Both the position numbers and the translations under genes were made by a program. A stretch of DNA of 58,403 nt. It comes from an uncultured bacterium. Its GTDB lineage: Bacteria > Zixibacteria > MSB-5A5 > GN15 > FEB-12. The stretch lies in contig CBDVDR010000021.1 of assembly GCA_965372795.1 (NCBI GenBank), positions 1 to 58,403 on the forward strand, written 5' to 3'. Shown one piece after another: positions 1-58,403 of this stretch (position 1 is the stretch's first letter; every line of letters starts with the position of its first letter). The notes beneath the pieces were generated by a model. That model saw only the letters and a program-made list of their open reading frames with translations. It did not search any database and was not told the origin of the DNA.

Positions 1-22
1 TGCTTCGGCAGGGGCTTTTTTT
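1..22 (+). terminator. Truncated intrinsic terminator at the window edge
   Basis: tgc-ttcg-gca hairpin tip, then GGGGC and a T-run; the left arm lies outside the window. Confidence 0.55.
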
Positions 23-75
23 ATGGGGGAATTTAGATTGTTGATTAATGAGAAAAAATAATTAGAGGAAAATTC

Positions 76-837
76 TTAATTTTGATTAGACGGTTCGTAA
101 GATATTCTTTTGAGAATTTCTACAATTTGCTCAATCTCAAATGGTTTTTCCAAAAAACCATCGGCTGTAAAATTCATTAGTTTGTTTTTGACATCGTCCT
201 GCGAAAGAAAACCAGTTATTAAAATTACCGGGAGTTTCGGTTTTAATTCTTTAATAGATTTAAGCAAAGTAATTCCATCCATATTCGGCATTCGAATATC
301 AGTAATAACAACATCAATTTCTTCTTCTTTGATTCTTTCAAGTGCATCCCCACCATTAGTAATGGTAAGAGCCAAATAGTTATGATATAAAAGAGAATCT
401 GCCATCATCAGAAGAAAAGTTTCGTCATCGTCTACGACCATGACTTTTTTTATTTTTCTTGGGATTCCGTTATATTTCGATGCAAGAGTATTTTCAATAA
501 GTAATTCAATATTTGAAATTCTAAACGGCTTTGCCAGAAATCCATTCGGAGCAACTTGTCCGATTATTTCGGGTGAGGCGACCCCGGTTATGAAAAGGAC
601 AGGCAAGCGGGGGTATAATTTTCTGATATTCTGAAGCAGTTCAACGCCATCCATCCGGGGCATTTTGATGTCGGTAATTACTAAATCAAATTCTTCTTTT
701 TCAAGAACTTCAATAGCTTCAACCCCATCATTGGCACAGACCGAACTATATCCTATGGCTTTTAAAGTATCACTAAGAAGGCTTAACAGATATGGATCAT
801 CATCAACAACAAGAATTTTTGAATCTTTTTCAATCAA
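76..837 (-). CDS. Response regulator with two tandem receiver domains and no output domain
   Basis: Two REC motif sets: ILVVDDD..ITDIKMP..FITG..FLAKPF and VMVVDDD..ITDIRMP..LITG..FLEKPF. Confidence 0.92.
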   Translation of the reverse strand: MIEKDSKILVVDDDPYLLSLLSDTLKAIGYSSVCANDGVEAIEVLEKEEFDLVITDIKMPRMDGVELLQNIRKLYPRLPVLFITGVASPEIIGQVAPNGFLAKPFRISNIELLIENTLASKYNGIPRKIKKVMVVDDDETFLLMMADSLLYHNYLALTITNGGDALERIKEEEIDVVITDIRMPNMDGITLLKSIKELKPKLPVILITGFLSQDDVKNKLMNFTADGFLEKPFEIEQIVEILKRISYEPSNQN

Positions 838-839
838 TT

Positions 840-2183
840 TTAGCTCCTTATAATTTTAAGCAGCTTATCAACATTTGAATCAAGTATCTCTTTCGTATTT
901 GCTTCAACATTCAAACGCAGAAGAGGTTCCGTGTTGGAAGGTCTTAAATTAAACCAAAAATCCTCAAATTCGACAGTAAGGCCATCCTCGCGATCCTGAT
1001 TTCCTTTTTCAAAGGCGGTGGCAACCGCCTCGATTTTATCAGCAATCGAGTCAACCCGGCTGTTAATTTCACTCGAACGGAAATATGGATCAATTTCGGA
1101 TATTAAGTCATGGAGTTCTCTTTTTTCATCTGACATTAGCTCCAAACAGACCAAAAAAGCGATCAAACCTGAATCAGCAAACCAGTTATCCCTAAAATAA
1201 AAATGTCCCGAATGTTCCCCGCCAAAAATTGCGTTATGGGATTTCATCAACGGTTTTATTAAAGCATGCCCTACTTTTGTACGAATTGGATTGCCACCCA
1301 TTTTCTCAACCAGTTCCGGAACAGCGTGGGAACAGATAATATTATAGAGAATTGTTTCATCGGAATTTTTCTTAAGGATTGATTTGGCAACCAGAGCTGT
1401 GACCATATCACCACCAATTTGATTACCCATCTTATCGAGCAAAAACATCCGGTCAGCGTCACCATCAAATGCGACTCCAAAATCAGCACTAACTTCGGCA
1501 ATTTTTTTCTGAAGATCTACCAGATTTTCAAGTTCTATTGGAGATGCCGGATGATTAGGGAAAGTCCCGTCAAGTTCAAAGAACAAACGGGTAACATCAA
1601 TCGGTAATTTTTCCAAAACCGGGGGAAGGGTCGCTCCCGCCATGCCGTTGCCGGCATCAATAACGATTTTGTACTTATCAATTTTTTCAATATCTACAAA
1701 AGAAAGACAGTGTTTGGCATACTCATCAGATATATCTTTGCGGACCATAATTCCTTTTGATGGAGATTTTGCCGGAAGAGTTTCTTCGATAATCATTTTT
1801 TTAATATGATTGAGCCCTTCCGATCCTGAAAGAGGTATGGCGTTTTTTCGACAGACTTTGAAACCGTTATATTCTTTTGGGTTATGGCTGGCAGTAATCA
1901 TGACTCCGCCATCATACTCATATTTACCAACCGCAAAATAAAGTCCATCGGTTGAGGTCAAGCCGAGATCAATGACATCAACTCCCATATCGTTGATACC
2001 CGAAGTCATAGCTTCAAAAAGTTCATCAGATGAGGTTCTCATATCTCTGCCAACGGCTATTGATTTTGGTTTTAGATAAGCAGCCAGAACATAACCGAAT
2101 TGATAGGCAATTTCGGAATTTATTTGCTCAGGGAAAATCCCTCTGATATCGTAAGCTTTAAAAATTGTAGAATCTATGTTCAT
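840..2183 (-). CDS. Phosphomannomutase/phosphoglucomutase
   Basis: FKAYDIRG N-terminus, ITASHNP phosphoserine loop, FDGDADR metal loop, GEHSGH, RPSNTEP. Confidence 0.95.
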   Translation of the reverse strand: MNIDSTIFKAYDIRGIFPEQINSEIAYQFGYVLAAYLKPKSIAVGRDMRTSSDELFEAMTSGINDMGVDVIDLGLTSTDGLYFAVGKYEYDGGVMITASHNPKEYNGFKVCRKNAIPLSGSEGLNHIKKMIIEETLPAKSPSKGIMVRKDISDEYAKHCLSFVDIEKIDKYKIVIDAGNGMAGATLPPVLEKLPIDVTRLFFELDGTFPNHPASPIELENLVDLQKKIAEVSADFGVAFDGDADRMFLLDKMGNQIGGDMVTALVAKSILKKNSDETILYNIICSHAVPELVEKMGGNPIRTKVGHALIKPLMKSHNAIFGGEHSGHFYFRDNWFADSGLIAFLVCLELMSDEKRELHDLISEIDPYFRSSEINSRVDSIADKIEAVATAFEKGNQDREDGLTVEFEDFWFNLRPSNTEPLLRLNVEANTKEILDSNVDKLLKIIRS

Positions 2184-2253
2184 TTTAGTTAACTCCTATA
2201 TTTACAAAAAGATAGGTTGTTAACAAGTTCGAGGCAAATATAATTTTAAATTG

Positions 2254-4578
2254 TTATTGTTTAACATCAGCCAAAACAGAAAAGAATGGATTCAACCTTA
2301 TCTTCTTTGGTTTTTGGTCCATTGGCGGTAATTCAATTTGATTTTCAAATTTATCAACGGTTAGTCGCATATAGTATTTACTGCCATTTTTGAACTCAAT
2401 CTCTATAGGAATGAGCATTTTGAAGTCTTCACTTACTCCTTCCTGCTTAATATTGCAAGTGACATAATACAAATCGTCATTTTTTTTTCTAATTTTATAT
2501 TTGAATTTATAGGTTGGAAGTTCGTTTCCAAAAACCCATTGCTTGAAAAACCAGGTCAAATCAACTTCTGCGTATTTTTCAGCTATTTTTTTGAAATCAT
2601 GAGTAGTTGCTTTTTTACCATTATAAGTTTGATAATATTCTCTCATTATCCCCAGGAATTTTGCTTCATTAAAATTATCCAAATCTAATAATAAATTCCT
2701 TAACATATGTAAAACAAAAGCCGCCTTATTATATATTAACAAGTTGAAATCACCCCGCGTTGCAGAGCTTGAAGTTCTGTATCCTAATGCAATGGGTCCA
2801 GTCTCTTTTCCTGAACCCAATAGATATTTTCTGGCTGAATAAATCTCTTCTTGATATTGTTTTAATAATTTCTCAAGAGATACATTTCCACCGACTGCTT
2901 GCAGATATAAAAGAGAGCTATATTCGGCAAATCCTTCACTGAGCCATTTATCATGATAAGTTTCATATCCAACCCCTGCCCCCCACCATTGATGGGCTAC
3001 TTCATGAGATCGAAACATTCTTTCATAATTCCAATCATCTGTGGATTTAGCCCAGGTCCACAATCCAAGTTGAATATAGCCAGAATATGCCTGGCTGTGG
3101 CTTGCAATTATTTCAGTAATTGTGATGTTATCATTGATATAATCTCCAAAGTATTGTCCATAGAGATTTAAACAGTTCATCACATCCTGTGCTACTTGAC
3201 TTTCAGCATTTTTTGCTTTTGAAATATGTAAATTTAAAGATAAATCTCTATGCAATTTTTTCATATAATGAACTGTCACTTTAGTTCCTAACTCAGAAGT
3301 AGAGTCGAACTCGAGGAATTTCCCGATATTAAACGAAGCAAACGGTGTAGGTTTTTTTATTCGGTAATTAGTGAACAGAGTATCATCAAATATCTCATTT
3401 CTAATTTGCTCTCCAACAGCATCAAATCCAAAATCCTTTGGAGTTCTAAAATACATATCAAAAGTTGCACATTGACGATAGTTATAAGTAGGGTACCAAT
3501 CGGAACTTGCGCCAACAAACATAATGTCACCATGGCGATCAGATATTTCTCCATGGTTATAAAATGTGAGAGTTATATTTTCTCCCTTTTTCAGAGGACT
3601 ATCCAGAAATAAATATATTGGACCCTCACCTTTACCTGACATTTTCCAGCGGGAATAATTTAGGTTTATTCCCGTAGAATCCTGTAAAGAATCAACTTTT
3701 AAATATGGATGCAATTCAAATTTTAAAATTTGCGTATTCTCAACAAGTACTGTAAAATCCATATCTATAACACCAGAATATTTTCCCTTATGATCTACAT
3801 TTGAATTCGTTTTATAATGGGTTACTTTAATTTCATCTTTATTAATCCCGTTTATATTAGTACAATCTTCTTCAGCAATTGAAGAATAACTACAGATCAG
3901 TTCCAAAAATTTATTTTGAAATAGTTTCCCATATCGTTTAAGAAGTTGAATTTCTTCTCGTTCATAGGAATCATATAAATAGATCAATTGCCCGGCATCT
4001 TTTACAGAAGCATTAACGAGCAGAAAAGGATCGCTTCCGTGTGAAATAAGATTCCTCAGTATTTTGATTATATAATTATCCACTACATTCTTAGTGAAGT
4101 GATTTATAAAATCCTGTATTTGATTAACATCTGATATAATATTTTGTTTTGTTTCGCCTTGAGAAGCAGTTAATAATTGTTGGTAAATTCGTTCGTCAAA
4201 AAACAATAAGGCTTCATCAAAAGGACGATTAAGTGAATCCGATTCAAAAAAACGCTGCATTTGAAATTTCTCAATTGAGGGTATAGGATGGAAACGAAAC
4301 GAACCTTCACCCTTTATAAAGCAGCAAAAATATTTTTTTACAGAATCGATTTCAAATGGTTGTATAAAACTTATTTTGCCTGATTGAATATATAATTCGA
4401 AATCTTTATGTTTTAATGAAAAGTCTTCAAGTTGAAATTCATTTAGGATACCTGAAGGTTTCAGCAGAAAGTTGTTGAATTCTTTAAGTTGATCAGCATT
4501 AGCACCGAAAATATTTACACTTATGCAAATAATATATAGTAGTCCCATCAATGCTGTTTTAATCAATTTCATTATCAT
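2254..4578 (-). CDS. Secreted M1-family zinc aminopeptidase
   Basis: HEVAHQWWG...WLSEGFAEY (HEXXH-x18-E), YNKAAFVLHMLR, signal peptide. Start moved to ATG 4578 behind an AAGGGG Shine-Dalgarno. Confidence 0.85.
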   Translation of the reverse strand: MIMKLIKTALMGLLYIICISVNIFGANADQLKEFNNFLLKPSGILNEFQLEDFSLKHKDFELYIQSGKISFIQPFEIDSVKKYFCCFIKGEGSFRFHPIPSIEKFQMQRFFESDSLNRPFDEALLFFDERIYQQLLTASQGETKQNIISDVNQIQDFINHFTKNVVDNYIIKILRNLISHGSDPFLLVNASVKDAGQLIYLYDSYEREEIQLLKRYGKLFQNKFLELICSYSSIAEEDCTNINGINKDEIKVTHYKTNSNVDHKGKYSGVIDMDFTVLVENTQILKFELHPYLKVDSLQDSTGINLNYSRWKMSGKGEGPIYLFLDSPLKKGENITLTFYNHGEISDRHGDIMFVGASSDWYPTYNYRQCATFDMYFRTPKDFGFDAVGEQIRNEIFDDTLFTNYRIKKPTPFASFNIGKFLEFDSTSELGTKVTVHYMKKLHRDLSLNLHISKAKNAESQVAQDVMNCLNLYGQYFGDYINDNITITEIIASHSQAYSGYIQLGLWTWAKSTDDWNYERMFRSHEVAHQWWGAGVGYETYHDKWLSEGFAEYSSLLYLQAVGGNVSLEKLLKQYQEEIYSARKYLLGSGKETGPIALGYRTSSSATRGDFNLLIYNKAAFVLHMLRNLLLDLDNFNEAKFLGIMREYYQTYNGKKATTHDFKKIAEKYAEVDLTWFFKQWVFGNELPTYKFKYKIRKKNDDLYYVTCNIKQEGVSEDFKMLIPIEIEFKNGSKYYMRLTVDKFENQIELPPMDQKPKKIRLNPFFSVLADVKQ

Positions 4579-4597
4579 CAAATTTCCCCTTAATGTC

Positions 4598-5896
4598 TTA
4601 TTTATAATTTCTAACAAATTCCATACGTTTTGTCAATGCCGGATGGCTGTAAAACCAGAACTCAATAACCGGATGCGGGTCCGGGTCGCTTAGATTAAAA
4701 GCTGACAATTTGTCAAAAGCCGTTGCCGCTGTCTCTCCATCAACTCCGGTTATGTCCATACCGTAAATATCCGATTGATGTTCGTTGTAACGTGAGAAAC
4801 CGTTCATCACCGGATTCAAAATAAACATGATAAGATTCATGTATAAAATAATTAATGGAAGCGAGGCAATATCAGAAAGTTTTTCAAATTTGAATCTGCT
4901 TTTAAATCGATCAATGACTTTTTGAATCGTAACACTGGTCAGCCAGAGAGTAAATCCAAAAATTATAATAATCAGCGGAATCATCTGCCAGATATGATTA
5001 AGCACATAATGCCCCATCTCATGACCCATGACAAATCGAATTTCATTGGCTGTGAAATTATCAATCATAGTATCATATAGAACGATTCTTTTGGTGCCGA
5101 ACATGCCTGTCACATATGCATTAATTTTCGATGATTGTTTAGAAGCGTTTACCTGAAACACATCGGAACCCTCGATGCCTGCTTCAGAAGCGAGATTCAA
5201 TATTTCAGTTTCAAGCTGTTTATCTTTTAGTTCAGTATAATCATTAAACAAGGGAGAGATAAAAACCGGAACAATAATAATTGTTAAAATGATAAATGGA
5301 ATTGCTCCCAGAGTAAACATAAGCCACCAGCGTTTTACTTTGTCTATTACCCGGTATAAAAACCAGACCGGAATAATTGCAAAAGCCATTGTAATTAGAA
5401 GATTGAGCAGATCCTCACTAAACCATTCTTGAAAATTTTGATTCATAAAACCATAGTTAGATTCGACCATAAAGCTTCGATAGTAATGGAACGGGAAACT
5501 AAGAATATAATCGACAATGATAAACAAGATGAGATAGAGCCAGATAATGAAAAATTTCTTTTTTCCAGAATTGGCTAAATTGCGGAGTTTGGCAGATAGA
5601 CCAGTGAACAAAATTATACTGAGAATAAGTAAACCCACAAAAAATTCTACAAATCGCCATATATTTGTGAACTGAGAATATGATACGAGCTTCTCTTTTC
5701 TCTCAACTGACATTGGATATAGTTGGGTACCGTCATTGTTATAGATAACAGCTTTGACCGTGTCAGCAGTATTATTGAAGACTGCCAAACTGTCTGTGAT
5801 AGTGTCATTTTCTGTTTGAGCCGTTGAATTTGTTGGCAGAATAAATAACAATAATACTAAGACAGCTATAATTCGGCTTAGTTTTATAAAAATCAT
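4598..5896 (-). CDS. M48 (Ste24/HtpX-like) membrane metalloendopeptidase
   Basis: NAYVTG..KRIVLYDT, HEMGH, SRYNEHQSD, YSHPALTKR, several TM helices. Confidence 0.92.
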   Translation of the reverse strand: MIFIKLSRIIAVLVLLLFILPTNSTAQTENDTITDSLAVFNNTADTVKAVIYNNDGTQLYPMSVERKEKLVSYSQFTNIWRFVEFFVGLLILSIILFTGLSAKLRNLANSGKKKFFIIWLYLILFIIVDYILSFPFHYYRSFMVESNYGFMNQNFQEWFSEDLLNLLITMAFAIIPVWFLYRVIDKVKRWWLMFTLGAIPFIILTIIIVPVFISPLFNDYTELKDKQLETEILNLASEAGIEGSDVFQVNASKQSSKINAYVTGMFGTKRIVLYDTMIDNFTANEIRFVMGHEMGHYVLNHIWQMIPLIIIIFGFTLWLTSVTIQKVIDRFKSRFKFEKLSDIASLPLIILYMNLIMFILNPVMNGFSRYNEHQSDIYGMDITGVDGETAATAFDKLSAFNLSDPDPHPVIEFWFYSHPALTKRMEFVRNYK

Positions 5897-5994
5897 ATTT
5901 TCTCCAATTGTTTATTGGTTTTTACTAAGATAGCTTTTTACTTAATTTTAAGTCAAATAATTTATTACATAACTTGGTAATCTTATCCATTTTT

Positions 5995-6019
5995 TAAACT
6001 TTTATATCAAAATTACGTC
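5995..6019 (+). promoter_or_regulatory. ECF-type promoter candidate
   Basis: TAAAC-N16-CGTC about 45 bp upstream of the lipoprotein pair. Confidence 0.5.
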
Positions 6020-6063
6020 TATATATTTAGAAATGTAGAAAAATAAATTTAGAGAGGAAATGT

Positions 6064-6822
6064 ATGATTCGCAGTTTAATTTCTATATTACTACTCAGTT
6101 TATTTTTTATCATGGTTATCGGATGTGATGAAGATCCACCGGTTGTGACTGAAGATGCTGTACGAACGATTGTGGTAGCCAAAGTTCTCGTAAGGCCGTA
6201 TATCGACTGTCAGCTGTTTTTACAGCCAATTTATGGTCAGGAACTTGAAATTGACTCTGTTAAATTGGATGATTCGCTTTGTACAATCACCAAGAGAGCT
6301 TCTTTTGTTTACGGAAATAACTATTCCTACTTTGCAATATATACAGATGAATCTGATTCTTTGCGATATAGCGCCGGTGATAATGTGACCATCAGGATGT
6401 TTGAAGGTAACGACACAACCGCAGTTGAAATTTTATTGCTTGACTGGACAGATGACAGTCCTAATGTGATAACCGCTGAGTCTGATGCGGGAGTTGATGT
6501 TGGTGATCCGATTACAATTACCTGGAACAAAGTAGAGAATGCCGACTGGTATGGAATCTATCAATATTTTAGAACCGGGAGTTCATTTTTCCACGAATCA
6601 ACTCATGATTTTTTTGCAACATCTGATACTACATTTCTGATTCCTGGAACTTTTGTTAGCAGTGAAGGTACTTACCGAGTTAGAATTGAATCGGTTACCG
6701 GTCCGGTACCAAATATTGAATCTTACAATATAGATGGCACAACAACTGTCGGTTCTGCCTATGGGATTTCAGATAACAGGGTTCATGTTACAATAGTCGG
6801 TGACGGCGAAAGCGATTTATAG
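6064..6822 (+). CDS. Lipoprotein of unknown function (paralog 1)
   Basis: Lipobox VIGC, GAGG SD; shares PIYGQELEIDSVKLDD, ADWYGI and IxGDG with the next gene. Confidence 0.8.
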   Translation: MIRSLISILLLSLFFIMVIGCDEDPPVVTEDAVRTIVVAKVLVRPYIDCQLFLQPIYGQELEIDSVKLDDSLCTITKRASFVYGNNYSYFAIYTDESDSLRYSAGDNVTIRMFEGNDTTAVEILLLDWTDDSPNVITAESDAGVDVGDPITITWNKVENADWYGIYQYFRTGSSFFHESTHDFFATSDTTFLIPGTFVSSEGTYRVRIESVTGPVPNIESYNIDGTTTVGSAYGISDNRVHVTIVGDGESDL

Positions 6823-6843
6823 AAATAGTATGAAAGGCATAAA

Positions 6844-7701
6844 ATGAAAAAATTAATTTTATATTTGTTTATATCAATGCTTATTCTAAGCATCAATGGC
6901 TGTGATGATGATTCCAATGACCTCACTCCTCCTATTGGACCGGAGTCGCCCAGAACTTTAGTGACCGGCGCAATTATCCTTCGTCCTTATGTAGATTTTT
7001 TATGTTACATGACCCCGATTTATGGACAAGAACTTGAAATTGATTCTGTTAAACTTGATGACACCCTTTGTAAAATCGGAAAATCATACCGATATGCTTA
7101 TGGTAATAATTATCAGCATCACGCGGTATATTTCAATCCCGATGATTTTAATAATTACAATAGTGGTGACTTTGCAGAATTTATTTTTTATGAAGGAAAT
7201 ACGCCTGCATCTGTAAGTTTAAAATTGTTAAATCTCGAAGAGGACAAACCGACATATGTAGAATCTCTGGTTGATACCATTTTCGATGTCGGAGCAGAGA
7301 TAAATCTAACCTGGAATAAAAAAGAGAAAGCCGACTGGTATGGTATATGGATGATTCGGGTTACAGGATCTGGACATGATCGAGTCCATTCTGATTTTTA
7401 TGCGTACACTACCGATACAATCTTTTCTGTTCCAACTTCACAACACATGATTGATTGTTCATATACAATATTAGTAGTTTCCACCACAGGTCCGCAACCG
7501 GGGGCATATTCATATAATTTACAAGGTCGCACAATATTAGGTTCAATTTACAGTTATTCAGATGGTGCCAGAGTTGATATGATAATCGGTGACGGTGCGG
7601 GCTATGGAATTGATAAACAAAATCCGGAATATGTTAAACCATCTAAGTTGCCGGTTTCTTATGAAACAATAGTTTCAAAACTGATTGAAAATTTAAAATA
7701 G
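6844..7701 (+). CDS. Lipoprotein of unknown function (paralog 2)
   Basis: Lipobox INGC; tandem paralog of 6064..6822. Confidence 0.8.
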   Translation: MKKLILYLFISMLILSINGCDDDSNDLTPPIGPESPRTLVTGAIILRPYVDFLCYMTPIYGQELEIDSVKLDDTLCKIGKSYRYAYGNNYQHHAVYFNPDDFNNYNSGDFAEFIFYEGNTPASVSLKLLNLEEDKPTYVESLVDTIFDVGAEINLTWNKKEKADWYGIWMIRVTGSGHDRVHSDFYAYTTDTIFSVPTSQHMIDCSYTILVVSTTGPQPGAYSYNLQGRTILGSIYSYSDGARVDMIIGDGAGYGIDKQNPEYVKPSKLPVSYETIVSKLIENLK

Positions 7702-7710
7702 ATAGAAAAC

Positions 7711-7738
7711 AAAAAAGGCTGCCGGAAGGCAGCCTTTT
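7711..7738. terminator. Bidirectional intrinsic terminator
   Basis: AAAAAAGGCTGCC-GGAA-GGCAGCCTTTT between convergent genes. Confidence 0.9.
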
Positions 7739-7761
7739 GAAAATTATATATTACCTGCTTG

Positions 7762-8817
7762 TTAGGCTACGGTAACATCCTTACAAAGATATACATCCTG
7801 AATCGCATTCAATAATTCCACGCCTTCTTTTAATGGACGCTGGAATGCTTTTCTTCCTGAGATAAGCCCCATGCCGCCTGCCCGTTTATTGACAACAGCT
7901 GTTCGAACCGCCTCGGCAAGATCTCCGGCACCTGAGGATGCACCCCCGGAGTTGATGAGACCCATGCGGCCCATATAACAATTTGCTAACTGATATCTGG
8001 TAAGATCAATCTGGTTGTCGGTAGTTAATTCGTCATAAACTTTTTTATGAGTTTTGGCAAAATCTATGGCATTAAATCCGCCATTGTTTTCAGGAAGTTT
8101 TTGTTTGATAATATCGGCTTCAATTGTAACTCCAAGGTGATTAGCCTGCCCGGTCAAATCAGCGGCAACATGATAATCGGTGCCATCTTTTTTAAAGCCG
8201 CTGTTTCTTAAATAACACCATAATACGGTAAACATTCCCAATTCATGTGCCTGTGAAAAGGCTTCGGATACTTCCATCAGTTGTCTCATAGAGTTATCAG
8301 AACCGAAATAAATAGTTGCTCCCACTCCGGCAGCACCCAAATTGTAAGCATTCTCAACTTGAGCAAACATAATCTGATCAAATTTATTAGGGTAGGTCAT
8401 CAGTTCATTATGGTTCAATTTAATTATAAATGGAATCTTATGAGCATATTGCCTTGCAACTGATCCCAGAACGCCATAGGTTGATGCAACCGCGTTACAC
8501 CCGCCTTCAATTGCTAATTCTATAATTTTTGCCGGATCAAAATAAGCCGGGTTGGGAGCGAAAGATGCTCCTGCAGTATGTTCGATCCCTTGATCGACCG
8601 GTAAAATCGAAAGATATCCCGTACCGCCAAGGCGCCCGGTATTGTACATCGACTGTATTGATCTTAGAACATTAATCGGGCGGTCAGTTTTACTTATTAC
8701 CCGATCAATAAAATCCGGTCCCGGTAAATGTAATTGTGATTTATCAATTCCTTTTGAGGAATATGTGAGCAAATCTTTGTTTTTGCCCAGTAAAGCTTCA
8801 ATTTTCTTAATCATCAT
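7762..8817 (-). CDS. fbaB: Class I fructose-bisphosphate aldolase (DhnA/FbaB type)
   Basis: [52 protein letters not shown]. Confidence 0.95.
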
Positions 8818-8901
8818 TTCTCCCCGAAATGGTTATTTATTATATAAAAAATTATAATAAGTTTAATATAAAAATCCAATTAAATTGAAAAAATAATGAT
8901 T

Positions 8902-8936
8902 AAAAAAAGAGTGTGCCTCCCCTCAAAAACACACTC
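8902..8936 (-). terminator. Intrinsic terminator candidate
   Basis: GAGTGTG...CACACTC stem with an A8 run on + (U-run on -); the loop is large. Confidence 0.55.
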
Positions 8937-8959
8937 AATTTCAACAGGAGAAAAATTAT

Positions 8960-11272
8960 CTATATCCTAAACAGATATTGTAATTTTGCAAAAAACTGAC
9001 GAGATGAGGTTTTCCAGGTCGAATCAACCAGAGTATCATAATTCTCGGGTTTGTAATTTTGAGTTCGGTTTGTCATTCCGACATAAAAGACAGTAAATGG
9101 ATTCAATTTATAAGTCAAAAGAGGTTCAATGTCGACCCGTTCTGAGAAATCATTATACTGCACAACCAGTCGGATAAACCATTCACGAGTAAATTGATAA
9201 CTAAATTTGGTTCTCAGAATATACCCTGCGAAAAGTTCAGCGTTATCTTTACGGCTGTTCATTTTTTGGAAATCAAAATTCGGCTGTATATACAATCGCT
9301 GGGTCGGTTTAATATTTAAGTAAAATCCATACGATTTGCTATCCGCCATTTCAGGAGTACCCCTGTAAATTCTTCGACCAATTCCAAAATTAAATCCACC
9401 ATTAATTTTATCAGTATACCGGTTACTGACTCGCATAGAAAATTGGCTGATATCATCAAATAGCAAATCATGAAATCTCTCCCGACTTTTCATATACTCT
9501 ACTTTAATGTCAGTTTCGCCCCTAAATTTCACATTAACCCAGCCGTTGATCCATTCATCGCGGAATTTTCCATCATGATTCCAGACTCTGCCCATGTGCA
9601 TTCCGGGTCCCCATTCGATAATTATATCGTTATTTGGTTGAAAACCTAAATTTTGAATGAAAAACAGTTCCCGCCGACCATTTCGATTGAAAAAACCGTT
9701 GTCGGCTCGAAAGGTAGGACTCGATTCACGATAATCTATATCAAAACGGTAATAACGTGAATTATATCCAATATTTGAATATATAGAGTGTCCTGAAAAT
9801 TCCTCGCCATCAAGTGCCACGGTTTTGCGATCACGATCAAAATAAACCTGACCGTAACCATCCTCTTCAGTTGTATCAATCAAATCTGGAGCAACCGATT
9901 CAACAATATTGCTCCCGAGAATTTGCCATTTTATTCCTAAATTTTGGGTAAATTTCAACCGTCCATCAACGCCATAAATCGTGCCGGAACCACCCTCTTG
10001 CTTATTTCCGTCTACGGAGAAATTATCCATCCTGCGATCAGTTATCATGATACCGAAAAATGAATCCCTCAAAAAAGTTTGACGCATTCTTAAAATATTA
10101 GATGTACTTTTACCGGCAAGAGTTTGAATACTTCGTTCTTCTAATGGAATTACTACCGGAGAAGTTTCATCACGGGCAAGCAAGTATGCAACCGAGGTTC
10201 GATTGAATTGTCCGGTAAATTTCATCGCCACCTGTGGATCATTTATCGAACGAGTATAGGCTACATTAGTATATGTATCAAACAGATCGCTTCCTTCCTG
10301 AAAAAACGGTCGCCGTTCAGGAAAAAACAGACCAAAAGTTGTGTTAATATCTATCTGGGCAACATCCGATTCCACCTGTGAAAAATCGGGATTATAGGTT
10401 AATTCAATCGATGAATTTGAGGTCAGTCCATATCTGGCATTTAAAGAAATATCAGCATCCGGATCCTGATTATCAATCGGATCAAATGGATCTTCCCGCG
10501 AACTTGATTGCATTGCAACTATATTAGGTAAAAAATCTATATTACTGCTTGGTTTAATATTTTTTATCCCTGAAACAGTTCCCCATTGACAAATAAAACA
10601 AGGGTCATTTCTATCCTGTGCAGCCCAGGCGTATCTTCTTCTGACATCGCGCTGATGATCACGCCAGAAATTTACTCGCCAAATTTGAACTTTTTTATCA
10701 GGAAAACGCAAAGAGGAAAAAGGTATGGCTAATTCCACCTGATATCCGCTATCGGTGACCATCCCTTTTGATTCAAACACGATATCGAAAGACATATCCT
10801 CATTCCCCGAGTTAACCATCCGTAAATCACCCTGAATGCCAAGGGGATTAACAAATATTTCATAACCCCAGGCAAAATCTCCATAAGTATCAATCATCAC
10901 CCCAAAATAATCATCCTGAAAAATATTATCACGATCTCTCATTGAGACTCTTACAGTTGAAGGATCATCTTTTGCAATTAAAGCAACGTAAAGATTTTCT
11001 TTATCATAAGTCATCCATGCTTCTGACTGAACCGGTGGTTTGATCTGATCACCGGGGGAAACCTCGGAGAAATTAGTTGCTCTGGCTGCAGACTGCCAAC
11101 CTTCGTCATTGATAAAACCATCAATTATAATTTTACCCGCAGCAGGCTTAATATCCAGCTTAGGATCAAATTGGGGCGTGAAATCATTATTTGTTTGAGA
11201 TAAAACAGAACTTACAAGCAGTAAAATTAACGCTAAAGCTGATATAACCAATGATCGACTTAATTTCATCAT
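8960..11272 (-). CDS. CBM9-like/DUF5916 outer-membrane protein
   Basis: Signal peptide, IDG..DE.W, DTYGD, YQVELAIPFSSLRF, NPDFSQVESD, FPERRPFFQEG, beta-barrel-like C-terminus. Confidence 0.82.
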   Translation of the reverse strand: MMKLSRSLVISALALILLLVSSVLSQTNNDFTPQFDPKLDIKPAAGKIIIDGFINDEGWQSAARATNFSEVSPGDQIKPPVQSEAWMTYDKENLYVALIAKDDPSTVRVSMRDRDNIFQDDYFGVMIDTYGDFAWGYEIFVNPLGIQGDLRMVNSGNEDMSFDIVFESKGMVTDSGYQVELAIPFSSLRFPDKKVQIWRVNFWRDHQRDVRRRYAWAAQDRNDPCFICQWGTVSGIKNIKPSSNIDFLPNIVAMQSSSREDPFDPIDNQDPDADISLNARYGLTSNSSIELTYNPDFSQVESDVAQIDINTTFGLFFPERRPFFQEGSDLFDTYTNVAYTRSINDPQVAMKFTGQFNRTSVAYLLARDETSPVVIPLEERSIQTLAGKSTSNILRMRQTFLRDSFFGIMITDRRMDNFSVDGNKQEGGSGTIYGVDGRLKFTQNLGIKWQILGSNIVESVAPDLIDTTEEDGYGQVYFDRDRKTVALDGEEFSGHSIYSNIGYNSRYYRFDIDYRESSPTFRADNGFFNRNGRRELFFIQNLGFQPNNDIIIEWGPGMHMGRVWNHDGKFRDEWINGWVNVKFRGETDIKVEYMKSRERFHDLLFDDISQFSMRVSNRYTDKINGGFNFGIGRRIYRGTPEMADSKSYGFYLNIKPTQRLYIQPNFDFQKMNSRKDNAELFAGYILRTKFSYQFTREWFIRLVVQYNDFSERVDIEPLLTYKLNPFTVFYVGMTNRTQNYKPENYDTLVDSTWKTSSRQFFAKLQYLFRI

Positions 11273-11374
11273 AACTCCCAATAAAAATTGTAACTGTCAA
11301 ACTGATGGATGTATTTCTTAAGATACTTTTTGAACAGACCTATATTATTCATCTCCTTTTTCATAGTCTATCTT

Positions 11375-11400
11375 TACTTAAAGATCATGGTTTTGTTTCC
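11375..11400 (-). promoter_or_regulatory. ECF-type promoter candidate
   Basis: GGAAAC-N16-AGTA on the - strand upstream of the DUF5916 gene. Confidence 0.35.
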
Positions 11401-11413
11401 CTTTGCTTGGTAT

Positions 11414-11450
11414 AAAAAAACCGCCGGGATTTGATAATTCAGACGGTTTT
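11414..11450 (-). terminator. Intrinsic terminator candidate
   Basis: AAAACCG...CGGTTTT imperfect stem just downstream of the STAS gene. Confidence 0.55.
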
Positions 11451-11470
11451 AAATATTTTATTGAATAATT

Positions 11471-11806
11471 TTAGCTGAAAGTGGCTAAAGCTTCTTCACG
11501 AGAATCAAAATGTTCAAAAACCGAAATTAAACGAGTAATTGTCAAAATCGATTCAATCTTCGTAATATTAGCAAGAACTAACCGACCTTCAGAATTTTTA
11601 ACAGTAGTTAAGGCAGAAATTAACATACCCAGACCAACTGAGTTCATCCATTCAACTTTTTTCAAATCGACAACAAAATTGTTTTTATTGTGATTGATGT
11701 ATTCATGAATTTTACCATGAAATAAAGTAGTCTCTTCACCACCCATAATTTTTCCGGATACATTCAGAATCACGACATTTCCTTCCAGACGATCATCAAA
11801 CTTCAT
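11471..11806 (-). CDS. STAS-domain anti-sigma factor antagonist
   Basis: VVDLKKVEWMNSVGLGMLI with the conserved Ser, ILTITRL; 111 aa. Confidence 0.92.
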   Translation of the reverse strand: MKFDDRLEGNVVILNVSGKIMGGEETTLFHGKIHEYINHNKNNFVVDLKKVEWMNSVGLGMLISALTTVKNSEGRLVLANITKIESILTITRLISVFEHFDSREEALATFS

Positions 11807-12078
11807 AACTTTTATCCTTCTATACTTTAGTTAATTATTTCCATTATTACGTAAAACTATTGTGATTTGTGGCAATATAGATATCTCCAAATCTAATATC
11901 AAGCCATTTTTATAAGAACAAATTACCTGTAAAGATTTTAAAATCATATATTTGTTATAATTCTACTTCTCAAATTTCTATTATCAATAAATAATGGATA
12001 TCATTTCTGAATAACAATTTAAATATCATTATGTTCCCTTAATTGCAAACTATCAGCATTACACAATTATTTTTACAT

Positions 12079-12106
12079 AAAAAAAATGGCACTTAAAAAA
12101 GTGCCA
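12079..12106 (-). terminator. recA terminator
   Basis: TGGCACTT-AAAA-AAGTGCCA preceded by an A8 run on +. Confidence 0.85.
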
Positions 12107-12135
12107 CTTCATATTATTCAAAATAGTCTTTCAAA

Positions 12136-13233
12136 CTATTCCTTAGATGATTCGGGATTTTCTTCTTTTTCTTCAGTTTCTTCTGAAGGTACCATTCCCA
12201 ATTTCTGTTTGACCTTTAAATCAATTTCGTTGTAGATTTCAATGTTGTCTTCAATGAATTTTTTTGAATTCTCACGACCCTGGCCTAATCGTTCAGACCC
12301 GTATGAAAACCAGGCGCCAGCCTTATCAACAATACCATGGTGAACGGCCAAATCTATCAGTTCCCCACTTCGAGATACTCCCACTCCATAAATAATATCA
12401 AATTCTGCTTCTTTAAACGGTGGTGCAACTTTATTTTTTACTACCCGAACTCTGGTTCGGGAACCGATCACTTCCTGATCATTTTTTATAGTTGCAATTC
12501 TGCGAATATCTAATCTAATCGTAGAATAAAATTTCAGTGCATTACCACCGGTTGTAGTCTCCGGATTACCAAACATAACACCAATTTTCATCCTGATCTG
12601 ATTGATAAATACAACCACTGTTTTTGATTTTGAAATAATCGCAGTTAATTTCCTAAGAGCTTGAGACATAAGCCTTGCTTGAAGACCCATATGAGAGTCG
12701 CCCATATCACCTTCAATTTCTGATTTTGGGGTTAAAGCCGCCACAGAATCTATAACGATTAAATCTACTGCTCCCGATCGTACAAGGGTTTCTGTTATTT
12801 CAAGAGCCTGTTCCCCGGTATCTGGCTGTGATATCAGAAGATTATCAATATCGACACCAAGTTTACGCGCATAAGAAGCATCAAGAGCATGTTCAGCATC
12901 AATAAATGCTGCAGTACCGCCCACTTTTTGTGCCTCGGCTGTAATATGAAGGGCTATTGTGGTTTTTCCTGATGATTCCGGACCATAAACTTCGATTACT
13001 CTGCCACGCGGAATTCCGCCGACACCCAAAGCATAATCGATTCCTAACGATCCGGTCGAAATTACTTCCATTTCATGAACAACACTATCACCAAGCCTCA
13101 TTATTGAGCCTTTACCAAATGATCTTTCGATCTGGGTCAGAGCAGCCTCTAAAGCCTTAGCACGATCAGTAGATGGAGCCACCGGTGCCAATTCGGATTT
13201 GCCTTTCTTTATTTTCATCTTCCTACTTTCCAT
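12136..13233 (-). CDS. recA: Recombinase RecA
   Basis: [47 protein letters not shown]. Confidence 0.99.
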
Positions 13234-13323
13234 ATTTATTATTTATTTTCCATAATTAAAGCTAAATTAAGATTTATTTAATAATAAATATATCACATTT
13301 TACGTTAGTTTTGAAATAAAATT

Positions 13324-13354
13324 AGTATATAAGACTGACAAAGAACGTCAGTTT
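13324..13354 (-). promoter_or_regulatory. Probable recA promoter overlapped by a GAAC-N4-GTTY (LexA-like) box
   Basis: CTGACG-N16-TATACT on -; GAACgtcaGTTT at 13343-13354 covers the -35. Confidence 0.55.
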
Positions 13355-13444
13355 TTATTTATATTTATAACATATAAGACAAATATTGACTGTTTTTATA
13401 AGTTATTATCATTTCACACTTTTAGTAATAATTAATCAAATATA

Positions 13445-13485
13445 TGTAATTTATTGCACAATTCTTTAGTAGACTGTAACAGTCT
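13445..13485. promoter_or_regulatory. Candidate upstream activator sites for the sigma54 promoter
   Basis: TGT-N10-ACA at 13445-13460 and the perfect inverted repeat AGACTGT-A-ACAGTCT at 13471-13485. Confidence 0.45.
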
Positions 13486-13569
13486 TTTTATTGCTCTTTT
13501 TATTGCTTCCTATCGCATTGTCATACAGCAGGTTACCGAGGCTATTAATTAACCAAATAAGTCAATTAA

Positions 13570-13585
13570 TGGCATTGTAATTGCT
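13570..13585 (+). promoter_or_regulatory. Sigma54 (-24/-12) promoter
   Basis: TGGCATTGTAATTGCT gives GG-N10-GC, 46 bp upstream of the ATG at 13632. Confidence 0.8.
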
Positions 13586-13631
13586 AACATATATATCAGA
13601 TCAGTTTATTCTTATTAATATAGAGGCAAAT

Positions 13632-14285
13632 ATGAAGAAAATTATTTTAACATTACTGATGTTGTTATTTGCATTTACTGTTTCGAACGCAGTACCAAAC
13701 TTGCAAATTTACATCCCCGGCGCATCTTATGATTTGGACAGTCAAACTTGGGTTACTTCTGAAACTGAATTTGAAGTTTGGGTTATAGCAGCCAATTTGG
13801 ATCGAGGCGCAATTTATGATATAACTCTGGTTGCAGCCTTAAACTCCGACGAAACTCCTATTGATGGCGGACTTACTATGTCGCTTGATGGCGGTCCAAC
13901 TATGACTTATAACGCTGCTGACTTTACTTTTGGCACACCTCCGACCGGACCGGAAGATATTCCAACACACGGTATTTATCCTACCAACTATGTACAACAT
14001 TTGACTGCCGCAGTAACTACGGCTGGTCCGTTTGTACCTGTACAGGATTATGTTCCTGGTGGTGACGGCGGTACTGATTTGCAAGGTCAAATTTTTAAAT
14101 ATACTGTCACAAGTTCATATTTTAGTATTCACTTTGATGCGATGGGTTACTACAAAGATCCTGACGGAAAGCTTATAAAGGCTCCTTTCTCTCATGATGG
14201 TGAGTCCACAGTTCCAGAACCGGCTTCTCTTTTACTAATGGGTCTGGGCTTAGGCGCTTTTGGTATCTCTCGCAAGAAGAAATAA
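13632..14285 (+). CDS. PEP-CTERM sorting-signal protein (possibly choice-of-anchor N family)
   Basis: Signal peptide MKKIIL..SNA; C-terminal VPEPASLLLMGLGLGAFGISRKKK; GAGG SD before 13632. Confidence 0.9.
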   Translation: MKKIILTLLMLLFAFTVSNAVPNLQIYIPGASYDLDSQTWVTSETEFEVWVIAANLDRGAIYDITLVAALNSDETPIDGGLTMSLDGGPTMTYNAADFTFGTPPTGPEDIPTHGIYPTNYVQHLTAAVTTAGPFVPVQDYVPGGDGGTDLQGQIFKYTVTSSYFSIHFDAMGYYKDPDGKLIKAPFSHDGESTVPEPASLLLMGLGLGAFGISRKKK

Positions 14286-14312
14286 ATTTTTTTTTGATCC
14301 CTCCCCCTTATG

Positions 14313-14343
14313 AAAAAAGCGATTCACTCGAATCGCTTTTTTT
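14313..14343 (+). terminator. Intrinsic terminator
   Basis: AAAAAAGCGATTC-ACTC-GAATCGCTTTTTTT. Confidence 0.9.
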
Positions 14344-14475
14344 GTTATTAACTCTAAAGCTATTAAAAAATCATTGACGAATTGCCCATTTTAAAAGACA
14401 TTAACAGTAGGATATATTCACTTTATAATTATCCTGAATAGTTAGATTAAAAGACAAGGTTATTTAGAAAAATTT

Positions 14476-17400
14476 ATGAAATATTCGAATTTTATACATC
14501 TTCATACTCATAGTCAATATTCACTGCTTGATGGTGCTTGTCGATTAGACTCTGCAATAAAACTGGCCAAAGAATACAAAATGCCTTCTTTGGCAATTAC
14601 TGATCATGGCAACATGTTCGGAGCTATTGAGTTTTATACAAAAGCAATTTCTGCCGGTATTAAACCGATAATAGGTTGTGAAGCCTATATTGCCGGGGGA
14701 AGCAGACTGGACAAAAAACCGTCTAACATTCATCCTGACGGTGGATACCATCTGGTTTTACTGGTTAAAAATATGATTGGGTACCAAAACTTGATGAAAC
14801 TTTCAAGTTATGGTTTTTTAGACGGATTTTATCATCGTCCCAGAATTGATAAACAGATTTTACGGGAACACTCAGAAGGATTAATTGCAACCTCAGCCTG
14901 TATGAGAGGTGAAGTAAACTGGAATCTACTGGCGGGCGAAACCGAATTAGCCGCTGCAACAGCCCGCGAATATCAGGATATTTTTGGTGAAGGGAATTTT
15001 TTCTTAGAGATACAGAATCATGGATTAGAAAAAGAAGAAATCCTGATTCCAAAAATTGATGCTATTGCCCGTGAGACCGGTATACCTTTGGTTGCTACCA
15101 ATGATTGTCACTATTTACAGCAAAAGGATGCCGAAGCACACGACGCATTGTTGTGTATTCAAACCGGTAAATTTGTCAGTGATACGGATCGGATGAAATA
15201 TAATTCGGACCAAATTTATTTTAAATCACCGGATGAAATGAATTACCTGTTCGGGGATTTTAAAGAAGCAATTGAAAATACGGTTCGTATTAGCGAAGCC
15301 TGTAACATCGAAATTGAACTCGGCAATTTAAAACTCCCTATTTTTCCAATCCCAAAACCGTTTGTAGATGCCGATGAATTTCTTTTACATCTCTGTATTG
15401 AAGGGCTCAATGAACGGTATGGTGAAATCAACGAGGAAGTTCAAACCCGTCTTGATTATGAACTTGGTGTCATCAGACAAATGGGTTACGCCGGTTATTT
15501 TCTAATTGTAAAAGATTTTTGTGATTATGCCCGCAATAACGGTATTCCTGTTGGTCCCGGACGTGGCTCGGCAGCAGGTTCGCTGGTATCGTACGCCCTG
15601 AGAATAACTAATGTCGACCCGATAAAATTCGGTCTTCTTTTTGAGCGTTTTCTAAATCCCGAACGGATTTCAATGCCTGATATAGATATTGATTTTGCTG
15701 ACCGCGGACGGGATAAAATCATTCAGTACGTTATTGAAAAATATGGCAAAGAAAATGTCTGCCAAATTATTACTTTCGGTACTATGGCAGCACGAGGAGT
15801 TATCCGCGATGTTGGCCGGGTATTGAGTGTTCCTTATGGAGAAGTAGACAAGCTTGCAAAAATGATCCCGGAGGGACCAGGGATTACCCTTGACGCTGCT
15901 CTTAAGAAGGTTCCAGAACTTAGAGAGCTTCGCAAAAATGATAAGCGAATTGATAAACTACTTACATACGCCTTAACTCTTGAGGGACTGGCTCGTCATT
16001 GTTCCACACATGCTGCCGGTGTTGTTATTGCTCCTTCGGCCTTAACAAATTATGTCCCGCTCTTTAAAGGGTCCAAGGACGAAATAACAACCCAATATGA
16101 TATGAATATGGTCGAGAAAATCGGTTTGCTCAAAATGGATTTTCTCGGATTAAGAACTTTGACCGTTATTGATGACACCTTGAAGATGGTTGAAAAAAAC
16201 CATGGTAAAAAAATAGATATCGATAATATTCCTCTTGAGGATCCGGAAGTTTATAAAATTTTTGCAAAGGGAAACACGATTGGCGTTTTCCAGTTTGAAT
16301 CATCAGGGATGCGTGATTATCTCAAAAAATTAGGTCCGGAATCTTTTACAGACATAACTGCCATGAATGCTCTGTATCGTCCCGGTCCGCTTGATTCCGG
16401 TATGATCAACACTTATATCGAATGCAAACATGGTCATCAAAAAATTGAATTCCTTCACCCGGTTCTAAAAGAAATCCTGGGCGACACCTATGGCGTTATT
16501 GTTTTTCAGGAACAGGTTTTAAAAATTGCCAATAACCTTGCCGGTTACAGCCTTGGAAGAGCTGATTTACTCCGCAAAGCGATGGGTAAAAAAGATGCTA
16601 ATTTGATGGCTCAGCAGAAGAAGGAATTTCTAGAAGGTGCCGATTCCAAAAAAATTGATCGGAAAATTTCAACAGAAGTATTTAACCAGATTGAAACATT
16701 CGCCCGCTATGGTTTCAACAAAGCTCACTCGACTTGCTATGCCTTTATTGCCTATCAAACCGCCTGGTTAAAATTTTATTATCCCAATGAATTTATGGCT
16801 GCTCTGATGACTTCTGAAATGAATACTACCGACCGTATTTATATTCTTTTGGAAGAATGCCGCCGGATGGGGATAGAAGTACTTCCACCTGATATAAATG
16901 AATCAAATATTGATTTCTATGTTGTTGAAGGCAAAATCCGGTTTGGATTGAAAGCAATTAAAAATGTCGGTGAAAACCCATCTCAAGCAATAGTTTCTGA
17001 ACGGAAAAAAGATGGTCCCTTTGCAAACCTTCCTGATCTGGTTACCCGTTTACCGCTCAGGTCTCTGAACCGACGAATACTTGAATCGCTGATCTCGGCC
17101 GGTGCCTGTGATGCCCTGGATGGAGAGAGGGCACAACAACACAGTATTGTAGAAGCAATTCTTGAGTACGCCCACAAAGTCGCCGCTCATTCCAACAGCC
17201 ATGATCTGTTTGCTGATTCCGGCGATATAGTGACCAGAGTAGCTCCGGCACTACCGGAAGGTCTTGAATGGAGCAGTTCTGAAAAACTTGCCAATGAAAA
17301 AGCTATGCTCGGCTTTTATATTTCCGGGCACCCGTTGGATAAATATCGGAATACTTTAAAATCATTTACAAATCTAACAATGGATAATTTAACTAATGCT

Positions 17401-17916
17401 GTTGATGGTCGAGAAGTTACCGTTGGGGGAATTATTGCTTCTGTTAAACAGTTGACCGATAAAAAAGGAAATCTGATGGCTTTTGTAACGCTTGAAGATT
17501 ACAACGGCACAGTGGAACTCATACTCTTCTCAGATTGTTATGAGAAGTGTCGGGAATATATTGAAGAAGATAAAATGGTGCTGGTTGCCGGTAAAATTTC
17601 AACCCGCGAAGAAGAATCGGCAAAAGTTTTATGTTCAGAAGTCCTTGCTTTAGAACGGCTTGCCGACAAATACAAGTGTCAGCTGGTTATTAAAGTGGGC
17701 GAGTATAGTTCCGATAAAATTATTGATGAAGCTTTGGAGTCGCTTCAAAATTATAAAGGCAGCACCCCGGTACTATTTGCTGCAACCATTAATAGTTCTG
17801 AGGTGTATATAAAGTCAAAGAAGTATTCTGTTAATACAGATTTTGAGATGCTTAAAAATTTAAAAGATATATTAGGCGATTCGTCAGTATACCTTAGACC
17901 AATGGGTAAAATGTAA
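14476..17916 (+). CDS. dnaE: DNA polymerase III alpha subunit
   Basis: PHP domain (HLHTHSQYSLLDG, ITDHGNM), GPGRGSAAGS, MPDIDIDF, KMDFLGL, YGFNKAHS, OB fold. Confidence 0.99.
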   Translation: MKYSNFIHLHTHSQYSLLDGACRLDSAIKLAKEYKMPSLAITDHGNMFGAIEFYTKAISAGIKPIIGCEAYIAGGSRLDKKPSNIHPDGGYHLVLLVKNMIGYQNLMKLSSYGFLDGFYHRPRIDKQILREHSEGLIATSACMRGEVNWNLLAGETELAAATAREYQDIFGEGNFFLEIQNHGLEKEEILIPKIDAIARETGIPLVATNDCHYLQQKDAEAHDALLCIQTGKFVSDTDRMKYNSDQIYFKSPDEMNYLFGDFKEAIENTVRISEACNIEIELGNLKLPIFPIPKPFVDADEFLLHLCIEGLNERYGEINEEVQTRLDYELGVIRQMGYAGYFLIVKDFCDYARNNGIPVGPGRGSAAGSLVSYALRITNVDPIKFGLLFERFLNPERISMPDIDIDFADRGRDKIIQYVIEKYGKENVCQIITFGTMAARGVIRDVGRVLSVPYGEVDKLAKMIPEGPGITLDAALKKVPELRELRKNDKRIDKLLTYALTLEGLARHCSTHAAGVVIAPSALTNYVPLFKGSKDEITTQYDMNMVEKIGLLKMDFLGLRTLTVIDDTLKMVEKNHGKKIDIDNIPLEDPEVYKIFAKGNTIGVFQFESSGMRDYLKKLGPESFTDITAMNALYRPGPLDSGMINTYIECKHGHQKIEFLHPVLKEILGDTYGVIVFQEQVLKIANNLAGYSLGRADLLRKAMGKKDANLMAQQKKEFLEGADSKKIDRKISTEVFNQIETFARYGFNKAHSTCYAFIAYQTAWLKFYYPNEFMAALMTSEMNTTDRIYILLEECRRMGIEVLPPDINESNIDFYVVEGKIRFGLKAIKNVGENPSQAIVSERKKDGPFANLPDLVTRLPLRSLNRRILESLISAGACDALDGERAQQHSIVEAILEYAHKVAAHSNSHDLFADSGDIVTRVAPALPEGLEWSSSEKLANEKAMLGFYISGHPLDKYRNTLKSFTNLTMDNLTNAVDGREVTVGGIIASVKQLTDKKGNLMAFVTLEDYNGTVELILFSDCYEKCREYIEEDKMVLVAGKISTREEESAKVLCSEVLALERLADKYKCQLVIKVGEYSSDKIIDEALESLQNYKGSTPVLFAATINSSEVYIKSKKYSVNTDFEMLKNLKDILGDSSVYLRPMGKM

Positions 17917-17939
17917 ATGAATTATAGATTGGACTGTTT

Positions 17940-18479
17940 ATGAATTTTCTTATCAAAACAATTTTTGCAAGCCTTATGATTTTCGCTTTTGTTGCCATTG
18001 TTGCTTGTGATAATATCATTGCCGGTGACGATACGAAAGAAAGTAATGACAAAGAAATCAATTGGATGGCTTATGACGAAGGTTTAAAAGCTGCCAAAGA
18101 ATCAGAAAAACAAATCGTAATAGACTTCACTGCAAAATGGTGCGGCTGGTGTAAAAAGATGGATAAGGAAGCTTTCTCTGATCCAACCATAATAAAATAT
18201 ATGAATGAAAATTTTATTTCGATACGAGTTGATGGTGATTCAAGAAAAGAATTGGATGTTGACGGTTATAAAATTACCGAACGTGATCTTGCTCGTAAAG
18301 AATTTGGCGTAACCGGATATCCGGCATTCTGGTTTCTTGAACCAGACGGAACTAAAATTGGTCCGGTCAAAGGATACAAACCTACCGATCAATGGATGTC
18401 AGCTTTAACTTTTGTTAAAGATAAGAAATACGAAACTCCTAAAGATTCAAAAACAGAATCCTCTAAAGGTTCAAACTAA
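17940..18479 (+). CDS. Exported thioredoxin-fold protein (SoxW/DUF255-like)
   Basis: WCGWC motif, GYP cis-Pro, signal/lipobox IVAC. Confidence 0.85.
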   Translation: MNFLIKTIFASLMIFAFVAIVACDNIIAGDDTKESNDKEINWMAYDEGLKAAKESEKQIVIDFTAKWCGWCKKMDKEAFSDPTIIKYMNENFISIRVDGDSRKELDVDGYKITERDLARKEFGVTGYPAFWFLEPDGTKIGPVKGYKPTDQWMSALTFVKDKKYETPKDSKTESSKGSN

Positions 18480-18503
18480 TAACTGGATGATTACAGGAAG
18501 ACA

Positions 18504-19037
18504 ATGAAAATATTTACTTTTACTATTATTGCAATTATAAGTTTTGGACTAATTTCTTGCAGTTCAGATAATGAAGCAACTAATAACAAAACTGAAACTA
18601 CTACTCCAAAATCAACAGTTGTTTCAAATTCGTCTACAGTAGACTTTGCCGCTTATGATCTAAACGGAAATTTGCATCAATCAAGCGAATGGATTGGCAA
18701 ACAACCGGTAGTAATAAATTTCTGGGGGACCTGGTGCCCGCCATGCCGCAGAGAGATTCCTGATCTGGTTAAACTGTACGATGAATACAATCAAAAAGGT
18801 ATAGAAATTGTTAGTCTGGCGGTTAAAGATACTCCGGACAAAGTTGATGTGTATAAAGAAAAAGCCGGGATGGGATGGGTGATGCTTATGGGAACTCCTG
18901 CAATTATGATGAGCATGAATGCTACTAAGGGTGTCCCGACAACAATATTTCTCGACAAACAAGGTAACGAAGTTACCCGGTTTGTAGGTATGAGAGATTA
19001 CAATACATTCAAGCAGGCGTTTGAGTCGTTATTGTAA
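18504..19037 (+). CDS. TlpA/ResA-family thiol-disulfide oxidoreductase lipoprotein
   Basis: Lipobox LISC, NFWGTWCPPCRREIP, GVPTT. Confidence 0.9.
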   Translation: MKIFTFTIIAIISFGLISCSSDNEATNNKTETTTPKSTVVSNSSTVDFAAYDLNGNLHQSSEWIGKQPVVINFWGTWCPPCRREIPDLVKLYDEYNQKGIEIVSLAVKDTPDKVDVYKEKAGMGWVMLMGTPAIMMSMNATKGVPTTIFLDKQGNEVTRFVGMRDYNTFKQAFESLL

Positions 19038-19134
19038 AATATAAATTGAATGTGATGGGGTAACGAAGTTACCCGGTTTGTAGGTATGAGAGATTACAAT
19101 ACATTCAAACAGGCGTTTGAGTCGTTATTGTAAA
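18963..19134 (+). repeat. 76-bp direct repeat duplicating the 3' end of the TlpA gene
   Basis: 18963-19038 vs 19059-19134, one mismatch (AAG/AAA), period 96 bp. Confidence 0.97.
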
Positions 19135-19154
19135 GGATAAATTTAAGAATATGG

Positions 19155-19185
19155 AAAAGGCGAGTCAAAAGACTCGCCTTTTTTT
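19155..19185. terminator. Bidirectional intrinsic terminator
   Basis: AAAAGGCGAGTC-AAAA-GACTCGCCTTTTTTT. Confidence 0.9.
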
Positions 19186-20197
19186 ATTTCTCTTTGAAGA
19201 ATAATCGAAGCATGTACCAGATTAAACCGATTGCAATGACAAAAAATATCAAAAAGAGAATAAATACTAACCATTCAGGTCTCACCGGTATGGTTGAGGG
19301 ATCGAAATAGTTTTCCAGATACATTAGTCGTACATAGTGGCGAATCGTTACCATGCCAATAAGCGAAACAAATAACATTGACCCGGATACAAAAAAATTC
19401 TTTTTCATAAAAAAGTGTAACGAGCCTAAAGACAGAATGATTGAAACTAAAAGCCACCAAATTGCCGGAGTACGCATAAAGGGAATAAGAAAATCACCAA
19501 AGGTGAACATATAAACAAATCCGAGGATCATCGCGGCAGCCATTCCCCACAGGTAAAAATTCTTACCGATTGAATATATATTATCATCATCTTTTCCAAG
19601 CCACCCGACAAAGAAAGCACCAACGGTTATTGCTCCTAACATCATATGAAGCCATCTAAAAATGTAGGTTCCAAACTCAGTATTCAGTTGCAATCCTGAT
19701 TGGTTGCCCGCATAAAGCGTCTGATATAGATCCGGACGTTCTACAAGGGAAAACACTGAGCTGTAAATAAATGAGATATAGAGAAAACCAGCTAATGAGA
19801 TACTAAGATATAGGCCGATTTTTGATTTGTTTTTTTCTTTTGCAAAAGCGGCTCCATATAAAAAATAATATGAAACGATTGCCACAACAAATATCATTAT
19901 CCAGAACCAGGCACTTACAATTGAGGCAGCATAAGCCTGTTTTGCATAAACCAATTGTAAAAACAGAAGTGGTGCCACTGCAAAGGAAACAGTCGCTGCC
20001 ATGGCTGATGGAAATAGTTTTACAAATTTTAGAACAACCGGATTATTCCATTTGTCCTGTATTTTTGAAAACAGAAGGATAACTATCCCGCCAAAAAGAA
20101 AATTCATCGCTACAAAATGCAATGTGAGAGTCACAATATGCAGAACAGTAATCAGCCATAAAGGTGCTGATAAAAAGTTATAGTCAGGAAGGTTCAT
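19184..20197 (-). CDS. Polytopic membrane protein, probable second (CydA'-like) subunit of a bd-type oxidoreductase
   Basis: About 9 TM helices with intramembrane His (LHFVAMN, RWLHMMLG); ATGA overlap with the upstream cydA-like gene. Confidence 0.65.
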   Translation of the reverse strand: MNLPDYNFLSAPLWLITVLHIVTLTLHFVAMNFLFGGIVILLFSKIQDKWNNPVVLKFVKLFPSAMAATVSFAVAPLLFLQLVYAKQAYAASIVSAWFWIMIFVVAIVSYYFLYGAAFAKEKNKSKIGLYLSISLAGFLYISFIYSSVFSLVERPDLYQTLYAGNQSGLQLNTEFGTYIFRWLHMMLGAITVGAFFVGWLGKDDDNIYSIGKNFYLWGMAAAMILGFVYMFTFGDFLIPFMRTPAIWWLLVSIILSLGSLHFFMKKNFFVSGSMLFVSLIGMVTIRHYVRLMYLENYFDPSTIPVRPEWLVFILFLIFFVIAIGLIWYMLRLFFKEK

Positions 20198-21705
20198 TGA
20201 GCACCTTCTTCCTCTAAAGATTTCAAATATTCTATCATGGCTTGCCTTTCAACATTATCACCGGTAAAAGGAGGCATCTCATCGGCAAAATCAGACGCGT
20301 TATCGAGAATGTCATTATAATCTTCATCATCCAATCCAAGTAACGATTCCGATTTGTCATTGTAGCCACCCATCTCGTGACATCTGCCACATCTTATGTC
20401 GAAAACTTTTTTACCGAGTTCAAGGCCTGATAATCCATAAATATCTTTAATGTGGTTCTTATCAATTTGTTTTTCAAGGTATAAAGCAAGTTTTTCAACT
20501 TCCTCATCCGGCATCCTCATCTCGGGCATATTCCCTTTCATAACATGAGTCCCCCGAATTATTCCAGCGATAAACTCAGCATCGGTGCCATCAAGCGCAG
20601 GCTTGAGGGGTTTATAACCATCTATGGTATGACAGCTTCGGCAAGCATGACGGAACAGATCGGCACCATCATCCCCGGTTCGAAATGTCATATTTGCCAG
20701 ATAGCCTTCTTCTTCATATTTATCAAGATTAGCAAGTTCAACACCATTGCCATACATGTAATCAGTGATCACATAGGGCTTCCTGATTGATTCCCGAAAC
20801 CATTCAAAGGCACCGAACCATCCCAAACCTAATGCCATTGTCACAATTGCAATTATCAGGTGTTGTTTTTTGGGTAAAATCAAACCGTAGATTATCAACA
20901 TTAAACCAATTCCACCGGCAAACCAGTATGAATCATTATATGATATAATAGGGGTTGGCATCATTTCCTGGGCGGTTTGAATTATATGCGAAGGAATAGC
21001 GTGCCAATACCAATAAAATGATGGTAATATGATGGCTAAGCCTGCTAAACCCCACACCGCATTGTAACGGACAATAGATTTTTTAAAATCATTCGGTTTA
21101 TAACGCGATGCTACAAGCAATGCAAAGATTCCCGCCAGCATAATACAGATTCCGGTTCGGATAACCAGTGATGGCCAATAGGTCGGGTTGAAGAATCCAT
21201 CCCAGAAATTACCGGTTGTGATCCATTCTCCCGGGGTAAGCATATATGTGATAATTCCATTAATGACCACCAGAGATAAATATGCCGAAACAAAATATAT
21301 CCATCCGACAATCATATGATCTTTGCCTGACATTTTCTTCCAGCCATAATAGTAAATTAAGGCAGAGCAAATTTCGACAGTAAAAAATGTCCATTCAATT
21401 CCCCATGCCCAAACAAAATTATGGATCAAGGCTTCTGTTGCAGCCGGATTCAACAAACCGATAATAAACCAGATCCCTACTCCGGTCAAAGCCCCAAAGA
21501 CAACCGAAACTAAAACAAAAAACTTACTCAACTTTTGTAAATAGTCGAGTCTGAGACTGTCTCCTTTTTTTCGGGCAGCAGATTCAGCAACAACTAAATA
21601 TAGCCCTCCGCCGATTGCAAAATGTGATACAAAGACATGGATAACAGCAATTACCGCCATAAACAGACCATAGCCGATATCCACATCCCAAAATGGATAA
21701 TTCAT
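20194..21705 (-). CDS. Cytochrome bd oxidase subunit I-like protein fused to a di-heme cytochrome c domain
   Basis: HVFVSHFAIG, GALTGVGIWF, WGIEWTFFTVE, FFNPTYWP, EWFRESIRKPY, then CRSCH and CGRCH with distal Met candidates. Confidence 0.85.
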   Translation of the reverse strand: MNYPFWDVDIGYGLFMAVIAVIHVFVSHFAIGGGLYLVVAESAARKKGDSLRLDYLQKLSKFFVLVSVVFGALTGVGIWFIIGLLNPAATEALIHNFVWAWGIEWTFFTVEICSALIYYYGWKKMSGKDHMIVGWIYFVSAYLSLVVINGIITYMLTPGEWITTGNFWDGFFNPTYWPSLVIRTGICIMLAGIFALLVASRYKPNDFKKSIVRYNAVWGLAGLAIILPSFYWYWHAIPSHIIQTAQEMMPTPIISYNDSYWFAGGIGLMLIIYGLILPKKQHLIIAIVTMALGLGWFGAFEWFRESIRKPYVITDYMYGNGVELANLDKYEEEGYLANMTFRTGDDGADLFRHACRSCHTIDGYKPLKPALDGTDAEFIAGIIRGTHVMKGNMPEMRMPDEEVEKLALYLEKQIDKNHIKDIYGLSGLELGKKVFDIRCGRCHEMGGYNDKSESLLGLDDEDYNDILDNASDFADEMPPFTGDNVERQAMIEYLKSLEEEGAQ

Positions 21706-21858
21706 ATAATCAATCTCCTTGCCTGGAGTTTTATTAATAATTTCTAATCATAATTGTAAACTATACGGTATGATTGAACAAGTTTGTTGATTGCGAAAAA
21801 TACAAATAAAAATCTGTTAACAAAACTAACTTAATCGTGTTTATGAAAAAAATAATCT

Positions 21859-22293
21859 TTATGAGTCAGCTGAATCCCGTTTTGTAAAGTATTCTATTTC
21901 ACCTTCACAGGTATATCCGTTTTTTTGAAAACAGGAAATTGACGGCATGTTGACATCTTCAATTAGCGCACAGAGAACAACTGAACCCTGATCTTTCAAA
22001 AATTCTTCACATTTTTTGATAATCATTCCTGCATAATTTTTTCCACGGCGATCCGGGTCAACTGCCACCCGGTTTACCCAGCCCCGCCTGCCATCAAAAT
22101 TAGCAATCCCAACAGCCAACATTTTGTCATCATCGAAAAGTCCAAAAAAAGCACAATGCGGTAAAGATATTTCTTTGGATAACATTTCCTTACTATCGCG
22201 ACCATTTGGTTTGTATGGTAAACCGGCGTCGGCCCATAACTCGATAATCTGATCGTAATCTTCCGAATCAAGTTTTCTTATTTTGATACTCAT
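21859..22293 (-). CDS. GNAT N-acetyltransferase
   Basis: FDGRRGWVNRVAVDPDRRGKNYA motif A, N..SI.CFQKNGY. Confidence 0.9.
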   Translation of the reverse strand: MSIKIRKLDSEDYDQIIELWADAGLPYKPNGRDSKEMLSKEISLPHCAFFGLFDDDKMLAVGIANFDGRRGWVNRVAVDPDRRGKNYAGMIIKKCEEFLKDQGSVVLCALIEDVNMPSISCFQKNGYTCEGEIEYFTKRDSADS

Positions 22294-22954
22294 GTTTTTC
22301 CTTCAAAATTTCATCAAGCCACTCAACCGTGACTTCAGAACCAAATGGATTTTCATTCCAATGGTCACATCCGGTTGAGTTAAGTAGCACTCCCCGCGAG
22401 GGTATGCCGGATTCATCAGCAGTTCGCATCCCTTCGGAAAGCATTAGAATACAAGCGATACCAATAACTCCCATATCGCCGGACTTTTCTACAAAATGTT
22501 TTAACTGATCGGTCAGTTTTCTTTTTGAAAAAATTACTTTAGCTCTGTATTTAGCAGCAATATCAACAATTTTATGTGCCGGACAGGTAGCCATGCATCG
22601 CTTGCATACTTCACCGTATTCAGTATCTACTTTTTCACATTCCGGATTATGAAGTGAGAGACAATGAGGCATTACTATTAGAGTGTCTTTAGTTTTGTTA
22701 AATGCTTCGCGATTTTTTTCATCGTAAATTCTAAAAGAGATTAATTCCAGCAGATATTTTTCTTTTTCAGTTAACCGAAGTTTGTGATCATCCCGTGTGC
22801 CATCTTCGTTTTTTACTTTTTCCACAAAACAATCAATGTTATCGAATTCATGTTCAAAATACTTCAATCCACTTTTTATGAAATCATCGGTAAATTCATT
22901 TAATTTTTGTCTGAAATTTGCATCAAGAGAGTATGTTGGTTTGCGATTTTTCAT
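22268..22954 (-). CDS. DUF116-like Cys-rich protein
   Basis: MPHCL....C........CKRCMATC, IGIAC, GVLL..GC. Confidence 0.75.
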   Translation of the reverse strand: MKNRKPTYSLDANFRQKLNEFTDDFIKSGLKYFEHEFDNIDCFVEKVKNEDGTRDDHKLRLTEKEKYLLELISFRIYDEKNREAFNKTKDTLIVMPHCLSLHNPECEKVDTEYGEVCKRCMATCPAHKIVDIAAKYRAKVIFSKRKLTDQLKHFVEKSGDMGVIGIACILMLSEGMRTADESGIPSRGVLLNSTGCDHWNENPFGSEVTVEWLDEILKEKHEYQNKKT

Positions 22955-23013
22955 TTGGAATAATATTAATAGTAATATTGAATTTTGAGAAGTAAAAAAT
23001 ATTGAATCTTAAT

Positions 23014-23190
23014 TTATTTATTATCAAGCCCGGTAACATCAAGACTGTCAGTTGTCTGATCACTTTGAGTCGGCTCTTCATTTGTAGCCTTAATCGTAGT
23101 ATAACTGCTTCCACAACTCGCTGAAAATAGAACTCCAATGACAAGTGTAATACTTAGAAAAATTCTAAAAAATCTTGAAATCTTTAACAT
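23014..23190 (-). CDS. Small putative lipoprotein
   Basis: Basic N-terminus, hydrophobic stretch, SASC lipobox-like motif, short polar tail. Confidence 0.45.
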   Translation of the reverse strand: MLKISRFFRIFLSITLVIGVLFSASCGSSYTTIKATNEEPTQSDQTTDSLDVTGLDNK

Positions 23191-23239
23191 TGAATAAATA
23201 TCGGACAAAAGCCAAAATTGTTGATCCTAAAAAGTCTGC

Positions 23240-23268
23240 TTGAAATTCAAAGACGACATGCTTATACT
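23240..23268 (+). promoter_or_regulatory. Sigma70 promoter of coaX, probably leaderless
   Basis: TTGAAA-N17-TATACT ends 6 bp before the ATG. Confidence 0.65.
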
Positions 23269-23274
23269 TAACAC

Positions 23275-24039
23275 ATGTTATTAGTAATGGACATCGGTAA
23301 CACCAATATTGTTATTGGCATATTCAAGGGTAAAACCTTGAAAGATCATTTTAGAATTGCTTCGCGAGAAAATCTGACAGCTGATGAAGCCGGCTTTTTT
23401 ATTACTCATTGGCTCCAGCAGATGAAAATAGCCAACGAAGAGATCGACGAAGTAGCTTTTGCCTCGGTTGTCCCCCCGTTATCATCAGTATTTGAAACCG
23501 TTTCCCGAAAATATTTTGGCTGCATGCCAACTATTGTTTCAGCACATATTGATCTGCCTCTAAAAATTGAAATTGATAATCCAGGTGAAGTTGGCGCTGA
23601 TAGAATATGTAACGCTGTAGGAGCTTTTAAAAAATATGGCGCCCCTTGCATCATTGTTGACTTTGGAACGGCTACAAACTTTGATATAGTTGACGACAAG
23701 GGCTCATACATTGGAGGCGTGCTTCTTCCGGGTCCTGAAACATCAATGGCAGAACTTGCCAAAAAGGCTGCCCGGCTGTTTGAAGTGCGAATCGAACGAC
23801 CTGACCGTGTTGTAGGAAAATCTACCGCCGGGGCGTTAAAGTCTGGGCTTTTTTACGGTACCATCGGACAAGTGGATTATATCATTGAGAAAATCATTGC
23901 CGAAACAAAATTTAAAAGTCCGGTTATAATCGGTACCGGTGGGCTGGCAAAGGGAATTGAAAAATATTCCAAACATATTAATCTGGTCGACCCAATCCTG
24001 ACCCTTGATGGTTTGCGTTTAATCGCTGAACATGAGTAA
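23275..24039 (+). CDS. coaX: Type III pantothenate kinase
   Basis: MDIGNTN, SVVP, VGADR, VDFGTAT, IGTGG. Confidence 0.96.
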   Translation: MLLVMDIGNTNIVIGIFKGKTLKDHFRIASRENLTADEAGFFITHWLQQMKIANEEIDEVAFASVVPPLSSVFETVSRKYFGCMPTIVSAHIDLPLKIEIDNPGEVGADRICNAVGAFKKYGAPCIIVDFGTATNFDIVDDKGSYIGGVLLPGPETSMAELAKKAARLFEVRIERPDRVVGKSTAGALKSGLFYGTIGQVDYIIEKIIAETKFKSPVIIGTGGLAKGIEKYSKHINLVDPILTLDGLRLIAEHE

Positions 24040-24088
24040 TTTAATTCTTTTTTAAATAATTTTTATTATTTCCCAACCTGTCTATAAT

Positions 24089-24114
24089 TGAAACTAAGCC
24101 TAATTAATCTCGTA
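24089..24114 (+). promoter_or_regulatory. ECF-type promoter
   Basis: TGAAAC-N16-CGTA, the B. subtilis SigW-type consensus. Confidence 0.7.
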
Positions 24115-24162
24115 TTGATTATAAAGAGATTAATTTCTGTTTCACAGTTATAGGAGGATCAA

Positions 24163-25074
24163 GTGAATAAGAATTATAAGCGGTTTATTGCGTTTTCTCT
24201 GATGTTAATGCTTTTAGTACCAATCGTAAATGCCGAAAGGTATTCAAAAAGCGACATTAATAGTTTTGAAAACATAAAAAAAGTCAAAGTCAAAACATTG
24301 AGTGGCAATTGTATTGTAAACAAAGGTAACTCTAATGATGTTGAAGTCAGATTCTCAAGAGATTATTATCCTGAAAAAAATTGTAAAACTAAAATACGTG
24401 AAAATAACGGTGTTTTAAGATTAACTGAAATTATGCGAGGTTCCGGAAGTGGTCATACTGAATGGGAACTCTGGGTGCCGGATGGAATTGAAATCCAATT
24501 TACTTCTACTTCGGGCGATTTTACGGTTACTGATTTAAGAGGCACTTTTGATGTCTCAACAACTTCTGGAGATTTCTATGTAGAAGACTGTCAAGGAGAG
24601 TTTGAATTCTCAACTGCCTCCGGAAATTTCGAAATTTATAATTGTACTGGAGAATTTAAAACAAATACCGCTTCGGGGGATTATGAAATTGAAAATTGTA
24701 GTGGAATCTTTGCAGTTTCAACCGCTTCCGGAAATATCCGTGGAATTGAATTAATTCTTGAGGATCACAGTGGGTTCTCAAGTGCATCAGGAAATGTAAA
24801 CATTGGATTAGGGGAAAGTACGAAATATGATTTAGATATCAGTTCTGCATCGGGAGATGCGATTTTAGATTACAATGGCAATTCGATGGAAGGTTACTTT
24901 GAAATGTCGGCCAGAGTCAGAAAAGGGCGGATTATTTCAGATATTGATTTTGATGATGAAGAAACCTATTATAGACATAATCAAAAGTATTTAAGAAAAT
25001 TTGTAAATTTGGGAACTGATGATCCAACAATAATCATTGCGACTGCTTCCGGTAAGGCGGTTTTAAAAGATTAA
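24163..25074 (+). CDS. DUF4097-like beta-strand repeat (putative adhesin) protein
   Basis: Signal peptide; repeated (S/T)(T/A)SG(D/N) units; AGGAGG SD before the GTG. Confidence 0.85.
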   Translation: MNKNYKRFIAFSLMLMLLVPIVNAERYSKSDINSFENIKKVKVKTLSGNCIVNKGNSNDVEVRFSRDYYPEKNCKTKIRENNGVLRLTEIMRGSGSGHTEWELWVPDGIEIQFTSTSGDFTVTDLRGTFDVSTTSGDFYVEDCQGEFEFSTASGNFEIYNCTGEFKTNTASGDYEIENCSGIFAVSTASGNIRGIELILEDHSGFSSASGNVNIGLGESTKYDLDISSASGDAILDYNGNSMEGYFEMSARVRKGRIISDIDFDDEETYYRHNQKYLRKFVNLGTDDPTIIIATASGKAVLKD

Positions 25075-25097
25075 TTCTATTCAAATTTGAAAATATA

Positions 25098-25126
25098 GCC
25101 GGAGTTATTTTAACTCCGGTTTTTTT
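25098..25126 (+). terminator. Intrinsic terminator
   Basis: CCGGAGTTA-TTT-TAACTCCGG then a T-run. Confidence 0.88.
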
Positions 25127-25219
25127 ATATTATATATCTATTTAGAATCTTATTATAAAAACACATATTAATTTGTTGGCTTTTATTATATTCAATTCTG
25201 TATAAATCTTTATATACCT

Positions 25220-25246
25220 TGCAACCTAATTTGGTTTTGGATTGTC
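25220..25246 (+). promoter_or_regulatory. ECF-type (autoregulatory) promoter candidate
   Basis: TGCAAC-N17-TGTC 16 bp upstream of the ECF sigma ATG. Confidence 0.5.
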
Positions 25247-25262
25247 TTAAGTACAGATAGTT

Positions 25263-26645
25263 ATGAATAAAGAATTATTTTGGACAATGCTCGAAAAGGA
25301 GCACAAAAAAGCAGAAGCCTTCTGCCGAAAGCTATGTGGCAATTCCGATGATGGAGATGATCTCTATCAAAGCTGTTTGCTGGTTGCTTTAGACAAAATC
25401 GATAATTTACGCGACCGATCAGCTTTTCGACCCTGGCTATACAGGATTATCGTAAACAGCTTTAAAAATCGGCAAAAACATCCCTGGTGGCGAAAAAAGG
25501 AACGGCTCACTTCGGCGATTGTTGATACAATCCCCGGTGAGGACCCAACCGATGCTATTCAGGCTCGTTTCTGGTTGCGACATGCATTTAAGGCGGTTTC
25601 ATCAGAAGAACAAGCGATCCTTATTCTTTTTGAAATTGAAGGCTGGTCAATTAAAGAGCTTGCTTCACTTTTCAGTATAAGCGAAGGAACTTTGAAATCA
25701 AAACTATCAAGAACCAGACGGAAAATGCGCGATGAAATAGTTCGCAAATTTTCGGTCAGCAAAAAAAACCAAAAATTTATGAGGCCGAAAATGCAATGCC
25801 ACGAAATAAAACAGCTCTTAAATGAAATCAATTCAGATTTCAATGATGAAGTGCTGAATCATCTCGAGGGCTGTTTGGAATGTAAAAAGCTTGTTCATGC
25901 CGAAACAATTCTTCGTCGAGGCGTTCTTGCTGAAAAACATTCCGAAGATCATAAAGCCACCGATTTGAGTCTGATTAAGATGAAAGTGGGAGCAAAAGAG
26001 GCTGCTATGACCGGAAAGGATAGCAAGGTTATGTCTTATATTAAAACTCTGCTTATAAACCATAGAAAAGCAACCATATCAATTTCAATCACAGCTGCAA
26101 TGCTTTTCTTTTTTACATTGATACCCTTCCCCTATACGGTAACAACCGGATACACAGTAGACTTTCATAATGCCGGAGATAATGCTTTTGCAGTTTTAAA
26201 TCCGGTAACAGAAGCTCTTGATGCTCTTGGTTATAAAAATGTAACTGTCAATGCTAACAGCGATGGAAACAGAACTACTGTTTCTTTATATGGGCTTCCA
26301 AATTTTGATGCCGCCAGAGAAGCAGCCGCTGTATTTAACACCGTTACAAATTTTAATTTAAAACCGGAAATAATTCCAGTGTTGAAAAAATCATCCGGCA
26401 GTCTTTATGCCCAGGCAAGAAATCTGTTTTACAAAATTGAAATAGATTCAAACGGCAAAAGCGATGCTGAGATAATCGCTGAAATTGAAGCGAAACTTGC
26501 CGATCAGGGATTAACCAGCATTGTTGAATTTGATACTGATAGCGATGGACAACAAACTATTTCTATCGACATGACCAGTGATGATTTAATTGATTCCGGT
26601 GGTGAAGGAACAGCAACTATTGAGTTAGATATAGGCGGAAAATAA
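25263..26645 (+). CDS. ECF sigma factor in frame with a zinc-binding anti-sigma (ZAS), TM helix and extracytoplasmic domain
   Basis: Region 2 (DDLYQ..FRPWLYRI..N), region 4 (GWSIKELA..SEGTLKSKLSRTR), then MQC...HLEGCLEC and a TM helix. Confidence 0.85.
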   Translation: MNKELFWTMLEKEHKKAEAFCRKLCGNSDDGDDLYQSCLLVALDKIDNLRDRSAFRPWLYRIIVNSFKNRQKHPWWRKKERLTSAIVDTIPGEDPTDAIQARFWLRHAFKAVSSEEQAILILFEIEGWSIKELASLFSISEGTLKSKLSRTRRKMRDEIVRKFSVSKKNQKFMRPKMQCHEIKQLLNEINSDFNDEVLNHLEGCLECKKLVHAETILRRGVLAEKHSEDHKATDLSLIKMKVGAKEAAMTGKDSKVMSYIKTLLINHRKATISISITAAMLFFFTLIPFPYTVTTGYTVDFHNAGDNAFAVLNPVTEALDALGYKNVTVNANSDGNRTTVSLYGLPNFDAAREAAAVFNTVTNFNLKPEIIPVLKKSSGSLYAQARNLFYKIEIDSNGKSDAEIIAEIEAKLADQGLTSIVEFDTDSDGQQTISIDMTSDDLIDSGGEGTATIELDIGGK

Positions 26646-26662
26646 TCTGTTTGAATGTTACT

Positions 26663-26692
26663 AAAAAAGGCAGGCTTTAAGCCTGCCTTTTT
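26663..26692. terminator. Bidirectional intrinsic terminator
   Basis: AAAAAAGGCAGGCT-TTA-AGCCTGCCTTTTT. Confidence 0.9.
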
Positions 26693-26712
26693 ATTTTCAA
26701 ATTTTATAGATC

Positions 26713-28119
26713 TTATATCTCAAAATATTCATCAAATTTTAATTCAAAGTCTTTTGGTGTGTACTCGCCTTTTTCTTTATTGAGGATATAATTTTTGGAA
26801 TATTCACCGGCGATAATTTTTTTTAACATTTCAATAATCTCATCAATTTCTTCTTTGGTATTATAAATACCAAACGACATTCTAATTGTTCCCGGAATAT
26901 TTGAACGATCACGATCGAGAATTTCTGCTTCCAGTTTTTTTGAATCTTCTTCTGATACTTTCATCAAACTCTTTACATAAAGATGAGCACAGAAACACCC
27001 TGAACGCACTCCTATGCCACCTTCATAACTCAAAATGGATGCTGTTAAAGCATGAGGGATATTGTCAACATTTAATGAGATGACCCCTAATCTATTATGG
27101 GAATTATCCGGATCGGTGTCGCCATAAAGGGTTATCCCATCAATCGCTTTAAGTTTATTCAATGCATAAGCGGTTAGTTCGGATTCATGATCGATGATTT
27201 CTTTCCAGCCGATTGATTGAAATAATTTTATTACTTTACCTAAGGCAACCACGCCGACTATATCAGGGGTGCCGGCTTCTTCTTTTTCCGGAAGATCGGT
27301 CCAATAGGCTTCTTCAAGGGTAACAATATCAACCACACCACCGCCAACTTCCTGAGGATCACCTTCTTCAAAAATATCTCTTTCACCAACCAGGATACCT
27401 ACTCCAAACGGTGCATACATCTTATGGGCTGAAAAAACAAGATAGTCGATACAATGCTCAGGATCATCCGGTTTCATATCGACCGGACGATGAGGCACTA
27501 ACTGTGCACCATCAACCATTAACTTGGCACCGATTCTATGAGTTTCTTTTGCAAAGAAATCTATATCAGTAATATATCCGCTGACATTAGAAGCACCTGT
27601 AATGGCAACCAGTTTTATGCGTGAACCATACTGCTTAATTTTGTTTAAAAAATCTTCTTTAGAAATCTGACCGTCATCATCAAGCTCAACATGTTGTACT
27701 TCTCCGGCACGTCTCCAGGGCAGCTCGTTGGAGTGATGTTCCATTAAAGTTGTAAGGATGATATCATCTTTATTAAATTGTAATCGATATGAAAGTTTGT
27801 TGATAGCCTCAGTAGCATTCTTGGTAAAAATGACGACATGTTTTTTTAAATCCGCCTTAACAAATTCCGCAACCATATCACGAGATTTTTCAAATGCCCA
27901 ACTTGCTAATTGGGATTTAAAACCGGTACCGCGATGTACGTTTGAATACCATCTCAAAAATGAAACCAGTGAATCTGCGATAGGTTTAAAGGTTGGGGTC
28001 GAGGCGGCATTATCAAAATTAATATATCTTTTGTCACCATGAAGAGTGGGAACAACTGTATTCGATCCTATTAACAGTTCAGGCAAATCTTCAATTTTTA
28101 TTTTTTCAACATCTATCAT
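26713..28119 (-). CDS. Class V PLP enzyme, cysteine desulfurase (SufS-like)
   Basis: FDNAAST, MEHHSN, VDGAQ, SAHKMYAPFG, AGTP, RSGCFCAH; start set by a GGAG SD. Confidence 0.88.
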   Translation of the reverse strand: MIDVEKIKIEDLPELLIGSNTVVPTLHGDKRYINFDNAASTPTFKPIADSLVSFLRWYSNVHRGTGFKSQLASWAFEKSRDMVAEFVKADLKKHVVIFTKNATEAINKLSYRLQFNKDDIILTTLMEHHSNELPWRRAGEVQHVELDDDGQISKEDFLNKIKQYGSRIKLVAITGASNVSGYITDIDFFAKETHRIGAKLMVDGAQLVPHRPVDMKPDDPEHCIDYLVFSAHKMYAPFGVGILVGERDIFEEGDPQEVGGGVVDIVTLEEAYWTDLPEKEEAGTPDIVGVVALGKVIKLFQSIGWKEIIDHESELTAYALNKLKAIDGITLYGDTDPDNSHNRLGVISLNVDNIPHALTASILSYEGGIGVRSGCFCAHLYVKSLMKVSEEDSKKLEAEILDRDRSNIPGTIRMSFGIYNTKEEIDEIIEMLKKIIAGEYSKNYILNKEKGEYTPKDFELKFDEYFEI

Positions 28120-28203
28120 ATCTATTACACTCCATAATTTATTTATCAATAGCTTTGAGACAATATAAGAATATTATAGGAAACAACAAGAGAAGGGGAA
28201 AAA

Positions 28204-29415
28204 TTAAATACTGTTTACAATATCAAAATACTGTTTCGCCCATATTTCCCGGCGATGTTTTAATGAAATATGTTTATGGTAGCTCTTGCCCAAGCTCTCA
28301 CCATCGATTTCACCAGTTTTTAGACGGGAGATCAGATCTGACAGTTTTTCAGGAGAATCCGAAGGATAGGTTAGGGCTCCTCCGGCTAAGTTTAATTCAT
28401 CAATCGCCTCACCTACATGAGAGCCAAACACTATTGGTCTTCCGGCCGCCATATATTCAAACATTTTTGAAGGAAAAGCCATGCGGGCGATGTTTACTTC
28501 TTTAAGGCAATCAACTAAAACGTCCCCTGATTTTAGGAAATAAGGAATTGTTTCAAGAGGTTGGGAGCCAATAAAGGAGACATTTTTTAACCCGTAATCT
28601 TTTACCATATTTTCAAGAGCATCTCGTTTTTGACCATCTCCAATAAACACAAAATGAATTTTAGGCTGATCCGCAAGTTGCCTGGCTGCCTCGATTACAG
28701 TTTCAAGAGGACGCACCCATCCGAGAGTTCCAGAATACAGCACAAGGAATTTTTCTTCCCAGCCGAATTTTTTACGAATTCCATTTGTATCCGCAGAAAT
28801 AAATTCTGAACTAACCCCTGATTTTATAACAGATATTTTATCAGCCTGAATTCCAACTTTTTCCAAAAACTGGCCTATTCCATCAGTAACAGGAACAATG
28901 CGATCTGCTTTTCGATATAAAGTATGCATAAGCCAGCGAACGATTTTAGTAAAAAATGACTGGTTGAGATTTCCGAAATCTTCGCCTGATTCCGGTTGTA
29001 AATCTCTTACTTCAAGAATATATTTTGCCCGTTTTGTTTTGCTTAAAATCCATCCTATTACGGGTGATGTAACAGGTGGAGTTGACGCCAAAACAATATC
29101 AAATTTACCTTTTATTCTAAATGAATTAATTAGGGTTGTAATTAAAAATGTGACAAATCCAACCATTCTTTTTTTAGGCTGGCTGTTGGAAGCTGGAAGC
29201 ACCCAATTTCGATAAACTTTAACGCCATCTATCACTTCTTTATAGAAGAATTTACCTTTATATTTATCGGGAACAATACCATCGGGATAATTAGGAATAG
29301 CGGTCATTACTGACACATCTATACCCTTTTTAACGAAATATCTGGCAAATTCAAAGAGTCTGCGGACAGCTCCTTTTTCCGGTGGAAAATGCTGTGTAAT
29401 TATCAATATTTTCAT
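28204..29415 (-). CDS. GT4 glycosyltransferase (WbuB-like)
   Basis: MKILIITQHFPPE, PNYPDG, EVRDL.PE, PSKMFEYMAAGRP. Confidence 0.9.
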   Translation of the reverse strand: MKILIITQHFPPEKGAVRRLFEFARYFVKKGIDVSVMTAIPNYPDGIVPDKYKGKFFYKEVIDGVKVYRNWVLPASNSQPKKRMVGFVTFLITTLINSFRIKGKFDIVLASTPPVTSPVIGWILSKTKRAKYILEVRDLQPESGEDFGNLNQSFFTKIVRWLMHTLYRKADRIVPVTDGIGQFLEKVGIQADKISVIKSGVSSEFISADTNGIRKKFGWEEKFLVLYSGTLGWVRPLETVIEAARQLADQPKIHFVFIGDGQKRDALENMVKDYGLKNVSFIGSQPLETIPYFLKSGDVLVDCLKEVNIARMAFPSKMFEYMAAGRPIVFGSHVGEAIDELNLAGGALTYPSDSPEKLSDLISRLKTGEIDGESLGKSYHKHISLKHRREIWAKQYFDIVNSI

Positions 29416-29601
29416 AATTATCCATTCAAAACTACCTATTTTTAATAAATTTGCAAGGAAATTCTCAATAATCAAATGTTTATTAAATAGCTTCCTTTTT
29501 AGCTTGACTACAACCCAAACTGGCAATATTTTCAAAAAATATTGAAAGAAATAAGAGGTTCAATAGTATAAGTAGTAACAAACTTTAAGAGAGGTATTTG
29601 A

Positions 29602-30099
29602 ATGCGTAAACTTACAACATTATTACTGATTTTAGCTGTCATGTTTGCTTTTGTGTCAATCAGCTTATCAGCAGAAGAAGTAACCCACAAATTTGTTGGG
29701 CCAAAAAAATGCAAAAGCTGTCACAAAGATATCCATACAGCTTGGTCAGAAACTGCACATGCTAAAGCATTTACAAAACTTTCTGCTGAAGAGCAAAAAG
29801 ATGAAAAATGTATCGCTTGTCATACCAGTGGTATTGACAAAAAGGGTGCACTTATTGAAGGCGTAACTTGTGAAGCCTGTCATGGTGCCGGTGGTGATTA
29901 TAAATCAGCTAAAATTATGAGCAAAAAGAAATGGGCTGCCGATCCGGAAACCCATAAAAAAATGGCTATTGAAGCTGGTTTAGTCTATCCGACTGAAGAA
30001 ACCTGCGTAAGATGTCATACAGCAGAAGGCAATAAGAATTTCAAAGAATTCAAATTTGAAACTGCCAAAGCTAAAGTTCATAAAGTAGCAGCTGAATAA
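29602..30099 (+). CDS. Periplasmic tetraheme cytochrome c (c554-like)
   Basis: Signal peptide; CKSCH, CIACH, CEACH, CVRCH. Confidence 0.92.
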   Translation: MRKLTTLLLILAVMFAFVSISLSAEEVTHKFVGPKKCKSCHKDIHTAWSETAHAKAFTKLSAEEQKDEKCIACHTSGIDKKGALIEGVTCEACHGAGGDYKSAKIMSKKKWAADPETHKKMAIEAGLVYPTEETCVRCHTAEGNKNFKEFKFETAKAKVHKVAAE

Positions 30100-30113
30100 T
30101 AAATTCTGTTTAT

Positions 30114-30148
30114 AAAAAAAGCGGCTTCTTCTTAAGCCGCTTTTTTTT
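30114..30148. terminator. Bidirectional intrinsic terminator
   Basis: AAAAAAAGCGGCTT-CTTCTT-AAGCCGCTTTTTTTT. Confidence 0.9.
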
Positions 30149-30166
30149 ATCTATCAAATTATATAA

Positions 30167-30718
30167 TTATTCTTCGAGTTTAAAGGTTCTCACCGAGACC
30201 CACTTTCTATCACTCAACGGTGCAATAAGATCAACAGTATCAACATATATCGAATCGCATGACAAGTAAGAGGCTATCTGATCTTTAACTAGCATTAAAC
30301 GATGATTAGATATTTCCCGCGCTATGGTAACATGAGGTTGGTAGTCTTTGATCGTTTCCTGTCCGAGTTTTTTATTTATGCTTAAATAAAAATCAAGCAG
30401 GATATCTTTTTTTAAAACATTCCAGAATATTATCGGAGTCTTCGGGTAGAAATCTCCTATACTTCCCAGCTCTAATTCAAAAGGATCATATTTATTCACT
30501 TCCGATTGAACTATGGCTGTAATTTCATCAATCGGCATTTCTGAATCGAATGGAAAAGTTATTGTAATATGGGAATCAACCAAATTATAGTCGGGATCAA
30601 ATTTTTCACGCAAGGGCTTTAATATTTTTTCCAGATGTTCAGGAAGATAAATTACGAGTGCATAACTATTGTGTCTTCTATCCAAATAATTTGGATTATG
30701 ATAATAAGCTTTATTCAA
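30167..30718 (-). CDS. 2H phosphoesterase (2'-5' RNA ligase superfamily)
   Basis: Two HxT motifs: SHITI and PHVTI. Confidence 0.85.
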   Translation of the reverse strand: MNKAYYHNPNYLDRRHNSYALVIYLPEHLEKILKPLREKFDPDYNLVDSHITITFPFDSEMPIDEITAIVQSEVNKYDPFELELGSIGDFYPKTPIIFWNVLKKDILLDFYLSINKKLGQETIKDYQPHVTIAREISNHRLMLVKDQIASYLSCDSIYVDTVDLIAPLSDRKWVSVRTFKLEE

Positions 30719-30740
30719 TTTATCACCGGTTACTTAGATG

Positions 30741-32195
30741 TTATTTAAAAAATATAATTTCAACTCTTCGATTGTTTGATCTGCCCTTGGCAGTATTGTT
30801 TGATGAGACAAAATTTGTTTCACCCTTGCCAAAAACTTTTATTCTTTCTGTTTCGATACCATACATTACAAGGTAATCACGAACTCTATTTGCACGTTTT
30901 TGCGAAATATCTCTATTTGCTACCGAAGTACCGATATTGTCAGTATAACCATTTATTTCAAGTTTAACATCGCTGACAAAATTTAACAATCTTGCCAGTT
31001 GTTTCAATTTTCCCTTATTCTTTTCATCAACTTCATAGGAACCAGAGATATAATCAATATTCATCACCATCGGCTTAGATAGCATCGATAAATCGATGCA
31101 GCCATGGCGATCAACAGCAACACCAACTAAAGTATTGGGACAATCGTCAAGCCCGTCAGGGACACCATCAGCATCCGTATCAATAGGACATCCATCAGGA
31201 TCAACCCAGCCACCAATTTTGTTATTGGGGCATTTATCAAGATAATCAGCAACGCCGTCATAATCAGAATCAACCGGACATCCGTAAACATCTACTTTTC
31301 CAGCTGCTCTTCTGTCAGTATTGGGACAATCATCAAACCCGTCTTTAACACCATCCCCATCTGAATCAAGAGGACAACCAGTTTGATCAACTATCATCCC
31401 GGGAGGAGTATTAAAACATTTATCTATACTATCAGGGACACCATCCCCATCACTGTCAATTTTATCAGAAGGTGCTTGAGGTAATGTAAATTCCGGCCGC
31501 CAGGCATCTTGTTTTTTAAATGGGCTTTTACTTCCAAAAGAATAACTCAAAATCGCAGAAAGATCATAAACGTATCGCTCGCGGGCAGATATAACGGCTT
31601 CTTCAAACTCGACCCCGCCACCGGTTAAATAATCTATTCCTATTTCTGTTGATAGAATAAAGTTGCCGGGCAAATTAAATTGGGTACTTGATGCGATTCC
31701 AAGAAACAGTTCCGAAGCATCAAAATCAGTTCTTTGATTTCTTATTCCTGTAACTTTTAGGACCGTATCAACAACAGGATCAACCATCTGCCAATTAATT
31801 AAACCGCCGCCAAAGCCGAAATACGATTTCATAAATCGACCTAAACCAAATAGCGGGCGATATGCAAAAATTCCGCCTCTTTTCGCTTTCCATTTACGGG
31901 TGGCAAATTCTTCATTTTGATCAAGTGAAAAACTTGATGATGCCGTACTGTCATCAAATAAATTATAACTTGAAAAACTGACCTTTATCAGCCATTTATC
32001 AGTCGGTTTTATTCCTAACTGAAAACCGAATCCCGATTGAAGCGGATATTTATTGTTTTCGCCTCCGGTTAAGGTAGAATAACCACCTTTTAACCCAATA
32101 AAATATTTGTCATTTTCTTCAGCCTGAACAATTTTTGCCAGACAAAAAATAATTATTAAACCAAGAACCAAATTTGATCGAGACATACATGTCAT
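30741..32195 (-). CDS. OmpA-family protein with beta-barrel, TSP3 calcium-binding repeats and peptidoglycan-binding domain
   Basis: Repeated D(S/T)DxDGVxDxxDxCP units; GYTDNIG..NRDISQKRANRV..NRRVEI. Confidence 0.92.
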   Translation of the reverse strand: MTCMSRSNLVLGLIIIFCLAKIVQAEENDKYFIGLKGGYSTLTGGENNKYPLQSGFGFQLGIKPTDKWLIKVSFSSYNLFDDSTASSSFSLDQNEEFATRKWKAKRGGIFAYRPLFGLGRFMKSYFGFGGGLINWQMVDPVVDTVLKVTGIRNQRTDFDASELFLGIASSTQFNLPGNFILSTEIGIDYLTGGGVEFEEAVISARERYVYDLSAILSYSFGSKSPFKKQDAWRPEFTLPQAPSDKIDSDGDGVPDSIDKCFNTPPGMIVDQTGCPLDSDGDGVKDGFDDCPNTDRRAAGKVDVYGCPVDSDYDGVADYLDKCPNNKIGGWVDPDGCPIDTDADGVPDGLDDCPNTLVGVAVDRHGCIDLSMLSKPMVMNIDYISGSYEVDEKNKGKLKQLARLLNFVSDVKLEINGYTDNIGTSVANRDISQKRANRVRDYLVMYGIETERIKVFGKGETNFVSSNNTAKGRSNNRRVEIIFFK

Positions 32196-32211
32196 AAAAC
32201 TATCGCCATCT

Positions 32212-33513
32212 TTAATAAAGTTTTTTAATTTCAACATTTGAGTAATAATGAGTCAAAATATTTTTATAAGTCCACTCATTTCGAGCTAAACCTATCGCAC
32301 CGCACTGGCACATCCCGACTCCATGACCATAGCCACTTCCGCTAAACGTAATTTTTTTAATATTGTTATTTCCATCCCGGTCAATTTTTACATCAAAACG
32401 ATCAGAGGGTAAAATTAGATCCGGGTTTGAAGTTCGTCCGATTACCCAGCGGATTCTATCTTTGGCAAATCTAAAAACATCCCGTTCGGTTCTAATTGAT
32501 AGTTTCGCTACACGACCACCGGGTGAACGCTTGCCGATTTTCAGATCTTCAATCCTGCCAATTCTTAAATCACGCCCCCGGTCACTGGATAAATATTGTT
32601 CGATTCTTCCTCTTAATTGTTTTTCAGTAAACACTTCATTCCAGTTAAAATATTTTGACCAGGAACAGGCATTGCTATCTGCAACTGCTTTTAAATATGG
32701 GATCTCTTTACGATCCCAGACATCTTCAATATCATCGGTCATACCCCCGCAAGTAGAATGGTAATAAGCATTTATAAATTTATCATTATGCATGATAATT
32801 TGTCCCGATGTTTCTTCAATTGCTCTGTTAATTAATTTTAATTCAACATTGGCGCCTTCGTAAACCTGATCAATAATACTTGAACGCATATCGTAGGCTT
32901 CATCAGGATATTGCTTAAGGTGCGCCATTGCATAAGTGCGAGCCGCAACCGCTTGTGCTTTTACAGCTTCTATTTCATTTTCAGATCTATTACCGATTTC
33001 AGGAGGGACCACACCTTTTAAATAATCTTCAATATAGATAATGTTAATCAAACTCAGATTCTGTCCGGTGGGTAATATTTTTATAATTCCGCGATATTTT
33101 TTTTTGTGTAGATAAATTCTGTTATCTAATCCTCTGGGGATAATGTTGACTTCATCAAGATTACTCTGTAACGATTGTCCGTTATTATTTCTTACAATTA
33201 TTTTTCCTTTTCTATTTTCCACACTGACATGTTTATTAGAATAATAAATGGATTGTTTGCCATCTTTAAGACATTCAATTGCAAAGGCGCCATCGCCTTT
33301 GATCGTAGTTTTACTTTCACCGTCAGCAACAAGTACCCGAACAAATGGAACTTTAATAACTGTTCCAACCACTTCATCTTTTAATACCGGAACCCGGGCA
33401 CAACTAAATGCAAATATTAACAGAACAATACCGGTACCAATGCGAGCCGAATATTTTATCAGTTTGCTAATTTTCAAAGATATCTCTTTCTGTTTTTTAT
33501 TCTGATCACTCAT
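32212..33513 (-). CDS. SpoIID/LytB-domain lytic transglycosylase (lipoprotein)
   Basis: EDYLKGVVPPE, KAQAVAARTY, DQVY, YHSTCGG, GYGHGVGMCQ; AFSC lipobox; start reset to ATG 33513 (GGAG SD). Confidence 0.92.
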   Translation of the reverse strand: MSDQNKKQKEISLKISKLIKYSARIGTGIVLLIFAFSCARVPVLKDEVVGTVIKVPFVRVLVADGESKTTIKGDGAFAIECLKDGKQSIYYSNKHVSVENRKGKIIVRNNNGQSLQSNLDEVNIIPRGLDNRIYLHKKKYRGIIKILPTGQNLSLINIIYIEDYLKGVVPPEIGNRSENEIEAVKAQAVAARTYAMAHLKQYPDEAYDMRSSIIDQVYEGANVELKLINRAIEETSGQIIMHNDKFINAYYHSTCGGMTDDIEDVWDRKEIPYLKAVADSNACSWSKYFNWNEVFTEKQLRGRIEQYLSSDRGRDLRIGRIEDLKIGKRSPGGRVAKLSIRTERDVFRFAKDRIRWVIGRTSNPDLILPSDRFDVKIDRDGNNNIKKITFSGSGYGHGVGMCQCGAIGLARNEWTYKNILTHYYSNVEIKKLY

Positions 33514-34708
33514 TCTTATACTCCGGCGGTTGTACAATTTTACCCAACACCGGAAAAACATTCTGTTTTCTATTTCCGTACAAAGTTGACATGGATTCAG
33601 AACGAATAGTTGCCTCTCCCATAACAGCGTACGAAGCAGCTTCAACTAATCCACCATCGATGCCAAACTCATCAATAGATCTGATTTCAATATCTTTAAG
33701 ATGATATTGAATTCTTTGTATGAAAAATTTATTTTTTCTTCCCCCTCCGGTCAAATATAACTTTGTAATAAATTTATCCTGTTTTAGCAGAGGTTTAACT
33801 TTTTTAGCAATCAAAATCGCAGTCAATTCTCCAATTGTTGCCAGAATATCATAGTTAGACAGGTTTATTTTCTTTGCTTTATTCAAAATAAAATCAACTA
33901 AATCCACTCCAAATTGTTCACGACCGGTTGAAACCGTATTGTTATTAACACTCTTAGGCCTATCAAGTAATGTCAATAATCGGGCTGAAATCACCCCTTT
34001 TTTAGCATAATTGCCGTTTAAATCGTAATTTTTATTATATTTTTTCTGAATAAATATATCCGAAAGGCTGTTTCCCGGGCCACAATCAGCAGCTTTTATG
34101 GTTTTCTTTAATTTTTGAGAAGGGAAATAGAAAAAATTTGAAATACCGCCAATGTTTACAATCAGCCTTGATTCATTTTTATGGCTGAATAAACGGCTCA
34201 TAGCCGAGACTGTAATCGGAGCCCCTTCGTTTCCAAGAGCAATATCAGCCTGTCTGAAATCTCCGGTTGTAATTTTTCCAGTAAGTGATGATATAATTTC
34301 AAGTGATCCCAATTGCATTGTTCCACTTCCCTTAAAACCCAGCTTATCTGTTTTTTGAGGAATATGACGAATTGTTTGCCCATGTGAGGCTATCAAATCA
34401 ACTTTTATCTTCTGTTGCTTAATTTTATCCAAATAGTTGGATGTTGCTTTTCCCATAAAATTGCCAAGACCATTATCAAGCGATATAATTTCATCGAGAG
34501 AAACCGTGGTTTTGTTAGATATATCGAGGATATTAGCTTTTATATTCTGCGGGTATTTTTTTGAAAATCCGTTTATAAATTTATAGGAAACTTGGTTACG
34601 AGATCTGGTCGCTTTAATAAGGGCAAAGTCCAACCCATCAGCTGATGTTCCGGAATTTAATCCGAGAATTATAAGGTTTCTTTTTTTTAGCAGCTTTGAT
34701 AAATGCAT
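33506..34708 (-). CDS. anmK: Anhydro-N-acetylmuramic acid kinase
   Basis: GLNSGTSADGLD, SHGQT, DFRQAD.A.G.EGAP, NIGGISN, DCGPGN, STGRE. Confidence 0.93.
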   Translation of the reverse strand: MHLSKLLKKRNLIILGLNSGTSADGLDFALIKATRSRNQVSYKFINGFSKKYPQNIKANILDISNKTTVSLDEIISLDNGLGNFMGKATSNYLDKIKQQKIKVDLIASHGQTIRHIPQKTDKLGFKGSGTMQLGSLEIISSLTGKITTGDFRQADIALGNEGAPITVSAMSRLFSHKNESRLIVNIGGISNFFYFPSQKLKKTIKAADCGPGNSLSDIFIQKKYNKNYDLNGNYAKKGVISARLLTLLDRPKSVNNNTVSTGREQFGVDLVDFILNKAKKINLSNYDILATIGELTAILIAKKVKPLLKQDKFITKLYLTGGGRKNKFFIQRIQYHLKDIEIRSIDEFGIDGGLVEAASYAVMGEATIRSESMSTLYGNRKQNVFPVLGKIVQPPEYKNE

Positions 34709-34723
34709 AGTATGCCCAATAAG

Positions 34724-35722
34724 CTACTTCATAACCGAACTTTCAAGTTTGAATTTTACTCCAGAAATCCGATTAAGAGAGGCTTGAATTTGATTATGAT
34801 CTATTTCCCCGCGCTCAACTGCATTTACAAAATATTCATAAGCTTCAACGGCGGCATCAAAATTTTGACCAAATAATAAAATATCGTGTCCAGCCTTGAA
34901 TGCTTTAACAGCTCTTTCTCCATAGTCGCCTAAAACAGAAGCCCCTTCCATAGTAAGGTCATCAGTAATCACAGGACCGTCAAATGAGAGCGAATTTCTT
35001 AACAAGGAGTCAATAATAGTTTTCGATCCGGTAACAATTTGTTCATCAAAGGCCGGTAATTTCAGATGAGTAGTCATAACTAAATCTGCGCCTTTATCCA
35101 ATCCGGCTTTGAAAGGAATAATCTCTCTTTGTTCCCATATAATTTGATCATAGCTTGCTTCGGCTGTTTCCAAATGAGGGTCCAATTCTGCGGTACCTAG
35201 TCCGGGGAAATGTTTTAAACAGGATAGCATGCCTATTTTACCAAGGGTTGTAACTGAGGCTTCCACAAATAACGATGTTGTTTCTGGAGTTTTTCCAAAG
35301 CAGCGATCTCTAAGAACTTTGTTTTTTTCATTCGTAAAAATATCAGCTACCGGTGCCAGGTTTAGGTTGAAACCAAGAGATTCTATACAAACTGATGCAC
35401 GAGAAAAATCTTCGATATACTTTTCAATCGATTCATTTTTCCCATAACTAAACGCACTCCTAAATTCAGCCGGAGCACCTTTCAAACGACAAACTCTTCC
35501 GCCTTCCTGATCAATAGCAATAAATGGGGCTGCATTTCTATAAACTGATTTTATTGTTAATATATTTTCTGAGGCATTCTGGTAAGTTTTACAATTATTT
35601 TCAAAAAATATAATTCCACTAAGTTGTGTTTCTTCAATGAAGTTAAGAAATGTCGCAGAGGGAACATCATCCGGAAATCCGATGATAAAGAGCTGTCCCA
35701 ATTGTTCTAATATTTCTTTCAT
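34724..35722 (-). CDS. nagZ: GH3 beta-N-acetylhexosaminidase
   Basis: IDQEGGRV, APVAD, KHFPGLG...DPH, ITDDLTM. Confidence 0.88.
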   Translation of the reverse strand: MKEILEQLGQLFIIGFPDDVPSATFLNFIEETQLSGIIFFENNCKTYQNASENILTIKSVYRNAAPFIAIDQEGGRVCRLKGAPAEFRSAFSYGKNESIEKYIEDFSRASVCIESLGFNLNLAPVADIFTNEKNKVLRDRCFGKTPETTSLFVEASVTTLGKIGMLSCLKHFPGLGTAELDPHLETAEASYDQIIWEQREIIPFKAGLDKGADLVMTTHLKLPAFDEQIVTGSKTIIDSLLRNSLSFDGPVITDDLTMEGASVLGDYGERAVKAFKAGHDILLFGQNFDAAVEAYEYFVNAVERGEIDHNQIQASLNRISGVKFKLESSVMK

Positions 35723-35770
35723 ATCTTCTCCGATATATAACAATTACATATATAAAAAACTATCTATAAT

Positions 35771-37333
35771 CTATATAACTCTAACAAGGTTTCTACCTTC
35801 GCCTTTAGCCTGATAAAGAGCTTTATCAGTTACAGACACTAACTCTTCGTGTGATTTACCATTTTCCGGGAAGGAACTCAATCCAACTGAAATAGTAATT
35901 TTTACCGGCTCAACACCTTTAATATTAAAAACTTCCTTTTCAACCGAACTGCGTGTACGTTCTCCAATATTGTACGCTTCATTTTCGGGTGTTTGAGGAA
36001 GTATTATCACAAATTCTTCTCCCCCATACCGAGCAAATATATCAACATCTCTGATACACCCTTTAACAATTACGGCTAAACGCTTCAGGACCACATTGCC
36101 TACTTCATGACCATAACTATCATTAAGTTTTTTAAACCAATCGATATCAATCATAATAAGTGATAGCGGCATTTTGTATCTTATAGCTCTGCGTTTTTCC
36201 TCTTGAAGCTTTCTTACAAAATATCGATAATTATAAATTCCTGTTAATTCGTCAATAATACTTAACTCTTCAGTTCGTTTGTGAAGATCTGCATTTTCCA
36301 AAGCTAAACCAGCAGATCTTGAAACGGCTGATAAAATCTGTAAATCCCTTGAGCCAAAATTTTCACGGTGAGAAGATTCAGCAATTAAAACACCATGAAT
36401 TTGACCATGTGAAGTCATCGGAACAATGATCGAAGATTTTGAATCGGGATTCAGAGCCTTATAATCATCACGGGTAGTAATATCATTAACGGTTATAGCT
36501 TCACCAATATCAAAAACTTTTCTGACCAAATCCATTTGCCCGGCGTTGATTGCTTTGGGATGATAATTAATTTCGCCAAGGGTAGAATGCGCACGATAAT
36601 ATAGCGTATTGCGTTTATCTCTTGAAATTACTCCAAAATGGTTATACTGCAAAATCGTACCCATGATTTTCATAACTTCTTTGATGACACCATCAGCATC
36701 AAGGATTGAGGCTAAAACACGGGTGTTTTCATAGATAAGTTCAAGTTGTGCCTGAGATTTTTCAAGCTCTGCTGTTCTCATATTTAAAGTATCAAAAAGT
36801 TTTAATACGCGTTTTTCTGTTTTACGCATATATCCAGATGCATACGATAACGCAAGATAGTAAACCCAGACAAAGCCGATTCGAATCGATAAGTCGAAAA
36901 AGTTAACCCATGATAAAGAATTATAAACCGATGCCAGATAGGATAACGATACAATAACAGCGACTGCCGACGCAAACCAGAAAGTCAAAACGTAGGTTGC
37001 TATAGAAACAGTTAAGTAATACAAAAGAAAATATGATGAAGCAATTTCACCGGTTTGAATAATTAGGAGTGGTATTACTAATAAGTCATATATTATCGAA
37101 GATAAATAAGCCAGTTTGATATCAAATTTTTCTTTAACAGCTAATGCAAAAATCCCAATATGAAGAGCAAAGGTACCAATTATTGCATAAAATAAAGTTG
37201 TTTCGGTTCTAACAACACTTTCAACGAATACAATCCAGCAAATACCTGCTAAAGTTAATATACGGGTAAGCAGAAAGATATTATCAACCCTTGGAAGAAG
37301 GGTTTTATTTCGATCCAAAAATAATTTCATCAA
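35771..37333 (-). CDS. Membrane-bound GAF-GGDEF diguanylate cyclase
   Basis: About 5 N-terminal TM helices, coiled coil, GAF, DELTG, DIDWFK, RDVD I-site, RYGGEEF. Confidence 0.94.
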   Translation of the reverse strand: MMKLFLDRNKTLLPRVDNIFLLTRILTLAGICWIVFVESVVRTETTLFYAIIGTFALHIGIFALAVKEKFDIKLAYLSSIIYDLLVIPLLIIQTGEIASSYFLLYYLTVSIATYVLTFWFASAVAVIVSLSYLASVYNSLSWVNFFDLSIRIGFVWVYYLALSYASGYMRKTEKRVLKLFDTLNMRTAELEKSQAQLELIYENTRVLASILDADGVIKEVMKIMGTILQYNHFGVISRDKRNTLYYRAHSTLGEINYHPKAINAGQMDLVRKVFDIGEAITVNDITTRDDYKALNPDSKSSIIVPMTSHGQIHGVLIAESSHRENFGSRDLQILSAVSRSAGLALENADLHKRTEELSIIDELTGIYNYRYFVRKLQEEKRRAIRYKMPLSLIMIDIDWFKKLNDSYGHEVGNVVLKRLAVIVKGCIRDVDIFARYGGEEFVIILPQTPENEAYNIGERTRSSVEKEVFNIKGVEPVKITISVGLSSFPENGKSHEELVSVTDKALYQAKGEGRNLVRVI

Positions 37334-37356
37334 TATTTATCCATTCTATAACGTCT

Positions 37357-37383
37357 TTATCGGCGAAAAGGGATGTTTATTTA
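37357..37383 (-). promoter_or_regulatory. Sigma28 (FliA/WhiG-type) promoter
   Basis: Exact TAAA-N15-GCCGATAA on the - strand, 23 bp upstream of the GGDEF start. Confidence 0.8.
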
Positions 37384-37603
37384 TTGAAACTTAATAATTT
37401 ACAGGGAAAATGATTAAATTTTTGCAAAATCGTACAAATTAATTTATTGTTTTGAATTAATACAAATTGTATTAATCATAAATGCATAATTCTTATGGTT
37501 ATTTCATGAATAATTATTAGTTGCGTACTTTATTACAATATAGCAACTTAAGAATAATATTATCGTAATTGAAGTAGGTGTATTAATTAAAAAAGAGATA
37601 ATT

Positions 37604-38860
37604 GTGAAGCAAAATTATAAAATCTTTATTTACTTTTTAGTATTATTATTTATATCATCTTCTGCCTTTACAAGCACTTACGAACATGAAGATAGAATCC
37701 ATATTACCAACCTTCACCATATTGATGATGATTTGTATGCTTTTGGACAGTCAGTTACAATAGATGGTACTATCGATGGAGATCTTATTTCCGGGTGTTA
37801 CACAATTTCCAATAATGGAAAAATCGGCGGCTCGACAAATATCAGCGCTTATAAATATATTGAATCAGGTAAAGTTAAGGGCTCGGTTAGGACATTTTCA
37901 AATACTGCTCATTTCAGTGGTTATATCGGTCGTTCAGCACTGCTTATTTGCAGTGATGTTACTATTGACAGAGGTGCCGAAATTGAAAAAGATGCTTTTA
38001 TTGCTGGAGGGACAGCCACTATTGATGGTGTTATTAATGGTGATTTGACATTTTATGGCGGACAAATTTATATCTCCGGAGAGATTGGCGGAGATGTTAT
38101 AATAGAAGCAGATAAAATATTTATCACTTCTCCGGCAATTATCAAAGGAAACTTAACTTATACTTCTTCAAAAGAAGCCGTTATCAGCATCGACAAAGGT
38201 GTTATCATAGAAGGAGAAACGGTTTGGAATTTACCCGATGAAAAAGAAGGAGATAAATCATCCGAAATTATCACAAGCACTGTTCTAAATATCTCTAAAA
38301 TGTTGGCGGCTCTGATTTTTGGTATCATATTACTCTATTTATTCCGATGCTATGCTGAATCATCTCTTCAGCAACTTCAAACTCGAGTTGGTCACTCGCT
38401 GGCAATAGGAATTTTAACCTTCTTTATAGTTGTATTTAGTGCTGTAATTCTGCTCTTGTCACTGGGTGGGATAATGATCGGGCTGATCGTTGCATCGGGT
38501 GATACGGCTATTATAGGAGCCTTCTTATTAGTTGTATCAATCTTACTGATTCCGATAACAAGTTTTGTATCTGTTTCGGGAGGAATTTTATTCTACACCG
38601 GAAAAATATTAATTGCCCTTTGGATTGGATACATGATTGTTAAATCATCCAAATCACAAGCTCTTCCGATGACAAAGACTCAAATGTTAATCGGTTTGAT
38701 AGTTATTACAATATTTTTCTCTATCCCTTATATAGGTTCAATTATATATATAATCTGTGGTTTGATCGGGATGGGGGCAATTGTATTAGGAGTTAAAAAT
38801 TGTCAGACGGTTCAAGCTAATAGTAATAATAATTCTATTCAGGACAAAAAAGATATTTAG
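37604..38860 (+). CDS. Membrane protein with a bactofilin-like beta-helix repeat ectodomain
   Basis: Signal peptide, repeated (I/V)xGx(I/V)xG(D/N) units, several C-terminal TM helices. Confidence 0.75.
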   Translation: MKQNYKIFIYFLVLLFISSSAFTSTYEHEDRIHITNLHHIDDDLYAFGQSVTIDGTIDGDLISGCYTISNNGKIGGSTNISAYKYIESGKVKGSVRTFSNTAHFSGYIGRSALLICSDVTIDRGAEIEKDAFIAGGTATIDGVINGDLTFYGGQIYISGEIGGDVIIEADKIFITSPAIIKGNLTYTSSKEAVISIDKGVIIEGETVWNLPDEKEGDKSSEIITSTVLNISKMLAALIFGIILLYLFRCYAESSLQQLQTRVGHSLAIGILTFFIVVFSAVILLLSLGGIMIGLIVASGDTAIIGAFLLVVSILLIPITSFVSVSGGILFYTGKILIALWIGYMIVKSSKSQALPMTKTQMLIGLIVITIFFSIPYIGSIIYIICGLIGMGAIVLGVKNCQTVQANSNNNSIQDKKDI

Positions 38861-40569
38861 AACCCGCTCGATTTACCATTATTGCGTGGATCGGATGCTG
38901 CTGTTATTAGCAAATCATCAATAAAAATTAACTGAAGATCACTATAAGCTGTTCTCTCTTGAACATCATGACCTCGTCTAATAAGATCTTGTTTGATGTT
39001 TATATCAAAACCACCCTCTTCAAGATATAATTTATCAGGAAGCCATTGATGATGGAATCTTGGTTGTGATGCCGTTTGATTTAAGCTTAAGTTAAATCTT
39101 GTAAAATTAATTATTGCTTGAGCAACAGTTGTTATAATTTTCGAACCGCCTGGAGAACCAACAATCATAAAGGGTTTATTATCTTTAAGGATAATTGTTG
39201 GTGACATCGATGATAACATTCGTTTACCCGGTTCGATTTTGTTAGCTTCGGCTCCAATGAGTCCATACAAATTTGGATGACCTGGTTTAATTGAAAAATC
39301 ATCCATCTCATTGTTCAAAAGAAAACCAGCCCCTTCAACTACTAAGTTACTCCCAAACGAGTTATTAAGAGTGTAAGTTATAGCAACCATATTCCCGTCT
39401 TTATCGGCAATACTAAAGTGAGTTGTTTGATCTGATTCCGTTTTACCGGGATAGCCGGGAGTTATTTGTTCAATCGGTGTAACACGTTCTGAATCAATTT
39501 TATCAATTCTCTGCTTGAGATAAGAATCATCAAGCAACCAATTTGGCACATCATAAAATCCCGGATCACCGAGATGTTCTGATCGATCTGCAAATGCGAG
39601 CCTTGAGGCTTCACTAAACAAATGGATATATTCTGAAGAATTTATTGAATAATTTGTAAATTCAAAAGGTTCGATTAATTTTAAAATCTGGCCGACCATA
39701 TACCCTCCCGAGCTGGGAGGAGCCATTGAAAAAATATCAAGCGAATCAAATTTAAAATGAATCGGTTCACGCCATAATGGTTGATAATTATTCAGGTCTT
39801 CCTCGGTAATCAAACCTCCGTTTTCAAGACAGAAATCTGCTATCAATTTAGCTATTTCATCTTTATAAAATCCATCTCGTCCTCTGATAGCTATTTCATA
39901 AAGTGTTTTAGCCAGATCATTTTGAATTAGCCGTTCACCTTCTAATAGTATTTTATTTTTTGGTAAAAATATTTTTTTCGTTGAAGAAAAATAGCTCAGC
40001 TCTTCTTCATAATCTACAAATGAGGAAGCCAGATAATTATCTACAATAAAACCGGTATCAGCAAGTCGAACAGCTGGGGTTACCAATGTTTCCCAATCCA
40101 AAGTACCATACTTTTTCCAAAGCTCATATAATCCGGCAACAGTTCCCGGTACTCCGGCGGCTAAGGCGCCAACCGTTGATAAATTTTCAATGACATCGCC
40201 GTTTTCATCAAGATACATTGTATCAGTAGCTGTCATTGGAGCAATTTCACGAAAATCTATTGTCTCTACTTTTCCATTGCTGCCATTTCGAATAACAGCA
40301 AAGCCACCCCCGCCAATATTACCTGCCTCGGGATGAGTAACAGCCATGACAAATCCAACCGCTACCGCAACATCAAACGCATTGCCACCTTCTTTAAAAA
40401 TTTCTACACCAACATCGGTAGCAATTGGGGATGCGGTTGCCAGAGCGCCATTTTCATAGTACTCGGTATACTCAAAACCACCGCAGCTAATTAAGCAAAA
40501 GAATATAATAAAAACCGCCGCAATACTTGAAGCAGTATATAGACGGCGGTTTTTTATCTGATTAAACAT
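38857..40569 (-). CDS. ggt: Gamma-glutamyltransferase (lipoprotein)
   Basis: GGNAFD, GNIGGGGF, DFRE.AP, QTTHFS (Thr nucleophile), LNNEMDDF, SSMSP, GSPGG. Confidence 0.96.
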   Translation of the reverse strand: MFNQIKNRRLYTASSIAAVFIIFFCLISCGGFEYTEYYENGALATASPIATDVGVEIFKEGGNAFDVAVAVGFVMAVTHPEAGNIGGGGFAVIRNGSNGKVETIDFREIAPMTATDTMYLDENGDVIENLSTVGALAAGVPGTVAGLYELWKKYGTLDWETLVTPAVRLADTGFIVDNYLASSFVDYEEELSYFSSTKKIFLPKNKILLEGERLIQNDLAKTLYEIAIRGRDGFYKDEIAKLIADFCLENGGLITEEDLNNYQPLWREPIHFKFDSLDIFSMAPPSSGGYMVGQILKLIEPFEFTNYSINSSEYIHLFSEASRLAFADRSEHLGDPGFYDVPNWLLDDSYLKQRIDKIDSERVTPIEQITPGYPGKTESDQTTHFSIADKDGNMVAITYTLNNSFGSNLVVEGAGFLLNNEMDDFSIKPGHPNLYGLIGAEANKIEPGKRMLSSMSPTIILKDNKPFMIVGSPGGSKIITTVAQAIINFTRFNLSLNQTASQPRFHHQWLPDKLYLEEGGFDINIKQDLIRRGHDVQERTAYSDLQLIFIDDLLITAASDPRNNGKSSGF

Positions 40570-40578
40570 TTTTTTATG

Positions 40579-42759
40579 CTATCGTTTTTCTACAAGAAAT
40601 ACAACACCATCCGGGAAATTAATATCTATGGCAAAACCTTGTTGTAATTCTTTTTGAGATGTTTTAATAGGTTCAGCTTCTTCAGACTCAAAGATATTTG
40701 TCAATTTAATATTGGGGGATTTGAAACCGGCTGCTTTAAGATCAGCTTTGATGATAACCTGTTTTCTACCAGATTCAAATCCATCGGATAATTCACCCGG
40801 AGGAGGCGCAACTATGCACAATAATCCTTTTTTATCACCTTTTTGGAAAGTGATATCAATTGAAGGATCACTGCAATATAGAGATGATTTAATATTTTCA
40901 TTTTCCAAAATAGATTCAATATAAGAAAGTTTCTGATGGTTACCACCTGAGGAAACATCAAAACCAAAGAAGTAGAAACTACCTTTTAACCTTGATGAAC
41001 AAACACCAACAATTTTGGTACCTTCCTTAGCGAGTTTCTTAATTTTGGAATCATCGGTTGTGCGAATATTACCATAAATATGAGTTGGGAACGAGCCGGT
41101 TTTATGTTCAATTGTCCCGATGCGATAATCGACAGTGGTTTTTATTCTCAAATGATTAGCCAGAACCTGACAATCTTTCATATTTTCATCATATTTAGGC
41201 ATGATGCCACACATTATCACTGTTATACCTGACTTAAGAAGCTCAACTACAGCCTCTTGATCCTTTTCTGACATTATTTCCGTAGAAGGAATAATAAGCA
41301 GCTTATAATTTTTAATTGTATCCCAATCTCGATTTTCACGAATACCATAGCTGATTTTGAGTCGCATCAAGTCTCTACAAACACCAGTTAATGTTTCATC
41401 GAGAAGCTTTCCGACATAGGTAAATTCTTTATCGCTTGAGGTCAGACGCAGCCAGTCATAAAGGCGATTGCCAACCACAGCTACATCGGATGAAAACTCC
41501 ATATCTTCAAATCCTAAAGTAGTAATATTAAGATTAAATCGTTTAGCTACCGGATAATTTGATGTTACCGTACCATCAACATTCAATGGAGCCCCGTGCC
41601 AGTGTTCACGATTTACAAACATATATTGATTCATACCTTTAAAACCAGATGATAATCCGGCAGCAAGGAAAAATCTGCTGGAGTTTTCGGTAACTTTTGC
41701 TACTTTTTCATCATGTTCAGTATTTATCGATGGAGCACCTGAGATAAACGAAGTCGCAAACGCAAACCCGAATTCAGAACTAAGATATTTGGCTTTGGTA
41801 ACCAGATCAAAATAATTACCGCGCGAGAAGACATTGCTGCCCATGAATGGCGAACGATCTTCCGGAACAAGATTATAAGCGGGAAGCAGATCTCCGGGAT
41901 GGAAATATAAAGAGCGGAAAATAAGCGGTTCAACAGTGTATGATTTGAAAACATCCTCCATAAATTCAAGATATAGATTCAACATATGTTCTCTATACCG
42001 GAACCAATCAAGAACTTTTGGATAACTGTTCAGGATCAATTTTTTAAATTCTCGAGGCGGCTGAACCTGTTCAAATGATTCATTTTTCTCTTTATATAAA
42101 GAATTTAATTTCTTAATGTCTTCATATCGTTCTTCCAAAAATTCTGGATAATATCTTTCCAAAACATCGGGATTATAATCACCGCTGGCTGGATCGGTTA
42201 ACCCGCAAAAAGAGGTTTCATAATCAAGCTCAACCATAAAAACCGGACCCCGAGGGTGAACATAATTTTTTGTGACTTCGATAAATGCCTTGAAGAAGCT
42301 TTTTACATGAAACTGAAAGTTAGGGTGCAGATAACTTGGCAAATATCCACCGGTTTCACCAAACTCATCTTTTAACTTTATTTCATTGCCTTCTGAATCA
42401 CGTGCCAATAATTTGAAATCATTGTATAAAAAGTCAGGTAAACCACCATTTTTTAACTGACCGGAGACCCAAGGTCCCGGGCGTAAAATAACTTTAAACC
42501 CAAACTCTCGAGCAAGCTCTAAGAAAACGATTAAATCCTTTTTGGGATCACTCATGCCGGTAAAATCTAAATATTTACGATCGTCCTGATGAATATTCCA
42601 TGGTACAGCAGTTGCGATTATTCGGTAACCTGCTTTTTTAATTCTCTCAAAGCAAATTGACCAATGTCTTTTTTCAATTCTAAAATAATGTAGTTCAGCT
42701 GCGAATGGATGATAGGTTTCTTTACCTATCGAAAATTTATTACCAATTATTCCAAGCAT
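40579..42759 (-). CDS. GH35/GH42-like beta-galactosidase-fold protein, possibly non-catalytic
   Basis: ELHYFRI...W, VPWNIH, ILRPGPW....NGGLP, YMF, trimerisation-like domain; the catalytic motifs look altered. Confidence 0.78.
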   Translation of the reverse strand: MLGIIGNKFSIGKETYHPFAAELHYFRIEKRHWSICFERIKKAGYRIIATAVPWNIHQDDRKYLDFTGMSDPKKDLIVFLELAREFGFKVILRPGPWVSGQLKNGGLPDFLYNDFKLLARDSEGNEIKLKDEFGETGGYLPSYLHPNFQFHVKSFFKAFIEVTKNYVHPRGPVFMVELDYETSFCGLTDPASGDYNPDVLERYYPEFLEERYEDIKKLNSLYKEKNESFEQVQPPREFKKLILNSYPKVLDWFRYREHMLNLYLEFMEDVFKSYTVEPLIFRSLYFHPGDLLPAYNLVPEDRSPFMGSNVFSRGNYFDLVTKAKYLSSEFGFAFATSFISGAPSINTEHDEKVAKVTENSSRFFLAAGLSSGFKGMNQYMFVNREHWHGAPLNVDGTVTSNYPVAKRFNLNITTLGFEDMEFSSDVAVVGNRLYDWLRLTSSDKEFTYVGKLLDETLTGVCRDLMRLKISYGIRENRDWDTIKNYKLLIIPSTEIMSEKDQEAVVELLKSGITVIMCGIMPKYDENMKDCQVLANHLRIKTTVDYRIGTIEHKTGSFPTHIYGNIRTTDDSKIKKLAKEGTKIVGVCSSRLKGSFYFFGFDVSSGGNHQKLSYIESILENENIKSSLYCSDPSIDITFQKGDKKGLLCIVAPPPGELSDGFESGRKQVIIKADLKAAGFKSPNIKLTNIFESEEAEPIKTSQKELQQGFAIDINFPDGVVFLVEKR

Positions 42760-42815
42760 ATAAGTCCCTATCTAGCAATAGCTTATCTGTTATATTCTTT
42801 TTTAGTCCGACCTTC

Positions 42816-42844
42816 AATGTAGCGAATCTATTGAATAAAGTCAA
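42816..42844 (-). promoter_or_regulatory. Sigma70 promoter candidate for the GH35-like/ggt genes
   Basis: TTGACT-N17-TACATT on -. Confidence 0.55.
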
Positions 42845-42903
42845 TAAAAAACGCATAAACCATGATTGTACAACAATATAACATTAAAGGTGTTTATTCT
42901 GAC

Positions 42904-42933
42904 AAAAAAACCCCCGATTTACGGGGGTTTTTT
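42904..42933 (-). terminator. Intrinsic terminator
   Basis: AAAAAAACCCCCG-ATTTA-CGGGGGTTTTTT. Confidence 0.9.
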
Positions 42934-42951
42934 ATTTTAGATATTTTCAAT

Positions 42952-45900
42952 CTATTTAATTAACATCATCTTTTTAGTATCAACGAACTTTTCTGTCTGA
43001 AGTCGATAGAAATAAATTCCGGTTGATACTTTGTTGCCGTGATCATTATCCCCATTCCACTCTGCAGAATACCGATTGCGAGAAAGAACGTTATTGATCA
43101 GGGTTTTGATTCTTTGACCCAGAACGTTATAGACTTCCAAGCGAACATGACTTGCTGTTGGAATTTGGAAATCAATCGTTGTTACCGGGTTGAACGGGTT
43201 AGGATAGTTTTGTCTCAAAGAATATGAATCAGGTAAATCACCGGCAACCGCATGAACACCCGGAGGTACATCGTAGTTGAAGCTGATGACAACTTCAGCA
43301 GTATCAGCACCACAGCCTTCAGTTGCAAAGAAGGATATCCGATAATAACCTTTTAGTTTAGGATAGAAAGAAAACTCAGCGGTACCATCTCCATTGTCAA
43401 CAAACACAGAAGAATCAGGCTGATCTTCATTGGTATACATTTCTATCGTTTGTCCCTCTGCATCAGAAGCTGAGATTGTGAAAATCAATGAGTCTTCAGC
43501 AGTCTTAATAGTATCGCCTGTATATGTGTTAGTTATTCCGCCAATTGTATATTCGATTGTATTGATCACAGGCAATGTATTTTCTATTACCGTTAATCTA
43601 ACATATTGAGTATCGCTAAGACCACAGTTGTCGTTTGCAAAGAAAGCCAAGTCATAGGAGCCAACATCTTTATTCTCAGGTATCCATTTGAAAAAGATAA
43701 ATCCGTCATCATCTTTCTTTTTAATCAAGTTACTTCCGCCGGGGAAGCTCTCTGAAGGATCAGCCATAGCGTAACTGTAAGTGAGTGCAAGTCCTTCAGT
43801 GTCATTGCCATCCATAAGGATTTTAAAAGTAGTATCACATGCTTTAATTGTTTTGTCTGCAATTGCTTCAAGAGTAGGAGCAAGATTTTCATTTACTGTT
43901 ATCAATACGACTTCACTATCAAGTGATTGACACTCGACATCCTGAATATAGAAAGTAATTGCATAGACACTATCGCCATCATCTCCAGCTTGATCACCGG
44001 TTGGAATCCAGCGGAAAGTAGCGTTGCCATAATTATCTTTAAAGAACATTCCCTCTTCAAGACTATCTGAGACAAGTATAGAGGAAATATTATTAAGAGA
44101 ACCACCATGAGTATCTGCTGTAATTGTAAGCTCCAAAGTGTCACAAGCAACAACTTCCTGAGCACCAATCGATGTGATAACAGGTGGATAAAGGTTTGTA
44201 ACTACAACTTGAACATCACTTGTATCCTGCAAACAACCATCGGTTGCTAATAAACTGAAATTGAAGGTGCCGTCCTGAGAACCTTGTGGATACCATTTAA
44301 ACGTTACTGTACCATCAAAATTATCAAAAAGTTCAGCTCCTTCAGGAAGGTTGATTCCGCCATATCCCGGTAAACCATCCGGATCAGAAATACCAAAATC
44401 AAAGATCAGACTATCACAAAGATTAACTGCAAGGTTGTTATCAGCAACTGTTATAGTTGGTTTTTGATTAGCACCAGTATTTTCAACAACAGTAAAGTAG
44501 TGAGGACCATCCCATTCCGGAATTAGCTTACCCCATTTCCAACGAGGAGTTTCATTATCAATACCAGGAGCTTTCCATCCGAATAAAGAATCAAGACAGA
44601 TTCTTCTTCCTGCAAAAGCCGGATCAATCGGACCAATTGTTATCGCTAATAGCGTATCGTTATAGCCTTCAATTAATCCAGGAATACCAAATCCTTCAAA
44701 TTGAATTAAATCTATGTCAGAACCAGTAGAAGCTAACCGTTTAATTGTATTAGAAAAGAATTGAGAGTTATTTTCAAAGGATCCATTTACTCTGGACCAT
44801 TGCATAAGGCTATCTGGTTCATCTTCAAAAAGAATATCTTCTGGAGAAAAGATTTTAAATGAGTTAAGAATATCCGTTACAACAGTTCCGGAATTATTCT
44901 CAAAATTGATGTAAAATGTAATTGTTTTACAAGTCAAGATAGAATCAGTACTTGTTCCATATAATCCATCAACACCGGCTAAGGAAATTTTACCTGAACC
45001 AGGAAATACAACGAAATCAACTGAAGTACTATCTGTGCGATATCCGTCATCAGCGTAGAACATGATATTAAAACGACCGGTATCAACTGGTGTCCAGACA
45101 AGATTGGCAACCCCGTTACCTGAATCAACGAGTTCCGCTCCACTTGGGAGACTTGAAGAGGTCATCGACAGTTGTTTATTTTCCGGGTCTGAGGCTTTTA
45201 CAATAAACTGAAACTCTTTGCCAATAAATATTGAAACAGAAGTTTCTTCAATCGGCTCAAATACCGGGGGCTGGTTACCAGCTTCAAGAATGGTAATTTC
45301 TACTACTTCACTATCAGCAGCCAAAACACCGTCATCAGCAAAGAATTTTATATGGTAAATACCTGATTGATCATAAGAAGGAATCCAGGTAAAGGTTCCG
45401 GTTCCATCTCCGTTATCAATCAATTCAACATTACCAGAAGGCATGGTGTTAGGATCAACACCTATACTTGGAATAGCGCAATTGAATGGTATCGTAGTCG
45501 AAATAGTAAAGAATAATACTTTGTTTTCTTCAACTGCTTGAGATCCGATTGGATTTAAAACAGGAAGTTGATCAGCAATATCTCTTACAAATACTTCAAC
45601 AGGATAAGGAGTTGAAGCTTCTCCATCAAAAGCAACGATACCCACAATATTAGGTCCAGATTGACAGTAAGTAGGGATCCATTCGACTAAGGCAGTATCA
45701 TTGCCTAAATCTGTAACCGTTAAACCAAGCGGGAAGTCTACTTCAGGAATATTAGTCGGGAATGAAACAGAAGATCCTTCAGGATCAGAGGCTGTAATTA
45801 AGAATGAAATATATTCATTCTCATCAACTACAAACGGACCAGCAACATTAAACACTGGAGGCTGATTACCGGCATCCTCAATAATGATAGAAATTTCTTT

Positions 45901-47106
45901 ACTTACCGATAAAGCACCATCGTCGGCATAGAATATAATGTTATTATACCCACTTTGAACATAAGTCGGTGTCCAAGTAAATTTTCCGGTTCCATTTCCA
46001 TTATCTTCAAATATAACTCCCGGAGGAAGTTGTTCGGCTGTTAAAAATAGTTTATCACCATCCGGATCAGATGCTGCAACTATAAATTCGAGGGCATCAC
46101 CCTCGGTTACTGTTAAAACAATCTCATCACCGGTAACATCAATACCATCAATTGAAACAAGAACCGGAGCAATATTTGTCGGTGTGGCAATAGTTATCGA
46201 AACAACCTCACTGTCAACAAATTCACCATCGGAAGTGAAGAAAGTTACACTGTAGTAACCTTCATCAACAACTGTTGTATTCCAATTGAAAGTAGCTGAA
46301 CCATTATTATTATCTATAAAAGTAGCACCGGCAGGAAGATTGAGAACTGTAAAGTAAGGGGTGGTTCCATTAGGGTCAGAAGCAGTTATATCAAAATTTA
46401 AATTATTTCCGGAAGCTATTCCTTTTGAGCCTATTTCATCAAGAACCGGAGCTTCGTTCGGAACTTCAATTACCGAAATTTCAATTTCTTCAAAGTCTGT
46501 AACAATCTCTTCGGTATATAATACAAAATTATCGGTCACATAAAAGATAACAGAATTTAAAGATATATCCTGTTTAGAGAATTGCGGTGTCCAATCAAAA
46601 GTCGCTGTCCCATCAAAATGATCGATTAATGTCGCTCCACCCGGAAGACGTTCCGCACTGAAGAAAAGCGAATCACCATCAGCATCAGAGGCTGTGATAA
46701 GGAAATTTATATTTTGACCGCGGGTAACAGTTTTAGCTCCAATAGGATCTAAGATCGGTTCAGTGTCCACTGTTATAGTGACAAACTCCTGAACCAGAAC
46801 ATCGTTAGATTGAGCATAAAAACTAAAGACAAATTCTCCGGCAGCTACGGGAGTCCACTCAAAATGACCGGTTCCATCGCCATTATCGGTAAATACAAAA
46901 CCGGCAGGCGGAACAGGACTTGGTAAAATCCCCAATGAAATAGCATCATCATCAGCATCGCTGGAAGTAACATCAATACTTACTGCAAAGCCGATTTTGG
47001 AATTAATATTTCCAATCTGGTCCAATACCGGCGGATTGTCTTGTCCGTATGCTGAACAGAAAGCTAAAATCATAATTACGGTAAAAAGTAAAAACTTTGA
47101 TCTCAT
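42952..47106 (-). CDS. Giant secreted protein C: 7 cadherin/Ig-like repeats, cohesin-like domain, 4 repeats, T9SS/FlgD-like C-terminal sorting domain
   Basis: Signal peptide; repeats of N..P...A.D.(D/E)G....LP.GA...DN.DG...F.W.P; LRQNYPNPFNP...GIYFYRL...KKMMLIK; GGAG SD before 47106. Confidence 0.85.
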   Translation of the reverse strand: MRSKFLLFTVIMILAFCSAYGQDNPPVLDQIGNINSKIGFAVSIDVTSSDADDDAISLGILPSPVPPAGFVFTDNGDGTGHFEWTPVAAGEFVFSFYAQSNDVLVQEFVTITVDTEPILDPIGAKTVTRGQNINFLITASDADGDSLFFSAERLPGGATLIDHFDGTATFDWTPQFSKQDISLNSVIFYVTDNFVLYTEEIVTDFEEIEISVIEVPNEAPVLDEIGSKGIASGNNLNFDITASDPNGTTPYFTVLNLPAGATFIDNNNGSATFNWNTTVVDEGYYSVTFFTSDGEFVDSEVVSITIATPTNIAPVLVSIDGIDVTGDEIVLTVTEGDALEFIVAASDPDGDKLFLTAEQLPPGVIFEDNGNGTGKFTWTPTYVQSGYNNIIFYADDGALSVSKEISIIIEDAGNQPPVFNVAGPFVVDENEYISFLITASDPEGSSVSFPTNIPEVDFPLGLTVTDLGNDTALVEWIPTYCQSGPNIVGIVAFDGEASTPYPVEVFVRDIADQLPVLNPIGSQAVEENKVLFFTISTTIPFNCAIPSIGVDPNTMPSGNVELIDNGDGTGTFTWIPSYDQSGIYHIKFFADDGVLAADSEVVEITILEAGNQPPVFEPIEETSVSIFIGKEFQFIVKASDPENKQLSMTSSSLPSGAELVDSGNGVANLVWTPVDTGRFNIMFYADDGYRTDSTSVDFVVFPGSGKISLAGVDGLYGTSTDSILTCKTITFYINFENNSGTVVTDILNSFKIFSPEDILFEDEPDSLMQWSRVNGSFENNSQFFSNTIKRLASTGSDIDLIQFEGFGIPGLIEGYNDTLLAITIGPIDPAFAGRRICLDSLFGWKAPGIDNETPRWKWGKLIPEWDGPHYFTVVENTGANQKPTITVADNNLAVNLCDSLIFDFGISDPDGLPGYGGINLPEGAELFDNFDGTVTFKWYPQGSQDGTFNFSLLATDGCLQDTSDVQVVVTNLYPPVITSIGAQEVVACDTLELTITADTHGGSLNNISSILVSDSLEEGMFFKDNYGNATFRWIPTGDQAGDDGDSVYAITFYIQDVECQSLDSEVVLITVNENLAPTLEAIADKTIKACDTTFKILMDGNDTEGLALTYSYAMADPSESFPGGSNLIKKKDDDGFIFFKWIPENKDVGSYDLAFFANDNCGLSDTQYVRLTVIENTLPVINTIEYTIGGITNTYTGDTIKTAEDSLIFTISASDAEGQTIEMYTNEDQPDSSVFVDNGDGTAEFSFYPKLKGYYRISFFATEGCGADTAEVVISFNYDVPPGVHAVAGDLPDSYSLRQNYPNPFNPVTTIDFQIPTASHVRLEVYNVLGQRIKTLINNVLSRNRYSAEWNGDNDHGNKVSTGIYFYRLQTEKFVDTKKMMLIK

Positions 47107-47145
47107 TTTGTAGGCTCCATGCAATATATAATTTATCAGCTGAAA

Positions 47146-50100
47146 CTATTTCAGCATCATCATCTTTTTGGTTTCTGTATAATCATCCGTTATCAATTTA
47201 TACATATAAATTCCGGATGCTACTTTGGCACCATTATCATTGGTACCGTTCCACTCAACGATATATGAGTTAGGAGACATCTGACCATCGGCAAGAGTCT
47301 TTATTTTCTGTCCGAGAACATTGAAGACTTCCAGAGTGACATAGGAACTCTTTGACAACCCAAACTGGATTTGAGTAGTTGGGTTAAACGGGTTCGGATA
47401 ATTCTGAGTCAGGAAGTAGGCATCAGGAATACCGGCGGTTTGGTCGGTAGTTATGCCGGTAATAATATCAAACATCAATTTCGTACTATCCATTACACCG
47501 CAAATATCTTCAACATAAAATGTTATTTCATAAGTTCCGGTTGGAACAAATTCAGTCAACCAAATAAATGAACCGCTGTCATTATTATTATTTTCAATGT
47601 CTAATAACTGAGCTGAGTCAGGGAGTGGAGTAGAAAGATAAGAAATCCTGAACCCATCAGCATCAATCGCATTAAGAATAAAAGAGATAGAGTCGATCAA
47701 ATTCAAATTAATGACGGTATCAATAATAGGCTCCAGAAATACCGGAGGAGTATTTGCCAATACTTCGACATTAACCTCAAGTGTATCTGAGACTGTACCG
47801 CACCCATTATCTATTCCATAGAATTTAAGCAGATAGACACCGGCTTCATCAGCCGTCGGAGTCCATTCAAAAATACCATTCTTTTCACTTATTACAGCAC
47901 TACCCGGTAATGCATCATTATAGAACTTTATAGTATCACTTGTTATAATTTCAAAAGAGACAACATCACAAGCGCTGACAGTTATATCATCAACCTGATC
48001 AAGTTCCGGTTTGGCATCAAGAGTTATTGTAATATTAACTTCCTGAGTATCAGTAGCACCGCAGGCATCAACAGCTTCAAAAAGGGCGGTGTAATTTGTA
48101 ATATTGGTATCGAGGTTAGGTGCCCAGGTGAAGACATCTTCTTTAAAGTCTGAACCGGGCATCTCATCTTTATTGAGAAGTGATAAGGTTACATCAGTAC
48201 CATCCGGGTCTGAAGCCGAAACTGTGAAACTAATTTCATCTTTACATTCAGTTGCAAATTTTGGTCCCTGAGCAGTAAAGATAGGAACCGGGTTACTGTT
48301 AACAGTGATTACAACATCCCGTGAACCAATGGTTAAACAGTCATCCTTAGATCTGAATTTAATAGTATAAACCGCACCACCCTGAGCAGCAGTCGGAGTC
48401 CATGAAAATTCTTTAATTACCGGATCAAAGATAGCACCTTCCGGTAATTCATCTTCCCAGAAAATTCCAACCGGAGATCCTTCAGGATCTGTTGCAGAGA
48501 CTGTAAAGACAACCGGGTTGCAAGCAACAACGGTGGTATCATTTACTCCGCCTTCAAATACATCTAGAAACTCAGGAATACCATCCGGATTGACAGTAAG
48601 ATCAACATCAAGAGTTGCTTGTGTGCCAACTTCATCAGTTGCTGTAAAATTAAGGGTATAAAAACCATCATCATGAGTTGTCGGTACCCAGGCAAAGTCA
48701 CCGGTGGTTGTATTAAATGATGCCCCATCTGGCAGATTGCTTAATGAATAAATTACGGAAGTAGTTTCCGGATCAACTGCGATAACTGTGAACTCTACCG
48801 AGTTACAGGCGTCAACAAATTTTGGATCGATAGGTGTAAAGACCGGAGCAGCATCTGAAGCGAGATTGATTGTCACGGTGATGACATCTGTTAATCCACA
48901 GGCATCAGTAACAATAAAATCAATAATATACGGTGATAAGGCTGCAGCACCAGCTAATGGAGACCATGAGAAAGCACCGGACACTCCATCAAGAGTTGCT
49001 GTACCGGGCATGTCAGGGTCAACCGTTGAAAAGACAATTGCCTGTCCTTCTGTATCTGTAGCTTCAAGTGTAAATTCTATCAGGTCACCTTCATTATTAT
49101 TGAATGGTCCCGGAGTAGTTGTAAATGAAGGAGCGATATTATCATTAACAGTAATTGTAACCGGCAGATCAAAAGTTGCACCACATGGGTCGGTGGCGGT
49201 AAAAGTCAAATTATGAACTCCGTTATCACCATCTACAGGTGTCCAGGAATAAGCACCGCTGTTGGCATCCAATGTTGCGCCGGGGAGGTTCACATCTACA
49301 GAGTAAATTAAGTCAAGTCCTTCAGGATCAGAACCATCAAGTGTAAAGTCAACTGGGAGACATTCTTTAACAGTAATAGGCGCAATAGCAGCAATCGTAG
49401 GGGCCTGGTTATCAATGACCGTTATCGAAATTGTTTCAGTATCCTCACCACCAAGTTCTTCAGCTTTGAAAGTTACACTATAAGGGCTTGAAGCATTAGC
49501 GTTCACATCCGGTGTCCAACTGAATGTTGCAGTTCCGTCTTCATGGTCATCAAATGTTGCCCCAGCAGGAATATTTTCGGCAGTTAGAATTGGAGGTGTG
49601 CTGGGTTCTAATGGATTTGAACCGGTAACGGTAAATTCTAAAAGACCACATTCACCAATGGCTTTGTCTCCAATCGGGTCAAGAACCGCTGGAATATTTT
49701 GTGCTACATCAAAAATTGTAAAACAATGTGGTCCATCCCAATCAGGGACCATATCTGTTCCTCCAGAATTCCATTTCCAAGCACCTGCAGGAGGATAGTA
49801 AGATGAATCCAAACAGATCTCTTTTCGATGATATATTGGAAGAATCGGACCAATATTAATCGTCCAGACAATCTCTTCAAAACCGTTTGGTATACCAGGA
49901 GCAAAAAGTGAGAAGCCACCAAAACCAACAGTATCAGCACCCTCTCCGGTAACTGAGAATTGGTTTACAAAACTTTGTTCAGCCATACTTGGAAGAATTG
50001 TTCCAGTATAATAACCAATTGTATCATTGGCAGGAACAGTCCATTCTGCCCCATTATTTGAATATACTCTAAATCCATTAGTCCAACCTTTTGTTGGTAC

Positions 50101-50280
50101 ACCCAATTGATTGGTCATTCGAATATGGAATATAATAGAATCAGCATTTACATCTAAGGTATCGTTACTTGTTCCATAAAGACCGTCAACATGATCCAAA
50201 AACATTCCACTCTGAGCGAAGGTCGGTGTAGTCAACAGTAAGACAATAAAAGTTAATAACAGCAATTTTCTTGGATTCAT
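47146..50280 (-). CDS. Giant secreted protein B: cohesin-like domain, 8 cadherin/Ig-like repeats, T9SS/FlgD-like C-terminal domain
   Basis: GGAGG SD and signal peptide at 50280 (MNPRK); same repeats; LTQNYPNPFNP...KKMMMLK. Confidence 0.85.
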   Translation of the reverse strand: MNPRKLLLLTFIVLLLTTPTFAQSGMFLDHVDGLYGTSNDTLDVNADSIIFHIRMTNQLGVPTKGWTNGFRVYSNNGAEWTVPANDTIGYYTGTILPSMAEQSFVNQFSVTGEGADTVGFGGFSLFAPGIPNGFEEIVWTINIGPILPIYHRKEICLDSSYYPPAGAWKWNSGGTDMVPDWDGPHCFTIFDVAQNIPAVLDPIGDKAIGECGLLEFTVTGSNPLEPSTPPILTAENIPAGATFDDHEDGTATFSWTPDVNANASSPYSVTFKAEELGGEDTETISITVIDNQAPTIAAIAPITVKECLPVDFTLDGSDPEGLDLIYSVDVNLPGATLDANSGAYSWTPVDGDNGVHNLTFTATDPCGATFDLPVTITVNDNIAPSFTTTPGPFNNNEGDLIEFTLEATDTEGQAIVFSTVDPDMPGTATLDGVSGAFSWSPLAGAAALSPYIIDFIVTDACGLTDVITVTINLASDAAPVFTPIDPKFVDACNSVEFTVIAVDPETTSVIYSLSNLPDGASFNTTTGDFAWVPTTHDDGFYTLNFTATDEVGTQATLDVDLTVNPDGIPEFLDVFEGGVNDTTVVACNPVVFTVSATDPEGSPVGIFWEDELPEGAIFDPVIKEFSWTPTAAQGGAVYTIKFRSKDDCLTIGSRDVVITVNSNPVPIFTAQGPKFATECKDEISFTVSASDPDGTDVTLSLLNKDEMPGSDFKEDVFTWAPNLDTNITNYTALFEAVDACGATDTQEVNITITLDAKPELDQVDDITVSACDVVSFEIITSDTIKFYNDALPGSAVISEKNGIFEWTPTADEAGVYLLKFYGIDNGCGTVSDTLEVNVEVLANTPPVFLEPIIDTVINLNLIDSISFILNAIDADGFRISYLSTPLPDSAQLLDIENNNNDSGSFIWLTEFVPTGTYEITFYVEDICGVMDSTKLMFDIITGITTDQTAGIPDAYFLTQNYPNPFNPTTQIQFGLSKSSYVTLEVFNVLGQKIKTLADGQMSPNSYIVEWNGTNDNGAKVASGIYMYKLITDDYTETKKMMMLK

Positions 50281-50400
50281 ATTTGCGGGCCTCCGAAAAA
50301 CTTGAATGTTCTCATAATCATGTGAAAAAATAAACTTTAAAAGTAAACCTTTCATCTCCCCGTGGGGGCGTTACCTTTTTTATATTTACAAAATTGTCGC

Positions 50401-50692
50401 AATATAGTAATCACACCGCTGGCTGACAAGCTTCACAGTGAAAATAATTAGACAATAATATGTACAATTACGGATAATTTCAACCCCTTACTGCAAGTTT
50501 TTAGATGGAATAACAGGATATTTCCGAACTATAATTAACTATGCAGAAAAAGCTCCAACCTCCCTTAAATGTCTGTTCCCAAATAGTCACAAAGGTCTCT
50601 TCAGAAGCCATATAAGGCTCTGACATACAATGGCTTAACGACACTTAGCCAAAGTAAGTCACCAACATAGTAAATTCCGACTTATTTGTCAA
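50401..50692 (-). promoter_or_regulatory. Three tandem sigma70-like promoters
   Basis: TTGACA-N17-TATGTT (50664-50692), TTGAAA-N17-TATTAT (50455-50483), TTGTCA-N17-TATATT (50401-50429). Confidence 0.6.
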
Positions 50693-50837
50693 CAGGAAAT
50701 AAGAATTTGCACTTGTAACAATGGTATAACTTATCCAGTAATACCGCTTGCAAACAGAATTTCAAGCTGTTGATCTTTACTATATTCTTCCAGTAAAGAC
50801 GCATCAGACAGATAATGTGATTAATTATTTAAAAAAC

Positions 50838-50866
50838 AAAAAGCCCCCCGAAATCGGGAGGCTTTT
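50838..50866. terminator. Intrinsic terminator, possibly bidirectional
   Basis: AAAAAGCCCCCCG-AAAT-CGGGAGGCTTTT. Confidence 0.85.
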
Positions 50867-50932
50867 AGTATCAATATTGTAACTGCCTCAATGTGGCAGC
50901 TTTGATATTTAAATCTAAAGTGGTGTGACCAC

Positions 50933-53900
50933 TTATTTTAGCATTATCATTTTCTTGGTTTCAGAATATTTTCCGGCTTCCAGTTTATAGAAGTAAATAC
51001 CGGAAGCGACTCTTAATCCAATATCAGAAGAACCATCCCAGAAGGCGGTGTAAGTATTGGGTGACATAACTTCGTCAACCAATATTTTAATCCGCTGACC
51101 CAGCACATTGTAAACTGCAAGGGTTACGTGGGATTTTTCCGAAACGCCGAATTCAATCTGAGTTTCCGGATTGAATGGGTTCGGATAGTTCTGGCTGAGA
51201 TAGAAATCTTCCGGCAATCCGGCGCCATCGACTACCTCAACCGAAGTAGCAATACCGAATATGACCGAAATCTCGGTTGTATCAACGTCGTCTGATGCGA
51301 AGAACAAAATTTCATAATCATCAGCAACTGTGTTTTCAGTTGTTATCCATTCAAATCCGCCCACACCATTGCCACTGTCTGTAAATTTAAAAACTTCAGT
51401 AGCAGGGATTATATCAGTATCAGCCCACAACGTCAGAACAGTATTTCCGAGTGCGGTTGACGGAGCAACTTTACCAGCCGGGGCAAAGTCTTCATCTGAA
51501 GCGGTAATACGATATTCAATTAAACCACCCTGTTGAATTGATGGCGGTTCCGGGAGATCATCACCAAATACCGGCTTTGAGTTTTCAAGGACTGTGATAA
51601 CTACTAATTGTGAATCAGTTGAACCGCAGGCATCAGTTACTTTCACCCAAAGACTGTCTACTCCTGCTTCTTGGTTATTTGGTTTCCAGCTGAAATTAGC
51701 AGTGTTATTTACAGGATCGCTAAAGGTTGCATTTGGAGAAGCATTTACAAGCTCAAATTCTAAGTCTGTATCTCCACCTGCATCTATTGCTGAGAAAGTA
51801 AACCCAACAGCGATACCTTGAGTGGTTTCCTGAGCAGTATCAGATGCTGGAGCTATAGTTAATACTGGAGCTATATCAGCAGTGACTGTGATAGTTACTT
51901 CCATTGTGGCAACAACACCACATTCGTCCGTAGCTGTAAACTCGACCGCGTAAGGGCTGTTGTCACTATCACCAAGCACTAAAGGCCAACTGAATATTTT
52001 AGTATCAGGATCAAAATTTGCTGCTTCAGATGGCAGCCCGTTATGACCATATTTAGTAATTAAAACACCTTCAGGATCAGATGCCGAAATAGTAAATTCA
52101 ACCAGTTCGCATTCGGCAGCAGTAATCGGATCAATAACTACAAAGTCTGGTGCTTGATTTGCATTTATTGTTAAAGGCACGGTGAGTGTAGTGATTGTTT
52201 TGGTAACATCATTACAACCATCGTCACCTTCAAATACTATGTCAATTGAACTAGCAGTTCCAACCGGTGGTGTCCAGTTAAATTCACCTGCTTCAAATGT
52301 CGCTCCAGCAGGAATACCTTGATGGCTTAATGTAACATTATCACCATCAACATCGTTTCCAGTTACAGTGAATGTCATTAATTCACATTCTGTAACAGTA
52401 GTTGTTCCTGAAACTTCAAGTGTTGGAGGTGTGTTAATATTCACCGTAATAGTCACTGTACTGGAAACAACATTGCTACATTCATCAGTCACATTAAAAG
52501 TAACGTCAGTATTGGTGGTACCTTTATCAGGTGTCCAGGTAAACAGCCCGTCTACAAAAGTTGCACCGGTTGGAAGCCCAGTGTGACCATAAGTAATGGT
52601 TTCACCTTCAGGATCAGTTCCAACAACATTTAAAGATATTTCCTTACATTCAGTAACATCTAAAACACCGTTTACAGCGATTGTCGGTTCTTGATTTGCA
52701 GTGATAGTAATTGTAACAACCTCTGTAACAGAGTTTCCACAATCATCCTCGGCTGTAAAACTAACATCCTGTGTTCCTGCAGTTCCACTTGCCGGTGTCC
52801 ACGTAAAGAGTCCATTCACAAATTCTGCATTGCCTGGTAAGCCAAGATGTCCTAAAGTAATAGGACCGTTTTCAGGATCGGTTGCAGCTATGTTCAATGT
52901 AATTTCCTGACACTCTATAACAGGAGCTAAACCGCTCACAGTTATAGAAGGTGCCGCATTAGCTGTAACAACAACAGTTACAGCTTCAGTTACTGCATTA
53001 TCGCAGTCATCTAATCCTGTAAAAGTAATAGGATGATTACCAAGATCTCCGTTACTTGTCTCCCAGCTAAATTCGCCGGTGGCTTCATTATAAGATGCAC
53101 CAGTTGGAAGTCCTTCATGTCCAAGTGTGACTATGCCACCTTCAGGATCAAAAGGAACAATTGTAAATTCTATAAGACTGCACTCTGCACCGGTTATTGA
53201 ACCGACAACGGATAATGTTGGTGCAGCATTAGCTGTTACATTTACCGCCACAACTAAGTTGGTTGAATTACCACATGGATCATCGCCAGTAAATGTGATA
53301 TTGTATAAAGCTGCATCTCCTGAATTTGGTGTCCAGCTAAACACACCATTGTTAAATGTTGCTCCGGTAGGTAATGCCAAATGACCCAAAGTTACATCTT
53401 CTGATTCAGGATCAGTAGCAACAATTGTAAATTCAATTAACTGACACTCAATACCGCTTGTTGTTCCTTGAAATGCAAGAGTAGGCGGCTGATTAGCGTT
53501 GATAGTAATTGTAACAACTTCATTTACTGAATTATTACAATCATCAGTCGAATTGAAAGTTACGTCCTGTGTTCCAACAGTACCAGCACCAGGCGTCCAG
53601 GTAAACAGACCACCCACAAAAGTTGCTCCTGAAGGCAATCCAAGATCAGTTAAAGTCACTTCTCCACCTTCAGGGTCAATTGAAGAAACATTAAATTGTA
53701 TCTCCTGACACTCTATAACAGGTGCCAGACCACTGACTGAAATTGTTGGATCTTGATTAGTATTAATTGTTATTGTAACAATTTCTGTAACCGTATTAAA
53801 ACAATTATCCGTACCTTCAAAAGTTACATCCTGAGTCCCGGCAGTTCCAGGACCAGTTAACCAGGAAAATTCACCAGTTACTTCATCAAACGAAGCTCCA

Positions 53901-55453
53901 GCTGGCAACCCTTGATGTCCCAAAGTAACTTCTTCACCTTCAGGATCAAAAGAAGTTATTGTGAAATCAATCCGTTCACATTCTGTGGTTGTAGTAGATC
54001 CTTCAACTGAAAGCGTCGGAGCTTGATTGGCTTCAACAGTTATCGTTACTGTGAAATCTGTTGTATTTAAACAGTCATCTGTAGCTGTAAATATTATAAT
54101 GTGTTCACCGGCGTCCCCTTTGATTGGTGTCCATAAAAATAGACCATTCTCAAAAGTTGCACCCCCGGGAAGCCCGTTGTGATTCACTGTTAGAACTCCG
54201 GATTCAGCATCACTGGCACTAACACCAAATGATAATTCGGCACACTCGATAACTGTTTGAGTAGCAGAAGTAATAATGATCGGAGCTTCATCTTCAGATA
54301 TTATTAATGGAACTGTTAATGTATTAGAGGTATTGCCACAATCGTCGGTACCATTAAAAGTTGCAAAATGAGTACCCGCTTGACCAGAAGTAGGAGTCCA
54401 TGTGAATATTCCTGTTATCGGATTAAAAAATGCACCCGGTGGCAGACTCAATTCATTCAATGTAACCGGGGCACCTTCGGCATCGTCACCTGTAACAGTA
54501 AAAGTAATAGGCTCGCATTCTTTTGCAGTTGTGCCACCATCGTATGTAAGAAACGGCGCTTCATTAGGTATAATTGTCAAACTGACTGTCATTTCTGTTG
54601 ATAAACCGGAGAGAGGTGATAGAGCTGAAAACAGAATATTATATTCAGTTACTGCTTCACCATTAGCAGGTGTATAAGTAAAGGTAGCGCTTCCATCACC
54701 ATTATCAACAAAATTTGATCCGATAGGATCACCAGATACAACTGAGATTATTAGATTTGGATCACTCTGAGGGTCAGTTGCAAATAAATCTAAACTATAT
54801 TCAACACATTCCGGTGAAAATTGAGCAGCAATTTGTGGAAATTCCGGGGGCGCATCACCAGCGACACCAATTAAGAAGCAGTGTCCACCATTTTCCGAAT
54901 CACCATCCCAGGTTGGATCTGTTGATCCGACAACTAATGACCAGGTCCAGGCTCCGGCAGGCGGATAAAATGATGTATCAAGGCAGATCTCCCCGCCATT
55001 ATAGATATCACTTATCGGACCAATTTCAATTGTCCACACAATGTCATTAAACTCATCAGGAATGCCGGGAGCAAACAATGAAAATCCGCCAAATCCAACG
55101 GTATCAGCACCCATGCCATCAACAGAAAATTGGTTTACAAAACTTTGTTCAGCCATGCCAGTTGTAATGGCGCCAGTATAATATCCAATAGAATCCGGGT
55201 TAGTGACAGAAACACCCCATTCAGCACCAGAAGTTGTGTAAATACGGAATCCAGTCGTCCAGCCCTTAATGTTTTGACCAGTACTATTGTTCATTCCTAT
55301 ATGGAAAATAATAGGCGTAGCACCATCGGCAGTCAGAGTATTTTCGGGGGTTAGCCCCTCGACATGATCCAGATACATCTGTGTCTGTGCCGATGCGAAT
55401 GGTGTTGCGAGCAATAAAATGCCCAGCAAAATCGTTAGCTGTTTAAACCTCAT
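50933..55453 (-). CDS. Giant secreted protein A: cohesin-like domain, 13 cadherin/Ig-like repeats, T9SS/FlgD-like C-terminal domain
   Basis: GGAGG SD, signal peptide, 13 repeats of about 90 aa, LSQNYPNPFNP...KKMIMLK. Confidence 0.87.
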   Translation of the reverse strand: MRFKQLTILLGILLLATPFASAQTQMYLDHVEGLTPENTLTADGATPIIFHIGMNNSTGQNIKGWTTGFRIYTTSGAEWGVSVTNPDSIGYYTGAITTGMAEQSFVNQFSVDGMGADTVGFGGFSLFAPGIPDEFNDIVWTIEIGPISDIYNGGEICLDTSFYPPAGAWTWSLVVGSTDPTWDGDSENGGHCFLIGVAGDAPPEFPQIAAQFSPECVEYSLDLFATDPQSDPNLIISVVSGDPIGSNFVDNGDGSATFTYTPANGEAVTEYNILFSALSPLSGLSTEMTVSLTIIPNEAPFLTYDGGTTAKECEPITFTVTGDDAEGAPVTLNELSLPPGAFFNPITGIFTWTPTSGQAGTHFATFNGTDDCGNTSNTLTVPLIISEDEAPIIITSATQTVIECAELSFGVSASDAESGVLTVNHNGLPGGATFENGLFLWTPIKGDAGEHIIIFTATDDCLNTTDFTVTITVEANQAPTLSVEGSTTTTECERIDFTITSFDPEGEEVTLGHQGLPAGASFDEVTGEFSWLTGPGTAGTQDVTFEGTDNCFNTVTEIVTITINTNQDPTISVSGLAPVIECQEIQFNVSSIDPEGGEVTLTDLGLPSGATFVGGLFTWTPGAGTVGTQDVTFNSTDDCNNSVNEVVTITINANQPPTLAFQGTTSGIECQLIEFTIVATDPESEDVTLGHLALPTGATFNNGVFSWTPNSGDAALYNITFTGDDPCGNSTNLVVAVNVTANAAPTLSVVGSITGAECSLIEFTIVPFDPEGGIVTLGHEGLPTGASYNEATGEFSWETSNGDLGNHPITFTGLDDCDNAVTEAVTVVVTANAAPSITVSGLAPVIECQEITLNIAATDPENGPITLGHLGLPGNAEFVNGLFTWTPASGTAGTQDVSFTAEDDCGNSVTEVVTITITANQEPTIAVNGVLDVTECKEISLNVVGTDPEGETITYGHTGLPTGATFVDGLFTWTPDKGTTNTDVTFNVTDECSNVVSSTVTITVNINTPPTLEVSGTTTVTECELMTFTVTGNDVDGDNVTLSHQGIPAGATFEAGEFNWTPPVGTASSIDIVFEGDDGCNDVTKTITTLTVPLTINANQAPDFVVIDPITAAECELVEFTISASDPEGVLITKYGHNGLPSEAANFDPDTKIFSWPLVLGDSDNSPYAVEFTATDECGVVATMEVTITVTADIAPVLTIAPASDTAQETTQGIAVGFTFSAIDAGGDTDLEFELVNASPNATFSDPVNNTANFSWKPNNQEAGVDSLWVKVTDACGSTDSQLVVITVLENSKPVFGDDLPEPPSIQQGGLIEYRITASDEDFAPAGKVAPSTALGNTVLTLWADTDIIPATEVFKFTDSGNGVGGFEWITTENTVADDYEILFFASDDVDTTEISVIFGIATSVEVVDGAGLPEDFYLSQNYPNPFNPETQIEFGVSEKSHVTLAVYNVLGQRIKILVDEVMSPNTYTAFWDGSSDIGLRVASGIYFYKLEAGKYSETKKMIMLK

Positions 55454-55619
55454 AAATATATGCCTCCAATAAATTATTTAAATTCATATTAATAAATATA
55501 GACCTACGCGGTCATATTATGATTTAGTTATACGGGGAGAAAGTTATCTATTAATCTATAGAACCTCCAAAAAATTATTTTTGTACCGAATTGGATACAT
55601 TTCACCATTTGGTACGTAA

Positions 55620-55648
55620 TTTATAACATTTTTACAAGTCCCAGTCAA
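55620..55648 (-). promoter_or_regulatory. Sigma70 promoter candidate for protein A
   Basis: TTGACT-N17-TATAAA on -, immediately after the upstream terminator. Confidence 0.65.
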
Positions 55649-55649
55649 T

Positions 55650-55677
55650 AAAAAAAGCCCCTTATTTAAAGGGGCTT
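55650..55677 (-). terminator. Intrinsic terminator of the S8 gene
   Basis: AAAAAAAGCCCCTT-ATTTA-AAGGGGCTT. Confidence 0.88.
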
Positions 55678-55707
55678 AAATTATATAAGCTATTATATTT
55701 GACAGAT

Positions 55708-58092
55708 TTACTCAGAGGGTGGCGGTGGGCCGTGATTGAATAGGTATTCTACAAGATAAGTAATATCAGAAATAAATATTGAACCGTCGCCATTGACATC
55801 CCCGCCATAACGATCTACAGAACCGCCATTAAAGAGATATTCAACAAGGGCGGTTAAATCCGAGATATTGATTTCATCATCACAATTACTGTCGCCATGC
55901 GGACAAATTTTGACAAAAATCTTGCCTGGCTCATAAATCGGGAAGTAATCGCCATATATTGAAATCATATTCGGTTTTTTGAAGCTTACAGTAGCGGTAT
56001 CAATAACGATTAAATCACCCGGATCGCCGTTTTTTCCTATTGAGAAATAGAGGTTAAGTATATCTCCACTACCGGGTTGCAGGTAAATTGATTCCCCGGC
56101 GGCTTTATTACTTGATTGCATTCTAATTGAATAGCTGTTAGTTGCCGGACTTTGAGCATTATAGGTTACACTATGAAAATAATCAGTTCTTAGGCCGGCA
56201 GTTGAAAATGAATCAAGATCAATATCTACCCCTGTTTCAAATTTGAATGCGAAGATAATTTCATCAATAAGAGAAGTATTGCTTAAGTAAACAGGAATAA
56301 CGACCTCTTCCCCAACTTTCGCCTGAGCAGAATCCAGAGACAAAGTATCGCCGCGAACCCAAATATATCTTTTTAGGTGCTCTTCCCCTAATCCAAGGGG
56401 GTTATTTACGTCCACAAGCAGTGAAATATCATAAATACCCGGGTCATTAAATGTATAGGTCGGGCTTTGATCAGTAGAAATATCGCCCGTTCCAAAATTC
56501 CAATCCCATGCCGTCGGTAAATCTGGGGAAGCCGGAGATAAATCGGTGAATTGTACTTGTAATGGGGCACTGCCCTCGGTAACATCAGCTGTAAATTTTG
56601 AAAAAGGTAAATCTTTTATAGAATTATAAACATTAATTCTTCCTGCTCCTAACAGACCAACATAAACCGGATTTTGTAGATCAATATTGTCAGCCGTCGC
56701 CATTATCAGCGAGTCTACCTGTTCTTTTGATAATGAAGGCATTACTGATCTAATCAAAAGAGCTTGCCCGGCAACCATCGGGGCTGCCATTGAAGTTCCT
56801 GATTTATAGCCAATACTGGGAACATATTGATAAGAGTTGGTTGAAAGAATAGACGATCCGGGTGCGCTGACATCAATCCAGGAACCAAAGTTTGAAAAGC
56901 TTGATCTTGCATCAGAGCTTGTTGTTGAGGCGATTGATAATACATTTGTAGCAGGATCAAAATCAAGATAATCTGGACAGTCACAACTTTCGTTGCCAGC
57001 CGCATGCATAATATTTACACCATTTAAAGCAGCATTTGCCATGCCCTGAATCATAGTAGAAGTTTGTGAGGAGCCCCAACTGGCGCTAATAACATGCGCT
57101 CCGTTATTGGCGGCATAGTCTATTGCTGTTCCGCAGTTGTTAGAATTCACATAGCCATTACCGTCTGTACCTGTTGCACCAACCCGGAGACAAATAATTC
57201 TTGCCCCACGGAATGAACGATGTCCACCAAACCAGCCACCGGCAACACCGGTAACATCAGTAGCATTATTTACCATGGCATCGGCAATACCGGCACAGTG
57301 AGTACCATGACCATTAAAATCATTCGGGTCATTATCAGTACCACCTCCATCTTCACCCGGATAAACTCCCCCGCCTAATCCGGTGAAAAAGTCATATCCG
57401 ATCAAATCGTCAGTTACACCATTGCCGTCATCATCAATCCCGTTCATATCATCTATATCATATACAACACCATCGCCATCGATATCTTCACCGGGATTAA
57501 CCCAAATATTTCCTTTTAGATCAGGATGTTTATAATTAACACCGCTATCAATCAAAGCCAGTTTTATTGAATCCGAGCCTGTTTCTAAATCCCAGGCATC
57601 AAAAACATGCGGATCATTTCCGGCGGGAGACATATGCCATTGACTAAAATATTCAGGATCGTCAGGATTAATCAATAATGGCAACGCCCAAACCGGTTCA
57701 GCGTTACGGATATTTGGATTTTGAAGCAGAGCTTCCACCACACTTCCCACTTCAATTGCTTCAGGAAAAGTTATTTCATAAAAGCGAGTGAGATCATGTA
57801 AACCAGAGCCAATGGGCGGTTTTTCTGTTCTCCAGGGAAACAGTTTTCTGGAGTCATTGACTTGAAAATCATCAAGAATCTTATCAAGGCTTGGCATCCC
57901 AAATCTTACTAATCCAAACCCTTTATTCATATTTTGAGGATCAACATCATCCTCAAATTGAATAGTTACTAAGCCTTTGATAATATAAGGCTTGGGCTGT
58001 TCTACACCGGCAATATAATTAGCCTGCAATGATGTCGAAATCAATAGCCCTGTAACAACGAATACAAATGCAATTAACTTTCCCCGGGTCAT
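55708..58092 (-). CDS. Secreted S8 subtilase with propeptide, PKD, cohesin-like and C-terminal dockerin domains
   Basis: Triad LIDSG / HGTHCAG / GTSMAAP plus AAGN; PKD WDWNFGTG; duplicated dockerin segments GDSNCDDEINISDLTALVEYLF and GDVNGDGSIFISDITYLVEYLF. Confidence 0.93.
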   Translation of the reverse strand: MTRGKLIAFVFVVTGLLISTSLQANYIAGVEQPKPYIIKGLVTIQFEDDVDPQNMNKGFGLVRFGMPSLDKILDDFQVNDSRKLFPWRTEKPPIGSGLHDLTRFYEITFPEAIEVGSVVEALLQNPNIRNAEPVWALPLLINPDDPEYFSQWHMSPAGNDPHVFDAWDLETGSDSIKLALIDSGVNYKHPDLKGNIWVNPGEDIDGDGVVYDIDDMNGIDDDGNGVTDDLIGYDFFTGLGGGVYPGEDGGGTDNDPNDFNGHGTHCAGIADAMVNNATDVTGVAGGWFGGHRSFRGARIICLRVGATGTDGNGYVNSNNCGTAIDYAANNGAHVISASWGSSQTSTMIQGMANAALNGVNIMHAAGNESCDCPDYLDFDPATNVLSIASTTSSDARSSFSNFGSWIDVSAPGSSILSTNSYQYVPSIGYKSGTSMAAPMVAGQALLIRSVMPSLSKEQVDSLIMATADNIDLQNPVYVGLLGAGRINVYNSIKDLPFSKFTADVTEGSAPLQVQFTDLSPASPDLPTAWDWNFGTGDISTDQSPTYTFNDPGIYDISLLVDVNNPLGLGEEHLKRYIWVRGDTLSLDSAQAKVGEEVVIPVYLSNTSLIDEIIFAFKFETGVDIDLDSFSTAGLRTDYFHSVTYNAQSPATNSYSIRMQSSNKAAGESIYLQPGSGDILNLYFSIGKNGDPGDLIVIDTATVSFKKPNMISIYGDYFPIYEPGKIFVKICPHGDSNCDDEINISDLTALVEYLFNGGSVDRYGGDVNGDGSIFISDITYLVEYLFNHGPPPPSE

Positions 58093-58347
58093 TCTTTACT
58101 CCATTATTACTAAATAGGTTAAATCTCTCATTATTATATATTACGACATATATTCATATTTCTAAACATTTGATACATTAAAATGTTCATCGTGTTTTTT
58201 AATCAGATCTAAATTGCTCAGCCTGACTTTTTCGGAGTATTCGACAGGTACAATAATACGCCTAAAATATAATAGAAATTCCATTAAATCCAAGTATAAT
58301 ATTGTTTGGAAATACATGGTAATTTATTAAATCTCACGTAGTTATAT

Positions 58348-58380
58348 AAAAAAAACAGCCGCTCCGGATTGGAGCGGCTG
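58348..58380 (-). terminator. Intrinsic terminator of a gene beyond the window
   Basis: A8 run followed by CAGCCGCTCC-GGATT-GGAGCGGCTG. Confidence 0.88.
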
Positions 58381-58403
58381 ATATTATAAAGAGATATTAC
58401 TTA

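Follow-up and report, generated by a model that had tools for sequence, protein, structure and literature searches.

Coupled cysteines at the repeat junctions of cadherin-like surface stalks in a Zixibacteria-like bacterium suggest a ladder of inter-repeat disulfides

Gene and domain organization of the locus

The window, that is the whole stretch of 58,403 nucleotides analyzed in this study, contains three neighboring minus-strand genes, A, B and C, which encode secreted surface proteins with rod-like stalks in a Zixibacteria-like bacterium (Table 1). Pfam searches recognize the stalk repeats as tandem copies of He_PIG (PF05345), with 202.4, 124.8 and 93.5 bits for A, B and C against a cut-off of 24, and Big_9 (PF17963) matches the three proteins with 161, 84.9 and 80.8 bits against a cut-off of 23.6. 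The bacterial model Cadherin_5 scores above its cut-off of 26.5 in C (54.7 bits) and A (36.3 bits) and below it in B (23.2 bits), while the classical Cadherin model (PF00028) finds no match in A, B or C at E <= 0.01. At the very C-terminus of C, B and A lies a type IX secretion system (T9SS) type A sorting domain (TIGR04183/PF18962; residues 1307-1387, 986-1066 and 1423-1503; 39.3, 40.4 and 37.2 bits, cut-off 23), and the genome holds 55 open reading frames with such a domain. The N-termini, read by eye, are hydrophobic and end in A-x-A/Q-like sites, and we consider them putative Sec signal peptides. We propose that A, B and C would reach the cell surface through the type IX secretion system and form rods there, in which cadherin-like (He_PIG) beta-sandwich repeats build the stalk that carries a cohesin-like module.

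Table 1. Features of the A-B-C locus (positions in the window)
Feature	Position	Strand	Content	Basis
Gene A (1506 aa)	50933..55453	-	Putative signal peptide, N-terminal cohesin-like domain, array of 13 He_PIG/cadherin-like repeats, C-terminal T9SS sorting domain	ORF, translation, Pfam, NCBIfam
Gene B (1069 aa as listed; start probably Met26)	47146..50355	-	N-terminal cohesin-like domain, array of 8 repeats, C-terminal T9SS sorting domain	ORF, translation, Pfam, NCBIfam
Gene C (1390 aa as listed; start probably Met7)	42952..47124	-	First array of 7 Cys-free repeats, internal cohesin-like domain, second array of 4 Cys-type repeats, C-terminal T9SS sorting domain	ORF, translation, Pfam, NCBIfam
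A repeat array	51242..54853	-	Early Cys R1-R11, late Cys R2-R12; 11 consecutive Cys-bearing junctions; R12/R13 Cys-free	Own-repeat profile, codon check
A cohesin-like N-terminal domain	54854..55390	-	Own Cys pair C157/C192	Domain profile; fold inferred from B's copy
B repeat array	47452..49692	-	6 Cys-bearing junctions and 1 Cys-free (R3/R4)	Own-repeat profile
B R3 (48853-49134, without early Cys) and R4 (48583-48852, without late Cys)	48583..49134	-	Only internal B junction without Cys	Profile, codon check
C internal cohesin-like domain	44464..44997	-	Extra Cys C732 (44929-44931), orphan C843 (44596-44598)	Domain profile, codon check
C second repeat array, R8-R11	43270..44466	-	Early Cys 903, 994, 1096; late Cys 964, 1065, 1167, 1271	Own-repeat profile, codon check
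C second kind of junction pair, C487/C549	45478..45666	-	R5 E-F loop / R6 B-C loop	Own-repeat profile, codon check
S8 subtilase with PKD and dockerin domains	55708..58092	-	Upstream neighbor, outside the Cys pattern	Pfam; dockerin match 55741-55899

The module of about 170 residues in A, B and C matches the cohesins of cellulosomal scaffoldins by fold (TM 0.54-0.65, E from 6e-05). The model of B's domain (pLDDT 90.7, pTM 0.88) returns cohesins or cohesin-like modules as 22 of the 25 Foldseek matches at E <= 0.001, and the top matches are cohesins. Its sequence identity to cohesins is 7-16%, however, and Pfam Cohesin (PF00963) has no match in A, B or C. A dockerin-bearing protease gene adjoins the three genes, and the genome contains 23 dockerin matches. 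A predicted complex between A's module and the dockerin of this neighboring protease scored 0.12, compared with a mark of 0.32, a result that counts in neither direction. The model of B's copy suggests that the module has the cohesin fold, and we regard it as a putative dockerin binder.

Cysteine pattern of adjacent repeats

Repeat boundaries were set with a profile derived from the repeats of the window itself. Two positions of a repeat may hold a Cys, an early one in the A'-B turn and a late one in the F-G loop. In A, the early Cys stands alone in R1 and the late Cys alone in R12; the repeats in between (R2-R11) carry both, and R13 carries neither. B runs from early only (R1) through both (R2), late only (R3), early only (R4) and both (R5-R7) to late only (R8). 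In C, seven Cys-free repeats and the cohesin-like domain are followed by three repeats with both and one with the late Cys only. Cys codons were checked in the DNA, such as those of A C216 (54806-54808) and C1276 (51626-51628), and the B motifs NNNEGD and TDEVG were located at 49084-49101 and 48625-48639. The segmentation agrees with the Cys states listed by a first-pass annotation of this DNA, and its count of matching junctions is reproduced exactly: early Cys of repeat n and late Cys of repeat n+1 are concordant at all 28 junctions, 20 having both and eight neither. Discordant pairs appear when the register is slid, at 8 of 28 for -1, 3 of 24 for +2 and 6 of 24 for -2, and same-repeat pairing (shift 0) is discordant in 7 of the 32 window repeats. 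None of 200,000 free permutations of Cys states within each protein reached zero discordance, a test that ignores the kinship of tandem repeats and for which the slid registers are the fairer control.

The Cys residues of mature A (24) and mature B (14) all fall either in this n/n+1 scheme or in the single Cys pair of the N-terminal domain. Those of the repeats, 22 in A and 12 in B, are fully paired only from n to n+1, and within-repeat pairing would strand two in A and four in B. Ordinary within-repeat disulfides, joining an early Cys with the late Cys of its own repeat, would suit the many Cys-type repeats that have both (51 in the homolog set below, a majority). Such bonds, however, do not accommodate the single Cys found in seven window repeats and in 69 repeats of the homolog set, and the two positions of one repeat lie at opposite poles of the beta-sandwich, as judged from SraP and from the strand order of our model. 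We reject this pairing on Cys parity and topology and consider it close to refuted, in line with the first-pass annotation, which had claimed that Cys residues do not pair within a repeat.

In a set of 359 homologous proteins with 5,021 repeats, whose counts retain stray profile matches of P0064 and P0083, comparison of early Cys (n) with late Cys (n+1) gives 59 junctions with both, 3 early-only and 15 late-only, and the same-repeat comparison gives 51 both, 35 early-only and 34 late-only. P0064 and P0083 themselves consist of a different module with about six Cys per unit. The 59 junctions sit in 13 proteins, each array carrying 1 to 11 of them, and no repeat-to-repeat junction in these 13 Cys-type proteins is mismatched. 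The co-variation noticed in the window extends to 39 further junctions in 10 proteins of relatives. Among the single-Cys cases, the adjoining linker supplies a Cys for 11 of the 15 late-only junctions and for 27 of the 31 early Cys of array-final repeats, and these Cys therefore have a partner at the same junction. Partnerless at all three sites are four late-only, one early-only and four array-final early Cys, all in distant homologs.

The late Cys of C-R8 (C964), which faces the cohesin-like domain and had been left as a loose end, is explained by an extra Cys in that domain, C732, its proposed partner. This extra Cys is present in 4/4 C-type orthologs, matching the late Cys of the first post-domain repeat, and is missing from all 28 cohesin-like domains whose next repeat has no late Cys. 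C843 in the same domain is an orphan because its customary partner position is Tyr in C. The second kind of pair in C, C487 (45664-45666) with C549 (45478-45480), is kept in P0015, the L056 ORF and P0438, and at C549 the D-P-E-G motif of R6 is lost.

All 14 Cys of B are kept in P0005 at 47% identity, and 11 of 12 in C are kept in P0015 at 40% identity. The Cys-free R3/R4 junction of B is also preserved in P0005, and the closest relatives of these two repeats, orthologs aside, are repeats with both Cys. B-like proteins occur in 11 of the 285 genomes of the phylum (the window's own genome included), all 11 in one family. A search of the phylum with A found 30 loci; apart from the locus in the window, L029 is the only one of the Cys type. 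Likewise, a homolog search with P0006 added only P0438. Protein A gave 78 pattern matches and 0 confirmed relatives among metagenome contigs. A profile search of the wider family listed 150 proteins, and in the 148 additional ones a Cys stands at either position in just 16 of 2,951 repeats, showing that the Cys type is rare there. No further Cys-type array was gained from these proteins. With few orthologous groups in a single bacterial family, there are therefore few truly independent events. This restriction fits an inherited history without pairing, in which an ancestral array with, by chance, an early-only start and a late-only end was enlarged by duplications inside it, while its Cys stayed free thiols or had another role; array ends could indeed stay unchanged while inner units duplicate. 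Such a history, however, leaves unexplained why both Cys are missing at B R3/R4 and in the same way in P0005, why the cohesin-like domain has its extra Cys just where the following repeat has the late one, the linker-Cys substitutes, and the retention of 14/14 and 11/12 Cys at 40-47% identity. We consider it quite improbable.

Position of the cysteines at the inter-repeat junction

The only sequence match of the repeats in the PDB is SraP CDHL-1&2 (4m03; E = 3.7e-05). With the residue offset checked on Asp661, Thr663, Asp690, Asn691 and Asp734, Glu15-Cys16 of our repeats aligns with SraP Glu587-Val588, and the late Cys aligns with SraP Ser736, two residues past the Ca2+ ligand Asp734. The SraP report describes hydrogen bonds from Glu587 and Val588 to Asn691 of the next module and inter-module junctions stiffened by Ca2+ (PMC4047093). 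In an AlphaFold2 model of three repeats (pLDDT 94.6, pTM 0.74), strands A' and B flank the early Cys, and strands F and G the late one. By homology with SraP and by the loops of this model, both Cys positions map, on indirect evidence, to one inter-module junction, beside the Ca2+ site of SraP. The acidic residues are frequent in Cys-type repeats (Asp27 93%, Asp73 88%, Glu15 67%) and in Cys-free repeats (97%, 92% and 83%, respectively), suggesting that the SraP-type acidic junction, with Asp in the B-C and F-G loops and Glu after strand A, is retained as a putative Ca2+ site. The first-pass annotation had further read the Cys-free junctions as designed hinges. That role is unsupported, and we reject it: these junctions keep Glu15, Asp27 and Asp73 and resemble 3,635 Cys-free junctions of the family, so that they represent the family default, and their SraP counterparts are stiffened by Ca2+.

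We consider a ladder of inter-repeat disulfides, added to the retained acidic, Ca-type junction, to be probable and the most likely reading of these data. The A'-B turn Cys at the C-terminal pole of repeat n would be bonded to the F-G loop Cys at the N-terminal pole of repeat n+1, next to the acidic site. Because the Cys follow one another along the chain as early n, late n, early n+1 and late n+1, successive bonds would overlap and form an interleaved ladder. The staple from n to n+1 proposed earlier thus stands in its pairing and its place at the junction, on Cys parity, the 10 homologous proteins and the SraP mapping, whereas the disulfide itself, with its mechanical effect, is what we infer from them. 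Alternatively, the same Cys could form intermolecular disulfides between rods that lie side by side, giving a sheet or a bundle at the cell surface, as the junction Cys are in surface loops of the model and one module in the SraP CDHL-1&2 dimer packs on the junction of the other chain (PMC4047093). The early (n)/late (n+1) rule, however, is simplest within one chain, where both positions already meet, and the array ends and linker-Cys variants fit intrachain bonds, making intermolecular bonding very improbable.

Another alternative is a thiolate metal clamp, in which the two junction Cys and nearby Glu or Asp bind a soft metal (Zn, Fe or similar) at the Ca-type site. Both Cys adjoin conserved acids (Glu15-Cys16, Asp73-x-Cys75 and Asp27), and their paired presence or absence is equally expected from a shared metal site as from a disulfide. 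A clamp is also favored by the Pfam results for the 98.65% complete genome, in which DsbB, VKOR, Thioredoxin_4 and DSBA (PF02600, PF07884, PF13462 and PF01323) have 0 matches, a result that also speaks against a disulfide. Against it, two thiolates with carboxylates would be an unusual site in secreted bacterial stalk domains, and A, B and C share no conserved His or additional Cys. Moreover, the linker-Cys variants and C487/C549, where the acidic motif is lost, resemble plain two-Cys staples. We therefore hold a metal clamp to be unlikely and retain the disulfide ladder as the preferred reading.

The proposed inter-repeat bonds compared with known stalks

SraP CDHL-1/CDHL-2 of Staphylococcus aureus (4M03/4M00) is the only solved sequence relative, with 26% identity in the Foldseek match, and its stalk also projects a distal binding module. 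It shares the tandem beta-sandwich modules, the junction made by a Glu-x pair after strand A (n) and B-C/F-G loop Asp/Asn (n+1), and the Ca ligands Asp690 and Asp734, which correspond to the near-invariant Asp27 and Asp73 here (PMC4047093). In contrast, the same text places Val and Ser at the two Cys positions and describes a junction in which a single Ca2+ and hydrogen bonds alone keep the modules together (PMC4047093). SraP also differs in having two modules, a Gram-positive host and cell-wall anchoring. The best fold matches of the three-repeat model are classical cadherin and protocadherin EC repeats (5szo, 5t9t and 5dzv; E ~1e-11), which likewise form tandem-domain rods with acidic inter-domain sites. 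These differ, however, by the lack of any PF00028 match in our proteins. Cadherins bind three Ca2+ per junction, and to our knowledge they have no serial inter-domain disulfides. The extender repeats of RTX adhesins (Foldseek match 6xi1) are also long tandem Ig-like stalks stiffened at their linkers, but they use type I secretion and Ca2+ alone, and the available part of their description reports no Cys ladder (PMC7493085). In Gram-positive adhesin and pilin stalks, isopeptide, ester, thioester and disulfide bonds reinforce repeated Ig-like domains against force (PMC10619420). These bonds are intradomain, whereas the bond proposed here joins consecutive domains; Cys6887-Cys6895, for example, connects a pair of strands within a single sheet, and the inter-domain linker is described as flexible (PMC10619420). 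In the literature searched, which covered few subscription journals, disulfides running serially from domain to domain are not described for bacterial stalks of the Ig-like or cadherin-like type, and a Cys cross-link from each stalk repeat to the next seems to be of a kind not described for such stalks.

Known ways of stiffening bacterial surface stalks are linker Ca2+ or covalent bonds inside single domains, and a serial covalent link from domain to domain, if true, would be a third design. From the topology, the covalent path would run through strand A, the S-S bond, strand G, the linker and the next strand A, repeating along the rod. Because this path is already extended in the folded rod, the stalk would be stiff and would hardly lengthen under force, and no unfolding steps under force are predicted while it is oxidized. 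Glu-Cys after strand A' together with Asp-x-Cys in the F-G loop would then provide a simple motif for engineering rigid rods. We speculate, tentatively and with some doubt, that the interleaved disulfides give each stalk a continuous covalent load path without hidden length, which would do with disulfides what isopeptide bonds do in the locked pili of Gram-positive bacteria. Such a path would have arisen within a small clade of Zixibacteria, on rods that are type IX-anchored and bear cohesin-like modules, although the organism lacks DsbA/DsbB, and the stalk may switch between a rigid, inextensible form and a flexible one depending on the ambient redox state. This raises the question of how secreted proteins are oxidized in an organism with no detected DsbA, DsbB or VKOR. 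DsbD_TM is the only Dsb-type Pfam match found in the genome, which also encodes two exported CXXC thioredoxin-fold lipoproteins that may either oxidize or reduce. Also against the disulfide reading, the T9SS cargo of the genome shows only a weak bias toward even Cys counts, 30 even versus 21 odd (p = 0.26, after signal peptides had been trimmed crudely).

Cysteine pattern of stalk proteins A, B and C

The three stalk proteins are encoded by consecutive genes, all on the minus strand, and all of them match He_PIG, Big_9 and bacterial cadherin-like repeat models and carry at their C-termini a sorting domain for type IX secretion that scores above the curated cut-offs. The closest named database homologs are labelled Zixibacteria. 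A domain of about 170 residues is N-terminal in A and B and internal in C (residues 710-887). A Pfam search gave no Cohesin match for this domain in A, B or C, and a model built from 13 aligned rows (pLDDT 90.7) matched cohesins best in structure. From the position of the signal peptides, translation of B and C probably begins at Met26 and Met7, downstream of the listed ORF starts (ATG in B, TTG in C).

Each repeat was aligned to a profile built from the window's own repeats. The early Cys, in the A'-B turn, occupies profile column 16, usually preceded by Glu and followed about three residues downstream by strand B, while the late Cys, in the F-G loop, occupies column 75 within an Asp-x-Cys motif. 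The Cys states read from this alignment are identical to those of the first-pass annotation, including the Cys-free variants NNNEGD and TDEVG in B. Its claim that all 28 repeat-to-repeat junctions are concordant also holds, with both Cys at 20 and neither at 8, and the pattern itself is confirmed. Discordance appears in every other register, namely 7/32 within one repeat, 8/28 at -1, 3/24 at +2 and 6/24 at -2, and free permutation, a null that treats related repeats as unrelated, reached zero discordance in 0 of 200,000 trials. All Cys of mature A (n = 24) and mature B (n = 14) belong either to the junction scheme or to one N-terminal-domain pair. Pairing within repeats, which had been argued against, would leave four Cys of B without a partner, and two of A, one at either end of a rod of 12 repeats. 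Pairing of the early Cys of repeat n with the late Cys of repeat n+1 is well supported.

One Cys had been left over in the earlier reading, the late Cys (C964) of the first repeat after the cohesin-like domain of C. Its counterpart is an extra Cys, C732, just ahead of the second strand of that domain. Each of the four C-type orthologs (C, P0015, an ORF of locus L056 in another genome, and P0438) carries this Cys, and it occurs in 0/28 cohesin-like domains whose next repeat has no late Cys; the single exception to this rule, the homolog P0118, has a linker Cys instead. One member of the domain's usual internal Cys pair is Tyr in C, which leaves C843 an orphan; the equivalent partner is still Cys in P0015, the L056 ORF and P0438. 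A second junction pair is common to the C-type proteins: C487 lies in the E-F loop of R5, and its partner C549 in the B-C loop of R6, from which the Asp-Pro-Glu-Gly motif is gone.

Co-variation among homologs and substitute partners

Word-indexed search (three runs), exhaustive profile search (one) and genome search (three) together yielded 359 proteins with 5,021 recognisable repeats. Comparison of early Cys(n) with late Cys(n+1) gave 59 junctions with both, 3 early only, 15 late only and 3,666 with neither, and the same comparison within one repeat gave 51, 35, 34 and 4,146; such large counts overstate the statistics and the independent events are few, because the Cys type is rare (Cys at either position in 16 of 2,951 repeats from proteins added by the profile search) and B-like proteins are confined to one family (11 of the 285 phylum genomes, own genome included). 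The 59 both-Cys junctions are spread over 13 proteins, 20 in A, B and C and 39 in ten others, and every repeat-to-repeat junction of these 13 is concordant. Their arrays contain 1 to 11 Cys junctions; those with complete ends begin with an early-only repeat and finish with a late-only one, and two arrays truncated by contig ends, as well as P0438, likewise conform to the rule. Between B and its ortholog P0005, 14/14 Cys are kept at 47% identity, as is the Cys-free R3/R4 junction, and between C and P0015 11/12 are kept at 40% identity. The same gene order recurs at L056, where a protein with an early-only-start, late-only-end array is followed by a C-type protein.

Among the 15 late-only cases, 11 show a linker Cys immediately before the repeat, such as in the P0293 group of homologs, and 27 of 31 array-final early Cys have a linker Cys no more than 15 residues after strand G, typically just ahead of a cohesin-like domain; the homolog P0004 and an ORF on contig 1 are own-genome examples. 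Early, linker and late Cys thus stand in for one another, which would be expected if the three sites come together at a single junction. Four late-only, one early-only and four array-final early Cys are singletons without explanation, all in distant proteins.

Structure and chemistry of the junction

The only solved sequence relative of the repeats is SraP CDHL-1&2 (4m03; E = 3.7e-05); five residues that the paper names served to verify the numbering offset. Glu587-Val588, described as hydrogen-bonding Asn691 of the next module, is the aligned counterpart of Glu15-Cys16, and Ser736 that of the late Cys. Ser736 comes two residues past Asp734, which, with Asp690, Asn691 and the linker, is described as binding the junction Ca2+ (PMC4047093). 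In an AlphaFold2 model of three repeats (A 389-654; pLDDT 94.6, pTM 0.74) the early Cys lies between strands A' and B, and the late one between F and G; by fold this model falls near protocadherins, an RTX adhesin extender and SraP. By this alignment and strand placement, early Cys(n) and late Cys(n+1) face the same junction, and the two Cys of one repeat lie at opposite poles.

The acidic set is the same in Cys-type and Cys-free repeats (Glu15, 67% vs 83%; Asp27, 93% vs 97%; Asp73, 88% vs 92%), and the two Cys replace one small residue (Gly or Asn) and one variable residue. Since the acidic residues are kept and only such positions are exchanged, the putative staple would be an addition to a Ca-type junction rather than a replacement, except at R5/R6 of C. 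The further proposal that Cys-free junctions are designed hinges found no support: they are the family default, carry no distinguishing mark, and in SraP are described as rigid when Ca2+-loaded (PMC4047093). The nearest relatives of R3 and R4 of B, besides their own orthologs, are both-Cys repeats, and a coupled loss of Cys at R3/R4 would, tentatively, fit.

A covalent inter-domain staple had been proposed from the Cys pattern; its pairing scheme stands, but the disulfide chemistry is unproven. The own genome (98.65% complete) gave no match to DsbB, VKOR, DSBA or Thioredoxin_4, and has two DsbD_TM genes. According to a review, the even-Cys bias of exported proteins is linked to the presence of DsbA/DsbB, and Cys tends to be kept out of the exported proteins of strict anaerobes (PMC12453122). 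Of 51 T9SS cargo proteins of this genome with at least one Cys, 30 have even and 21 odd counts (p = 0.26), and several contain 62-96 Cys each. Two adjoining genes encode thioredoxin-fold lipoproteins with CXXC motifs (W-C-G-W-C and W-C-P-P-C), possibly envelope thiol oxidoreductases, which could be reductases as well as oxidases. Because of the missing DsbA, DsbB and VKOR matches, the weak Cys parity and these ambiguous lipoproteins, a thiolate metal clamp at the junction is a live rival to a disulfide.

If the pairs are disulfides, they would interleave along the rod, so that the shortest covalent route would run from strand A through the S-S bond to strand G and the linker, repeatedly. Since the folded rod already contains strand A, strand G and linker in extended form, an oxidised stalk would resist bending and force-induced lengthening. 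The cross-links of bacterial stalk domains described in one paper lie within single domains (PMC10619420), whereas those proposed here connect domain to domain; the literature searched gave no description of serial inter-domain disulfides of such kind in bacterial stalks.

Neighbouring genes

The gene directly upstream of A, B and C, whose products carry the cohesin-like fold, encodes a subtilase with a dockerin domain, and the own genome has 23 dockerin matches. Together these suggest a putative cohesin-dockerin display system whose anchoring relies on type IX secretion.

Coordinates of the genes, domains and sites (in the window unless another location is named)
Feature	Position	Strand	Detail
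Gene A	50933-55453	-	1506 aa
Gene B	47146-50355	-	1069 aa
Gene C	42952-47124	-	1390 aa
Cohesin-like domain of A	54854-55390	-	
Cohesin-like domain of B	49702-50214	-	
Cohesin-like domain of C	44464-44997	-	
Listed start of B	50281-50355		upstream of Met26
Listed start of C	47107-47124		upstream of Met7
NNNEGD	49084-49101		
TDEVG	48625-48639		
C843 of C	44596-44598		orphan
Thioredoxin-fold lipoprotein gene	17940-18479	+	lipoprotein signal peptide, CXXC
Thioredoxin-fold lipoprotein gene	18504-19037	+	lipoprotein signal peptide, CXXC
S8 subtilase	55708-58092	-	PKD and dockerin domains
Cytochrome ORF	20194-21705	-	
PEP-CTERM protein	13581-14285	+	small
Array protein, then C-type protein	L056 (G091:C183), 2870-5509, then 5914-9999		another genome of the family
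ORF with array-final early Cys	own genome contig 1, 292731-299006		linker Cys
T9SS cargo ORF	own genome C1, 326095-330759		96 Cys
T9SS cargo ORF	own genome C24, 3445-9321		90 Cys
T9SS cargo ORF	own genome C12, 22259-27481		62 Cys

The cargo ORF on C12 is made up of another, Cys-rich repeat type, which resembles the proteins P0064 and P0083. Elsewhere in the window, a single ORF joins a cytochrome bd subunit I-like N-terminal part to a c-type cytochrome domain, and a small protein carries a PEP-CTERM sorting motif; type IX secretion tails are in use in this genome as well.
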